The notes: generated by a model from the letters alone, not told the origin. A stretch of 53,654 nt of DNA from Muribaculaceae bacterium (GCA_051890435.1 JBJFEF010000310.1:1-53654), one strand, 5' to 3'. Numbered from the stretch's first letter, positions 1 to 53,654 are shown. Numbers and translations: made by a program.

Positions 1-162
1 ATAAATCAAGGCACCGATAGCAAAATTGGCAAAACGAAACTCATTCACAAGCCAAAAACAGCAATATTGAGAAGAAACAGAGATATAAAAATTAGCATAA
101 ATTTAACATATTACCCAAATTTTAAACCATACTTATTACTAACTCTAATCATTACGACTCTT

Positions 163-1860
163 ATGATTAAAAATTATCTGAGAATTGGTGCTATCGGTCT
201 TTTAGCCGCAGCAGCCATGACTTCTTGTTCCGACGAACAGCAGTTTGTCGATTACAATGCTCAAGCCAAGAAGGTCGATGTTCAGGTATTGAACTCGGAG
301 CTTGCTAAAGTTCGTGATTATGTCCCCCTCTATGCTGTTATCGCTCACCGTGGTAGCACTTATTGGACTCCCGAGGAGACTGAGGCTTCTTGGCGTTGGG
401 CTCGCGACATGGGTGCCGACTACCTTGAGTCGGACCTCCAAGCCACTAAAGACGGTGTGGTGCTTTCGCTCCACGACGACAACCTGAAGCGCACCACCAA
501 CATCCAGAGCGTATTCAGCGACCAAGTTCCCGACATCCGCAAGGCTTTCTATCGCTCTCTCACATATGAGGACGGTACTCCTTGTAACTTCTCTGAGGCC
601 GACATCAACGAGCAGTACAACAACGACCTCGGCAACTACTACAGCTACTATCCACGCAACTACTACTATGCCGAGCTCCTTATGCTCGACGCCGGTAGCT
701 GGTTCAACGAGGACAACCTCGAGCAGGCTCGCGCAAGCTTCGGCTCTACCAATAATCCTCTCCAGGAGACTCTCGATGCTTGGCGCGTCAACAAGAACGC
801 TCAGGTGGTTTACACCAACGGTCTCTACATCAGCGCTCTTGCCGACCAGATTGCTTACGCCGAGGGTAAAAAACTCAACCGCGACGCCCAGGGTCGCCGC
901 ATCCTCCCCTACCACGTGAAGAACGAGCTCAAGGGCAAGTCTCTCGTTGAGATTTGCTCGGCTGCACCATCTACCGAGGTTGAAGGCACCATTTGGACCG
1001 CTCAGGCCCGCTACATGGACTTCCTCGTTTACGACTTCAGCAACGCCTATGTTGCCGACGATAAGGACAGCGGAAACCGCCCCGGTATCTACATCGAGTT
1101 TAAAGAAAGCTGGGCTCAGCCTAAAGACATGGAAGCTCGCGTATATAAAGAGCTCGACAAGTGGGGATGGAACATCATCACCAAGCCCGAAAGCAACAAC
1201 CAATTCTACAAGAACGGCAAGGTGAACGTGGGTAACACCAATGGTAAGGTTATCCTCCAGTCGTTCTCGTTCGATGCTACCAACCGCGCATTCCAGGTGT
1301 TCAAGGGTCGCGTGCCTTTCTGCTACCTCCTCTGGACCGACTATCCCGGCGACTATGCTACCGACATCAAGTATGACACCCCGACAGGTGTTGCCGCTTT
1401 CATCAAGACTATGCAAGACCACGGTTGCCACATCATTGGCCCGGCTATCTCTGGTGCCCCCAACAACTATCCTGAGATGAACTGCCCATGGCAAGCCTAC
1501 ATGGTTCGCCGCGCCGGCATGATCAACCACCCCTATTCATTCGACTCTCAGGCTCAAATCACCAAGTACATGGGTTACTGGAACTATGGCTGGGAGACCG
1601 AATTCGACGACCTCATGAAGGTGACCGTGAAGAAGACTCCTTACAGCGTATTCGCCGGCGACAGCCAGACTTGGCCCATCTATATGGACGGTTGCTTCAC
1701 CAACCACACCGAAATGAACCTCAAGTATATGATCGACAATGGTATGCGTTGCAACTCTCAGCTCCCCAACCCATTCCATCCGGGTCAGAACTTCGACAAC
1801 AGCCAGGCTCCTTCTACTGTGCCCGATGCAAGCGAACTGCTTAACCAACTCGGCTACTAA
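163..1860 (+). CDS. Glycerophosphodiester phosphodiesterase (GDPD) family lipoprotein, about 565 aa
   Basis: The track ORF 67..1860 begins at TTG. An internal ATG at 163 gives a lipoprotein-type signal, MIKNYLRIGAIGLLAAAAMTSC|SD. The GDPD signature is AHRGSTYWTPEETEAS...GADYLESDLQATKDGVVLSLHDDNLKRTTN (HRG..PE.T / E.D / HDD pattern). Confidence 0.75.
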   Translation: MIKNYLRIGAIGLLAAAAMTSCSDEQQFVDYNAQAKKVDVQVLNSELAKVRDYVPLYAVIAHRGSTYWTPEETEASWRWARDMGADYLESDLQATKDGVVLSLHDDNLKRTTNIQSVFSDQVPDIRKAFYRSLTYEDGTPCNFSEADINEQYNNDLGNYYSYYPRNYYYAELLMLDAGSWFNEDNLEQARASFGSTNNPLQETLDAWRVNKNAQVVYTNGLYISALADQIAYAEGKKLNRDAQGRRILPYHVKNELKGKSLVEICSAAPSTEVEGTIWTAQARYMDFLVYDFSNAYVADDKDSGNRPGIYIEFKESWAQPKDMEARVYKELDKWGWNIITKPESNNQFYKNGKVNVGNTNGKVILQSFSFDATNRAFQVFKGRVPFCYLLWTDYPGDYATDIKYDTPTGVAAFIKTMQDHGCHIIGPAISGAPNNYPEMNCPWQAYMVRRAGMINHPYSFDSQAQITKYMGYWNYGWETEFDDLMKVTVKKTPYSVFAGDSQTWPIYMDGCFTNHTEMNLKYMIDNGMRCNSQLPNPFHPGQNFDNSQAPSTVPDASELLNQLGY

Positions 1861-1925
1861 TCACATGGCTTCGAAGAAACAAGTGAATACACAGAATTGT
1901 TATATTAGTAAAAACTTTATAAGTG

Positions 1926-3284
1926 ATGAAAAGCTATAAATATATTTTAATGTCGGCTTTGGCTGCTTTCTCTCTCTCTGCCACTGCCCAGGATTTCGAC
2001 TCTGATCCTACTCTCAATATCGACAACAAAGAGAAGCAAGTGAAATTCACCGTAGGTGCTCGCTTCATGGCCGATGCTGCCTACTACCACACAAGCTTCA
2101 CTCCACTTCAGAGCGGCGCCGCTATCACCGACGCTCGTATCCGCACAAGCATGAGCTATGGCGAAAACTGGTACTTCTATGCCGATTTCGGTTTTGGCAA
2201 CGGTGAGTTCTCGCAGAAGAACATCTATTTGCAATATTCCACCAAGGACGACAACCTCACTCACGCCATCAAGGCCGGTTACTACAACGACCCCGCAGGC
2301 TCGATGGCTCGCCAGACTTCGCTAGGTAGCTACCACTTCATCAGCCGTGCCGGCATGAGCAACGCTCTCGGTACAGGCCGTGCTCTCGGTGTCACCTACA
2401 AGACCTACAACGATAAGCTATTCCTCTATCAGGGCATATTCACCGAGAACCAGTACAACAAGATTGAAGCCGGATTCAACGGTGTGACACTGGCTGGTCG
2501 CTGGCTCTATCGCGACATCACAGGCAACGACAAGTGGCACGTGGGTGCAAGCGCTCGCTTTGCTCACCTCGGTGGTGGCGAAACCTTGGTAACAAAGGGA
2601 TCTTCAGTGCTCAAAAAGACCTTCAGCATGGGTCAGTCGCTCGAAACTTTCGTTGACGAGGACGACCAGTTCGTAAGCTGCGAGCTTCCTTGGGCCAACA
2701 ACGTTATCGACCTCGGCGCTGAGGCTCTCTACCTCAACGATAAGGTATTTGCTCGTGCTGAGTATAAGCACCGCATCGTAACCAAGAAGCGCGACTCCTA
2801 CAAGATCTTCATCGCTCAACAGGACAACATCGACGGCTGGGGCGACATCGAGTGGTGGGAAACTGCCAATCAGCTCAAAACCAACCACTTCAACGGCGCT
2901 TACGTTGAAGCTGGTTACCAAATCTTCGGCGGTGGTTACAAATACAACAAGCACGACGCCGTGCTCAGCGGCAACGACAGCAAGTCGCTCGAAGTAGTTG
3001 CTCGCTTCAACTACACCGCTCTCAACAACCTCACCGACGGTGAGTATTTCAACGCCGGCCGTGGTCACTACTACGCTGCAGGCTGGATGGAAGACTGGCC
3101 TGGTACTGGTGCTACTTCTGTGGGTGGTGGCGACATCTACTCCACTACTCTCGGTGTAAACTACACATTCAACAAGTATGCACAGGTGATGCTCAACTAC
3201 ACTTGGCACAACCTCAAGAAAGACTTCTTGCCCTACGACAAGAACTTCCACCAGGTTCAGGCTCGCGTGCAGTTCACATTCTGA
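1926..3284 (+). CDS. Outer-membrane beta-barrel porin, phosphate-selective porin O/P-like
   Basis: ATG at 1926 (the track starts at GTG 1923). The signal peptide is MKSYKYILMSALAAFSLSATAQ. The sequence is aromatic- and Gly-rich with alternating strands, and ends ...VQARVQFTF (a C-terminal Phe is typical of OM barrels). It lies 65 nt downstream of the GDPD gene. The family call is from memory only. Confidence 0.5.
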   Translation: MKSYKYILMSALAAFSLSATAQDFDSDPTLNIDNKEKQVKFTVGARFMADAAYYHTSFTPLQSGAAITDARIRTSMSYGENWYFYADFGFGNGEFSQKNIYLQYSTKDDNLTHAIKAGYYNDPAGSMARQTSLGSYHFISRAGMSNALGTGRALGVTYKTYNDKLFLYQGIFTENQYNKIEAGFNGVTLAGRWLYRDITGNDKWHVGASARFAHLGGGETLVTKGSSVLKKTFSMGQSLETFVDEDDQFVSCELPWANNVIDLGAEALYLNDKVFARAEYKHRIVTKKRDSYKIFIAQQDNIDGWGDIEWWETANQLKTNHFNGAYVEAGYQIFGGGYKYNKHDAVLSGNDSKSLEVVARFNYTALNNLTDGEYFNAGRGHYYAAGWMEDWPGTGATSVGGGDIYSTTLGVNYTFNKYAQVMLNYTWHNLKKDFLPYDKNFHQVQARVQFTF

Positions 3285-3343
3285 TTTCATAGCATGAAAT
3301 GTGGTGGAAAGCACTGCTTTTTCCACCCGACATAACCACATTG

Positions 3344-3382
3344 GTCCTCACACCATCTCCCATCGGTGTGAGGACTTTTTTA
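3344..3382 (+). terminator. Rho-independent terminator after the porin gene
   Basis: An 11-bp stem (GTCCTCACACC at 3344-3354, GGTGTGAGGAC at 3365-3375) with a 10-nt loop is followed by TTTTTTA. Confidence 0.7.
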
Positions 3383-3467
3383 TTACCTGACTATAGAGCG
3401 GCTATCAGCTAAAATGATTACTTCTTCCCATGGTTATATCCATCAGATGACATACATGCCGGTCAAC

Positions 3468-3509
3468 AAAAAATGCGGACTCCCCTCAACAATCTCTCGG
3501 GGAGTCCGC
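3468..3509 (-). terminator. Rho-independent terminator after the GH3 gene (minus strand)
   Basis: An 11-bp stem (GCGGACTCCCC at 3475-3485, GGGGAGTCCGC at 3499-3509) is followed on the minus strand by ATTTTTT (the A-run at 3468-3473). It lies 34 nt past the stop at 3543. Confidence 0.65.
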
Positions 3510-3542
3510 ACATTGCTGTTTCACTATCAATCGACTTAGAGG

Positions 3543-5828
3543 CTATTTCTCCCAGTGGATTTTCAGCTTGTTCAAGTCGCGTGAGTTGGGAGCTATCGCA
3601 ATCTCAAAGTCACCGCTTTCCCAGTCGTATTTCAAGTCGCTGTTGTAGAATTTCAATTGTTCGGGAGTTATGGTGAACGAAACCGTGCGTGTTTCTCCGG
3701 GCTTGAAATCGAGCTTCTTGAAGCCTTTCAATTCAAGTATCGGGCGCGATGTTGAAGCTATCAGATCGGTAACATAGAGTTGCACTATTTCTTTTCCATC
3801 TCTGGTTCCGGCATTTTTCACATCGATACTCACCACAATGGCATCTTTTTCACCTTTCGCCTCACTCTTGCTGGCACGAAGATTTGAGTATTCATAGGTG
3901 TTGTAGCTCAGTCCGTAGCCGAATGGGTAGAGCGGTGAGTTGTCGTCGAGTGGAATGTCGATGTATTTGCTCACGGCAGATTCAGGAATGTATTCCCCGA
4001 TAGCTCTGCCGGTGTGCAGATGGTTGTAGTAGATGGGTATCTGTCCCTTATAGCGTGGGAATGTCATTGTGAGCTTTGCCGATGGATTCACCTTGCCTGT
4101 GAGCACATCGGCAATGGCGTCGGCAGCCTGTGTGCCTCCATGCCATGCCTCAATGAGTGTAGCGAAGGCTGAATCTTCATCGGCGAGCACCAATGGACGT
4201 CCGCTCATCACCACCACTACCACGGGCTTGCCTGTGGCTTTCAGGGCCTTGAGCAATGCCTTTTGGCTGGGTGGCAATCCTATATCAACGCGCGAATAGA
4301 CCTCGCCCGACCAATATGGCTGCTCGCCCACACATGCCACTATCACTTCGGCATCCTGTGCCGTTGCCACTGCTTCGGCTATCAATGCCGCCGATTGCTC
4401 AGTGCCGTCGGTGTCATAAAAGTTGCCATAACCTTCAGTGTCGTGGCAACCTTGCGAATATGTCACCTTGCAGCCGTCGCCAAGGGCAAGTTGCATAGCT
4501 TCGGCTATGTTGTGCGACTTGCGTCCATCGGGGCGTGTGCTCCATGTGCCGTAAAGCTGCTCGGGCGTTTTGCCTATCGGCCCCACCACTGCCACTCGTT
4601 TCAGCGATGCGCTCAGTGGCAACAGTCCGTCGGCATTTTTCAGCAGCACGATGCTTTCACCTGCCAATTGGCGTGCCACTGCCACATGTGCGTCGCAAAG
4701 CAAGCACGCCTGGCGCTCCGGGTCGTCTTTCAGCTTCAGGTAGCGATATGGGTCGTCGAATAATCCCAAGCGGTATTTGGCTTCAAGAATACGTCGCACC
4801 GAGGTGTCAATCATCTTCATTGTCACCTTTTTCTCTTTCAGCAGCTTGACGAGATTCTTAATGTAGGTGCTCGAGCCCATATCCATGTCAAGCCCGGCCG
4901 ACAGTGCCATTAATGCCGCTCCCTCCGAGTCGGCAGCACGGTGAAACACTATCTCGGCCACACTGTTGGCATCCGACACCATAAAGCCTTTGAATCCCCA
5001 CTGGCGGCGTAGCACTTCATCGAGCAGATAGCTGTTGCCCGTGGCAGGGACGCCGTCAACCACGTTAAACGACGACATGCCCGTGCCGCATCCGGCTTCT
5101 ACAGCCGCCTTGTAAGGTGGCAGATAGAAATTGTGCATTTGCCAGCGGCTCATATCCACAGTGTTATAGTCACGTCCACCCTCGGCTGCTCCATAGAGCG
5201 CATAATGCTTGAAACATGCCAGCAACGTGGAGTCGCTGCCAAGGTCCTTGCCCTGATAGCCCCGAACCATTGCCTGTGCTATGCAGCTGCCCAGATACGG
5301 GTCTTCGCCGGCTCCCTCAGCCACACGTCCCCATCGCGGATCGCGGGCTATATCCACCATTGGCGACCACGTCCAGCTCACACCAAGCGATGTTGCCTCT
5401 TTTGCTGCTATCTGTGCTGCACGCTCTATCAGCTCAAGGTTCCAACTTGTTGAAGTGCCGAGTGGAATAGGGAAAGTGGTGCTGAAGCCGTGAATCACAT
5501 CGAGTCCGAAAAGCAGCGGTATGCCAAGGCGCGATTTCTCCACAGCAAGCCGTTGCAGTTTCTCGTCGGCTCCGGCACACGAACTCACAAATCCTTGTGC
5601 CACCGACTCTTCAAGCCCGATATTGCTGTTGAGAACAACCGGGTTGCCTCCGGCACCAAGATTCAGCTGACCAATCTTCTCGGCAAGTGTCATTTTCTTC
5701 ATCAACTCGTCGATAAAGCGGTTCATCTTTGCTTCATCGCTTTGTGCCGGGCACGGCAAAGCCCACACACTTGCTACCACAAGAATGAGTGGGCTTGCCA
5801 TGCGGCAAATTATTCTATTTATACCCAT
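3543..5828 (-). CDS. bglX: GH3 periplasmic beta-glucosidase (BglX-like)
   Basis: There is a signal peptide. GH3 motifs are TLAEKIGQL, GIPLLFGLDVIHG, SWTWSPMVDIARDPRWGRVAEGAGEDPYL and KHYALYGAAEGGRDYN, with the nucleophile region GFKGFMVSDANS. An alternative ATG sits at 5801. Confidence 0.85.
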   Translation of the reverse strand: MGINRIICRMASPLILVVASVWALPCPAQSDEAKMNRFIDELMKKMTLAEKIGQLNLGAGGNPVVLNSNIGLEESVAQGFVSSCAGADEKLQRLAVEKSRLGIPLLFGLDVIHGFSTTFPIPLGTSTSWNLELIERAAQIAAKEATSLGVSWTWSPMVDIARDPRWGRVAEGAGEDPYLGSCIAQAMVRGYQGKDLGSDSTLLACFKHYALYGAAEGGRDYNTVDMSRWQMHNFYLPPYKAAVEAGCGTGMSSFNVVDGVPATGNSYLLDEVLRRQWGFKGFMVSDANSVAEIVFHRAADSEGAALMALSAGLDMDMGSSTYIKNLVKLLKEKKVTMKMIDTSVRRILEAKYRLGLFDDPYRYLKLKDDPERQACLLCDAHVAVARQLAGESIVLLKNADGLLPLSASLKRVAVVGPIGKTPEQLYGTWSTRPDGRKSHNIAEAMQLALGDGCKVTYSQGCHDTEGYGNFYDTDGTEQSAALIAEAVATAQDAEVIVACVGEQPYWSGEVYSRVDIGLPPSQKALLKALKATGKPVVVVVMSGRPLVLADEDSAFATLIEAWHGGTQAADAIADVLTGKVNPSAKLTMTFPRYKGQIPIYYNHLHTGRAIGEYIPESAVSKYIDIPLDDNSPLYPFGYGLSYNTYEYSNLRASKSEAKGEKDAIVVSIDVKNAGTRDGKEIVQLYVTDLIASTSRPILELKGFKKLDFKPGETRTVSFTITPEQLKFYNSDLKYDWESGDFEIAIAPNSRDLNKLKIHWEK

Positions 5829-5835
5829 ATCCGCT

Positions 5836-8334
5836 TTATTTCAAGTTGATTTCCTTGCGCTGATGTATGGCTGTGGTGTTGCTTCCTGCCTCAATGTTGT
5901 AACGGCATGGGTCGAATCTCCAGCCTCCACGTGTAACATCATAGAAGGAGAAGGCATCACAGCCAAGTGTGAATGTCACCTCGCGTGTCTCGCCGCTCTT
6001 CAGCCACACCTTCTCAAATGCTTTCAACTCGTGCTGCGGACGTGCCACTGCAGGGTCGATGGGGCTGACATATAGCTGCACCACCTCCACGCCGTCGCGC
6101 TTGCCGGTGTTGGTCACCTTCAGTGTGCACTTCACCTCATTGGCTGCGGTGCGGCTCACTTGCATGTCGCTATATGCAAATGTGGTGTAGCTTAGTCCGT
6201 AGCCAAAGGGATACATCACAGCCTCTGCATTGCGGTCGAAGTAGCGGTAGCCCACATTCAGGCTGTCGGTGTAGAGCACGTGGTCGAGGTCTTGATATGC
6301 CTTGCGCGATGGATAGTCGGCAAGCGTCTTCGCCCAAGTGAACGGCAGACGTCCCGATGGGTCAATCTTGCCGGTAAGCACTTTTGCCACTGCCGTACCT
6401 GCCTCAAGTCCGGGATACCAAGCCTCTACTATCGATTGTGCATACGGCTCCACGCTGCCAAGCTCAAGCGGCGAACCGTTGAGCAGCACGAGGCTCACGT
6501 TCTTGTTGCAGCGCGAGAGGTTCTCCACCAGTGTCGCTTGCGCCTTCGGGAAGTCGAGGCTCTGGCGGTCACGGCCTTCGGTGTCGATACTATGGTCGAT
6601 TCCTCCCACCACTATCACTGCATCGGCTTTCTTGGCTGCCTTGCGAAGCTTTGCCATCTGCCGTGCCGAAGCATCGCTCTCGGGTGTCTCTATCTCGATG
6701 CGACATGCTGCATCTCCTATGCCACGCGAATAAATCACGCACAAGTGATAAGGATTGCCCTTGCGTATCTCGATGTTGGCTGTCACCACGCCACCGCGGT
6801 TTGAGGGCTGTATCACGATGGGCGCTCCTGCCCACTCGTTGTTATAAGCAAGCAGCGAGCCTCCGCCGGTGATAAACTTCAAAGTATATTTGCCGTCTTC
6901 TTTGGCATGAATCCAGGTATCGAAGCGTGCCTCGCGGAAGTCTTCCACCTTGATTTCTGCCACCGGCGACTTCATCTCCCACATATAGTCCACATTTTCC
7001 ACCACCTTGGTCACCACAGGGTCATTTGAGCCGTGGCGATAGTAGCGGGCATTCACGCCTGCAGTGGTGTCATCGGCTTTGAGCATATCGTTGGGTATCA
7101 GTCCGAAACCTCCCAGGTCGTCCGACGAAATGTAGGTAATCTTGCTCTCACCAAAGGCACGGCGCAAGCCATCGAGCACGGTGATTTCATATGGTGCCTG
7201 CACCCACGAGCTTCCGCCCATTGCCAGCAAACACAGCTTCTTGTCGGCATTCGGTCCGGTAACGAGAATGTTCTTCACCTTCTTTGGATTAAGCGGCAAT
7301 GAGTTGTTCTCATTCTTCAAGAGCACGATTCCTTCCTCTGCCACTTCGCGTGAGGTGGCACAATGCTCCTCAGTGGCTATTTTTGCCTCGGGCAGATTCT
7401 TGTAGCTTCCGTCGAGCATTCCTATGGCGTCATACACTCGCAGCACGCGGCGCACCTTGTCGTCAATCTCAGCTTCGGCAACGCTGCCTTCCTTCACTGC
7501 TCGCAGCAGCGGTGTGCCAAATCCGCAGTGGTCGCCACCGGGCATCGACACATCGAGTCCTGCCCATGCTGCCTTGTGTGTCGAGCGGGTGCCGAGCCAG
7601 TCGGTCATCACATATCCCTTGAAGCCCCATTGCTGCTTCAGCACGTCGCTCAGCAAGTAGCGGTCGTCGCTCACATAGTTATAATTCACACCATTGGCAG
7701 ATGTCATCACCGTCATCACGCCAGCTTCTACGGCTGCCTTGAATGCCGGCAGATAGATTTCGTGCAGTGTGCGCTCATCCACCACCGAGAAGTACATGTT
7801 GCGGTTATCCTCGCGGTTGTTGCAGGCATAGTGCTTGATGCACGCTGCCACGCCCTGGCTCTGTATGCCACGCACATGTGCGGCTGCTATCAGGCTGTTG
7901 AGCAGCGGGTCTTCGGTATAGTATTCAAAGAAGCGTCCGCCAAGCGGGTCGCGCAATATGTTGCAGCCCGGGCCAAGCAGCACTCCGCGTCCGCAAGCAC
8001 GGGTTTCTTCGCCCATCACGGCTCCGGCACGCTCCACAAGGGCGGGATTCCATGTGGCACCAAATGCCACACCACCGGGAAATGCCGTGGTTCCGGTCTT
8101 CGCATTCGGACCACGCGGTCCGTCACAGCACGGCACCACAGGTATGCCAAGGCGTTCAAGCCCCACAAAGCCCATGTCGCAGCCATAGCAAAAGCGCACC
8201 TTCTCTTCGAGTGTCATCTGGCTGATTAGCGCATCGATGCGCTTCTCATTGGCATCTTTCAGGCTCCCTGTTGCCTTGGCTGCGCCAACAAGCATAATCA
8301 GGCACAGAAGTGTTGTCAATAGTCGGTTATACAT
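5836..8334 (-). CDS. GH3 beta-glycosidase with PA14-like insertion
   Basis: The signal peptide is MYNRLLTTLLCLIMLVGAAKA. GH3 motifs are TLEEKV, CNILRDPLGGRFFEYYTEDPLL and KHYACNNRE, with the nucleophile region GFKGYVMTDWLG. An inserted segment (GVNARYYRHGSND...EDGKYTLKFITGGGSLLAYNNEW) resembles PA14. Its stop is 7 nt from the start of the downstream GH3 gene. Confidence 0.85.
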   Translation of the reverse strand: MYNRLLTTLLCLIMLVGAAKATGSLKDANEKRIDALISQMTLEEKVRFCYGCDMGFVGLERLGIPVVPCCDGPRGPNAKTGTTAFPGGVAFGATWNPALVERAGAVMGEETRACGRGVLLGPGCNILRDPLGGRFFEYYTEDPLLNSLIAAAHVRGIQSQGVAACIKHYACNNREDNRNMYFSVVDERTLHEIYLPAFKAAVEAGVMTVMTSANGVNYNYVSDDRYLLSDVLKQQWGFKGYVMTDWLGTRSTHKAAWAGLDVSMPGGDHCGFGTPLLRAVKEGSVAEAEIDDKVRRVLRVYDAIGMLDGSYKNLPEAKIATEEHCATSREVAEEGIVLLKNENNSLPLNPKKVKNILVTGPNADKKLCLLAMGGSSWVQAPYEITVLDGLRRAFGESKITYISSDDLGGFGLIPNDMLKADDTTAGVNARYYRHGSNDPVVTKVVENVDYMWEMKSPVAEIKVEDFREARFDTWIHAKEDGKYTLKFITGGGSLLAYNNEWAGAPIVIQPSNRGGVVTANIEIRKGNPYHLCVIYSRGIGDAACRIEIETPESDASARQMAKLRKAAKKADAVIVVGGIDHSIDTEGRDRQSLDFPKAQATLVENLSRCNKNVSLVLLNGSPLELGSVEPYAQSIVEAWYPGLEAGTAVAKVLTGKIDPSGRLPFTWAKTLADYPSRKAYQDLDHVLYTDSLNVGYRYFDRNAEAVMYPFGYGLSYTTFAYSDMQVSRTAANEVKCTLKVTNTGKRDGVEVVQLYVSPIDPAVARPQHELKAFEKVWLKSGETREVTFTLGCDAFSFYDVTRGGWRFDPCRYNIEAGSNTTAIHQRKEINLK

Positions 8335-8364
8335 ATATCTTGTGGTTTATCATTTTATGTTTTA

Positions 8365-8372
8365 CAAAAATA
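8365..8372 (-). promoter_or_regulatory. Candidate Bacteroidetes -7 promoter box (TAnnTTTG) for the GH3-GH3 pair
   Basis: The minus strand reads TATTTTTG, about 31 nt upstream of the ATG at 8334 and just downstream of a terminator. This is a motif match only. Confidence 0.3.
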
Positions 8373-8388
8373 ATATTTTTTCGTCGTG

Positions 8389-8430
8389 AAAAAAAGCGGC
8401 TTTGTGGCTTTTTTATTGCCACAAAGCCGC
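8389..8430 (-). terminator. Rho-independent terminator after the six-repeat T9SS protein gene
   Basis: A perfect 13-bp stem (GCGGCTTTGTGGC at 8396-8408, GCCACAAAGCCGC at 8418-8430) is followed on the minus strand by TTTTTTT (the A-run at 8389-8395). Confidence 0.7.
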
Positions 8431-8460
8431 AACTCATTCATTACTCAATCACTTACTAAT

Positions 8461-11118
8461 TTACTTCTTGATTACTTTCGCAACCTGAGTGCCATTGATG
8501 CGGAGCATATACACACCGCTTGCCTGGCCTGCAAGGTCAACGCTTACTACGCTCTCGCCGTTGCCCTTAACGGTCTTCACGAGTGCGCCTGCAAGGTTGT
8601 AAACCTCTACTGTTGCAATTTCATTAGCCTTAACGTTCACCTCACCTGTTGTTACGGTAGGATATGCAATAGCCTTGCTTGCTACGGCTGCATCAGCAAC
8701 CTCTACACCCGATTCGGCTGAGAGCTTGATGGTGTTGGCTACTACATCAACAGTTACATAGTATGATCCTGCTGCTACTGTCCACATATTGGTGCTTGCT
8801 GTAATTGCGTTATCGACATCAAGGGTGATTGCTGTCATATCCTCTGCCGGACCAAATACATAAGGCTCAATCGAAATCCAGTCTTCACTGTCGGCACCAA
8901 GCTTGTCCGAGATTACAAACTGAGGCTCATCTGTGTTGAATGTAATCTTCTCAGTGCTTGCATAGGTCTTACCATAGTCGTTAGAGAGGATCTGAACGCC
9001 ATCGTTGGCTACGAATTCCTTGCCCTCAGTTGTTCCGATCACATACACTGCAACCGGATTCTTCGGTGTCAAGGTGAGCTTGCGCTCGGGCAGATTCATT
9101 GTGAAGGTGTATTCACCGCGGCGTACCTGTGCCATATTCTCTGCCGATACCTGGAAGTCGCCAAGCTGAACCGGCTCGTTGTGTGGCAGATAGTCACCAT
9201 TGTTGATTGCTCCGAAGCGGCTTGCAGCGATTGCACCCCAGCTAAATGGGTCACCGGCAAGCTTGGTGCTGAAGAAGATGTTGCTGAATGCGTTGTTCCA
9301 CTCATTCTCCACAAGCACGTCGCCTGTGTAGGTCACACCGTCCTCAGTTGCAAGTTCGATACCTACGTTTGGCCATACCGGCAAGTGGTTGATTGTGCCG
9401 TCTTCATTGCGGGTCGATACACCACCCATCACATAAACCTTCTCAAACGGTGTCTTGGTCACGAGCATTGTGCGGTTCTCAAGATTTACCGATACGTCAT
9501 ATTTGCCCATCGGAATCACGAAGAAGTTCTCCTTCGATTCAAGATAATTACCACACTGCATTACCTCGTCGATAACAACCTCAGTGTTAGGATTCAATGC
9601 ACCGAAGCGGTTGTTTGCAATGTCACCCCAAAGTGTGAAGTTCTCAGCAAGTTTTGTAGTGAAGCCGAATGTTACCTTCGGGCTTGTTACGTCGTCCTCA
9701 AATGTTACTGAACCTACATAGTTGGTGAAGTCGTGTGTGTAAAGCTCTGTTCCTTGGTCGGCTGCCCACACTTGGAACTTCTTGTCGCCGTTGGCATCAA
9801 TCTTTGCCAATTGTCCCATGATGTAGAGGTGCTCAAGCTCACGGTCGGTTGGCATCATCACGATTGTGTTCTTGCTCTTGTCGAGTGTGAGGGTGTATTT
9901 TCCTGTCGGAACTGAGAACCAGTCTTCCTTACTTGCAAAAGGTGCTCCGAGTGCGTGTGCTTTGCCGAAGAGGATTGGCTCAAGTCCGCCCTGTGCGTTA
10001 CCGAAGCGGCAGTCCTTAATTTGCTCCCACATTGTGGCATCACCACCAAGTGCAGTTGTGAATGCAAATGTTGCTTCTGGCTGGCCGGCCTGCTCAAATT
10101 GTGCGGTAAGTGTATAGATCACACCATCTTCAGTATCCATCAATGTACCCTGGTCGGCATTCCATCCTTGTCCGTTCACTTGTCCCATCACATAGATCGG
10201 CGGGAACTTGTGAGGATTCACGGTCATTGTGCGGGTCTGCATATTCACGTTGATTTCATATGTTCCCGAAGCAATTGTGTAGGCATTGTCCTTGCTGTCG
10301 CCCTGTGCGCCAAGCTCTACCTCCACCTTCAGTGTCACCGGAGTGTTAGGCTCGGGTGCTCCGAAGCGGTCGGCTGCAATCGATTCCCAGCCGTCGGCAG
10401 TCTCAGCAAGCTTGTTCGAGAATGTGAACGATGCTGTTTCTGCTCCCTTAGAGTCAAATACCACTTCTTTCTTGAAGTTTACGCCATCGGCTGTTTCAAG
10501 CTCTTCACCTACGTTGGCTGCATTCACTTGGTCCTTAACGCCGTCGCCCATCACATACACATGGGTGTATTCAGTTGTCGGCACACAAACCAGAGTCTTT
10601 GTCTCCACGTTGAGTGTAAGGTTGTACATACCGGTTGCAATCCAGAAGAAATTCTCCTTCGAATCGAGCAACTCACCTGTTGCCAATTCCTTGCCCCATA
10701 CAACAGTGGTGTTGGGCACAGCGGCACCGAAGCGATATTCGGCAATCTGGTCCCAGCGTGTTGGGTCATCGGCAAGGGTCTCTTTCTTGCAGAATCCGAA
10801 GTGGTGGGTTGGTGCACCATTGATGCTCCAGAAATTTACTGTTGTGGTATAAACCACACCGTCGGTAGTTTCCATCTTGATACCTACGTCGGGACGATAG
10901 CCCACCTGAAAGTCGGGGTCCATAGTCTCGCCGTCAAGTCCCATCTCACCAAGAAGCCAGATGGTAGGGAATGTAGTTTCTCCATCCTTCGGAGTGACTG
11001 CGCCACTTTCAGGATTCGGCTGTGTTGTTCCATTGTTCTGGAAAACACTGCTCACTGTTGTTTGCGCCAATGCCACCAAGCATACAAGTGCGCAAAGCAA
11101 TGTACTGATTTTTTTCAT
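8461..11118 (-). CDS. T9SS-secreted protein with six tandem ~115-125 aa repeats (putative CBM/SusE-F-like glycan-binding modules)
   Basis: The signal peptide is MKKISTLLCALVCLVALAQT. Each of the six repeats starts with (I/V/L)Y(V/I)(M/I)G and contains the core F-x-F-(S/T)-x-K-L-x(4-6)-W-x-x-I-x-x-x-RFG (for example FTFSNKLAETADGWESIAADRFG and FGFTTKLAENFTLWGDIANNRFG). The C-terminal ~70 aa fit a T9SS type A sorting domain (...VEVYNLAGALVKTVKG...SGVYMLRINGTQVAKVIKK). Confidence 0.8.
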   Translation of the reverse strand: MKKISTLLCALVCLVALAQTTVSSVFQNNGTTQPNPESGAVTPKDGETTFPTIWLLGEMGLDGETMDPDFQVGYRPDVGIKMETTDGVVYTTTVNFWSINGAPTHHFGFCKKETLADDPTRWDQIAEYRFGAAVPNTTVVWGKELATGELLDSKENFFWIATGMYNLTLNVETKTLVCVPTTEYTHVYVMGDGVKDQVNAANVGEELETADGVNFKKEVVFDSKGAETASFTFSNKLAETADGWESIAADRFGAPEPNTPVTLKVEVELGAQGDSKDNAYTIASGTYEINVNMQTRTMTVNPHKFPPIYVMGQVNGQGWNADQGTLMDTEDGVIYTLTAQFEQAGQPEATFAFTTALGGDATMWEQIKDCRFGNAQGGLEPILFGKAHALGAPFASKEDWFSVPTGKYTLTLDKSKNTIVMMPTDRELEHLYIMGQLAKIDANGDKKFQVWAADQGTELYTHDFTNYVGSVTFEDDVTSPKVTFGFTTKLAENFTLWGDIANNRFGALNPNTEVVIDEVMQCGNYLESKENFFVIPMGKYDVSVNLENRTMLVTKTPFEKVYVMGGVSTRNEDGTINHLPVWPNVGIELATEDGVTYTGDVLVENEWNNAFSNIFFSTKLAGDPFSWGAIAASRFGAINNGDYLPHNEPVQLGDFQVSAENMAQVRRGEYTFTMNLPERKLTLTPKNPVAVYVIGTTEGKEFVANDGVQILSNDYGKTYASTEKITFNTDEPQFVISDKLGADSEDWISIEPYVFGPAEDMTAITLDVDNAITASTNMWTVAAGSYYVTVDVVANTIKLSAESGVEVADAAVASKAIAYPTVTTGEVNVKANEIATVEVYNLAGALVKTVKGNGESVVSVDLAGQASGVYMLRINGTQVAKVIKK

Positions 11119-11177
11119 ACGATAAATGGTTTAGTTAATCGAATAGTTATAATATTGTATGTTTGTTATGTTAATTT

Positions 11178-12956
11178 TTAGTATCTCTTGAGTTTCATCT
11201 CGGTGCCATGTGCCTCTATAATCACGCCTTTAGGTGCACTCACTTCGCTCACTATCTTTCCGTTGGCAAGGCGGCGGTGACTCACGCTGATTGCTCCGAG
11301 TGGAGTGGGCAGCGAGCCTTTGGCACGGGTGCATCCCACCAGGTGTGGGGTGATGGAATATTTCACAAGCGGGCTCTGAATTGGCTCTATTCCTAATATG
11401 TGGCGGGTGAGCCAAGGGGTTGGTCCCGATGCCCAGCCGTGACACAAACTCATGCGCAGCCCCTTGTAGCAATAGGCTCCACAGTCGGCATGAATGTCGG
11501 TCTTTCCGGCAGGCACTATCTCATCGATGCGCGAGGCGTTGGCAGTGTCGCTCCAGTCGAGGTTTTCCCAGAATGTGGTAGCTCCAAGCTCCAGCATCTT
11601 GCCCCAATATTGCTCAATTATCTTCACTGCTTCCTCATATTTCCCTGCTTTTGCAAGTGCTTCAATCATATAATAGCCATAGAATGTCGAGAAATTCTGC
11701 GGTCCGTCGTTGAGTATCATCTTCACGGCTTTGTCTGTGTCGCTGCATATTCCTGAAATCACGGCAAGAGCTGCTGTCTGCTTGCACACCGTCACCGGAT
11801 ATTGCACTTTGCGCAGTCGTGCCACTGCATTCTTTGCCGTCTTCTCCAGTTCTGCATCTCCGAGCACCACTGCCATCTCGGCTGCTGCCTGCATCGCCAT
11901 GGTGCAGAGCGAGTGGATTCCCGAGTTGATATCGTCGTGGCATTCCGAGGTGGGCCAATCGAGGAATCGCGATCCGTCGAGGCTTTCACGTCCGTTCTTG
12001 TCGATTTTTCCGTCGATTTGTGCCACCAAGCCACGCAGATATTCCTGCTGTTCGTGCAAATAGCCGAGATCGCGGCTATAATTATACAGGTCGCGATGAA
12101 CGATTATCCACCACAGCGAGTAGCTGCACATGCCGTTCATCCACCCGGGTAGCGGTGTGTCGTCGCGGGCAAAGTCGAGTGTGCGTTTCACAGTGGCATC
12201 AGCTCCAAACACTGCGTTCACTGTCGCTACCTCGGGGTGCATGTCGCCCATCCACACAAGGCGGTCGCGCTTCACGCCGTCCCACAGATATTCTTGCATA
12301 CACAGGTGCACCGTGTGTGCTCCCACTTCCCATATCTTGTTAAGCAATGCGTTGTCGCTCTCAAAGCTTCCCACCGGGTCAATATCGCGGTAGCGGCTCT
12401 CAGCCTCCACTGTCTTCAGGCGGTAGTTCACATCGTGGTCGCACAGGTCGATACGCACGAAGCGGAATCCGGTGTCACCCACCTTAATCGAGCCAAGCCA
12501 TGGCGCCTCTACGTCGAGATCGCGCATTGCATGGTCGTTGGTAGCGCCCTTTTCTCCCACTCGGCTCATTGCCTCACTCACACTCTCACCGAAGCACAAG
12601 TGCAGCTTCACCGGTTTTTGCTCGTCGCGTATCGGCGAGTATATCACCACTCCGCCATTCATCTCCTCTCCAAAGTCGATGAGCAACGATGCCGTGTGGT
12701 CTTTGTCGCTTCGCATTGTGGCGCACACCGTGTCGGCTACCGACACTTGTCCGCTGAACGACTTAAGCATATTCTCGGCATTTCTCACATATTTCCCCGT
12801 TGAGTCCGAAACCCACACCAAGCGTTTAGGCGCCACCCGATGCGTAGTCACTTCAGCCACTGTCGTTGCCGCCGAGGCCGATCCTACAGCTCCGCATGCA
12901 ATCACAATGCTGAGTGCAATGTTCCGTAATTGTTTCTTAGTTTTCAAGTTTGTCAT
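11178..12956 (-). CDS. GH78-related (alpha/alpha)6 glycoside hydrolase, alpha-L-rhamnosidase-like, short form (592 aa)
   Basis: There is a signal peptide. The segment SFESDNALLNKIWEVGAHTVHLCMQEYLWDGVKRDRLVWMGD parallels the GH78 segment FECSDESINRLQQNS...DCPHREKQGWTADA of the 936-aa enzyme in this window. It also has a C-terminal SLCHGWASGPTPWL and a terminal beta-sandwich-like region. Confidence 0.6.
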   Translation of the reverse strand: MTNLKTKKQLRNIALSIVIACGAVGSASAATTVAEVTTHRVAPKRLVWVSDSTGKYVRNAENMLKSFSGQVSVADTVCATMRSDKDHTASLLIDFGEEMNGGVVIYSPIRDEQKPVKLHLCFGESVSEAMSRVGEKGATNDHAMRDLDVEAPWLGSIKVGDTGFRFVRIDLCDHDVNYRLKTVEAESRYRDIDPVGSFESDNALLNKIWEVGAHTVHLCMQEYLWDGVKRDRLVWMGDMHPEVATVNAVFGADATVKRTLDFARDDTPLPGWMNGMCSYSLWWIIVHRDLYNYSRDLGYLHEQQEYLRGLVAQIDGKIDKNGRESLDGSRFLDWPTSECHDDINSGIHSLCTMAMQAAAEMAVVLGDAELEKTAKNAVARLRKVQYPVTVCKQTAALAVISGICSDTDKAVKMILNDGPQNFSTFYGYYMIEALAKAGKYEEAVKIIEQYWGKMLELGATTFWENLDWSDTANASRIDEIVPAGKTDIHADCGAYCYKGLRMSLCHGWASGPTPWLTRHILGIEPIQSPLVKYSITPHLVGCTRAKGSLPTPLGAISVSHRRLANGKIVSEVSAPKGVIIEAHGTEMKLKRY

Positions 12957-12994
12957 AATTTTTAGTGGTCAATATGGTATTCTTTTCACCATGC

Positions 12995-13002
12995 CAAAAT
13001 TA
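12995..13002 (-). promoter_or_regulatory. Candidate -7 box (TAnnTTTG) for the minus-strand GH78-like / repeat-protein transcript
   Basis: The minus strand reads TAATTTTG, about 39 nt upstream of the ATG at 12956, in the divergent intergenic region. This is a motif match only. Confidence 0.25.
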
Positions 13003-13141
13003 CTGCCATTTCCCATCATCGGCTTTTTCATTTGTATCCTTTTATTGCACACATGGCGCAACGCATGTCACAATTGTTTCAAAATCTTGCTAATTTGTTC
13101 CAATTCATTCCGCGCATGGCTGTTTTCTGCAAAATTATGCC

Positions 13142-13149
13142 TATCTTTG
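13142..13149 (+). promoter_or_regulatory. Candidate -7 box (TAnnTTTG) for the HTCS gene
   Basis: TATCTTTG lies 26 nt upstream of the ATG at 13175. This is a motif match only. Confidence 0.3.
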
Positions 13150-13174
13150 GGTGAATTTATCACTATAATGTATC

Positions 13175-16100
13175 ATGAAGAAATTCTCACTTTGCATTTT
13201 TTTGTTGCTTATTGCATTGATGCCTCAGCGGTCGGTTGCGTCTGTTCCCGCCATACGCACAGGCATTTCCAATTTGCACGTCAACGATATTGCCCAAGAT
13301 AGCCAGGGGCTAATTTGGATTGCTACCGCCAAAGGCTTATGCCGTTACGACGGTCGAAACTACACCACATTCCTCCACGACAAGAGCGACCCCAAGAGCA
13401 TCGCAAGCGACATCGTCAACGGGCTTTTCTTCGATGGCGCTTCGCTATGGACTGCAAATAGCGGGGGCGTATCGCGATTCGACCTCGACACTTGGCAATT
13501 CACCAATTTCAACGTCGCAGGAATGAAAAGCCTCTTCTTCCTCGGATTGTTCAAGGTTGAAAACCGACTTTACACCTACGGCCTCAATGGCATCTATCTC
13601 ATCAACGAATCGGAGTGCCGGCTCGAACAAGCCGTTCCCCTCGACGGTCAGGTGGTTCGCAGCGTTGTAACCGGCAGGAGCGGACACATCTGGATTGTAT
13701 GCGACGAGAATGAGGCTCTTTGCTTCGACTCCGACTTCAATCTGCAGCACCGCATCGACTTCCCGCCTGCTCAGGCTCTCAATTGCATTTTCATCGACCC
13801 GATTTCGCACAACGTGATGTTCGGAACCTCGCAAGGATCTTTCCGCTTCGACCCTAACAGCAACGCTCTCTCCAATGCCGATGTCTCTCCCTTGCTCGCC
13901 CGCACCAAGATTCGTTATCTCAAGTGCCTCGACGACCGCAAAGCTATCCTCGTCGATGACCGCAATTTCACCGAAATATTCGATTTCAACACCGACACAT
14001 TCGTCACTTCGGTTGTTGACCGCACCGGCGAGCTATCCAACCGCTTCACCGACATGACTTGTGCATTCCTCGATGTAGATACCAACCTATGGATTGGCAC
14101 CTTCAATGCCGGAATCAAATATCTCACTCGCCGCGAGCGCCTTTTCGGCTCCAATCGCCGCCTGTCGCAAGCTCTACACAATTGCTTCGTAACTCGCATC
14201 TGCGACGACTCTCACGGCAACATCTGGATTGGCACACGCTACAATGGCTTCGCACGTTATTCCAAGTCGAGTGGCTCTATCGAGTGGTTCAACGCATCCA
14301 ATTCTCCCGTCATGAGCTCTGTGGGCAACTTTGTGCAGTCGCTCATGACCGATGCCGCCGGGCGCCTGTGGATTTGCGTGGGCAATGCACTCGCCGTGTT
14401 CGACATTTCCAGCCCCTCAGGCAAGCCATCGCTTATCCACAAATTCGACAACGTGGGAAACATCGTTTCTCTCACTACCGACAACTCGGGCCGCATCTGG
14501 GCAGGATCTTCCACCGAAGGCATTTTCATCTACAACCCCAATCTCACTCTCTTCAGCAAAATCAAGCCCACAAGCGGCAAAATGGCTAATATCACAAGTA
14601 TCATTCCTCTTTCTCCCCAAAAAATGCTCGTATCGGTTTTTGGCGACAACCTCTACACTATCGACACACGCACTCTTCGCTCTCTCACCTTCGACACCCG
14701 CTTCTCGCGACTCTTTGCCAACGTAATCAATCTCAAAAAATCATCTTCTTCACCCGATGAAATCCTCATAGGTTCCTATGGCGACGGCTTCATGATTTAC
14801 TCCACTGCCAATCGCTCCTTGCGCCACATCGACAGCAAAGAAGGGCTCCTCTGCAACGACGTCCTCGGAATCCAAGAAGACTACAAAGGCAACTACTGGC
14901 TCAGCAGCAGCTATGGCATTTACCGCATCGACCGCAAATCTCTCAAAATCACTTCCTACCTCTCTGCCGACGACACCGGCGGCGACCAATTCCACGAAAA
15001 ATCGGAGTGCACAATCGACGGCAACATTTTCTTCGGCGGAAATCATGGCATCACCGAAATCTCGCCCGCTCACACTTCTTCGGCTGTTCATCACACACCG
15101 GTGCTCCTCACCGACTTGCGCGTGATGAATCGCAGCATCTCTATCGACAGCCTCGCCGGCGACAACGCCATTCTCTCTAAGCACATATCACGCACAAGTG
15201 AAATCTCGCTCAGACACAGCCAAAACATGCTGAGCCTCGACTTCATCGGTATCTGCTACGACACCCCAAAAAACCTCGAATATGCCTATCGCCTCGATGG
15301 TATCGACCTCGATTGGAACTATTCGGGCGACATCACACGCGCAAGCTACTCCAATCTCAATTCCGGAACCTACCAATTCATGGTGAAAGTGCGCAATGGT
15401 TCCGGTGAATGGGAGCCCGAAATACGCCTCCTCACCATCAACGTCCTTCCAAGCCCCTGGATGCACCCACTCGCCATACTCATCTATATAGCTATTGCCA
15501 CGGGATGCCTCCTGGTGCTCAACAAGATAATGTTGCGTCGCAAGCTGCGCAAAGAGCGTGCTCTCCTCGCTCAGAACGAAATGCGACGCGAAAAAGACCT
15601 CGCTCAAATGAAGGTGAACTTCTTCACCAACATCAGCCACGAGCTCCGCACTCCGCTCACCCTCATCTACAACCCCGTGAAGCTCCTAATGAACGACAAG
15701 AGCATCGTCAATCCCGAGAGCGTTTCGCTCATCTCGCTCATCAACCGCAACACCGAGCGTCTGCTGCGCCTCGTAAATCAAATCCTCGACTACGGAAAAA
15801 TCAAGAACGACACTCTCGAACTGAAAGTGTCGCGACACGACTGCATCGCACAAATCTCCGACATCGTGAGCATCTTCAAGTTCTATGCCGCCGAGAAAAA
15901 CATCGAAATCACTCTAAATTCCGATTTCTCAACTCTCACAATCCTCTACGACTACGACAAAATCGACAAAATCATCAATAATCTCCTCATCAACTCCATA
16001 AAATATGCCCCTATCGGTGGAAAAGTCACCATCGATGTAGCTCTCGCCAAAGATGCTAATGGCGGCAACTGCCTCCACATCACCGTGAGCGACAATGGCA

Positions 16101-17182
16101 ACGGTGTTGACAGCGCTGCCTTGCCTAGCATTTTCGACCGCTTCAAGCGATTCGTCGGTAAGCAGAAGTCGCAACCCTCGGGTTACGGAATCGGACTAAA
16201 CTATGTGAAGCACCTCGTGGAAAACCACAAAGGCTCTATCGCTGCAAGCAACCTCAAAAGCGGAGGTATGTCGTTCAATATTTCTATTCCTATCGACGAA
16301 AACCGCTACACTCCCGACGAGTTTGCCGATGTTACCGACATCGACACCCCCGAAACCCACTCCGAGACCGAAACAGAACTCACTCTGCCCGAAACGAGCT
16401 CCAAGCATAAAATCCTTGTGGTGGAAGACAACCCCGACATGGCTGAATTGCTTTCCGACCTGCTCGCTACCTACGAGGTGAAAACAGCTTCCGATGGCAT
16501 CGATGCTATGGAAAAACTCAAAACCGAAGAGCCCGATCTGATAATCTCCGACGTGATGATGCCTCGAATGGACGGATTCGAGCTGTGTCGCACAATTCGC
16601 ACCGACAAGGAGCTGTGCCACATCCCGATTATCCTCCTCACCGCTAAAACTCTCGACGACGACCGCATCAAGGGTTTCAAGCTGGGCGCCGACCTCTACA
16701 TCAGCAAACCTTTCAATCACGATTTGCTAATCGCTATGGTTGAGCGTCTGCTCTCTCGCACCGAGCACCGTCACGACGTTATTGCACGAATTGCCGGTAC
16801 CGACTACGCCAATACCGAGAACGAGCTCCACGACATCAACAGCGAGCTTAGCCCTCTCGACCAGCGTTTCCTTGAACGCCTCAACACCTACATCGCTGAA
16901 AACATCTCCGACTCTGAGCTCAACGTGAGTCTCCTCGGCCGCGAACTCGGTTTCTCCCGAACCAACTTCTATCGCAAGGTGAAATCACTCACCGGCATGA
17001 CGCCTAACGACTTCTTGCGCCTCTATCGACTCAACCGTGCCGCCGAGCTCCTCAAGCGCCGTGAATACCAAATCGGCGAAATCGGCGAAATGACCGGATT
17101 CGGTACTCAGTCGCACTTCTCTTCTTGCTTCAAAAAGCATTTTGGAGTGTCGCCAAAGGACTATCTCGCTCAGAATAAGTGA
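13175..17182 (+). CDS. Hybrid two-component system sensor kinase/response regulator (HTCS), beta-propeller/Y_Y_Y sensor type
   Basis: There is a signal peptide and repeated propeller-type segments (GLIWIATAKGLCRYDG, NLWIGTFNAGI, GNIWIGTRYNGF, GRLWICVGN, GRIWAGSSTEGI). A Y_Y_Y-like region (YAYRLDGIDLDWNY...GTYQFMVKV) is followed by a TM helix (LAILIYIAIATGCLLVL). The cytoplasmic part has an H-box (FFTNISHELRTPLTLI), ATPase G-boxes (SDNGNGV, GYGIGLNYVKHLV), a receiver (ILVVEDNPDM...ISDVMMPRMDG...LTAK) and an AraC HTH (GFSRTNFYRKVKSLTGMTPNDFLRLYRLNRAAELL). Confidence 0.95.
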   Translation: MKKFSLCIFLLLIALMPQRSVASVPAIRTGISNLHVNDIAQDSQGLIWIATAKGLCRYDGRNYTTFLHDKSDPKSIASDIVNGLFFDGASLWTANSGGVSRFDLDTWQFTNFNVAGMKSLFFLGLFKVENRLYTYGLNGIYLINESECRLEQAVPLDGQVVRSVVTGRSGHIWIVCDENEALCFDSDFNLQHRIDFPPAQALNCIFIDPISHNVMFGTSQGSFRFDPNSNALSNADVSPLLARTKIRYLKCLDDRKAILVDDRNFTEIFDFNTDTFVTSVVDRTGELSNRFTDMTCAFLDVDTNLWIGTFNAGIKYLTRRERLFGSNRRLSQALHNCFVTRICDDSHGNIWIGTRYNGFARYSKSSGSIEWFNASNSPVMSSVGNFVQSLMTDAAGRLWICVGNALAVFDISSPSGKPSLIHKFDNVGNIVSLTTDNSGRIWAGSSTEGIFIYNPNLTLFSKIKPTSGKMANITSIIPLSPQKMLVSVFGDNLYTIDTRTLRSLTFDTRFSRLFANVINLKKSSSSPDEILIGSYGDGFMIYSTANRSLRHIDSKEGLLCNDVLGIQEDYKGNYWLSSSYGIYRIDRKSLKITSYLSADDTGGDQFHEKSECTIDGNIFFGGNHGITEISPAHTSSAVHHTPVLLTDLRVMNRSISIDSLAGDNAILSKHISRTSEISLRHSQNMLSLDFIGICYDTPKNLEYAYRLDGIDLDWNYSGDITRASYSNLNSGTYQFMVKVRNGSGEWEPEIRLLTINVLPSPWMHPLAILIYIAIATGCLLVLNKIMLRRKLRKERALLAQNEMRREKDLAQMKVNFFTNISHELRTPLTLIYNPVKLLMNDKSIVNPESVSLISLINRNTERLLRLVNQILDYGKIKNDTLELKVSRHDCIAQISDIVSIFKFYAAEKNIEITLNSDFSTLTILYDYDKIDKIINNLLINSIKYAPIGGKVTIDVALAKDANGGNCLHITVSDNGNGVDSAALPSIFDRFKRFVGKQKSQPSGYGIGLNYVKHLVENHKGSIAASNLKSGGMSFNISIPIDENRYTPDEFADVTDIDTPETHSETETELTLPETSSKHKILVVEDNPDMAELLSDLLATYEVKTASDGIDAMEKLKTEEPDLIISDVMMPRMDGFELCRTIRTDKELCHIPIILLTAKTLDDDRIKGFKLGADLYISKPFNHDLLIAMVERLLSRTEHRHDVIARIAGTDYANTENELHDINSELSPLDQRFLERLNTYIAENISDSELNVSLLGRELGFSRTNFYRKVKSLTGMTPNDFLRLYRLNRAAELLKRREYQIGEIGEMTGFGTQSHFSSCFKKHFGVSPKDYLAQNK

Positions 17183-17299
17183 AATGGCGTTTTTTGCACA
17201 TTTGTGTCAGATGGTGCATTTGAAACATATCTATAAAAAATCGGAACATGCGACAAATCGCCCTTGATTTATTTTAGTTTCCTTTGCATACTCAATTTT

Positions 17300-20200
17300 A
17301 TGCAAAATCTAAAAACTAAAATAAAAATTATGTACCTGTTTAAATCCTGTAAAACAACGACGACGACAAACCGTGCTCGCCGTTCCTCTTTCAGGGCTTG
17401 GGCTCTCGCTCTGGCGCTTGTCGGCCTGCCCCTGATAGCTTGGGCGGATGTTACTGTGAGCGGTGTGGTAGTCGATGAAAACGACTCTCCCCTCATTGGT
17501 GTGAGCGTGCTTGTGAAAAAAACTAACGTGGGTACGGCTACCGATATCGACGGCCGTTTCTCTATCGTAGTCCCTAACCTCAAATCTCAGTTGCAATTCA
17601 CCTATGTGGGTTTTCTCACCTCCACCCTCGATGCAAGCCGAAACATGCGCGTGGTGATGAAAGAAACTTCTCAAAACCTCGACGAGGTGGTTGTGGTTGC
17701 CTATGGCAAGCAAAAGAAAGTCACCGTGACCGGTGCGGTTGCTGCCATCAGCAACAAGGAAATTCTCAAAAGCTCGGCTCCTAACCTCGGCGCTACTCTC
17801 GCCGGTAAGCTCCCGGGATTGACCACTATCCAGACTTCGGGTGAGCCGGGTCGCGACGATGTTACCATGTTCCTTCGTGGTGCCGCCACCACAAATGGTA
17901 CCTCGCCTCTTATTCTCGTTGACGGTGTTCCCCGTAACACAATCCGCGAAATCGACCCTAACGAAATCGAAACCGTCTCGGTGCTCAAAGACGCCTCCGC
18001 TACTGCCGTATTCGGTGTACGCGGTGCAAACGGTGTTATCCTTATCACCACCAAGCGCGGTAGCAGCGGTAAGCTCGAAGTGCAGCCTTCGGTGCAATTC
18101 AGCTTGCAGCAATTCGCCCGCACTCCCATGCGCGTTCACTCTTGGGACTATGTCCGCCTCCTCAATGAAGCTTGCGTCAACGACGGCGTTGCTCCCGAGT
18201 TTACCGATGATGAAGTCGCAATATTCGACTCCTGGAAAAACGGTGGACCCACCGACTTCGCCACTCGCTATTGGTACCCCGACAACTACTGGCGCGACAT
18301 CATCTTCAAGAGCACGTCCTACATGGTGCGCGGCAACGTCAATGTGAGCGGTGGTACCGACCGCTTGCGTTTCTTCGTTAATGCCGGTTATCTCTATCAG
18401 GGTGGTATGTACAACACCGAGAGCAAAAACAAACTCGGTTACGACCCTCAATCTACTCTCAACCGCTACAACTTCCGCTCTAATATCGACTACGACTTCT
18501 CAAGCCGCGTGAAAGCATCTCTCGATGTGTCAAGCTTCATTGAGAAAGTCAATGGTACCAACGGATTGAAGAACGTGATCTATGCCGATGCTCTTTCGGC
18601 TCGTCCCACTTCGCCCGGTCCGGTCACTGTCGAAGGGTTCGACGTTTATGACGGTCAGGTTTATCGCCCCGTGCGCCCCGACCAGGTGTTCCTGTCGTCG
18701 ATCAACGCTGCTCAGCCCGCCTACGGTCACATCAACCGCTCGGGCTACCAGCTCGAAACGCGCTCGGGTGTCGATGTCACCGGTAACCTCAATATCGACC
18801 TCGGCTTCATCACACAAGGTCTCTCTGTGAAGGGGCAGCTGTCGTTCCAGTCGCGCTCCATCAACACCACCACCGGCAGCAAGTCGTTCACCATCTACAA
18901 GTATGAGCGCAACGACCCGTCTCACCCAATTCCCTACTTCCTCTACGATGGCGACGACGACACCGACGGTCTGCTCTCTGTGAGCCGCGGCGTATCAAGC
19001 GGCTGGTTCCTCAATATGCAGGCTCAGCTCAACTACAACCGCACTTTCGCCGACAAGCACGCCGTGGGAGCTATGGTTCTTGCTCAGCGCGACATGAAGG
19101 AAGCTCGCGAAGACGAAGGTTATCAGGCAAAATATCTCCCATTCAATGTGATTGGTGTGGCTGGCCGACTCACCTACGCCTTCGATAGCCGCTATCTCGC
19201 CGAGTTCAACGCCGGCTACAATGGCTCCGAGCAGTTCGCTCCAAGCAAGCGCTTCGGTTTCTTCCCTGCTTGGTCGCTTGGTTGGGTTGTATCTAACGAG
19301 GCTTTCATGAAACAACAGGAAATTCTCAACAACCTCAAGCTTCGCCTCTCTTATGGTAAGGTGGGTAACGACTCTTTCGGCGGTTACCGTTTCCTATATC
19401 TCGACAACATCAGCAAGACCGGCACTGGTGCACTTCACGAGAATGTGCCGAGCATCATCGACGGCGTGAAAATCACCGAAGCCTACCTCGGAAACCCCGA
19501 CATCACCTGGGAAACTGCCTGGAAGCAGAATTATGGTGTCGATTTGGGCTTCTTCCACGATATGCTCAACCTCTCTGTTGACTACTTCCGCGAGAAGCGC
19601 AGCAACATCCTCATCAACCGCGGCACTGTCCCCGACGTGCAAGGTCTGCAATCGAGTGCTCTCCGTCTGGTCAATATGGGTAAGGTCGATAACCAAGGCT
19701 TTGAAATCAGCGCAAACTTCCGCAAAGACCTCGGCAACTCGCTCGTAATCAACTTTGGCGGTAATTTCGCCTACACTTCAAATATCGTGAAATATGTCGA
19801 TGAAGCGCCTCTCGGCGAAGACTACGCCTTCAACTATCGCGCCACCGGCTTCGCCCTCGGTCAGTGCTGGGGTTACCGCATCGACTACTCCAAGGACCTT
19901 GAGCACGGTCGTGACGGCTCTGGATTCTTCTACAGCGACGAAAGCATCGCCAAGAGCGGTCTCACCTACAACATCGGTATTCCAAAGCCCGGCGATTTCA
20001 TCTATCAAGACCTCAGTGGCGACGGTGTAATCGATGAGCGCGACCTCGCTCCTATCGGCTACTCTTCGATGCTCCCGAAAATCACCTACGGTATCAACCT
20101 CGGGGTCAACTTCAAGGGCTTCGACTTCTCTATGATGCTGCAAGGTGTGGGCAAATACTCCAAGCTCTACGCCGGATGGGGTATCGACGAATCGGCAGGT

Positions 20201-20554
20201 CCTAAGTCCTACAGCGATATGCACTTCGCCCGTTGGTCGGCTGAGCGTTACGCTGCCGGCGAGGAGATTTCCTATCCACGACTCTCCTACAACGCCTCAA
20301 CTTCTCACGTTGCCAACGACTTCTTCACCATGGACGCATCTTATTTGCGCCTCAAGAACATGGAGCTTGGCTACACTCTGCCCAATGCAGTCAGCCGCAA
20401 GATTGGTGCAAGCAACGTGCGTTTCTATGTGTCGGGTGAAAACATCTACACCTGGCAGCATCTCCGCACTAAGGCGTTCGACCCTGAGCAATCAGGACCT
20501 ACCACTTATCCCACAATGCGCACCTTCAACTTTGGTGTCAATTTGAATTTCTAA
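17300..20554 (+). CDS. susC: SusC/RagA-family TonB-dependent outer-membrane transporter (pair 1)
   Basis: It has a carboxypeptidase-regulatory-like domain (VSGVVVDENDSPLIGVSVLVKKTNVGTATDIDGRFSI). The plug region is DEVVVVAYGKQKKVTVTG...IETVSVLKDASATAVFGVRGANGVILITTKRG. The C-terminus is ...YPTMRTFNFGVNLNF. The start is ambiguous (ATG at 17300 or 17330; the track ORF begins at 17264). Confidence 0.95.
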   Translation: MQNLKTKIKIMYLFKSCKTTTTTNRARRSSFRAWALALALVGLPLIAWADVTVSGVVVDENDSPLIGVSVLVKKTNVGTATDIDGRFSIVVPNLKSQLQFTYVGFLTSTLDASRNMRVVMKETSQNLDEVVVVAYGKQKKVTVTGAVAAISNKEILKSSAPNLGATLAGKLPGLTTIQTSGEPGRDDVTMFLRGAATTNGTSPLILVDGVPRNTIREIDPNEIETVSVLKDASATAVFGVRGANGVILITTKRGSSGKLEVQPSVQFSLQQFARTPMRVHSWDYVRLLNEACVNDGVAPEFTDDEVAIFDSWKNGGPTDFATRYWYPDNYWRDIIFKSTSYMVRGNVNVSGGTDRLRFFVNAGYLYQGGMYNTESKNKLGYDPQSTLNRYNFRSNIDYDFSSRVKASLDVSSFIEKVNGTNGLKNVIYADALSARPTSPGPVTVEGFDVYDGQVYRPVRPDQVFLSSINAAQPAYGHINRSGYQLETRSGVDVTGNLNIDLGFITQGLSVKGQLSFQSRSINTTTGSKSFTIYKYERNDPSHPIPYFLYDGDDDTDGLLSVSRGVSSGWFLNMQAQLNYNRTFADKHAVGAMVLAQRDMKEAREDEGYQAKYLPFNVIGVAGRLTYAFDSRYLAEFNAGYNGSEQFAPSKRFGFFPAWSLGWVVSNEAFMKQQEILNNLKLRLSYGKVGNDSFGGYRFLYLDNISKTGTGALHENVPSIIDGVKITEAYLGNPDITWETAWKQNYGVDLGFFHDMLNLSVDYFREKRSNILINRGTVPDVQGLQSSALRLVNMGKVDNQGFEISANFRKDLGNSLVINFGGNFAYTSNIVKYVDEAPLGEDYAFNYRATGFALGQCWGYRIDYSKDLEHGRDGSGFFYSDESIAKSGLTYNIGIPKPGDFIYQDLSGDGVIDERDLAPIGYSSMLPKITYGINLGVNFKGFDFSMMLQGVGKYSKLYAGWGIDESAGPKSYSDMHFARWSAERYAAGEEISYPRLSYNASTSHVANDFFTMDASYLRLKNMELGYTLPNAVSRKIGASNVRFYVSGENIYTWQHLRTKAFDPEQSGPTTYPTMRTFNFGVNLNF

Positions 20555-20580
20555 TCTCAAATCTTCAAATTCACATAGCA

Positions 20581-22359
20581 ATGAAACTTCATAAATTTCT
20601 CATAGCCGCTTGTGCGGCACTGGCTACCTTCTCTTCGTGTAGCGACGCTCTCGACGCCACACCCGACGGTCGCGTGTCGATCGACGACGTTTTTGCCGAC
20701 CCCGACCTCTGCGCAGCCTATTTCAGCAGTTGCTTCAACTACATCCCTCAAAAGTCGGTGTGCTACTTCTGGTTCCAGAATTATCCCTGTGCCCTCACCG
20801 ACGATGGCTGGTCAAACGACGACACCAACGGCCCTATCCTTTGCTACAAGGGTCAGGCAAGTGCAGCCGATTTCCCTCTCGACAAATACTGGACTGCTAC
20901 TTTCGACTGTGAATACTGGCAGCACTACTGGCAGCAGATTCGCATCATCAACACTTTCCTCCAGCGAATCCCAACTGCCGCTGTGGCTCGTGAAGAAAAC
21001 CGCAACATCTGGACCGGTGAGGCTCACTGCCTCCGTGCGTTCTTCTATCTCCAGTTGCTCAAGTGGTATGGCGCTCTGCCTATCGTCACCGAGCCTCTCG
21101 ACAACAGCTACGACTATTCGCAGCTGCGCAAAGCTTCCTATGTGGATGTGCTCAAATTCATCTGCGACGACTGCGATGAGGCTTTGAAGAGCGACATGCC
21201 TTGGCACCTCGACAATATCACTCTCAAGTATCGCATGACCAAGGCTATTGCCCTCGCCATCAAGTCCGAAGCCTCGCTCTTCGCTGCAAGTCCGCTCTAT
21301 TGCGGTGGCGAAGACCTCTGGCAATGGGCTTATGAAATCAACAACGATTGCTACACTCAGCTCGTCAACCACGGCTATGAGCTTTACACCGAGATGCAGA
21401 CCGACTACTACAACTGCGCCTACGGCGAATATTTTGCTACAGCCAACTATTGGGGCAGCAACCCAATCGACAAGGAGACTATCTGGCAGTCCGATTTCGG
21501 TACTCACCCCTTCTGGTGGGTGTCGGGCACTCCTATTCAGGGTAACTACCTCTCGGGCACCGTCCCCTTGCAGGAACTCGTCGATTCCTACGATATGCTC
21601 GCTACCGGAAAGCCCGTTGTCGATCTCGAAAAGCCTTATCTCGATGAATATCACCTCGAGCCTAACTATGTGCCCGGCTCGGGCTACGACCCACAAAATC
21701 CCTATGAGGGACGCGATCCTCGCCTCGCTGCCACTGTGATATTCAATGGCAGCACCGTACAGAAGGGTGCTACCGTGCATAATGTTGAGACTTGGGTAGG
21801 CGGCAACTGCGGCATCAAGGATAAAGGTGAGCGCTTCAGCCACACCGGCTACTATCGCCGCAAATATGCCAACTACCGCAGCGGTAACGACGAAGGCAAG
21901 TGGAAATACTACCGCCTCGGCTGCGTGATGCTTAATCTCGCAGAGTGTGCCGTTGAGGTTGGCAAAACCGATCAGGCTATGCGCCTTGTCAACCAGATTC
22001 GACACCGCGCCGGATTCTCTTCGTCGGTCGATGTCAAGGCTGCAAGCGTCAATGAGGCTCGCCTCCTCGTGCGCCACGAGCGCCGTGTAGAGCTCGCCTA
22101 TGAGGAAAACCGCTACTTCGACGTCCGCCGCTGGACTCCCGAAGATCAGGATATGCTCTGCGAAAAATATGCCACCGGAATGGAAATCACCAAGACCGGC
22201 GTCAAGCTTTCCTACAAGCGCATTCTTGTGGGTACCGATGGCAGCGTCCCAAGCAAATACACCTATCAGGCTAAGTGGCACTTCTTCCCAATTCCCGCAG
22301 CCGAAGTGGCTCGTCTCAATGCCCTCACCGGCGAGAAATGGCAAAACAAGGGCTGGTAA
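20581..22359 (+). CDS. susD: SusD/RagB-family lipoprotein (pair 1)
   Basis: The lipoprotein signal is ...AALATFSSC|SD. SusD hallmarks are LRAFFYLQLLKWYGALPIV, NLAECAVEVG and RVELAYEENRYFDVRRW. It starts 26 nt after susC. Confidence 0.9.
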   Translation: MKLHKFLIAACAALATFSSCSDALDATPDGRVSIDDVFADPDLCAAYFSSCFNYIPQKSVCYFWFQNYPCALTDDGWSNDDTNGPILCYKGQASAADFPLDKYWTATFDCEYWQHYWQQIRIINTFLQRIPTAAVAREENRNIWTGEAHCLRAFFYLQLLKWYGALPIVTEPLDNSYDYSQLRKASYVDVLKFICDDCDEALKSDMPWHLDNITLKYRMTKAIALAIKSEASLFAASPLYCGGEDLWQWAYEINNDCYTQLVNHGYELYTEMQTDYYNCAYGEYFATANYWGSNPIDKETIWQSDFGTHPFWWVSGTPIQGNYLSGTVPLQELVDSYDMLATGKPVVDLEKPYLDEYHLEPNYVPGSGYDPQNPYEGRDPRLAATVIFNGSTVQKGATVHNVETWVGGNCGIKDKGERFSHTGYYRRKYANYRSGNDEGKWKYYRLGCVMLNLAECAVEVGKTDQAMRLVNQIRHRAGFSSSVDVKAASVNEARLLVRHERRVELAYEENRYFDVRRWTPEDQDMLCEKYATGMEITKTGVKLSYKRILVGTDGSVPSKYTYQAKWHFFPIPAAEVARLNALTGEKWQNKGW

Positions 22360-22407
22360 TTCCTCGCGTTATTCTTCAAACTTTTATTTAATGCTAATTC
22401 ATAGAAA

Positions 22408-25230
22408 ATGAAACGCAAACTATCATATATCATAGCTACCGCTTCTCTGCTGGTATCTTCTTCCGCCTTTGCGGCTCCTTCTGATACCGACTCGGTGGCT
22501 GAAATAGCTTTCGGTCAGAAAATCAAGTCGTCGGCTTTTGTCGGCGCCAAATCTACCGTTGCATCCGACATTATCGACGATTCCCGCTCGGTGGGTCTCG
22601 ACAAATCGGTGATGGGACACCTCTCCGGTGCCACAATGATTCAATCCTCATCTCTCCCAGGCGCCGACAACTGCGCATGGTATATTCGCGGCCTCGCTTC
22701 GGTCAACGGTAATGCTGTCCTCTATGTGCTCGACGGTGTCCCGGCTCCTACGCTTTCTCCTAACACTCTCGACCCCTCAACCATCGAGAGCGTCACCGTC
22801 CTCAAAGATGCTGCCGCAAAAGCCATCTATGGACCGCTCGGTGCACAAGGCGTGGTGCTCATCAACACTCGCCAAGGACATGCCGGCAAAACTCGCGTCA
22901 ATGTGAGCCTCAGCTATGGCATCAACGACAAGACCCGCGATTTCGAGCCTGTCAATGCTCTTGGATATGCCACTTTGCGCAATCAGGCTCTTGCCAACGA
23001 CGGCAAAGACCCTATTTTCAGCGCCGAGCAGCTCGATGCTTTCCGCAACGGCCAGGGCATCAACAACAATTGGAAACAAATGTTCCTCAAGAACACCACT
23101 TCCACTCAGCTCTACAATGTGAGTGCCGATGGTGGTACCGACCGCATCAAGTTCTACATCAATGCCGGTTTTGCACACCAAGATGGTATCTACAACTCGG
23201 TTGAAAACGAAAAATACAACCCCAATCCCTACTACAACCGATTCACCGCTCTCACCAATGTGAAAGTGAAAGTGTTCAAGCACCTCGATGCTGCCCTCAA
23301 CACCAATTTGCGCATCTATCGCAGCAATGGCAGCACCGTCGGCACCGGCACCATTCTGCACCGCGTCCTCACCACTCCTGCCACTGTGCCCGGTCCCTTC
23401 ACCGAAGATGGCTTGATTCTCACCGACGAGAATTTTGCCAACCCTGCCTATGGTAGTATCAACAAATCGGGTTACAACAAATCGACCGGTACTGATGTCA
23501 ATGCCAATTTCCGCCTCGACCTCGACATGAGCTTCCTCACTCGCGGTCTTTCGGCTCACGCCATTGTGGGTTATCATTCCTACTACACAGGCGCTATCAT
23601 TGGTTCCACCGACTACACACGCTACATCCTCGATATGGATGGCAACCCGGTGCAGTTTGGCTCTAATGCCGATTCTCCTCTTTCACTCGGCAAAAGCTCC
23701 AACACTGTCTATTTCATGAACGTCCAAGGTTCGGTTAACTACGACCGCACATTCTTCGATCGCCTCAGCGTAAATGCAGTGGCAAATTACCTCGCCGAAG
23801 ACCGCATCTCCACAGGCTTCGATTCCAAGAGTGCGCTGCCCTACCGCCGCATTCAGTTTGGCGGTCAGCTCCACCTCGGTTGGGACAATCGCTACTTCCT
23901 CCAAGGAACAATCACCGATGCAGGCAGCGAGGAGTTCTGCAAGGGCAACCAATATCACGTTTCCACCTCAATAGGTGGCGCATGGGACATCGCTCGCGAG
24001 CACTTCATCGATGCCGACTGGCTCAAGACGCTCAAGCTCCGCGCTTCTTATGGTGCTCTGTGCTACGACAACATCTATGCCATCGGACGCTTGCTCTATA
24101 GCAGCGAAATCCGCCAGCAGAGTGGCGCAGGCCTCATTCAAAGCCTCTACACCGCCGCTCTCATTCAGGAATACCAGCTTGGCAATGCCGCCATCTCGTG
24201 GGAGAAATCCTATCAGCAGAATTATGGCATCGACCTCGCTCTCGGTTGCGGTTTCAACGCAAGTTTCGACTACTGGAAAACCATTCAGAAGGGCGTCATC
24301 GGTCGCGACAACTCCAAGCCGGGCATGACGGGTATCTCAAGCAACAATCTGCCCTACGAGAACATCGGTCGCGTGGTAAGCCACGGCTACGACCTCTCTC
24401 TCGAGTATCGCAAAGCCCTCAATTGTGGTCTCAAAATCGGTGTCACAGGTATTCTCAGTTACAATACCAACCGCGTGGAAGAAATTGGTGAATACGACCT
24501 TGGCATCAGCGATTACGCCTATGCCTATCGCACCACCGGATATCCCATCGGTCAGCAATTCGGCTACATTGTCGATTACAGCAACGGTAATGGCTTCTAC
24601 AACACTCAAGAGCAGCTCGATGCCAATCCACTCTCCTATGAGGGCGTTCGTGCTCCGCGTCTTGGCGACTTAATCTATAAGGACCTCAATGGCGACGGCG
24701 TTATCAACGTGAAAGACCAAGCTCCACTCGAGGGCACCCGCTCTCTCCCCACCTACAGCTTCAGCCTCAACCTCGATGCCGCTTTCAAAGGCTTCGACCT
24801 GAGCATGTTCTGGCAAGGCTCTGCCGGCAAGTCGTCATATTATAGCGGCGTGGGAATCCACGAGGATTATGAGCAGGGTGTCTTCTCTCCGATCCACGAA
24901 AATGCCTGGACTGCCGAGCGTTATGCTGCCGGTGAAGAAATTTCCTATCCGGCTCTTTCCACCGGTGGTGCTCTCAGCCTTGAGCAAAACGACTTCTTGG
25001 TATCGAAAAACGACTATGTGCGCTTGAAGAACCTCGTCGTTGGCTACACTTTGCCACAATCAATCACTATGAAAGCTGGCATTTCAAGCCTCCGCGTCTT
25101 CTTCTCGGGCGAGAATCTGCTCACCATCACCAACTTCAAGTTCAAGAAGTTTATCGACCCTGAGCAGGCTTCGGTCACCTCTTATCCCATCTACAAAACT
25201 TTCAACTTTGGCTTAAACGTAAACTTCTGA
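22408..25230 (+). CDS. susC: SusC-family TonB-dependent transporter (pair 2), lacking the N-terminal carboxypeptidase-regulatory-like domain
   Basis: The signal peptide runs directly into the plug (IESVTVLKDAAAKAIYGPLGAQGVVLINTRQG). The C-terminus is ...SYPIYKTFNFGLNVNF. At 940 aa it is shorter than the ~1085 aa of pair 1. Confidence 0.9.
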   Translation: MKRKLSYIIATASLLVSSSAFAAPSDTDSVAEIAFGQKIKSSAFVGAKSTVASDIIDDSRSVGLDKSVMGHLSGATMIQSSSLPGADNCAWYIRGLASVNGNAVLYVLDGVPAPTLSPNTLDPSTIESVTVLKDAAAKAIYGPLGAQGVVLINTRQGHAGKTRVNVSLSYGINDKTRDFEPVNALGYATLRNQALANDGKDPIFSAEQLDAFRNGQGINNNWKQMFLKNTTSTQLYNVSADGGTDRIKFYINAGFAHQDGIYNSVENEKYNPNPYYNRFTALTNVKVKVFKHLDAALNTNLRIYRSNGSTVGTGTILHRVLTTPATVPGPFTEDGLILTDENFANPAYGSINKSGYNKSTGTDVNANFRLDLDMSFLTRGLSAHAIVGYHSYYTGAIIGSTDYTRYILDMDGNPVQFGSNADSPLSLGKSSNTVYFMNVQGSVNYDRTFFDRLSVNAVANYLAEDRISTGFDSKSALPYRRIQFGGQLHLGWDNRYFLQGTITDAGSEEFCKGNQYHVSTSIGGAWDIAREHFIDADWLKTLKLRASYGALCYDNIYAIGRLLYSSEIRQQSGAGLIQSLYTAALIQEYQLGNAAISWEKSYQQNYGIDLALGCGFNASFDYWKTIQKGVIGRDNSKPGMTGISSNNLPYENIGRVVSHGYDLSLEYRKALNCGLKIGVTGILSYNTNRVEEIGEYDLGISDYAYAYRTTGYPIGQQFGYIVDYSNGNGFYNTQEQLDANPLSYEGVRAPRLGDLIYKDLNGDGVINVKDQAPLEGTRSLPTYSFSLNLDAAFKGFDLSMFWQGSAGKSSYYSGVGIHEDYEQGVFSPIHENAWTAERYAAGEEISYPALSTGGALSLEQNDFLVSKNDYVRLKNLVVGYTLPQSITMKAGISSLRVFFSGENLLTITNFKFKKFIDPEQASVTSYPIYKTFNFGLNVNF

Positions 25231-25241
25231 CATATACTACT

Positions 25242-27008
25242 ATGCTGAATCTCACCAAGACATCCCTTTTTATTGCCTCGTGTGCCACTGCTGTGGCTGC
25301 ACTCATGGCAAGCTGCACAAATATCGATGAAATCGACGATGGTCGCCTCACCGACAAAGCTGTGTTTGGCAACCCGAAAAAGGTTGCCGGATACCTCAAC
25401 TATTGCTACGCCAATCTCACCAACCGCGGTCTCGTTCTCGAAGGCAACACTATGCTCGCCGCCTATTGCGACGAAGCCTACGACGTGTACGACCAGCTTA
25501 ATGGTGCTCCCGAGCAGTGGATGGCTGGCCGCGTCACTTCGTTCAACTGCCCCATCTCCAATCCCGGTGACTGGAGCAATTGCTATGAGGGTATTCGCAA
25601 GTGCAACAAGTTTATCGAAAACATCGACGATGCCGTCACCTACGACGAGGACGAGCGCGAGAGCTTCCGTGCACAAGCCTACGGTCTCCGTGCCTACTAC
25701 TATCTCTGCCTCATCAAGAACTACGGCGGTGTGCCTCTCATCCTCTCCAACATTGGCGTTGATATTCCTGCCGATACCAAGCGTGCCTCTTTTGCCGAGT
25801 GCGCCAGGCAGATTATCAGCGACTGTGAGAAGGTGCTTGAAGTGAGCGACGACAACATTCGCCTCACATGGTTCTCGGGTACTATCGAGGACGACCGATA
25901 CCGCTTCAGCAAGGGTATGGCTTGCGCCATCATGTCGCAGGCTGCCCTCTATGCCGCAAGTCCGCTCAACGCTGCCGATGGCAACTTCTCTTGGAGCGAA
26001 GCTGCACAAGTCACCAAACGTGCTCTCGACCTCTGCCTTGAGCATGGATATGAGCTTTTCACCACCGCTCCCACCAACAATGCAGCGCTTTCGTGCTACG
26101 ACCTCTACTTCACCATGCGCTCCGACGTGCAAGGCGTTATCGACAAGGAAACAATCATGGAGTCTAAAAACCAGCTCTCTGTTTGGTCTGACAATGGCTT
26201 GCCTTCGATTCTCGGTCAGGTGAAAGCCGGTGCTTGTCCCACTCAGGAACTTATCGACTCCTACGAAACTACCGACGGCAAAATGCCTATCCTTGGCTAT
26301 GCCGACGCTCAGCACCTGGAGCCTATTTTCAACCCCGAGGCTACTCGCTATAATGAGCAGGCTCCCTACAACAATCGCGACCCACGCCTTGAGTCCACAA
26401 TTTATCACTACAACTCTTTGTTTGAGCCCGGCAGCAAGGTGAAAATCGACACTCGTCCCACCGGTGCCTACGCGCCTTCTGAATCGAGCATCCGTAACAC
26501 CCGCACAGGTTACTATCTGCGCAAGTTCTTCGGCTACAAGTCCGACCGTAGTGCCAACTACGACGGCTACTTCAAGATTTTCCGCCTCGCCGAGCTTTAT
26601 CTCAACTATGCCGAGGCCCTCAATGAGGCTTCGCAGGGCAACACTCCGCAAGAGGCGCTCGATGCCATCAATGCAGTGCGTGCTCGCGTAGGTATGCCGG
26701 CTATCGAGGCTGGTATCAGCACCGACGATTTCCGCACCCGTGTGCGCAATGAGCGCCGCGTGGAATTTGCTTTCGAAGACCAGCGATTCTACGACGTTCG
26801 CCGCTGGATGATTCTCGACCAAGACAAAGTGGTTACCGGCATCAAAGTGATTCCGGGTAAGCTCGGTCGTGTCACCTACGAGCGCGTTGTCGTGAGCGAT
26901 AATCGCGCTGCCACTTCTGAGAAGTATCTGCGCCTGCCTATCCCCGGCACCGAAATCACAAAGCTGAAGACCCACACAGGTATCGACTTCCAGAATGAAG
27001 GGTGGTAA
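25242..27008 (+). CDS. susD: SusD/RagB-family lipoprotein (pair 2)
   Basis: The lipoprotein signal is ...VAALMASC|TN. SusD hallmarks are LRAYYYLCLIKNYGGVPLI, LYLNYAEALNEA and RVEFAFEDQRFYDVRRW. It starts 11 nt after susC. Confidence 0.9.
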   Translation: MLNLTKTSLFIASCATAVAALMASCTNIDEIDDGRLTDKAVFGNPKKVAGYLNYCYANLTNRGLVLEGNTMLAAYCDEAYDVYDQLNGAPEQWMAGRVTSFNCPISNPGDWSNCYEGIRKCNKFIENIDDAVTYDEDERESFRAQAYGLRAYYYLCLIKNYGGVPLILSNIGVDIPADTKRASFAECARQIISDCEKVLEVSDDNIRLTWFSGTIEDDRYRFSKGMACAIMSQAALYAASPLNAADGNFSWSEAAQVTKRALDLCLEHGYELFTTAPTNNAALSCYDLYFTMRSDVQGVIDKETIMESKNQLSVWSDNGLPSILGQVKAGACPTQELIDSYETTDGKMPILGYADAQHLEPIFNPEATRYNEQAPYNNRDPRLESTIYHYNSLFEPGSKVKIDTRPTGAYAPSESSIRNTRTGYYLRKFFGYKSDRSANYDGYFKIFRLAELYLNYAEALNEASQGNTPQEALDAINAVRARVGMPAIEAGISTDDFRTRVRNERRVEFAFEDQRFYDVRRWMILDQDKVVTGIKVIPGKLGRVTYERVVVSDNRAATSEKYLRLPIPGTEITKLKTHTGIDFQNEGW

Positions 27009-27069
27009 CACTATTTTTTACTTATAATTTTTGCCGTTTTTGAAATAAAAGAGTATTTTTGAGGAGAAT

Positions 27070-29136
27070 ATGGAATTATCTCTTATGAAGCAACTGTTTA
27101 AATCCTCCCTCGTGGTGGTAGCTCTCGCGTCGGGCACATCGGTGATGTGTGCCGACGACGAGGCCCCCGAGTGGGACACTTTCAGCGACACCTGGGTGGC
27201 TGTCGATGAGCTGCAACGCACTGTCCGCACCGCCGGTGACGGGCTCACCGAGCCACGCGACAACCGCACAGTGGGTATGTTCTATTATATCTGCAATGGC
27301 CCGCACGGCACTAACGGTGCACCAATCTACGACATCACCGAAATATTGCAGCAGAATCCCACAAATCCTCAATGGGGTCCCGAAGGTGCTCCTCACTGGT
27401 GGGCTAAGCCATGGCTTGGATATTATGAAAATTCCGACTCCTTTGTTTACGACAAGCACCTGCAAATGCTCACCGATGCAGGCATCGATTTCCTTTTCTT
27501 CGACGTCACCAACGCTTTTACCTACGACAGCGCGGTGCGACTGATCATGGAGGCTATCGATCGCCGCACTGCTGCCGGACTGAAGTCGCCTAAGCTATGC
27601 TACACCATCAATGCCTATCCCGCAACGGTGGTGAAAAAGCTCTGGGACAATTTCTACTCCAAGCCCGAGTACGACAAATATTGGTTCTACTACAAAGGAC
27701 GCCCGCTTATGCTCGTCAATAAGAACGAACTTTCGTCGCTCGACAGCAACATTGTGAATCACTTCACCATGCGCTACTCTTGGGCGTGGATGCAAGGCCG
27801 ATATGCCGACCAGTGGGCGTGGCTCGAATACTATCCTCAGAAAATGGGTTGGACTATGGAGAACGGCCAAAAGAAATATGAGCAAATTTCGGTCTCCACA
27901 GCTCAGCACGCCACCACCAAGGTGGGAAAGAGCTACCACAATGGTGCTCAGCCTCGATTCAATGAGTATGCCGTGTGTGAAGATACGCCTAAGGGCCTCT
28001 ATTTCGCCGAGCAATGGCGACAGGCTCACATGCAGCAACCTCCCATCGTCATGGTCACTCAATTCAATGAGTGCATGGCTACCCGTTTTATCATCAAGAA
28101 CTACTCCGAGCTTAACAACATCTATCCCGGCGGAACTCCCGAAATAGGCGGCACCTATTTCGTCGATGCTTTCAATGCCGAGTTCAACCGCGACATCGAG
28201 CCAAGCACGCATCCGCTCATTCGCGACAACTACTATCTCCAGCTTGTCAATAACGTGCGCCAGTACAAGGGTGTGCGCGATATCCCCGTGCCAAGCGAGG
28301 CTAAGACTATCATCCAATCTAAAGACATGACCCAGTGGGACGATGTGATGCCCGAGTTCCGCGACGATATCGGCGACATCACTCACCGCAACACTCAAGG
28401 ATTCCAAAATATGTACCCCATGGTCAACGAAACAGGGCGTACCGACCTTGTCGTTGCCAAGGTGACTAAAGATGACTCCAACGTCTATTTCTATCTTCGC
28501 ACCGCCAACACTCCCTCCAATTTCCGTTTCTCCAAGTCGTGGCTCATGCTCTTCATCAATGCTGATTGCAACTATTCCACAGGTTGGAATGGCTACGACT
28601 TCGTCACCATGAAGAAGTCTAGCACCGAGTATTACCTTTATCGCAACGTAGGCAACGAATACTCATGGAGTGAGGTGTCGAAAATCAATATCCTCCAGGA
28701 TGGTAAAGAGCTTCACTTCGCCATCAGCAAAGCCGACCTCGGAATGACCTCAGATTGCGACTTCGATTTCAAGTGGGCTGACAACATCCCCGAGAATCCC
28801 GATATCCTCGACTTTATCGACAAGGGCGATGTGGCGCCTAATGGTCGCTTCAATTATCGCTACCGTGGCTCTCTCGTCAATTCAGGCGTCGAAAAGGCAA
28901 TTGCCGACGTTCCTTCGGCCGACATCGTTGCATCGCGTCTGCCTTCGGGTGAGGTGAGCGTGCGATGGAGTGTCAGCAATGTGTCAGCCATCGGGCTCTA
29001 CAATGCCCAAGGCTCGCTCATAGGCATGTATCCCATCGATCACGATGCCAAAAGTGCCATTATCGATGCTCCAAGCGGTTTCTTGATTGTGAAAGTCTTT
29101 GCCGATTCTATATCAAAAAGCATAAAACTTCTTTAA
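27070..29136 (+). CDS. GH99/WbsX/DUF5010-like putative TIM-barrel glycoside hydrolase with T9SS C-terminal sorting domain; activity unknown
   Basis: There is a signal peptide. The N-terminal region reads TVGMFYYICNG...HWWAKPWLGYYENSDSFVYDKHLQMLTDAGIDFLFFDVTN...MVTQFNECMA. The F-N-E motif on a hydrophobic strand is as I recall it in GH99/WbsX-type barrels. A C-terminal beta-sandwich-like region follows (DLVVAKVTKDDSNVYFYLRT...FDFKWADN). The last ~80 aa fit a T9SS type A CTD (...AIGLYNAQGSLIGMYPID...GFLIVKVFADSISKSIKLL). Confidence 0.7.
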   Translation: MELSLMKQLFKSSLVVVALASGTSVMCADDEAPEWDTFSDTWVAVDELQRTVRTAGDGLTEPRDNRTVGMFYYICNGPHGTNGAPIYDITEILQQNPTNPQWGPEGAPHWWAKPWLGYYENSDSFVYDKHLQMLTDAGIDFLFFDVTNAFTYDSAVRLIMEAIDRRTAAGLKSPKLCYTINAYPATVVKKLWDNFYSKPEYDKYWFYYKGRPLMLVNKNELSSLDSNIVNHFTMRYSWAWMQGRYADQWAWLEYYPQKMGWTMENGQKKYEQISVSTAQHATTKVGKSYHNGAQPRFNEYAVCEDTPKGLYFAEQWRQAHMQQPPIVMVTQFNECMATRFIIKNYSELNNIYPGGTPEIGGTYFVDAFNAEFNRDIEPSTHPLIRDNYYLQLVNNVRQYKGVRDIPVPSEAKTIIQSKDMTQWDDVMPEFRDDIGDITHRNTQGFQNMYPMVNETGRTDLVVAKVTKDDSNVYFYLRTANTPSNFRFSKSWLMLFINADCNYSTGWNGYDFVTMKKSSTEYYLYRNVGNEYSWSEVSKINILQDGKELHFAISKADLGMTSDCDFDFKWADNIPENPDILDFIDKGDVAPNGRFNYRYRGSLVNSGVEKAIADVPSADIVASRLPSGEVSVRWSVSNVSAIGLYNAQGSLIGMYPIDHDAKSAIIDAPSGFLIVKVFADSISKSIKLL

Positions 29137-29144
29137 CCGGCACA

Positions 29145-30941
29145 ATGAAATTGCACCTTCGTCACATAGCAGCCATTCTTCTCGCATTATTCTCATGCTT
29201 CAGCGCCAATGTCTTTGCCGCTGAGGCATGGGACACTTATGCCGACACCTGGGTAGCTGTTGATGACCTCGGTCGCATCATCTATGATGCCGATTGCGAT
29301 TCGGCTCAGTCGGTGCGCCCGCACTCCGATGTGGGCATGTTCTATTATCTTTGGCACGGTCATCACATCATCAACCATAATGCCATTTTCGACATCACCG
29401 ACATTCTTAACCGCGACTGCAACAACCCGCAGTGGGGCGATCTCTCCGATATGCACTGGTGGGCACGCCCGTTGCTCGGATACTACAATGCCGGCGACCC
29501 TTATGTGGTGGCAAAGCACCTGCAAATGCTCTCTGATGCCGGCGTCGATTTCCTTTTTTTCGACGTCACCAACGGCCCCATCTATGAAAGCGTTGTGAAC
29601 GCCGTGATGCGCGAAATCGACCGCCGCTCGGCTTTGGGAATGAAGTCGCCCAAGCTCTGCTTTTTGTGTTACTGGGGTGGCGCACGAGAGATTGAGCACA
29701 TCTACAACACTTTCTACAGCGATAATTCCCTCGACCGCTTTTGGTATCACTATCAAGGTCGGCCGCTCATTCTTGCCGACCCTGCCGATACTTTAGAGCT
29801 GAAAAATCCCGCAATCGCTCAGCGCTTCACCTTCCGCCGTTCTTGGGCGTGGCTCAAAGGCAAGAAGCCTCGCGAATGGGCGTGGCTCGAAAACTATCCG
29901 CAAATTCCGGGCTACGACTCCATCCCATCTGTGCCCGAGCAGCTCAGCGTGAGCGTGGCGCAGCACGCAAGCTCCAAAATCGGCAAAAGCTACCATCGTG
30001 GCAAGCAGCCTCCGCTCAATTGCCTCGCTCTCACCGATTCCACATCGTGGGGTCTCTATTTCGAGGAGCAATGGAGCACAGCACATCGCTTGCATCCTCC
30101 GGTGCTCATGATCACACAATTCAATGAATGGACTGCACAGCACTTGGTCATCAACGACTCTGCCGACATAAAATATGCCCGTCCGCTCGGTGAGCCTCGG
30201 TTGGGCGAAACTATGTTTGTCGATACCTATAATGCCGAGTTTAACCGCGACATCGAGCCAAGCACGCATCCGCTCATTCGCGACAACTACTATATGCAAT
30301 TTGTTTCTCACATGCACCGCTATAAGGGCTGTCGCGCCATCCCTTGCGCCTCTCCAATAGCGTTCAAGCCCGGCGACGGATTCGACCGGTGGCAAGCGGT
30401 GAGCTATGAATATCGCGACGACCGAGCCGACACTCTCCACCACCACACCCTCGGCTACAATCGCCTCGACACCATCAACAATGTATCGGGGCGTAACGAC
30501 CTGGTGGTGGCTAAAGTTGCTCACGACAGTCGCTACTTCCATTTCTATCTGCAATGCAGCCACCCTTGGCATTTCAAATCGGGCGAAAATGGGGTTACGC
30601 TTCTCATCGCTTCGGGCAACAATGCCTCTAATTGGCATGGCTACACTCATCGCGTATATATATCTTCCGACGGTAAAGCCTCGCTTAGCCGCATCAGTGG
30701 CAACGGCTTCTCTTGGAAGCGCATAGCATCGCTCAATTGCTCTATTTCGGGCAATGAATTACAAGTGTCGGTGCCTCGAAAACATCTCAAGGGCGCTAAT
30801 GGTCACTTCGATTTCAAGTGGATCGACAACCTTCCCGAAACGTGCCCTACACTCGACATCCTCGATTTCTACACCACAGGCGATGCCGCTCCTAATGCTC
30901 GATTTAACTACCGATATAAATTCCACGATAATGAAAAATAA
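29145..30941 (+). CDS. Paralog of the preceding GH99/WbsX/DUF5010-like protein, without T9SS domain
   Basis: The ATG at 29145 gives the signal peptide MKLHLRHIAAILLALFSCFSANVFA (the track ORF 28965 is an upstream extension overlapping the previous gene). It is collinear with the upstream paralog (HWWARPLLGYYNAGDPYVVAKHLQMLSDAGVDFLFFDVTN, MITQFNEWTA, NAEFNRDIEPSTHPLIRDNYY). It ends ...RFNYRYKFHDNEK with no CTD. Confidence 0.7.
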   Translation: MKLHLRHIAAILLALFSCFSANVFAAEAWDTYADTWVAVDDLGRIIYDADCDSAQSVRPHSDVGMFYYLWHGHHIINHNAIFDITDILNRDCNNPQWGDLSDMHWWARPLLGYYNAGDPYVVAKHLQMLSDAGVDFLFFDVTNGPIYESVVNAVMREIDRRSALGMKSPKLCFLCYWGGAREIEHIYNTFYSDNSLDRFWYHYQGRPLILADPADTLELKNPAIAQRFTFRRSWAWLKGKKPREWAWLENYPQIPGYDSIPSVPEQLSVSVAQHASSKIGKSYHRGKQPPLNCLALTDSTSWGLYFEEQWSTAHRLHPPVLMITQFNEWTAQHLVINDSADIKYARPLGEPRLGETMFVDTYNAEFNRDIEPSTHPLIRDNYYMQFVSHMHRYKGCRAIPCASPIAFKPGDGFDRWQAVSYEYRDDRADTLHHHTLGYNRLDTINNVSGRNDLVVAKVAHDSRYFHFYLQCSHPWHFKSGENGVTLLIASGNNASNWHGYTHRVYISSDGKASLSRISGNGFSWKRIASLNCSISGNELQVSVPRKHLKGANGHFDFKWIDNLPETCPTLDILDFYTTGDAAPNARFNYRYKFHDNEK

Positions 30942-33900
30942 ATTTAGTTCTGCAATAATCTGCCTCGTTATGGCTGTGTTGCCCCTTAGCGCTTGGGGCG
31001 ATTTACGAAGCTCTTTTGCTGCTCCTCGCGACAGCGTGCGCACTTCATGCTACTGGTATTGGCTCTCGGGCCACATCAGCGAGCAAGGTGTGGTTGCCGA
31101 CTTGAAAGCCATGAAAGAGGCTGGAATCAACACTGCGTTCATAGGGAATATTGGACTTGGTCCCGAAGATGGGATTGAAAAACCCGGAAAGGTGAAAATC
31201 CTCTCGAAGGAGTGGCTCCGCATTGTGCGAACCGCCCTCTCCACTGCCACTAAGCTTGGCATCGACATTGGTATTTTCAACGCCCCCGGGTGGAGTCAGG
31301 CGGGCGGACCGTGGAATAAGCCCGAAAACTCCATGCGCTACCTTGCCAATCAATCGGTGGAGGTCGATGGCGGCACTGTCAGTGTCTCTTTCGACACTCC
31401 CGGCAATGGTGGCTATTACACCGATGTGAAAGTGCTTGCTTATCGTTTGCCCGGCAATTATGTCTCACTCGGCAACGAAAATGCTCTTGTTTCTCCCGGC
31501 TTTGAACCTCTCTTCGACGGCAATCCCGATTCCGAAGTGGCAATTCCCGACTCTTGCGTAATCTCGCTCAAGCCGCGCATTGCCGCTTTCACCGCACGCT
31601 CGATTACTATCCGCACTGCCACTCACAGCATCAGTGGTATTGCCGAAATTTGGGCGAAAAACGGCTCCGACCGTCGCAAGGTGACTGAATTCAAAATCGA
31701 CCGAACTCTCGATTGGCTCTTTGTGGGCTACGACCCCTATGCTCCTATCGTGCACGCTATCCCCGACACTCCCGCCGATGAAATCTGCATCGTGCTTCGC
31801 TCTATGAGCAAGGGGGGCGCACTCAAGGAAATCACCGTTTCTTCCGAGCCTGTTATCGACCAATATCCCGAGAAGATTCTCGCCAAGATGCTACAAATTC
31901 CCACTCCCACTTGGCACGACTACAAGTGGGCGCAATCAGTCGCTCACAACAGCACGCCTGCCGTGAATGTCGCTGAAGTTCTCGACCTTTCGGCTCATCT
32001 CTCCGGCAATTCGCTTTCTTGCTCTCTGCCTGAGGGTAAGTGGCGCATAGTGCGCACTTTCATGCTTCCCACTTTGGTGGAAAATTCGCCCACGCTTGCC
32101 GACGGTCGCGGTCTCGAGGTTGACCGCTGGGACTATGCAAGTCTCCGCAATCACTACGATAGCTTCATGGGGCGCATCATCAAGTATGTTCCGGCTGCCG
32201 AGCGCAAGTGCCTCAAGTATATGGTGTGCGACAGCTACGAGAAAGCTGCTCAAAATTTCGGTAATGATTTCATCGAGCAGTTTAAGCATCGTTTTGGCTA
32301 CGACCCTGTTCCTTTCCTCCTCACTTATGGTGGCGTTGTGGTTGGCAGCGAGGAAATGACCAACCGATTCCTGTGGGACGTGCGCCGCATGATTGCCGAC
32401 CGCCTGGCTTACGACCACATCGGCGAGCTTCGCAAAATGGCTAATGCCGATGGAATGCGCCTGTGGCTCGAAAACTATGGCCACTGGGGGTTCTGCGGCG
32501 AGTTTTTGCAATATGGTGGACAAGCCGACGACGTGGCTGGTGAATTTTGGAGTGAAGGCGAACTGGGCAACATAGAAAACCGCGCTGCTTCGTCGTGCGG
32601 TCACATCTATGGCAAGCGCTTCATTTTCTCCGAGTCGTTCACCTGTGCCGGAGCTCCTTTCTCTCGCTATCCCGCCACAATGAAGCAGCGTGGCGACCGT
32701 TTCTTCAGTGAGGGCATCAACAGCACCCTGCTTCACCTCGTGGTCTCGCAACCCGACGAAAAAACCTTGCCCGGACTTAACGCTTGGTTCAGCAACGAAT
32801 TTAACCGCAAAAACACCTGGTATAGCCACTTCCATCTGTTCACCGACTATCTCAAGCGCTGCAACTTGCTGCAACAGCAAGGAAGCTACGTTGCCGATGT
32901 TGCCTACTTCATTGGTGAAGATGCTCCTGTAATGACCGGTGCCACCATTCCTGATATGCCTCGTGGCTATCAGTTTGACTATATCAACGCCGAAGTGATA
33001 ATGAATCGCCTTTCGGCTACTTCCGACCATCGCCTGTGTCTGCCGGGCACGCTCAATGCCTACCGACTTCTCGTGCTGCCTCCTCTTGGCACCATCACTC
33101 CCGAGCTCCTCTCCCGCATCAGTTCGCTTGTTGCCGACGGTGCTATTGTGCTCGGACCGAAACCCGCTAAATCGCCGAGCTTGAAGGGATATCCTGCTTG
33201 CGATGCCGAGGTACGCCGCCTTGCCGATGAGCTTTGGGGCACATCGGCTGATGGCCGCATATTGCGCCAAGTGGGCAAGGGCTTCATTCTCAGCGGATAT
33301 GAGGTGAATGAAGTGCTCGATATGTTTGGAATCGCTCCCGATGCCTCGTTCAAGGCCGTTCAAGGCAAATGTGATGTGGCTTATGCTCACAACACCACTG
33401 CCGACAAGCGCGAAATCTACTTTATTGCCAATCAGTCGCCCACCGACACCATTTCCATCGATGCTTCGCTCCGCGCCTCCGGCTTCAATGCCGAGTTGTG
33501 GAATCCGGTGACGGGCAAAATCCATTCTGCCCGATTCTCCGATACCGGCAGCCGCACTGTGGTTCCATTGCGTCTCTGTCCGCTCGAAAGCACATTTGTG
33601 GTTCTCTCTCACGACCGCTCTGCTTCGCCCGACAAATCATCTCAACCTCTCTGCATCGCTTCGCTTGCCGATGGATGGAGTGTCACTTTCACTGATAAAT
33701 TCGGAAAGCGCACTAAACGCGACAATTTCACCATTTGCGACCTCAAGGATGTCACCGAGGGCGACCTCTGCCATTTCTCAGGCGAAGCCGTCTATTCACG
33801 CACCTTCTCGTGCAACGCTCCTGACGGTGCTAAAGTCATTCTCGACCTTGGCAAGGTGAGTGTGATGGCTAAAGTGAAGGTTAACGGCAAGTATGTGGGT

Positions 33901-34128
33901 GGCGTGTGGACTGCTCCCTATGCCATCGACATCACCGATGCCGTAGTCGCGGGCAACAACTCTGTGGAGATTTCAGTTGTCAATACGTGGGTCAACCGTC
34001 TCATTGGCGATGCTGCTTTGCCTCAGAGCAAGCGCCTTACCAAGTGCAATGTCAACGACTGGCGTAGCGACTCTCCGCTACAATCTTCGGGGCTCGTGGG
34101 GCCCGTGCACATTCTCGTTCAGAACTGA
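30931..34128 (+). CDS. GH106-like alpha-L-rhamnosidase (about 1065 aa)
   Basis: The ATG at 30931 gives the signal peptide MKNKFSSAIICLVMAVLPLSAWG and overlaps the upstream stop by 11 nt. The N-terminal SCYWYWLSGHISEQGVVADLKAMKEAGINTAFIGNIG and C-terminal VNGKYVGGVWTAPYAIDITDAV..NNSVEISVVNTWVNRLIGD match what I recall of Pfam Glyco_hydro_106. This needs an HMM check. Confidence 0.65.
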   Translation: MKNKFSSAIICLVMAVLPLSAWGDLRSSFAAPRDSVRTSCYWYWLSGHISEQGVVADLKAMKEAGINTAFIGNIGLGPEDGIEKPGKVKILSKEWLRIVRTALSTATKLGIDIGIFNAPGWSQAGGPWNKPENSMRYLANQSVEVDGGTVSVSFDTPGNGGYYTDVKVLAYRLPGNYVSLGNENALVSPGFEPLFDGNPDSEVAIPDSCVISLKPRIAAFTARSITIRTATHSISGIAEIWAKNGSDRRKVTEFKIDRTLDWLFVGYDPYAPIVHAIPDTPADEICIVLRSMSKGGALKEITVSSEPVIDQYPEKILAKMLQIPTPTWHDYKWAQSVAHNSTPAVNVAEVLDLSAHLSGNSLSCSLPEGKWRIVRTFMLPTLVENSPTLADGRGLEVDRWDYASLRNHYDSFMGRIIKYVPAAERKCLKYMVCDSYEKAAQNFGNDFIEQFKHRFGYDPVPFLLTYGGVVVGSEEMTNRFLWDVRRMIADRLAYDHIGELRKMANADGMRLWLENYGHWGFCGEFLQYGGQADDVAGEFWSEGELGNIENRAASSCGHIYGKRFIFSESFTCAGAPFSRYPATMKQRGDRFFSEGINSTLLHLVVSQPDEKTLPGLNAWFSNEFNRKNTWYSHFHLFTDYLKRCNLLQQQGSYVADVAYFIGEDAPVMTGATIPDMPRGYQFDYINAEVIMNRLSATSDHRLCLPGTLNAYRLLVLPPLGTITPELLSRISSLVADGAIVLGPKPAKSPSLKGYPACDAEVRRLADELWGTSADGRILRQVGKGFILSGYEVNEVLDMFGIAPDASFKAVQGKCDVAYAHNTTADKREIYFIANQSPTDTISIDASLRASGFNAELWNPVTGKIHSARFSDTGSRTVVPLRLCPLESTFVVLSHDRSASPDKSSQPLCIASLADGWSVTFTDKFGKRTKRDNFTICDLKDVTEGDLCHFSGEAVYSRTFSCNAPDGAKVILDLGKVSVMAKVKVNGKYVGGVWTAPYAIDITDAVVAGNNSVEISVVNTWVNRLIGDAALPQSKRLTKCNVNDWRSDSPLQSSGLVGPVHILVQN

Positions 34129-34184
34129 CAAGTGCAAATTCTCGTTCAGAACTGACAATGCACATTCTCGTTCAGAAATAACAA
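34105..34184. repeat. Tandem direct repeat, 27 bp x 3, spanning the GH106 stop codon and the GH106-rhaB spacer
   Basis: Unit 1 is GTGCACATTCTCGTTCAGAACTGACAA (34105-34131). Unit 2 is GTGCAAATTCTCGTTCAGAACTGACAA (34132-34158). Unit 3 is TGCACATTCTCGTTCAGAAATAACAA (34159-34184). Unit 1 encodes the C-terminus VHILVQN*, and unit 2 in the same frame reads VQILVQN*. Confidence 0.9.
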
Positions 34185-34211
34185 TTATAAACCAAATACC
34201 TACCGAATATT

Positions 34212-35693
34212 ATGAATTATTTTGCTGTTGACCTTGGCGCTACGAGCGGTCGCACAATGCTGTGCCGCATCGAGGGTGGCAAAATCTCCATTGAAGAGGT
34301 TAGCCGCTTTGCCAATCCCATAATCGAGGTGCGCAACCACTGCTACTGGGATATCTTGCACCTCTACCGCGAGATTCTGGGCGGTCTTGCCATTGTGGCT
34401 CGTCGGGGCATCGATATTGCGTCGATAGGCATCGACACCTGGGGCGTCGATTTTGTGTGCTTCGGCAGCGACGGGGGCATTCTCAGTGCCCCTCTGAGCT
34501 ACCGCGACCCGCATACAGCCGGTGTACCTGCCGAGTTCTTCAAGGAAATCCCCGCAAGCCGCGTCTATGGCAAGACGGGAATCCAGGTGATGGACTTCAA
34601 CTCGCTTTTCCAGCTCTATGCCATGCACAAGGCTGGTAACTCGGCTCTCGCTGCTGCCCACAAGATTCTGTTCATGCCCGATGCACTCAGCTACTTGCTC
34701 ACTGGTGTGATGGTGACCGAATACAGCATCGCTTCCACTTCGCAGCTTCTCAACCCGGTCACGAAGGAGCTTGACGAGGAGCTTCTGCGTGCCGTGGGCG
34801 TGCGCCCCGAGCAGTTTGCTCCCATTGTGATGCCCGGCACACGCATCGGTGTGCTCACAAAAGAGGTGCAACGCCTCACCGGTCTCGGAGCGGTGCCGGT
34901 AATCGCTGTGGCAGGTCACGACACTGCCTCGGCTATCGCTGCAGTGCCTGCCGGCAATGAGCGATTCGCCTATCTTAGTTCGGGCACTTGGAGCCTCATG
35001 GGTATCGAGACTGCCGACCCCATCATCAATGAGCGCAGTTGCCGCGAGAATTTCACCAACGAGGGCGGCGTTGACGGCACCACTCGATTCCTCAAGAACA
35101 TCTGCGGAATGTGGCTGCTTGAGCGTTGCCGCGCTGAGTGGAAAGCCGCAGGAATCGACACCGGTCACGACACTATCGCTGCCGAGGTTGCAAAAGCTGA
35201 GCCTTTCGTCTCAATCATCAATCCCGATGCCAAGTGCTTTGCCAACCCCGACTCAATGCTCACCGCCATCGCCGACTACTGCCGCGCCACTGCGCAACCC
35301 GTTCCCGAAGGCGTGGGTGCTGTGGCTCGATGCATCTTCGAGAGCCTTGCCCTGCGCTACCGCCAGGTGATGGAAATCCTCGACGGCTTCGCCCCGATGC
35401 CTATCGAGTGCCTGCACATCATAGGCGGAGGCTCGCAAAACAAGATTCTTAACCAATTCACCTGCGACTCTATCGGGCGCCGCGTGCTTGCAGGTCCCGC
35501 TGAGTGCACAGCCCTCGGCAATGCCGCTATGCAGGCGCGTACTGCCGGCGAGGCTGCTTCGCTCGCCGATATGCGTGCATTGGTTGCCGCCTCGGTGGAA
35601 CTTGTGGAATACTCGCCCACCTCGCAGCGTGAAGCCTGGGAAATAGCCTACTGCCGTTTCCTTGAAATTACTGCAAATTACAACAAAAACTAA
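34212..35693 (+). CDS. rhaB: Rhamnulokinase (FGGY kinase)
   Basis: The N-terminus MNYFAVDLGATSGRTMLCRIEGGKISIEEVSRFAN parallels E. coli RhaB (CVAVDLGASSGRVMLARYE...). The length is 493 aa, and it sits next to rhaA, rhaT and rhaD. Confidence 0.9.
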   Translation: MNYFAVDLGATSGRTMLCRIEGGKISIEEVSRFANPIIEVRNHCYWDILHLYREILGGLAIVARRGIDIASIGIDTWGVDFVCFGSDGGILSAPLSYRDPHTAGVPAEFFKEIPASRVYGKTGIQVMDFNSLFQLYAMHKAGNSALAAAHKILFMPDALSYLLTGVMVTEYSIASTSQLLNPVTKELDEELLRAVGVRPEQFAPIVMPGTRIGVLTKEVQRLTGLGAVPVIAVAGHDTASAIAAVPAGNERFAYLSSGTWSLMGIETADPIINERSCRENFTNEGGVDGTTRFLKNICGMWLLERCRAEWKAAGIDTGHDTIAAEVAKAEPFVSIINPDAKCFANPDSMLTAIADYCRATAQPVPEGVGAVARCIFESLALRYRQVMEILDGFAPMPIECLHIIGGGSQNKILNQFTCDSIGRRVLAGPAECTALGNAAMQARTAGEAASLADMRALVAASVELVEYSPTSQREAWEIAYCRFLEITANYNKN

Positions 35694-35705
35694 AAATCCA
35701 TTAAT

Positions 35706-36959
35706 ATGAAATCTGAAAGCATTGAACGCGCGTACGCCTACGCAAAAGAACGTTTTGCAGCAGTCGGTGTCGATACCGATGCTGCCATCGCAAAAATGAA
35801 TGACATCCACTTGTCGCTCCACTGCTGGCAAGCCGACGATGTGGCTGGCTTTGAGAACTCAAGCAGCCTCTCGGGAGGTATCCAAGCCACAGGCAATTAT
35901 CCCGGCAAGGCCCGCAACATCGACGAGCTCCGTGCCGATATCGCCAAGGTGAAATCACTCCTCCCGGGTACTCACCGCCTCAACCTCCACGAAATCTACG
36001 GCGACTTCGGCAGCGAAAAGGTTGATCGCGACCAGGTGGAGCCGCGCCACTTCGAGAGCTGGATACAGTGGGCGCAGGAAAACGGTATGAAGCTCGACTT
36101 CAACAGCACTTCCTTCTCTCACCCCAAGAGCGGCTCGCTCTCGCTCTCAAATCCCGACAAGGGAATACGCGACTTCTGGATTGAGCATACTAAGCGTTGC
36201 CGTGCCGTGGCTGAGGAGATGGGCAAGCGCCAGGGCGACCCCTGTATCATGAACCTCTGGATTCACGACGGAAGCAAGGACATCACCGTCAACCGTATGC
36301 TCTACCGTAGCCTGCTCAAAGACTCGCTCGATGAGATTTTCACGCAGAAATACGACAACATGAAGGACTGCCTCGAATCGAAGGTGTTCGGTATCGGTCT
36401 GGAAAGCTACACTGTTGGTTCATGCGACTTCTACACTGCCTACGCTGCACAACACAATAAGATTGTTACTCTCGACACAGGTCACTTCCATCCCACTGAG
36501 AGCGTTGCCGACAAGGTTTCGTCTTTGCTCCTCTTCGTGCCCGAACTGATGCTCCACGTGAGCCGCCCCGTGCGCTGGGACAGCGACCATGTGACCATCA
36601 TGAACGACGACACTATCGACCTCTGCCGCGAGATTGTGCGCTGCAACGCCATCGACCGCGTGCACATCGGTCTCGACTACTTCGATGCCAGCATCAACCG
36701 CATCGGTGCCTACATCATCGGTGCCCGCGCCACTCAAAAGTGCGTGCTTCTTGCCTTGCTTGAGCCGATTGATGCTCTCCGCAAGTTTGAGGCTGCCGAC
36801 AAGGGCTTCGAGCGCCTTGCAATGCTCGAAGAGCTGAAGTCGATGCCGTGGGGTGCAGTGTGGGATATGTATTGCCTGCGCAGCGGTGTGCCCGTAGGAG
36901 AAGACTACATCGCCGACATAGAGCGCTATGAGGCTGAAATCACTTCAAAACGCAAATAG
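35706..36959 (+). CDS. rhaA: L-rhamnose isomerase
   Basis: IERAYAYAKERFAAVGVDTDAAIAKMNDIHLSLHCWQADDVAGFEN parallels E. coli RhaA ([23 protein letters not shown]...VSMHCWQGDDVSGFEN). The length is 417 aa. Confidence 0.95.
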   Translation: MKSESIERAYAYAKERFAAVGVDTDAAIAKMNDIHLSLHCWQADDVAGFENSSSLSGGIQATGNYPGKARNIDELRADIAKVKSLLPGTHRLNLHEIYGDFGSEKVDRDQVEPRHFESWIQWAQENGMKLDFNSTSFSHPKSGSLSLSNPDKGIRDFWIEHTKRCRAVAEEMGKRQGDPCIMNLWIHDGSKDITVNRMLYRSLLKDSLDEIFTQKYDNMKDCLESKVFGIGLESYTVGSCDFYTAYAAQHNKIVTLDTGHFHPTESVADKVSSLLLFVPELMLHVSRPVRWDSDHVTIMNDDTIDLCREIVRCNAIDRVHIGLDYFDASINRIGAYIIGARATQKCVLLALLEPIDALRKFEAADKGFERLAMLEELKSMPWGAVWDMYCLRSGVPVGEDYIADIERYEAEITSKRK

Positions 36960-36974
36960 TATGAATCTCGTGTG

Positions 36975-37032
36975 TGTGGCGTGCAAGCAGGCTTTTGAGC
37001 CTGTAATTTCATGCCCTTGCTTGCACGCCACA
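36975..37032 (+). other. Intra-operon RNA stem-loop between rhaA and rhaT (15-bp perfect stem)
   Basis: TGTGGCGTGCAAGCA (36975-36989) pairs perfectly with TGCTTGCACGCCACA (37018-37032) across a 28-nt loop. The loop holds a competing small hairpin, CAGGC-TTTTGA-GCCTG. There is no adjacent U-tract; the nearest T-run starts about 20 nt downstream. Confidence 0.6.
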
Positions 37033-37059
37033 TCATGAATAACATCTCTTAATTTTTTT

Positions 37060-38055
37060 ATGGAAATACTGTTCGGACTATTGATAATCGCCATCGGCAG
37101 CTTCTGCCAGTCGAGTTCCTATGTGCCCATCCGCAAGGTGAAGCAGTGGAGCTGGGAGAGCTTCTGGCTCGTCCAGGGCATCTTCGCATGGATTGTGTTC
37201 CCCATCATCGGCGCCATGCTTGCCGTGCCCGAGGGTGAATCGATATTGGCTCTGCTCGCCGCTCATCCCGGCGATGCTGCAATGACTGCACTCTTCGGTG
37301 TGCTCTGGGGCATCGGCGGCCTCACTTTCGGCCTCTCGATGCGCTACCTTGGCGTGGCTCTCGGCCAGAGCATCTCGCTCGGCACCTGTGCCGCACTGGG
37401 TACTATTCTCGGACCGGTGCTCACGGGCAACACCGCATCTCTCACCTCCCCGGTGCTTATCGGCGTGGCTGTCACGCTCGTTGGCATCTCAGTGATTGGA
37501 GCTGCCGGCTCAATGCGCCAAAAGGGCGCCAAGGGTGAAGAAAAACAGCAGTTCAACTTCACCAAAGGCATCACCGTGGCAATTATGGCAGGTCTCATGA
37601 GCGCTTGCTTCAACATCGGTCTTGAGTTTGGTGCTCCGTTGCACTTCGACTCCACTCCCGAAATCTTTAGCTCGCTCATCGCCACAATGCTCGTGACAAT
37701 GGGTGGATTCGTCTCCAATGCTGCCTATTGCCTCTATCAGAATAGCAAAAACCGCACTTGGAGCGACTACTCCCGCCCCGACAACCGCCTCGGCAATATC
37801 CTCTTCTGCGCCCTCGCCGGTGTGCTCTGGTACAGCCAGTTCTTCGGACTGAGCCTCGGCAAAGGCTTCCTTGCAGGTTCTGCCACGCTCATCACATTCT
37901 CGTGGTGCATACTAATGGCTCTCAACGTAACGTTCTCTAATGTGTGGGGAATAATCCTAAAGGAGTGGAAAGGCTGCAACCGTGCCACAATAGCAGTGCT
38001 CGTGGCAGGACTGGCAGTGCTCATCCTATCCTCGTTCCTCCCTCAATTACTCTAA
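37060..38055 (+). CDS. rhaT: L-rhamnose/H+ symporter
   Basis: It is a 331-aa polytopic membrane protein. The N-terminus ...SFCQSSSYVPIRKVKQWSWESFWLVQGIFAWIVFP parallels E. coli RhaT (...[31 protein letters not shown]). Confidence 0.9.
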   Translation: MEILFGLLIIAIGSFCQSSSYVPIRKVKQWSWESFWLVQGIFAWIVFPIIGAMLAVPEGESILALLAAHPGDAAMTALFGVLWGIGGLTFGLSMRYLGVALGQSISLGTCAALGTILGPVLTGNTASLTSPVLIGVAVTLVGISVIGAAGSMRQKGAKGEEKQQFNFTKGITVAIMAGLMSACFNIGLEFGAPLHFDSTPEIFSSLIATMLVTMGGFVSNAAYCLYQNSKNRTWSDYSRPDNRLGNILFCALAGVLWYSQFFGLSLGKGFLAGSATLITFSWCILMALNVTFSNVWGIILKEWKGCNRATIAVLVAGLAVLILSSFLPQLL

Positions 38056-38077
38056 CAATTAATAATCGGAAAAGATA

Positions 38078-38890
38078 ATGAAATCGTGTTTAGACAATAA
38101 TCCCGCCCTCGCCCACGAAGTGTGGCAGGTTGCCGAAGTTGCCGGCTACTTGTGGCAGAAAGGCTGGGCTGAGCGCAACGGCGGCAACATCACCGTCAAT
38201 GTCACAGCTCAGATCGACAACGCTCTGCGCAACGCCCCGGCAATCGGTGAGCCGAAAGCCATCGGCGTGACGCTGCCGCACCTAAAGGGGCAGTTCTTCT
38301 ACTGCAAGGGCACAAATCGCCGCATGCGCGACCTTGCCCGTAACCCCATGGACAACGGCTCTATCATACGTATCACCGACGACTGCGCACACTACGAGAT
38401 CATCGCCGACAGCGAAGTGATGCCTACCTCCGAACTTCCGTCGCACCTCTCGGTGCACAACTATCTAATCGCCAAAGGCTCCTCCTACAAGGCTTCGGTG
38501 CACACACACCCCATCGAGCTGGTTGCACTCTCGCATTGCGACCGCTTCCTCAAGAAGGACGTGCTCACCAACCTCCTGTGGAGCATGATACCCGAAACCA
38601 AGGCTTTCTGCCCGCGCGGACTCGGAATTGTGCCCTACATGCTGCCCGGTTCGGTTGAGCTTGCCGACGCCACAATCCGCGCTATCGACGATGACTACGA
38701 CGTGGTGATGTGGGAGAAACACGGAGTGTTTGCCGTGGGCGAAAACGTGATGGAAGCTTTCGACATGATCGACACCCTCACCAAGAGTGCCATCATCTAC
38801 CGCGACTCCCGCTCAATGGGATTCGAGCCAAAAGGCATGTCACAAGCCCAGATGCAGGAAATCTCCACCGTCTTCCACCTCCCCAAGTAG
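38078..38890 (+). CDS. rhaD: Rhamnulose-1-phosphate aldolase
   Basis: It is a 270-aa class II aldolase. LWQKGWAERNGGNITVNV parallels E. coli RhaD (WLKGWDERNGGNLTLRL), and it has His-rich metal-site segments (SVHTHPIELVAL). Confidence 0.9.
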   Translation: MKSCLDNNPALAHEVWQVAEVAGYLWQKGWAERNGGNITVNVTAQIDNALRNAPAIGEPKAIGVTLPHLKGQFFYCKGTNRRMRDLARNPMDNGSIIRITDDCAHYEIIADSEVMPTSELPSHLSVHNYLIAKGSSYKASVHTHPIELVALSHCDRFLKKDVLTNLLWSMIPETKAFCPRGLGIVPYMLPGSVELADATIRAIDDDYDVVMWEKHGVFAVGENVMEAFDMIDTLTKSAIIYRDSRSMGFEPKGMSQAQMQEISTVFHLPK

Positions 38891-38920
38891 CATAGGGAAA
38901 TAATCAACCACATAGATAAA

Positions 38921-38960
38921 ATGAGTGCAGCCAAAACAGATGGCTGCACTCATTTTTATT
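38921..38960. terminator. Bidirectional rho-independent terminator between rhaD and the convergent GH78 gene
   Basis: A 12-bp stem (ATGAGTGCAGCC at 38921-38932, GGCTGCACTCAT at 38942-38953) is flanked by an upstream AAA and a downstream TTTTATT, so it is usable on both strands. Confidence 0.75.
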
Positions 38961-38984
38961 GCACATTATTGGCAAAATCTATTG

Positions 38985-41795
38985 TTAAAGTGTGGTGCTG
39001 AAGGTATAACGCCCGGCTCCAATATGGTGCAGCTCACTGCCGCTGTGCGATGGCATCACCACGGTGCACCGCGTGTTGGCGGGCACCGTCACTTTCAGTG
39101 TGAAACGGTCTCCTTTGCGCTCCCATTCGCTCTCAATCCTGCCATACATTGAGTCGTGATGCGCTTTCACCCATGTGAGATGCTCTACTGCTGTAGGCGC
39201 CACCGTGAACGATGCAAATCCCGGCTCATCAGCACGTATTCCGGCAAGAAACTTATAGTAATAGGCACTGATAAGGGCAAACGGCAGATGATTGCGCGAT
39301 GCCCGTCCGTCCCAGTTCTCCCACATTGTGGTGGAATTATTGCTGAGCATATAGGTAAATCCGGGATATTCGGGCTGTGTAGCCACTTTGAAGGCTGTTT
39401 CGGGGTCGTGCAGCGGCAGATAGTTCATTATTGCCGGAGTCCCGAGAAATCCGGTTCCTATGCGGTAGTTATGGGCTTTCAGGTCACTAACAAGACGGCT
39501 TTGCACTCGCTCTCTGCACGCCTCAGGCACGAGGCCATATTCAAGGGCTACGGCAGCCGGTGCCTGGCGGTAGCTCTCAGTGGTTATCGTGCCGTGATAT
39601 GATGCCGAGGGCAAATCAAAAAACTCACGGTTAAACCCTTCGGTAAACGTTTTTGCGCAGCTCAGCAGACTGTCGGCAACGGCAATATTGCCGGTCAGCT
39701 GTGCCAATTGCGCTGTAGCTGTGAGGCAGTAGGCATGCGCTGCCGTGCTATAGAAAGCTGTTCCCTCTGGTGGTGCCATAGTGAAGCCGGGCTTGTCGTA
39801 GGTGGGCGATACCCAGTCGCCAAGCACATCATTTATTATCCTTTGGTTCCCATTATATGTGCGTTGCGAGCTGTTTCGGAGGAATCGCTTCATGCAATCC
39901 AGATACTCCCGGGCAGGGCGTAATTCGGCATAATGTCGGTAGAGGTCGCTCGCCACTCGCATCAATGCCGACGGCCATGTGGTTGAGCTGTTGATGTCGT
40001 AGTTGGTGCTTGGAGCTACGGTAGGCAAAGAGCCGTCGGGGCTTTCCGAATCGGCAAGACACCGCAGCCAATTGCGATAGAAATTTGCCATGTCGAAGTT
40101 ATACATTGCAGCATCGGCAGCAATAAAGGCATCGGCTGTCCAGCCTTGTTTCTCGCGGTGCGGGCAATCGGTGGGTATGCTCATATAGTTGCTTAGCATC
40201 GAGTTGATGCTATTTTGCTGCAACCGGTTGATTGACTCATCGCTGCACTCAAATGAGCCTGCGCTCTGCAAATCGGTGTGTACGGGAATACTCTCCACGC
40301 CGAGCACTTTCACTCCATCATCGGCAGTGATGCGCACATATTGGAATCCCTTGTAGGAAAAATGGCACTCAAATGTCTCGCCTTTGGCATCTCCCTTGAG
40401 AATATATCCGTTCTGCTGTCGCACACGCACTTCACTGTCATAAAAAGTAGCATATTCCGCCACGCTCATCGTGGCAGTGCGCCTATAGTCGGGTAACCAA
40501 GGCACCAACAGCGTATCGTTCACCACCTCGCAATATTCCACCATCACGCGCTGTCCTTGCTTTCCGGCAACCTTCACACGCGCCCATCCGGCAAGGTTCT
40601 TTCCCATGTCATACACCGTTTCCGTTGCGCTGCGGCTGATGGTCTGCACCGGCTTCTGTCCGGCAAATCGCCTTATCGGCGGCTGATTCTGATACTTCAG
40701 CGTTGCGTTCCACTCCACTTCCACGGCAGGCACCCAAGCCGAGTCGTCGAAGTGGGCACTGCTCCATCCTTCACGTTCAAGCCGTGCATCATATATTTCG
40801 CCTAATCGGGTATCGTCATACACAAAAGGACCTCCTGCAGTGCGCCAAGTGTTATCGGTGCCTACCACGCTCACTGTGCCATCGGCATATTCAATGCGAA
40901 GAAGTGCCAATGCCTTGGGCTGTCCCACCCATTCACTCTTGTTCAGGTTCCAGATGTCGTTGCTTAGTGGATTATACTGCCCGCGGCCTATCATCAATCC
41001 TATGGCGTTGCTGCCCGACTTCAGCATTGGCAGCACATCGTGCACCACATAGGCTGTGTGCTTATTGTAGTAGGTCCACCCCGGGTCGAGCACATGGTCG
41101 CCCACGCGCTGCCCATTGATATACGCCTCGTAGTAGCCCAGACCTGTAACGTAGAGCATAGCTCTCAAAGGCTTTGATTTCACCGCAAATGTTTTTCGCA
41201 TTAGCGGCGAGGGTTCGTAGGCAGGCTCAGTCATCTCAGCAATGTCCCATATTGTCATGTTCATGCCATTATAGAGAGGCCAATCGAGCTTCTCATGGTC
41301 TTTTTCCCACGCTTTGCGCTGCTGCCACTCCTTGTGCCACAGCGAATCGGGCTTCACCGAAATCCATCGGGCAGGACTCCAGGCGGCAGCATCAAGTGCG
41401 CCCATCGCCCACTGTGCCGTCGTGCTCCACCGTGTCACCTTTCCTTTCTCGTCCCAAATGCGTACCTTCCAATAGCAACGGCTAAACGATTGCAGCTCCT
41501 TGCCTCCATACGTCACCATTATTTCCTTTCCGTCACGGCGTCCGCTGTCCCATAGGTCGGGACTATCAGCATCGAGCAATTCCTTGCTGCTCGCCACCAT
41601 CACCTGCCAAGCTCTTTGCGAAGCATCGCGTGCGCTACTCTTCATTTGCCAACTCAATAATGGTTGTGGGCAGTCGATGCCCAACGGCGTTGTGGCATAC
41701 TCGCAACGAAGATTTTCAACAACTGCAGCACGCATCACCACCGCCATCAAGCTTGCCACTAACACAAAAACTATCTTCTTCATAACAATTATCAT
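38985..41795 (-). CDS. GH78 alpha-L-rhamnosidase (936 aa)
   Basis: There is a signal peptide. The GH78 signature is FECSDESINRLQQNS...IPTDCPHREKQGWTADA (D-C-P-x-R-E-x-x-G-W-T pattern). The multi-domain size is typical. An alternative ATG sits at 41783. Confidence 0.85.
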   Translation of the reverse strand: MIIVMKKIVFVLVASLMAVVMRAAVVENLRCEYATTPLGIDCPQPLLSWQMKSSARDASQRAWQVMVASSKELLDADSPDLWDSGRRDGKEIMVTYGGKELQSFSRCYWKVRIWDEKGKVTRWSTTAQWAMGALDAAAWSPARWISVKPDSLWHKEWQQRKAWEKDHEKLDWPLYNGMNMTIWDIAEMTEPAYEPSPLMRKTFAVKSKPLRAMLYVTGLGYYEAYINGQRVGDHVLDPGWTYYNKHTAYVVHDVLPMLKSGSNAIGLMIGRGQYNPLSNDIWNLNKSEWVGQPKALALLRIEYADGTVSVVGTDNTWRTAGGPFVYDDTRLGEIYDARLEREGWSSAHFDDSAWVPAVEVEWNATLKYQNQPPIRRFAGQKPVQTISRSATETVYDMGKNLAGWARVKVAGKQGQRVMVEYCEVVNDTLLVPWLPDYRRTATMSVAEYATFYDSEVRVRQQNGYILKGDAKGETFECHFSYKGFQYVRITADDGVKVLGVESIPVHTDLQSAGSFECSDESINRLQQNSINSMLSNYMSIPTDCPHREKQGWTADAFIAADAAMYNFDMANFYRNWLRCLADSESPDGSLPTVAPSTNYDINSSTTWPSALMRVASDLYRHYAELRPAREYLDCMKRFLRNSSQRTYNGNQRIINDVLGDWVSPTYDKPGFTMAPPEGTAFYSTAAHAYCLTATAQLAQLTGNIAVADSLLSCAKTFTEGFNREFFDLPSASYHGTITTESYRQAPAAVALEYGLVPEACRERVQSRLVSDLKAHNYRIGTGFLGTPAIMNYLPLHDPETAFKVATQPEYPGFTYMLSNNSTTMWENWDGRASRNHLPFALISAYYYKFLAGIRADEPGFASFTVAPTAVEHLTWVKAHHDSMYGRIESEWERKGDRFTLKVTVPANTRCTVVMPSHSGSELHHIGAGRYTFSTTL

Positions 41796-41847
41796 CTACA
41801 TCGTTTATAATTAGCATTAAAAAGTTCACCTCAAAAAAATCACATAA

Positions 41848-41855
41848 CAAAGATA
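41848..41855 (-). promoter_or_regulatory. Candidate -7 box (TAnnTTTG) for the GH78 gene
   Basis: The minus strand reads TATCTTTG, 53 nt upstream of the ATG at 41795. This is a motif match only. Confidence 0.3.
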
Positions 41856-42158
41856 AGTGAATGAAACGGCATCATCGTCACATATTTGTTCACATAATTG
41901 TCGAAATTGTTCCAAATCACCCAAATTCCCACCCCCACCCAAGAGTCAGCATCACCCCACCCAAGCCTGAATCACGATTTCTATCGACAGCTGAGACTGA
42001 TGTGAAAGATTGAGGATTGGGCAAACGTAACATATCGCTTCACTAATATAAATTATCGCTTGAATAGTATAAGTTTTGTCTGAATCTGCATAATTGTGGC
42101 TTCTGTGTTATTGTGGGATTATTTCATAATGATTATTTTTGAAAAAATTTCTTTAACT

Positions 42159-44879
42159 ATGACATCAATACGCTATTACATAATCAGGGTTTTCTGCTTC
42201 ATCGTAATGATGGGGCTACTTTTCTCGTGTGAGACATCAACCAAAAAATATAAGGTGGGGGTGGTGCTCTATCACACATTCTCGTGGCGCGAGAAGCTTG
42301 CCAACGAAATCAAGTATGCTTCGTTGGCTTATGAAGATGTGGAGTTCACCAGTGTATCGTCGTATAATAGTAGTCAGAGGCAGGTGCACCAAATCGATTC
42401 GCTGATGGAGAAGGGCATTGACTTGCTGGTGATATCACCTATACCCACACCCGAGGTTACGGCATCGATCAACCGCTGCTACGATAGCGGCATTCCTGTG
42501 GTGCTCGTCGATAACAAGAGCATGGATTGCCGTCGCACAGCTTTTATTGGTGCCGACAACGAGGAGATAGGGCGCTCGGTAGGCGAATATATCGGGCGTA
42601 TGTTTGGTGAGGAAGGCGGCCGCATACTTGAGGTTCAGGGGAAGGCGGGCGACCTTTCCACTGTGGAGCGTCACAAGGGATTTGTGGATGCATTGCGCAA
42701 ATATCCGGCATCGGAAATTGTGGCATCGCCCTATGGCGACTGGTTGTGCGACAGTGCAATGGCGGTGACCCGTAAAATCCTCATCCGGGATTCCAACATT
42801 GATGCTGTGTTCTATCATAGCGACGGCATGATTTGGTATGAGTTGCAGGGCATTTATGCCAGTCATGGCAAGCGGCTGAAGGTGATTGGTGTGGATGCTT
42901 TGGCGAAGAGCCCATCGGGTATAGAGCATGTGAAGAACAATAACATTTCGGCAAGTTTCATTTATCCCACACGAGGTGACAAGGTAGTTGACTTGGTGAT
43001 GAAAATCTTGCATCGGCGTCCGTTTGCGCATGAGGAAATTCTTCACACCGGTGTGGTTGACGACCAGAACATTGCCACTATAATGCAGCAGCAAATTGAG
43101 ATTGAGGCACTCGACTCGCAAATACAGTCGATGCGAAATCAAATCGACATCTCGCAGACCGAGAGCATTCTGCGAGGTCGCATAACGCTGCTTGTGACGG
43201 TGATGTTTGTGCTGCTCACCGTGTACTGCTACACGCTGTATCGTGCTTTTACAAAAAACCGCAAGTTGCATCACACTATCGAGCAGCAATATGCCGAGAA
43301 AGAGAAGCAGGCGCGACAGTTGCTTGAGAGCAATCAGCGCTTGCAGCAACTTAATGTGCAGATAGAGGAGGAGGTGCGCACTAAGCTCAACTTCTTCACC
43401 AATGTGAGCCATGAATTCCGCACTCCGCTCACCTTGATAGCCGGTCCCATCGAGAAGTTACTCAAAAATGACAATCTCAACGATGTGCAACGCCGCAACC
43501 TGCTGAATGTAGCCAACAAAAATCTCACGATGCTGATGAATCTTGTGAGCGACATTCTCGATTTCCGCAAGGTGCAAGACGGGCGTATGGAGCTTCGCAA
43601 TGAGAAATTCGACTTGCTGAAGGCTATGAAGGACTGGATTGACAATTTCCGAAGCTATGCCTTGTCGCAGAATGTTAATCTTGTGTTCTCCCACAATTCT
43701 TTGCGTACTTTGTGGGTTGAAGCCGACCGCAAGAAGCTCACAAGCATCATTGTGAACCTGCTGGGTAATGCATTCAAATATACCCCTGAGAATGGCACAA
43801 TTGAGGTGAAACTCTCTGAGCAGACCGACTCTTTCACAATTGTGGTGAGCGACACCGGCAAGGGCATTGCTCCCGACAGCCTGCCACGCATTTTCGAGGG
43901 ATTCTATCAGGCTCCGGGCACGCAAGGTGGCACAGGAATTGGTCTTTCGTTTGTGAAATCGCTCGTAGAGCTGCACAAGGGCACAATAACAGCCGAGAGT
44001 GAGGAAGGTTGCGGCTCGGTCTTCACAATTGTGATGCCAAAGAGCCGGAATCTCCACGCTGCACCCACCGATGATGCCGATGATGAAGTGCTCACCGAGG
44101 AGGCTATGCTTCAGCAAGATGCCAAGGTGCGTGTGCTGATAATCGACGACAACAAGGACATGTGCCAATATGTGCGGATGCTTCTCGAAGACCAATACAA
44201 CTGCGAGGAGGCTTATGATGGCTTGCAAGGATATGAGAAGGCGCAACAGTGGTTGCCCGAAATCATTATCTGCGATGTGATGATGCCTGTGATGGACGGA
44301 ATTCAGTGCTGCCAGAAGCTGAAGACTACCACCGCAACAAGTCACATTCCGGTGATTCTTCTCACCGCTCGCTCGCTCGAAAGCAACTATGTGGAGGGGT
44401 TCGACAATGGCGCCGATGCCTACATCACCAAGCCATTCTCAGCCGAGGTGCTTATTGCCCGCATAGAAAACTTGCTCAATAGCCGCAAATTGCTGCGCAA
44501 CGCTTTCTCCCGTGGCACGCAGAACTATGAAATGGTGGCAACGCCGCGTGAGTCGGAATTTGTGAAGCGATTCCAGAGCTATGTGAATGAAGGCATCGCC
44601 AATCCCGACTTCGGTATCGAGGAATTGAGCGAAAAGATGAATCTGAGCCGCGCTCAGCTCTATGCCAAGATAAAGAACCTCACGGGGCAGGCTCCCGTGG
44701 AGCACCTCATCACGGCGAGGCTCAGCCGAAGCTATGAATTGCTCGCTACCACTGAGATGAGTGTGGCTGAGATTGCCTACAATGTGGGCTTTTCGTCGCC
44801 GGCTTATTTCTCAAAGTGTTTCAAGGGGCAATACAACATGACACCTAAGGAGTTCAGAAATTCGATAAAACAACAATAA
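42159..44879 (+). CDS. Hybrid two-component system regulator with periplasmic sugar-binding-protein (PBP type 1) sensor domain (BT1754-like architecture)
   Basis: The ATG at 42159 (the track starts at GTG 42096) gives MTSIRYYIIRVFCFIVMMGLLFSC. The periplasmic region resembles ribose-binding-protein type PBPs (KVGVVLYHTFSWREKL...GIDLLVISPI...GIPVVLVDN...AFIGADNEEIGRSVGEYI). A TM helix follows (ITLLVTVMFVLLTVYCYTLY). The cytoplasmic part has an H-box (FFTNVSHEFRTPLTLI), an ATPase (SDTGKGI, GTGIGLSFVKSLVELHKG), a receiver (VLIIDDNKDM...ICDVMMPVMDG...LTAR) and an AraC HTH (MNLSRAQLYAKIKNLTGQAPVEHLITARLSRSYELL). Confidence 0.9.
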   Translation: MTSIRYYIIRVFCFIVMMGLLFSCETSTKKYKVGVVLYHTFSWREKLANEIKYASLAYEDVEFTSVSSYNSSQRQVHQIDSLMEKGIDLLVISPIPTPEVTASINRCYDSGIPVVLVDNKSMDCRRTAFIGADNEEIGRSVGEYIGRMFGEEGGRILEVQGKAGDLSTVERHKGFVDALRKYPASEIVASPYGDWLCDSAMAVTRKILIRDSNIDAVFYHSDGMIWYELQGIYASHGKRLKVIGVDALAKSPSGIEHVKNNNISASFIYPTRGDKVVDLVMKILHRRPFAHEEILHTGVVDDQNIATIMQQQIEIEALDSQIQSMRNQIDISQTESILRGRITLLVTVMFVLLTVYCYTLYRAFTKNRKLHHTIEQQYAEKEKQARQLLESNQRLQQLNVQIEEEVRTKLNFFTNVSHEFRTPLTLIAGPIEKLLKNDNLNDVQRRNLLNVANKNLTMLMNLVSDILDFRKVQDGRMELRNEKFDLLKAMKDWIDNFRSYALSQNVNLVFSHNSLRTLWVEADRKKLTSIIVNLLGNAFKYTPENGTIEVKLSEQTDSFTIVVSDTGKGIAPDSLPRIFEGFYQAPGTQGGTGIGLSFVKSLVELHKGTITAESEEGCGSVFTIVMPKSRNLHAAPTDDADDEVLTEEAMLQQDAKVRVLIIDDNKDMCQYVRMLLEDQYNCEEAYDGLQGYEKAQQWLPEIIICDVMMPVMDGIQCCQKLKTTTATSHIPVILLTARSLESNYVEGFDNGADAYITKPFSAEVLIARIENLLNSRKLLRNAFSRGTQNYEMVATPRESEFVKRFQSYVNEGIANPDFGIEELSEKMNLSRAQLYAKIKNLTGQAPVEHLITARLSRSYELLATTEMSVAEIAYNVGFSSPAYFSKCFKGQYNMTPKEFRNSIKQQ

Positions 44880-44907
44880 AAATATCTCATTAACAGACCA
44901 ACAAAAG

Positions 44908-46401
44908 ATGAAAACTACACCACCACTACTACTACTGCTGCTGATGCCTCTGCTTTGGGTTGCTACAGCCTGCTCTGTTACGGCAAGAACTTATCCCGTG
45001 CCCGAGGAATATCCTTTCATTGAAAATGTGCCACGACACTATAGCGTGAACGTAGATGGAAAAGACCTGCCGCTCTACAACGATACAACTTTCTGGGGTG
45101 GCACCATCGATTTCGGCAGCTTTGAGAAGCGTGACGGCGAGAAATCGACAATCACTGTGACCCTCGACGAGGATATTTTCTCGCTCGAATTGCTTCCCAT
45201 GCCTAAGGACTGCAGTGTGAAGCAGACCGACAAGCGCACCATTGAGATTACGAGCAGCAAAGCCCACTGGCAGCAGACGCTTGTGGTGAATGGCAATCCG
45301 CGCGTGGGGCATGTGCTCCACCTCTTCTGCAACCGCTTTGCCGAAGGTGAGCAGCCTCATGGCTACAGCTTCGATGCAGCCACCGGAACTCACTCTTTCG
45401 GTGCAGGATACTATGAGCTGAAGCAATTACTTGGCGACAACACTCTCACCATCACCGGCAACCAGAAAATTTATCTTGCTCCGGGGGCTGTGGTTAACGG
45501 CACGCTCTTGATTTCGCAGGGCGACGGTGCTAAGATTTATGGCAACGGTATGGTGTGCAATAATTATGGCTCGATGGTGCGTGTGGAGGGTTCGAAGAAC
45601 TCGCAAGTGGAAGACGTCACCGTGCACGGGCATCGCCTGCACGCCTGGCAGGTGATTGTGGCTAATTGCACTGATGTGCTTCTGCGAGGAATGAAGATTT
45701 TCAATCCGCATTATGCCAGCGTTGATGGCGTAGATGTGGTAAACTCGTCGCGCATCACCGTGGATAGCTGCTTCATCCGTGCCAACGACGATGCAATCGC
45801 CATAAAGGGCTTGGGTAGCTGCAAGCCCGCCGACGGACCTGCAATGACCAACCTCACTTTCACTCACCTGCAGCTGTGGAACGACTGCAACAACGCTTTC
45901 GGAATTGGTGCCGAAACGCATTGCCGCGAATATGGCAACATTCGCTTTGCCGACAGCGACATCCTTTTCTCATACGACGACCCCAATTACCACAACACCC
46001 TCAATGAGCGCTCGGCTATGAATATTTGCTCGCTTCACGGAACATTTTTCCACGATATCACTTTTGAGAACATCACCGTTTATCACTGCCAGCGTCTCAT
46101 CGGTCTTGGATTCCGACCCGACTTTTGGTTTGGTGCTTTGCCGGGCGACCAGACCGGTGAGGGCGAAATACGCAATGTCACTTTCAAAAACATCACTTCG
46201 CTCGAAAACGGCACCGACTTGCTCTCAAACAAAATTCTCATCTACGACTGGCACCACGAGGGCACACCGCAAAAATTGGTGCGAAATGTGAAATTCGACA
46301 ATGTGACAATCGGGGGCAAGCGGCTGCAAAGTGCCGATTCGCCACACTTCGACCTTGAGCCGGCGCCGGGACACGACCTGAAATCGGAGTTTAGCTTCTG
46401 A
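44908..46401 (+). CDS. Right-handed beta-helix glycoside hydrolase-like protein, clan GH-N (GH28/GH49)-like, family unassigned
   Basis: The signal peptide carries a possible lipobox (LLWVATAC|S). An N-terminal ~170 aa beta-sandwich-like region is followed by the Asp signature ASVDGVDVVNSSRITVDSCFIRANDDAIAIKG. There is no T9SS CTD. Confidence 0.6.
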   Translation: MKTTPPLLLLLLMPLLWVATACSVTARTYPVPEEYPFIENVPRHYSVNVDGKDLPLYNDTTFWGGTIDFGSFEKRDGEKSTITVTLDEDIFSLELLPMPKDCSVKQTDKRTIEITSSKAHWQQTLVVNGNPRVGHVLHLFCNRFAEGEQPHGYSFDAATGTHSFGAGYYELKQLLGDNTLTITGNQKIYLAPGAVVNGTLLISQGDGAKIYGNGMVCNNYGSMVRVEGSKNSQVEDVTVHGHRLHAWQVIVANCTDVLLRGMKIFNPHYASVDGVDVVNSSRITVDSCFIRANDDAIAIKGLGSCKPADGPAMTNLTFTHLQLWNDCNNAFGIGAETHCREYGNIRFADSDILFSYDDPNYHNTLNERSAMNICSLHGTFFHDITFENITVYHCQRLIGLGFRPDFWFGALPGDQTGEGEIRNVTFKNITSLENGTDLLSNKILIYDWHHEGTPQKLVRNVKFDNVTIGGKRLQSADSPHFDLEPAPGHDLKSEFSF

Positions 46402-46588
46402 GGCACCCTGAAGTGCTCCCGGAAGCGCAAAATAGTATAAATAATTGCATTTATTAATAGTAATAATGCAAAAGTTATAGTTTTCAATTGATAATTTATA
46501 GAGCTTTTGTGGTTTTCTCACTTAATTTGCGTATGCTTTAGGCATAAAAATTAACTAAACCTACAAATAATTTAATTACATTTTTATC

Positions 46589-48049
46589 ATGAAGAAGAAT
46601 TTACTAAACAGCATGCTTCTTGTTGCCCTTTTATCGGGAAGCATGACCGCTATGGCGGAGACAGTAGAGATTGCAACAGCCGATGAGCTTAATGCTTTTG
46701 CCACTCGTGTGAATGCCGGAGAAACCACTCTCGATGCAAAACTCACAGCCGACATCGATGCTACAGCCGAATTCACCTGCATTGGCGAGGGTGAAGGCAA
46801 GGCATATGCCGGCACTTTCGATGGCGACAACCACTCAATCACTGTGAATATCTCGGGATGGGACAATCGAGGCGTGTTCAGCCATATTAATGGTGCAACA
46901 ATTAAGAACCTCGTGGTGGAAGGTGCCGTGACTGGAGCCTACGTGAATGCCTGCCTTGTGGCTAATGTAGAAAATGGCACCAACCTTATTGAGAATGTAA
47001 CCAATAATGCTACGTTCACTATTGGCGACGACACTTCCTACGACAAATGTGCAGGATTCATAGCCGTTGTGAGTGCCGGAAACGTAACAATCAAGAACTC
47101 GGAGAACAACGGCACTATCACCGGAAACAATTACACTGCCGGCTTCATAGGCTTGGCACAGGGCGAAAGCGCTGTTGTGATTGAGAATTGCGTGAACAAT
47201 GGTGAAATTATAGCTACTGCCGGCTTGAAGTGTGGTGGAATCATGGGTGAGCAATGGACCGGACAAACCACTATCAAGGGATGCGTGAACACTGCCAACA
47301 TTACTGCAGTGAAAAACACCGGAGGTATTATCGGTGGCTCTAACACTACACTCACCGTAAGCGAGTGCCTCAATACCGGCAATGTGACTTGCAGTGGCGA
47401 CGATGCAGGCGGTATGCTCGGCGGAAAATATGGCGAGGCTACAATGACATTTGAGCGCTGCATCAACGAAGGCAACATCAAAGCAAACGGCGAAGCCGGC
47501 GGCTTGATTGGTGCCGACTGGAACGTGGCGGGAACTGTCAACCTTATGGACTGCGGAAACTCCGGTATAGCAACATCGGGTTGGGCGGCAGCAGGATTGA
47601 TTGCTTATCAGGCAGCTGCCACCTTTTATACCGTAATTAACTGCGCAAACTTTGTGGAAGCTAACACATTCTTTGCAGTAAACATCGATCGCACTACAGC
47701 AGTTAATGTGCTTAATCCTTGCTGGGGTCACTTCGGAATCACTTACGACCTTGCCGAGGTTACAACAGGTGCTCTCTGCGTGAAGCTTAATAATGGACGT
47801 GAGACAGCTGTGTGGGGTCAGACTCTTGGCACCGACGCTCACCCCTGGCCTTTCAATCTCGAAGAGCACAAGCCCGTGTATGTGGGTGAAGACGGTAGTT
47901 ATAGCAACGACCCGACAACCGGCGTAATTGACGCAATTGCTCCTGAAGCTGCCGGTGATGGTATCATGTATAACGTGGCAGGACAGCGCGTGGGCAAGGA
48001 TGCCAAGGGTATTGTCATCATCAATGGCAAGAAGTATTTGAAGCGCTGA
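46589..48049 (+). CDS. GLUG-repeat beta-helix surface protein with short T9SS C-terminal sorting domain
   Basis: There is a signal peptide. The N-terminal module is IATADELNAFATRVNAG...LTADIDAT...GTFDGDNHSI. About 8-9 coils follow with (I/V/F)xxCxNxGxI...GG(I/L/M)xG periodicity (TAGFIGLAQG, CGGIMGEQ, TGGIIGGS, AGGMLGGK, AGGLIGAD). The C-terminus is ...IMYNVAGQRVGKDAKGIVIINGKKYLKR. Confidence 0.7.
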   Translation: MKKNLLNSMLLVALLSGSMTAMAETVEIATADELNAFATRVNAGETTLDAKLTADIDATAEFTCIGEGEGKAYAGTFDGDNHSITVNISGWDNRGVFSHINGATIKNLVVEGAVTGAYVNACLVANVENGTNLIENVTNNATFTIGDDTSYDKCAGFIAVVSAGNVTIKNSENNGTITGNNYTAGFIGLAQGESAVVIENCVNNGEIIATAGLKCGGIMGEQWTGQTTIKGCVNTANITAVKNTGGIIGGSNTTLTVSECLNTGNVTCSGDDAGGMLGGKYGEATMTFERCINEGNIKANGEAGGLIGADWNVAGTVNLMDCGNSGIATSGWAAAGLIAYQAAATFYTVINCANFVEANTFFAVNIDRTTAVNVLNPCWGHFGITYDLAEVTTGALCVKLNNGRETAVWGQTLGTDAHPWPFNLEEHKPVYVGEDGSYSNDPTTGVIDAIAPEAAGDGIMYNVAGQRVGKDAKGIVIINGKKYLKR

Positions 48050-48120
48050 AAAAGCGCGCTACGTCGGGACATAAACCGACCTTTAAAATTATTTTGAACG
48101 ACAACAATTTTTTCTACTCG

Positions 48121-49860
48121 ATGAGAACGATTACATCAATTATAATTGCACTTTCAGCATTTGCCGTCGCACCGACGGCAAATGCTATTGACTATGAAGC
48201 CTGGTCGATTGAAAAGACCAAAGGTAGCAACTACACTGCTGCCGATGGCACATTTAAGACCTATGAGCGCCCTGACGGAGTAACCGAAACCGACACCCCG
48301 CGATTCAACGTGCTCGTCAATCAAGAGGCTTACACCGGACTATATTGCGCCTTGAATGAATGGGGTGGAAGTGGCAACTTTGGTGTAATCGACTTCCGCA
48401 ACGATATGCCTGTTGAGGTGTTTGTGTCGGCACGCAAGGCTGTGGGCGAATATCACATCCTTCCGCACGATGCCAACGTATATGATGTGGAAACCCTGGG
48501 TGAAAAGATGCTCCGATTCAAAATAAGCAAGCCCGAGCAGCAAATCACAATTGTGCTCGGAGGTGACTATCAGAAGGGCGACGCTTTGCATTTGTTTTTC
48601 AACAACGTAGATGACCCTGAGCCGGCTGTCGATCCCGACAAGAAGGCGGCAGGTGGCTACTTCTACGACCGAAAAACCAAGACTTATTATTTCGGTCCCG
48701 GTTACTACGACCTCTCCAAAACGCATGGAGGGGAAGTGTCGGCAACAGTGGGAAGAACTGTGTATATTGCCGGTGGAGCAGTGCTCAACGGTATGATTAC
48801 GCTTGCTGGCGAAGGGGCTTCAATTAAGGGCCATGGAATTGTGGTGCAAAGCAAAAATGACGTTGGATCGCAATTGAATGTGTATAATTGCTCCGGCGGT
48901 GAAGTTGATGGTCCGGTATTCTACCGCTACAAAACGGCGGGCTGGCAAACCACTTACACATATAGCAGCAATGTGACTTTCCGCAACATGAAGGTAATCT
49001 GCGTGTATGGCAGTTGCACCGATGGTATGGACTTCCAGGGCTGTCACGACCTTAGTTTCGACAATTGCTTTGTGCGAGCTGCCGACGATGCTATCGCTGT
49101 GAAAGGTCTTTGCTCGGGCGATCCCAAAGATGCACCACCCGAAAAAAATCTGAGCTTCAACAAAGTTCAGATTTGGAGCTCGGGAAATGGAGGTTTCAAC
49201 CTGGGCGCCGAAACCACCTGCTACTACGAGAACATCAAGTTTACCAATTGCGAGGTGCTCTACTCCTTCGACGGCAAAGGTCTTAATGGCTCTATGGACG
49301 ACCGTTCGGCGCTTAACATCTGCGCGCTTCACGGCACCTATTTCAAGGACATCCTCTATGAGAACATCTATGTGAATCGCTGTGAGCGACTGATTGGCGT
49401 GTCGTTCAAGGACAGTTTCTGGTATGGCACAATTCAAGGCGACCAGACGTGGCCCGGCGACATTAGCGGAATCACTTATCGCAACATCACCTGCCCTTAT
49501 AACACACAGGGCAATATCTCCAACGATATTCTCTTCCAGGGCTGGCACCAGGAGGGAACAAGTGAGAAGTACCCCAATGGAACGCCCGACAAATTCATCC
49601 ACAATGTCACCTTCGACAATGTGATTGTGGAGGGAGAGCCGGTGCTTGGCTGGGACAACAAGCATCTCATCACCAACAACACCGAAGACCTGCAACTCGT
49701 GTATGATTTCACATTCAATTACACCGATGGCGTAGATGAAACAATAATCAACCATGAGCCCGTTGATGATGGCATCTACTACACTATCGATGGCAGAATG
49801 GTGAAGAATCCCACACGAGGCATCTACATCAAGAACGGTAAGAAAATAGCAATTTATTGA
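48121..49860 (+). CDS. Paralogous beta-helix GH28/GH49-like hydrolase-like protein with short T9SS C-terminal sorting domain
   Basis: The ATG at 48121 (the track starts at TTG 48094) gives the signal peptide MRTITSIIIALSAFAVAPTANA. The Asp signature is SCTDGMDFQGCHDLSFDNCFVRAADDAIAVKG. It shares the block RSALNICALHGTYFKDILYENIYVNRCERLIGVSF with 44908-46401. The C-terminus is ...GIYYTIDGRMVKNPTRGIYIKNGKKIAIY. Confidence 0.6.
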   Translation: MRTITSIIIALSAFAVAPTANAIDYEAWSIEKTKGSNYTAADGTFKTYERPDGVTETDTPRFNVLVNQEAYTGLYCALNEWGGSGNFGVIDFRNDMPVEVFVSARKAVGEYHILPHDANVYDVETLGEKMLRFKISKPEQQITIVLGGDYQKGDALHLFFNNVDDPEPAVDPDKKAAGGYFYDRKTKTYYFGPGYYDLSKTHGGEVSATVGRTVYIAGGAVLNGMITLAGEGASIKGHGIVVQSKNDVGSQLNVYNCSGGEVDGPVFYRYKTAGWQTTYTYSSNVTFRNMKVICVYGSCTDGMDFQGCHDLSFDNCFVRAADDAIAVKGLCSGDPKDAPPEKNLSFNKVQIWSSGNGGFNLGAETTCYYENIKFTNCEVLYSFDGKGLNGSMDDRSALNICALHGTYFKDILYENIYVNRCERLIGVSFKDSFWYGTIQGDQTWPGDISGITYRNITCPYNTQGNISNDILFQGWHQEGTSEKYPNGTPDKFIHNVTFDNVIVEGEPVLGWDNKHLITNNTEDLQLVYDFTFNYTDGVDETIINHEPVDDGIYYTIDGRMVKNPTRGIYIKNGKKIAIY

Positions 49861-49897
49861 CGATTCAAACTAATAACAACTTAATAACTTAAAGATT

Positions 49898-51520
49898 ATG
49901 AAAAAATTACTCCTCTTTATTTCTCTATTTGGAGCGTCGTTAACTATGACGGCACAAAATTTTGCAGGTGGCACGGGAACAGCTGCCGATCCTTATCAAG
50001 TTGCAACTGCAGAGCAATTGAATGAAGTGAGCAATTTCCCTACGGCTTGTTTCATACAGACTGCTGATATCGACCTCAGCGACATTGCCTTCGAAGGCAT
50101 TGCTCCATTCACAGGCGTTTATGACGGAAACGGTTATTCAATCGATTACTATAGCGATTACACCGGCTCAAACGGTGTGGGACTTTTCAAGCGCTTGCAC
50201 ACTCCCGGTGTTATCAAGAATGTAACTATGAAATATGCCGATGTGGTTGGTGGAAACTGGTCGGGTATTCTTTGCTCTACAAATGGTAACTGGGAAAAAC
50301 TTGGTGGCGACATCATCAACTGCACTATTTATGATTCGTTCATTGAGGGAGCTGATGCCACTGCTGCTTTTGCCGGCGTAACCGCAGGAAATTTTGTGGG
50401 CTGCCGTGCCTTCAACGTGACCGTGGAAGGCGGTGCCAACACAGGCGGTATTTCAGGTCAGAATGAGGGCGGAGGCCGCTACAAGGACTGCACCTTCTAT
50501 GGTAATGTGAATGGCTCAGGTATAGTAGGTGGAATCTGTGCATTCTATATAGGAGTGTCGAAGTGGGACTATGCTTTTGAGAACTGCGTGGTGTATGGAA
50601 ACATTTCGTCATCTACTGGCACTGTTGCAGGTGTACTTGGTCAGCCTAACTGGGACTGTGAATCGGCTCATATCATCAATAGTGCAGTCTTTGCCGATAT
50701 TTCAGGTCAATGTGTTGGCTCTTTTGGCGGAAACTCATTGCGTGGCAAATTGCAAAACTGCTATGCTACAGGATCGTTAAGAGCTACCGGTGAATGGACC
50801 TACGGACCATGGAACGGCGGATTGTGTGCATCAAACTTCAATGGACCGGTTGAGGATTGCTATTTCTCGGGAACCATCACAGCTACAGCCGAGGGCTTGA
50901 GAGTGGGCGCCATCTGTGGTCGTAACTGGCCTGGAATCACCGTGGCTCGCACTTATTATAACTCTGATGGTGCATCAATGGGTATGGGCGACTATGACGA
51001 CCCGGCTACCTACGACACACGTCCATTGCTTCCCGAAGAAATGCTTAATCTCGATAACTTCGATTTCTCCGACAAGAGCAAATGGCAGATTGCTGAGGGT
51101 ACTACTCCTTTCCTCGCCAACCAGACTGCTCCTCTCACTATCACCGAGTGCACCGAAGACCTCGTTGCCGGAACCGGTGAGACTGACCTTGAATTTGTGT
51201 ATATCTATGGATCTCTTGCCGAAAGCGTGATTGTCCCAGTTACGATCGATGCAGGTAACTGGAGTGCTGAGATTCCTGAAGACGTCTTGACCGAAACCGA
51301 GACTGTTACCGTGATTGGTATCGCAAAAGACAAAATGCCATCGATGGTGACAAAGGCAAAGGTGTTGCCGGGTTCGCTTGTTGAGGGTATCATCAACAAT
51401 GGCGAGAAGACCGTGAAGGCTATCTACAATGTAGCCGGACAGCGTATCGCCAAGATTCAGCAAGGACAAATCAACATCGTGAAATATAGCGATGGCTCAG
51501 TTGAAAAAGTGATTAAATAA
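49898..51520 (+). CDS. Second GLUG-repeat-like beta-helix protein with T9SS C-terminal sorting domain
   Basis: There is a signal peptide. The N-terminal module is GTAADPYQVATAEQLNEV...IQTADIDLSD...GVYDGNGYSI. The coils carry xxxCxxxGxV...GGIxG periodicity (TGGISGQNEGG, VGGICAF, AGVLGQPN, VGAICGRN). The C-terminus is ...KAIYNVAGQRIAKIQQGQINIVKYSDGSVEKVIK. Confidence 0.65.
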   Translation: MKKLLLFISLFGASLTMTAQNFAGGTGTAADPYQVATAEQLNEVSNFPTACFIQTADIDLSDIAFEGIAPFTGVYDGNGYSIDYYSDYTGSNGVGLFKRLHTPGVIKNVTMKYADVVGGNWSGILCSTNGNWEKLGGDIINCTIYDSFIEGADATAAFAGVTAGNFVGCRAFNVTVEGGANTGGISGQNEGGGRYKDCTFYGNVNGSGIVGGICAFYIGVSKWDYAFENCVVYGNISSSTGTVAGVLGQPNWDCESAHIINSAVFADISGQCVGSFGGNSLRGKLQNCYATGSLRATGEWTYGPWNGGLCASNFNGPVEDCYFSGTITATAEGLRVGAICGRNWPGITVARTYYNSDGASMGMGDYDDPATYDTRPLLPEEMLNLDNFDFSDKSKWQIAEGTTPFLANQTAPLTITECTEDLVAGTGETDLEFVYIYGSLAESVIVPVTIDAGNWSAEIPEDVLTETETVTVIGIAKDKMPSMVTKAKVLPGSLVEGIINNGEKTVKAIYNVAGQRIAKIQQGQINIVKYSDGSVEKVIK

Positions 51521-51538
51521 TTCAACTATTTAACTTTC

Positions 51539-51582
51539 CCGGGCAGGCTCTTGTGTGCGTGTCCTGCCCGGTTTGTCATTTT
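51539..51582 (+). terminator. Rho-independent terminator after the second GLUG gene
   Basis: A 9-bp GC-rich stem (CCGGGCAGG at 51539-51547, CCTGCCCGG at 51563-51571) is followed by TTTGTCATTTT. Confidence 0.6.
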
Positions 51583-51615
51583 CTAATACACACCAAGGAA
51601 TATAAACCTAACAAT

Positions 51616-53625
51616 ATGAAATACTACCGACAAAAATACATGGCCATAGCTTTAGCCCTATGCTTGGGAGCTACAGCTCCGCTGTGCATGGAGGCTGCGC
51701 AAGCTGCTCAGGCGCAACAGACGCCTACGGTGCAAAAGCGCACAATCAGAGGCCATATCGCCGATAAGAATGGGGAAGACCTGATAGGCGCAGTGGTGAA
51801 AGTAAACGGCACGAAGACCATCGTAGCCACCGATTTAGAAGGCAATTATTCAGTATCCTATTCAGGAAAGGGAAATGCAACCTTATCTTTTTCAATGCTT
51901 GGATATATCACCAAGACCATTTCAGCAGCCGAAGCAAGTGATGGTGTGCTCAACGTGATTCTCGAAGAAGAGGCTGCACTGCTCGATGAGGTAGTGGTGG
52001 TGGGCTACGGCACTGTGAAAAAAGAATCGCTGACTTCGGCAATCTCAAGTATCAAGGCCGAAGACATTTCGCGTACTGCGGCAGTGAACACCTCGGGTGC
52101 TCTTGCCGGAAAGGTGCCCGGAATCAACAGCCGCCAGACCGACGGTCGCCCGGGACACTGGACGAGCATCAACATTCGCAACATGGGCACACCGCTCTAT
52201 GTGGTTGATGGTGTGCAGATGGACGAAGGTCAATTCAACAACATTGATTTCAATGATATCGAAAGTATGTCGGTGCTGAAGGACGCCTCAGCGTCGATTT
52301 ATGGTGTGCGTGCTGCAAATGGCGTGGTAGTGGTTACCACCAAGTCGGGAAAGCGTAACCAGAAGTGCCGCATCAATCTCAACACCTACTATGGCTGGCA
52401 GTCGATGTTCCGTTATCCCGAACTCGCCGATGCTCCCACCTATGTCTCTGCGAGCGTGCAAGCCACCACTTTACTTGGGCAGACTCCAAGATACACCCGT
52501 GAGGAATATGATGCCTATATGAGTGGAGAAAAGCAGGGCTTCAATTGGAAAGAATTTATCTGGAACAGCAGTGCTCCGCAATGGTATGCCGAATTGAGCG
52601 CCAGCGGTGGCTCTGAGAAAATCAGCTACTATGTGGCAGCAAGCCATATTTTCCAGGAATCGATGGCTCGTGATTTTGGAAATTTCCAGAGAACCAACAT
52701 ACAACTTAATGTAGATGCCGATATTTCCGACCATTTTCGCATGAAAGCGCGTATAAATGGCCGTGTTGAAGATAAGAAAAATGCTGCTTTCAATATTGCT
52801 TACCACGGCAACGACGAATATTGGACACTACAGTTTGCGCAAGTAAACAACACACCTACGCAGTACCCCTACGCCAACGACAATCCTCTTTATCCCGCTG
52901 TTGCAGGAACTGGTGGCTACACCAATTATGCTTGTCTCACAATGGACAAAGCAGGTGAAGCCAACGACAACTGGCGTGTATTCCAAGGCAACCTCGAAGC
53001 TGAATGGGAGCCTATAAAGGGGCTTGTATTCAAGGCTATGGGAAGCTACTTCAATAGCAATGAGCGCTACAAGTCGCGCCCTCTCGGATATAATCTCTAC
53101 AGCTACGATGAGGGAACCGACACCTATAATGTCGTAAAGAGCTTTACGGGCAACTTCACCAACCGCTGGCAATATATCGAAACCATAAACTCTCAACTGA
53201 GTGCATCATATAAGAACAACTGGAACGACATCCACACCCTCGATGCCTTTGTGGGATTTGAAACTTATCTCACCAACAACCCGGGTGTTTATTACTATGG
53301 CATTCCGGCAATGGACGCCCTCAAAGTAGCTTATTTCAATGAGCTGCGCAGCTTCAGCGACTGGAACGAAAACACTTCATCTCGATTGGGCTATATGGGC
53401 CGCATCAACTATGAATACAAGCACCGCTATCTCCTTGAAATGTCGGCTCGCTATGACGGCTCGTGGAAATTCTCGCCCAAGCATCGCTGGGGATTCTTCC
53501 CTTCGGTTTCGGGAGGCTGGCGTGCCAGCGAGGAAAGCTTCTGGAAAGACGGCGTGTTGGGCAAATACATCAATAATTTCAAGGTGCGTGCATCCTACGG
53601 TAGGGAAATTCAGTTAATGGCTTGA
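51616..53625 (+). CDS. susC: SusC-family TonB-dependent transporter, prematurely terminated (about 669 aa against 1000+ expected); possible pseudogene or junction artefact
   Basis: The ATG at 51616 gives the signal MKYYRQKYMAIALALCLGATAPLCMEA. It has a carboxypeptidase-regulatory-like domain (IRGHIADKNGEDLIGAVVKVNGTKTIVATDLEGNYSV) and a plug (DEVVVVGYGTVKKESLT...IESMSVLKDASASIYGVRAANGVVVVTTKSGK). The frame ends ...FKVRASYG-REIQLMA*. Full-length SusC proteins continue for several hundred residues at that point. Confidence 0.75.
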   Translation: MKYYRQKYMAIALALCLGATAPLCMEAAQAAQAQQTPTVQKRTIRGHIADKNGEDLIGAVVKVNGTKTIVATDLEGNYSVSYSGKGNATLSFSMLGYITKTISAAEASDGVLNVILEEEAALLDEVVVVGYGTVKKESLTSAISSIKAEDISRTAAVNTSGALAGKVPGINSRQTDGRPGHWTSINIRNMGTPLYVVDGVQMDEGQFNNIDFNDIESMSVLKDASASIYGVRAANGVVVVTTKSGKRNQKCRINLNTYYGWQSMFRYPELADAPTYVSASVQATTLLGQTPRYTREEYDAYMSGEKQGFNWKEFIWNSSAPQWYAELSASGGSEKISYYVAASHIFQESMARDFGNFQRTNIQLNVDADISDHFRMKARINGRVEDKKNAAFNIAYHGNDEYWTLQFAQVNNTPTQYPYANDNPLYPAVAGTGGYTNYACLTMDKAGEANDNWRVFQGNLEAEWEPIKGLVFKAMGSYFNSNERYKSRPLGYNLYSYDEGTDTYNVVKSFTGNFTNRWQYIETINSQLSASYKNNWNDIHTLDAFVGFETYLTNNPGVYYYGIPAMDALKVAYFNELRSFSDWNENTSSRLGYMGRINYEYKHRYLLEMSARYDGSWKFSPKHRWGFFPSVSGGWRASEESFWKDGVLGKYINNFKVRASYGREIQLMA

Positions 53626-53654
53626 ATTTTCAACCGGGGAAAGGCTCGTGATGG

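Follow-up and report, generated by a model that had tools for sequence, protein, structure and literature searches.

Tandem paralogs distantly related to GH99 and GH71 in a Muribaculaceae rhamnose PUL are candidates for a new glycoside hydrolase family

Two adjacent genes in a rhamnose PUL of a Muribaculaceae bacterium encode anciently diverged members of a large uncharacterised protein family. In each protein, a (β/α)8 barrel with distant homology to GH99 and GH71 packs on a conserved CBM9-like β-sandwich. On balance, we lean towards a new GH99/GH71-related hydrolase family that would attack, extracellularly and in the periplasm, a glycan with rhamnose and glucose among its sugars, a reading in which we infer both the substrate and the mechanism. 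All coordinates below refer to the window, the whole 53,654-nt stretch of DNA that was analysed (GCA_051890435.1, JBJFEF010000310.1:1-53654).

Tandem paralogs in a rhamnose PUL

Paralog 1 (27070..29136, plus strand; 688 aa) comprises a signal peptide, the GH99/GH71-like barrel, the CBM9-like β-sandwich and a T9SS sorting domain. Paralog 2 (29145..30941, plus strand; 598 aa) combines a Sec signal peptide with the same barrel and β-sandwich, without the sorting domain. The two are 45% identical over 597 residues (BLASTP, E = 7e-176), and a C-terminal stretch of approximately 85-90 residues in paralog 1 is absent from paralog 2. A second ATG at 27085 (MKQLF...) may be the true start of paralog 1. 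Paralog 2 starts at the ATG at 29145, where its signal peptide starts; a start at 28965 taken from a mechanical ORF list was rejected, as the added stretch would overlap paralog 1.

An earlier interpretation made without database searches (the sequence-only reading) had placed tandem, collinear paralogs between the second SusD and a GH106 rhamnosidase, with tight spacing on either side. Both ORFs are found there, separated by 8 nt (29137-29144), and the stop of paralog 2 overlaps by 11 nt the GH106 gene, which starts at the ATG at 30931 with its own signal peptide (MKNKFSSAIICLVMAVLPLSAWG). The five sequence blocks quoted as common to the paralogs are likewise all present in both, at matching positions.

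Directly upstream of the paralogs lie two tandem, tightly spaced SusC/SusD pairs (17264..27008, plus strand; 17264-20554, 20581-22359, 22408-25230 and 25242-27008), the SusD at 25242-27008 being the immediate neighbour of paralog 1. Downstream of paralog 2 are the GH106 α-L-rhamnosidase (30931..34128, plus strand; Pfam E = 4.6e-178), RhaB, RhaA, RhaT and RhaD for L-rhamnose catabolism and uptake (34212..38890, plus strand) and a full-length GH78 α-L-rhamnosidase (38985..41795, minus strand). Beyond the SusC/SusD pairs, the window encodes a hybrid two-component sensor/regulator (HTCS; 13175..17182, plus strand), a 592-aa GH78-type α-L-rhamnosidase consisting of the catalytic (α/α)6 domain only (11178..12956, minus strand) and an 885-aa T9SS-exported protein built as a tandem array of six β-modules, each about 125 aa long (8461..11118, minus strand), which is probably a glycan-binding partner. 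These are accompanied by two GH3 enzymes, both nearest to β-glucosidases (3543..8334, minus strand; 3543-5828 and 5836-8334). A GDPD-like gene lies at the beginning of the window.

The locus thus has the components of a PUL, with two SusC/SusD pairs, an HTCS, GH106, two GH78 enzymes, two GH3 enzymes and rhaBATD, and the rhamnose setting proposed in the sequence-only reading holds. The paralogs are tightly linked with both pairs and with GH106, and probably share an operon with them.

A barrel with distant kinship to GH99 and GH71

The AF2 model of paralog 2 (pLDDT 88.7, pTM 0.90) contains the barrel and the C-terminal β-sandwich that had been claimed for both proteins. In a Foldseek search against the PDB, the top 26 matches are all GH99 structures (E = 1e-7 (best 1.2e-7) to 7e-6, probability 1.0), on which the barrel is superimposable with target-normalised TM-scores of 0.48-0.56 and 14-16% identity. 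GH71 ranks after GH99, with E of about 1e-5 and lower TM-scores. The two-domain layout of barrel and C-terminal sandwich may correspond to that of GH71; here the sandwich matches CBM9 (Foldseek, E = 1e-3). At the sequence level, a family profile searched against PDB sequences matches BxGH99 (E = 5.5e-6), aligning tqfnEWia with tsFNEWHE.

In Pfam, PF16317 (GH99) matches paralog 2 over residues 280-330 only (20.6 bits, E = 2.7e-4; gathering threshold 33 bits) and paralog 1 not at all at E ≤ 1. Neither paralog matches DUF5010, Glyco_tran_WbsX (PF14307) or GH71 (PF03659) at E ≤ 1, and the F-N-E-W-x-E-G strand of WbsX-type proteins is not reproduced in the paralogs, as its second Glu is absent. The original label, GH99/WbsX/DUF5010-like, therefore survives in its first part, as a distant kinship with GH99 seen by profile and Foldseek, and the Pfam comparison that had been suggested lends nothing to the other two. 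Because Pfam matches are absent or below threshold, the paralogs fall outside every named family among GH99, GH71, WbsX and DUF5010.

It is highly improbable that the paralogs are ordinary, if divergent, GH99 endo-α-1,2-mannosidases or mannanases. GH99 (BxGH99, BtGH99 and human MANEA) is their best profile and fold match and is itself found in Bacteroidota PULs; the two families have in common the PxLGxY and KH(l/m)xM motifs and the F-N-E-W strand, with the first catalytic Glu aligned and invariant in the paralogs' family. Among the homologs listed, roughly a quarter likewise have the weak PF16317 match of paralog 2 as a precomputed hit. However, that match is below the gathering threshold and does not extend to paralog 1, identity to GH99 is 14-16% at a TM-score of about 0.5, and the family has two additions, the CBM9-like β-sandwich and a β8-α8 loop that is long and conserved. 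Of the EW[H/G]E motif, which GH99 preserves throughout all domains of life (PMC11025385), only one glutamate is retained, and the motif reads E-W/C-x-A, with Ala at the E336 position. The GH99 H-[I/L]-E-P-Y motif is not conserved either, 'FHLEPY' facing the Glu-free family consensus 'afmvhs' in an HMM alignment that is approximate at such low identity. The gene context is one of rhamnose and glucose, and the neighbourhood holds no mannan-related gene.

The GH71 α-1,3-glucanases (AnGH71C, Agn1p), the second-best fold match, resemble the paralogs in having two domains, a barrel and a tightly associated C-terminal β-sandwich, with the first dyad acid on the same strand. In contrast, the GH71 dyad D-Y-G-E is replaced by N-E-W/C-x-A in the family; GH71 enzymes are inverting and use Asp as base and Glu as acid; it is the Glu acid that the family lacks. 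PmGH99 of Prevotella melaninogenica, considered together with the CDD 'GH99_GH71_like' groups, is likewise a GH71/99 superfamily protein of a Bacteroidota PUL with no established substrate, yet it is a single-domain barrel that retains DYGE, and its α-glucan locus also encodes GH87 and GH97 (PMC13421300). Its lineage is distinct from that of the paralogs' family.

Loss of one dyad acid and conservation of an acidic loop

The catalytic strand reads TQFNECMAT in paralog 1 (28057..28083, plus strand; residues 330-338), where E334 is the equivalent of BxGH99 E333 and A337 occupies the place of GH99 E336, and TQFNEWTAQ in paralog 2 (30114..30140, plus strand; residues 324-332), where E328 is invariant and A331 replaces the GH99/GH71 acid. 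Alignment of this strand with FNEWHE of GH99 bears out the prior observation that F-N-E is present and the second Glu missing (NECMAT, NEWTAQ). Among 102 non-identical members from several phyla (paralog 2 numbering), T324, N327 and E328 are conserved in all, whereas position 331 is Ala in 100, so that the second Glu of the GH99/GH71 D/E-x-x-E dyad is lost across the family. Full conservation extends to D135, D140, D360, R368, D369 and D380, with E265, E308 and E365 at 99% and E371 at 98%, and paralog 1 has every invariant residue. The most conserved motif of the family is the β8-α8 loop NAEFNRDIEPSTHPLIRDNYY, found in paralog 1 at 28174..28236 (plus strand), with the invariant E, R, D, E and D, and in paralog 2 at 30231..30293 (plus strand; residues 363-383), where these are E365, R368, D369, E371 and D380.

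Since the canonical dyad acid is absent, homology does not by itself imply that the paralogs are hydrolytically active. GH-like proteins that bind glycan without catalytic activity occur in PULs, and the paralogs might be pseudo-enzymes with a glycoside hydrolase fold that bind glycan at the surface and in the periplasm. The Ala in 100 of 102 members would fit such a role, as would the drop in activity of about 1,600- to 15,000-fold when the Glu of the GH71 D-Y-G-E dyad is mutated (PMC12394665). Against this, about ten acidic residues together with N327-E328 and R368 are 98-100% conserved across phyla, as is typical of an active site. Fusion of members to binding modules (CBM6/35, repeat modules) would be redundant for a pure binder, and a soluble periplasmic paralog with a signal peptide alone would be an odd site for one. 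We consider a purely binding role improbable and infer that both paralogs are glycoside hydrolases. With Ala at the GH99/GH71 acid position, a replacement carboxylate would be required; judged by conservation and by position in the β8-α8 loop, the invariant D360/E365/D369/E371 cluster is its most likely source.

Predicted cell location

The C-terminal extension of paralog 1 (28882..29133, plus strand; residues about 605-688) had been read as a T9SS type A sorting domain. Taken singly, this tail stays below threshold with the sorting-domain models (12.4 bits against a threshold of 23, E = 0.11). Seven of 22 homologous family tails pass PF18962 (best E = 4e-7), and a profile of the family tails matches the sorting domain of gingipain RgpB to its last residue (E = 5e-8). 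The tail of paralog 1 also aligns with that of the 885-aa protein nearby (E = 8e-5), whose sorting domain passes TIGR04183 at 35.7 bits. The window thus encodes two sorting-domain proteins, an indirect hint that the genome may encode T9SS machinery such as PorV, SprA and PorU. These sequence comparisons demonstrate, at the level of the family, that the tail of paralog 1 is a sorting domain of T9SS type A.

The N termini of both paralogs are SPI-type signal peptides. In paralog 2, cleavage is probably between VFA and AE, and its Cys is not conserved. In agreement with the sequence-only reading, paralog 2 has a signal peptide and no sorting domain; it falls in a monophyletic clade, an old one, from which the sorting domain is wholly absent, and is predicted to be periplasmic.

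Family members recur beside rhamnose genes

The family comprises 1258 clusters at 50% identity (E ≤ 1e-30) in several phyla, and every member with a source name is called "hypothetical". No publication on the family was found in the literature searched, and no phage homolog was found. Members are often joined to CBM6/CBM35 or GH43, and fusions to BACON and T9SS sorting domains occur as well; 1345-aa members in other Muribaculaceae have as their N terminus the repeat modules of the window's 885-aa T9SS protein. Tandem arrays reach eight family copies, those of 6-8 paralogs adjoining rhaBATD and Fe-ADH, and tandem pairs in which the long copy, with the sorting domain, precedes the short one occur in at least five lineages. 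As distant kin of GH99 and GH71 that have lost half of the catalytic pair, these proteins are good candidates for a new glycoside hydrolase family.

Across 84 loci including the window, many of them only a few kb long, neighbours include GH106 (14 loci), a double SusC/SusD (14), the domain-only GH78 protein (11) and GH3 (11). The order SusC-D-C-D followed by a family member recurs in other genera, and one locus (L086) has the window's gene set reordered as HTCS, GH78-like protein, family member, GH3, RhaB/A/T/D and GH106. Co-location with GH106, GH78, GH3 and rhamnose catabolism genes recurs across phyla. These conserved neighbourhoods and the domain fusions strengthen, beyond what the sequence-only reading could draw on, the case that the paralogs may be hydrolases, that paralog 1 may be endo-acting and that the linkage cut may involve rhamnose.

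The bond that is cut need not be rhamnosidic, as some members lie in settings unrelated to rhamnose (L082, L084) or beside phosphatases and phosphodiesterases. Enzymes of a new family could instead cleave a β-glucosidic, other backbone or sugar-phosphate bond, the rhamnose being a side chain or co-component removed by the neighbouring rhamnosidases. In Coprobacter secundus (L018), the genes after a member encode a metallophosphoesterase, an alkaline phosphatase and an EEP-family phosphatase, and elsewhere (L047) a NAGPA-type phosphodiester glycosidase comes next; the GDPD-like gene that opens the window points the same way. Other members adjoin GH20, GH43, GH65 or amino-sugar genes, and the GH99 and GH71 relatives cleave D-mannosidic and D-glucosidic bonds. 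Rhamnosidases and rha genes are nevertheless among the most recurrent and widespread partners (Verrucomicrobiota, Omnitrophota, Abditibacteriota), and the window's operon holds no further candidate backbone-cleaving enzyme. We regard a non-rhamnosidic bond as a minor, albeit real, possibility.

It is also rather unlikely that the paralogs are exo-acting glycosidases of a new family, either a further α-L-rhamnosidase or disaccharide-releasing enzymes, and not endo depolymerases. In favour of such a role, exo-rhamnosidases are already heavily redundant in the locus (GH78 twice, GH106), which suggests many distinct rhamnose linkages. Both nearest folds, GH99 and GH71, are however endo-acting with open clefts, and T9SS export, CBM fusions and a place right after SusC/SusD would be typical features of an endo-enzyme that initiates degradation in a PUL.

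Proposed function

In the endo-acting hydrolase reading that we favour, T9SS-exported paralog 1 would open the attack, at the cell surface or extracellularly, on a glycan with abundant L-rhamnose and β-glucose, which it would probably cut internally. Fragments would be taken in by the SusC/SusD transporters and cut further by paralog 2 in the periplasm, and the exo-acting GH106, GH78 and GH3 enzymes would then free rhamnose and glucose, the rhamnose being consumed by the products of the adjacent rhaBATD. Catalysis would employ the conserved Glu of the N-E-W strand and a different second carboxylate. The most plausible substrate class, and the weakest step of this proposal, is a bacterial rhamnose-glucose cell-wall polysaccharide or exopolysaccharide.

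A bolder and unlikely form of this proposal is that the paralogs are endo-α-L-rhamnanases with a rewired GH99-type mechanism, acting on the rhamnose-glucose wall polysaccharides or exopolysaccharides of Gram-positive neighbours in the gut, mouth and rumen. α-L-Rhamnosides and α-mannosides have the same trans-diaxial O1/O2 arrangement, so that 2-OH participation might continue to be promoted by the conserved Glu of the N-E-W strand, with the acid moved to the invariant β8-α8 loop. In the literature searched, the only endo-acting cleavers of α-L-rhamnosidic bonds are phage tailspike endorhamnosidases, such as those of the P22 and Sf6 type, which would equal the paralogs in activity but have a β-helix fold unrelated to the family. 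If the family does consist of endo-α-L-rhamnanases, its arrays of up to eight sorting-domain paralogs would be a toolkit for serotype-variable rhamnans.

Two GH99-related paralogs within a rhamnose utilization locus

The two genes lie in tandem on the forward strand, paralog 1 at 27070-29136 (688 aa) and paralog 2 at 29145-30941 (598 aa; ATG at 29145, stop at 30939-30941), and their products are 45% identical across 597 residues (E 7e-176). The ORFs and this identity confirm the same-strand paralogs described in a sequence-only reading of the window, and the coordinates reproduce both the 8-nt gap it gave between them and the 11-nt overlap of paralog 2 with the GH106 gene, which starts at an ATG at 30931 and encodes its own signal peptide. 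All the motif blocks that it quoted are found at equivalent positions in the two proteins. In a mechanical ORF list the reading frame of paralog 2 is longer, starting at 28965 inside paralog 1; the hydrophobic signal peptide begins at 29145. Paralog 1 has in-frame ATGs at 27070 and 27085, and, going by homologue N-termini (MK...), its real start may be the second (MKQLFKSS...).

The neighbouring genes, annotated by Pfam, NCBIfam and PDB sequence searches, form a polysaccharide utilization locus (PUL). On the reverse strand are two GH3 enzymes closest to β-glucosidases (3543-5828 and 5836-8334), an 885-aa T9SS-sorted protein (8461-11118) and a 592-aa GH78-type rhamnosidase comprising the catalytic (α/α)6 domain only (11178-12956; best PDB match BT1001, 3cih, E 6e-38). 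The forward strand carries an HTCS regulator (13175-17182), SusC, SusD, SusC and SusD genes (17264-27008), the two paralogs, GH106 (30931-34128) and RhaB, RhaA, RhaT and RhaD (34212-38890), followed on the reverse strand by a full-length GH78 (38985-41795). From the first SusC to GH106 the genes are tightly spaced, and from this spacing alone we infer an operon. A terminator and promoter scan of 16900-35000, which does not cover Bacteroidota promoters, gave counts near chance, with no terminator-like site in an intergenic gap and one promoter-like match between the second SusD and paralog 1 (27040-27069); it is compatible with an operon and otherwise uninformative. The assignment of both paralogs to a PUL devoted to a glycan containing L-rhamnose and β-glucose is well supported.

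A second, separate PUL-like locus occupies 42096-53654. Its genes encode a hybrid two-component regulator (HTCS) whose sensor domain is of the periplasmic sugar-binding-protein type, a GH28, a 588-aa protein weakly similar to GH28/rhamnogalacturonidases, 486-aa and 540-aa proteins matching no family, and a SusC truncated at the end of the window.

Fold and relationship to GH99 and GH71

Neither paralog matches a Pfam or NCBIfam family above threshold. Paralog 2 scores 20.6 bits against Pfam GH99, below the cut-off of 33, and paralog 1 does not match it; the Pfam search gave no match of either protein to DUF5010, WbsX or GH71 at E≤1, and single-sequence phmmer searches of each against PDB sequences gave no matches at all. 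Against the same PDB sequences, a profile of a 55-sequence family alignment matched GH99 structures in two stretches (E 5.5e-6). This alignment also gave a confident AlphaFold2 model of paralog 2 (pLDDT 88.7, pTM 0.90). In the Foldseek comparison that the sequence-only reading had proposed, GH99 endo-α-mannosidases made up the top 26 PDB matches of the model (E 1e-7 to 7e-6, probability 1.0), with a target-normalised TM of ~0.5 and 14-16% identity. GH71 α-1,3-glucanases came next (E ~1e-5), and a copy of the PDB up to date as of April 2026 contained no solved structure closer than GH99. The C-terminal domain resembles CBM9 (E 1e-3), in agreement with the β-sandwich-like module already recognized there. 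The modelled architecture is a (β/α)8 barrel followed by a C-terminal β-sandwich, a layout that resembles GH71, whereas the barrel itself is nearest GH99. Of the earlier 'GH99/WbsX/DUF5010-like' description, the GH99 relationship stands on the profile and Foldseek matches; the WbsX and DUF5010 components find no counterpart in Pfam at E≤1.

In the fold search with the paralog 2 model, two unnamed viral proteins in BFVD, M1HHB3 (E 4.8e-15, 24% identity over 361 columns) and M1HNY2 (E 8.5e-7), resemble the barrel more closely than do any of the solved structures; their accession series presumably belongs to chlorovirus proteomes. A phage or viral origin of the family was considered and rejected, as tblastn gave no match in 50,697 phage genomes and a search of IMG/VR with conserved peptide patterns found no relative.

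A family-wide change in the catalytic dyad

A D/E-x-x-E dyad carried on a single strand is common to GH99 and GH71 (PMC12394665; PMC11025385), in the form DYGE in GH71 (PMC12394665) and EW[H/G]E in GH99 (PMC11025385). In the HMM alignment, the family's 'tqfnEWia' falls on the GH99 'tsFNEWHE', pairing E328 of paralog 2 (E334 of paralog 1) with BxGH99 E333, and A331 (A337 of paralog 1) with E336, the GH99 acid. Among 102 non-identical family members from several phyla, T324, N327 and E328 are 100% conserved and position 331 is Ala in 100; the retained F-N-E and missing second Glu, first seen in the two paralogs, are therefore a property of the whole family. D135, D140, D360, R368, D369 and D380 are likewise 100% conserved, E265, E308 and E365 99%, and E371 98%.

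The stretch from D360 to D380 forms the family signature motif, YNAEFNRDIEPSxxPLIRDNYY. The secondary structure of the model puts it after the N-E-W strand and before the last helix, and so in the β8-α8 loop, the loop that in GH71 forms a wall of the substrate cleft (PMC12394665). We infer that a carboxylate from this conserved loop would replace the missing acid. The β-sandwich also carries invariant residues (W416, D452, W497, F557, W559, D561 and R586), which suggests that it is integrated with the barrel and is not a detachable binding module.

The family passes the GH99 fold comparison, but falls below the GH99 Pfam threshold and lacks EW[H/G]E and, in the aligned stretch, HLEPY; it has neither the Pfam match nor the DYGE of GH71, nor the defining features of WbsX or DUF5010, and none of these names should therefore be applied to its members. 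It is distinct within the GH99/GH71 fold group, with an altered catalytic arrangement, and the membership of both paralogs in an uncharacterised CAZyme family related to GH99 and GH71 is well supported. Judged on Pfam, NCBIfam, the PDB and the literature, it is probably a new CAZy family: a full-text search covering characterised members, GH99-like families, endo-rhamnosidases and PULs in which GH106, GH78 and GH3 occur together found no description of the family and no characterised member, and returned only phage tailspike endorhamnosidases and PmGH99, an unrelated GH71/99-like protein of Prevotella melaninogenica.

Export and cellular location

Family members occur in two forms, of ~590 aa or of ~680 aa including a ~90-residue tail. 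The paralog 1 tail alone matches TIGR04183 weakly (E 0.11). Of 22 homologous tails, 7 match PF18962; the tail profile aligns with the sorting domain of gingipain RgpB through its last residue (E 5e-8); and the paralog 1 tail aligns with that of the 885-aa protein encoded nearby (E 8e-5), a sorting domain that itself passes TIGR04183 (35.7 bits). On the last three comparisons paralog 1 carries a T9SS type A sorting domain, as the sequence-only reading had proposed for its last ~80 aa. Family N-termini are SPI-type signal peptides ending directly before the conserved WDTYSDTWVAVD. An LFSC motif could mark paralog 2 as a lipoprotein, which is unlikely given these N-termini and the absence of its Cys from orthologues; since this Cys is not conserved, paralog 2 is probably a soluble periplasmic protein, consistent with the signal peptide and location first assigned to it. 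In a neighbour-joining tree, paralog 2 falls in a monophyletic clade entirely without the sorting domain and paralog 1 in a clade with it, indicating that the pair stems from an old rather than a recent duplication. The predicted division into one T9SS-exported and one periplasmic paralog is well supported. A partial homologue from a Muribaculaceae MAG (P0106) has a precomputed dockerin match (PF00404) in place of the sorting domain.

Distribution and genomic context of the family

A word-indexed search recovered 587 clusters at 90% identity, individually of up to ~1300 member sequences, in which every source-named member is called 'hypothetical protein'. An exhaustive HMM search of 1.84 billion representatives gave 1258 clusters (50% identity) with E≤1e-30; at the looser threshold of E≤1e-3 there were 3696, and multidomain proteins are common among them. 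Sampled fusions involve CBM6/CBM35, GH43, BACON and chitobiase-C modules and T9SS sorting domains. With one genome per species, 451 stretches encode relatives, in hosts including Muribaculaceae, gut and oral Prevotella, Coprobacter, Paludibacter, Pedobacter, Planctomycetota and Verrucomicrobiota, the nearest relative of the window being in Ca. Limisoma (75%).

One or more long copies with the sorting domain followed by a single short copy is an arrangement that recurs across lineages: in Ca. Limisoma and related Bacteroidales (L001-L003), Prevotella (L005, L079), other Bacteroidaceae and Prevotellaceae (L025, L031), and, as arrays of five to seven long copies and one short, in two metagenome contigs (L083, L085). 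These arrays (L083 2-15882 and L085 1-11770; JGI metagenomes 3300053571 and 3300053041) hold six to eight head-to-tail paralogs, of ~683 aa with the sorting domain except for a last copy of 589 aa without it. The L085 array adjoins a complete rhaB/A/T/D and Fe-ADH cluster; the stretch fetched for L083 has only Fe-ADH and aldolase beside the array.

Clustering of all ORFs in 84 loci, window included, found double SusC/SusD and GH106 neighbours in 14 loci each, GH3 and the domain-only GH78 rhamnosidase in 11 each, full-length GH78 in 5 and RhaB/RhaA in 4. These counts are lower bounds, many loci being only a few kb long, and enrichment was judged from typical copy numbers and is not a computed statistic. 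Rhamnosidases or rha genes are present in 7 of 9 distinct Pfam-annotated contexts, again including the window. The clearest case, L086, has the window's gene set in rearranged order (HTCS, GH78-like, sorting-domain family member, partner protein, GH3, RhaB/A/T/D, GH106). The association extends to Verrucomicrobiota, Omnitrophota, Abditibacteriota and Prolixibacteraceae; family members in L082 and L084 are in contexts unrelated to rhamnose. The family is more consistently tied to rhamnose, larger and more widespread than could be seen from the window alone, and it holds the place of a signature enzyme in a recurrent PUL type. Among its most specific recurrent partners is the GH78-type protein at 11178-12956 (−); oral Prevotella, Pedobacter and an abundant gut contig also have the trio of family member, GH106 and domain-only GH78-type protein.

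Partner proteins

The 885-aa protein (8461-11118, −) consists of six tandem β-rich modules of ~125 aa each, five of them 33-41% identical among themselves and the sixth 21%, followed by a bona fide T9SS sorting domain. In other Muribaculaceae the modules recur in 1345-aa proteins as an N-terminal region of 680 aa, fused to a catalytic domain of the paralog family (L013-L016, L019, L049). Through such fusion proteins, single-linkage clustering placed the 885-aa protein with the family; we do not regard it as a third member, as the sorting domain is all that it has in common with paralog 1. One module gave a confident AF2 model (pLDDT 92), for which Foldseek found nothing similar in the PDB (best E 3.2); the module is possibly a new carbohydrate-binding module.

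In many loci the paralog-family gene is immediately followed by a member of a second unannotated T9SS-sorted family ('x563'; 515-620 aa, with a CBM6-like 'IEAEDY' stretch), which is absent from the window. Examples are L018 12132-13823, L017 12252-13928 and 14529-16190, L009 12234-13778 and L086 12077-13738; L026 and L030 encode fusion proteins of 1586-2023 aa, with x563 attached at the C-terminus of the family member.

Phosphoesterase genes are occasional neighbours. A metallophosphoesterase, an alkaline phosphatase and an EEP+DUF1565 protein lie downstream of the family member in Coprobacter secundus (L018 14518-20835), a NAGPA-type phosphodiester glycosidase does so in another Bacteroidales MAG (L047 12012-16436), and the first gene of the window (67-1860) is GDPD-like. 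Such neighbours hint that some target glycans carry phosphodiester links.

Proposed function and implications

Both paralogs would be hydrolases, paralog 1 starting depolymerisation outside the cell and paralog 2 carrying it on in the periplasm, with GH106, GH78 and GH3 completing the breakdown. The binding partners with their multiple modules, the CBM fusions and the presence of two SusC/D pairs point to a polymer rather than plant glycosides as substrate. The downstream GH28 PUL raises the idea of rhamnogalacturonan-I, which we do not favour because in other loci the family hardly ever has GH28, GH105 or PL genes beside it. Our best guess, held weakly, is variable bacterial rhamnose-glucose cell-wall polysaccharides or exopolysaccharides, on the basis of the large paralog arrays, the occurrence in oral Prevotella and the occasional phosphodiesterase neighbours.

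Weak GH99 Pfam matches occur in about a quarter of the homologues listed, so that metagenomic CAZyme surveys may miscount family members as endo-mannosidases. Characterisation of the family would provide a natural experiment, a GH99/GH71 active site without the canonical acid, and would give the target glycan of a common class of rhamnose PUL in Muribaculaceae and Prevotella.
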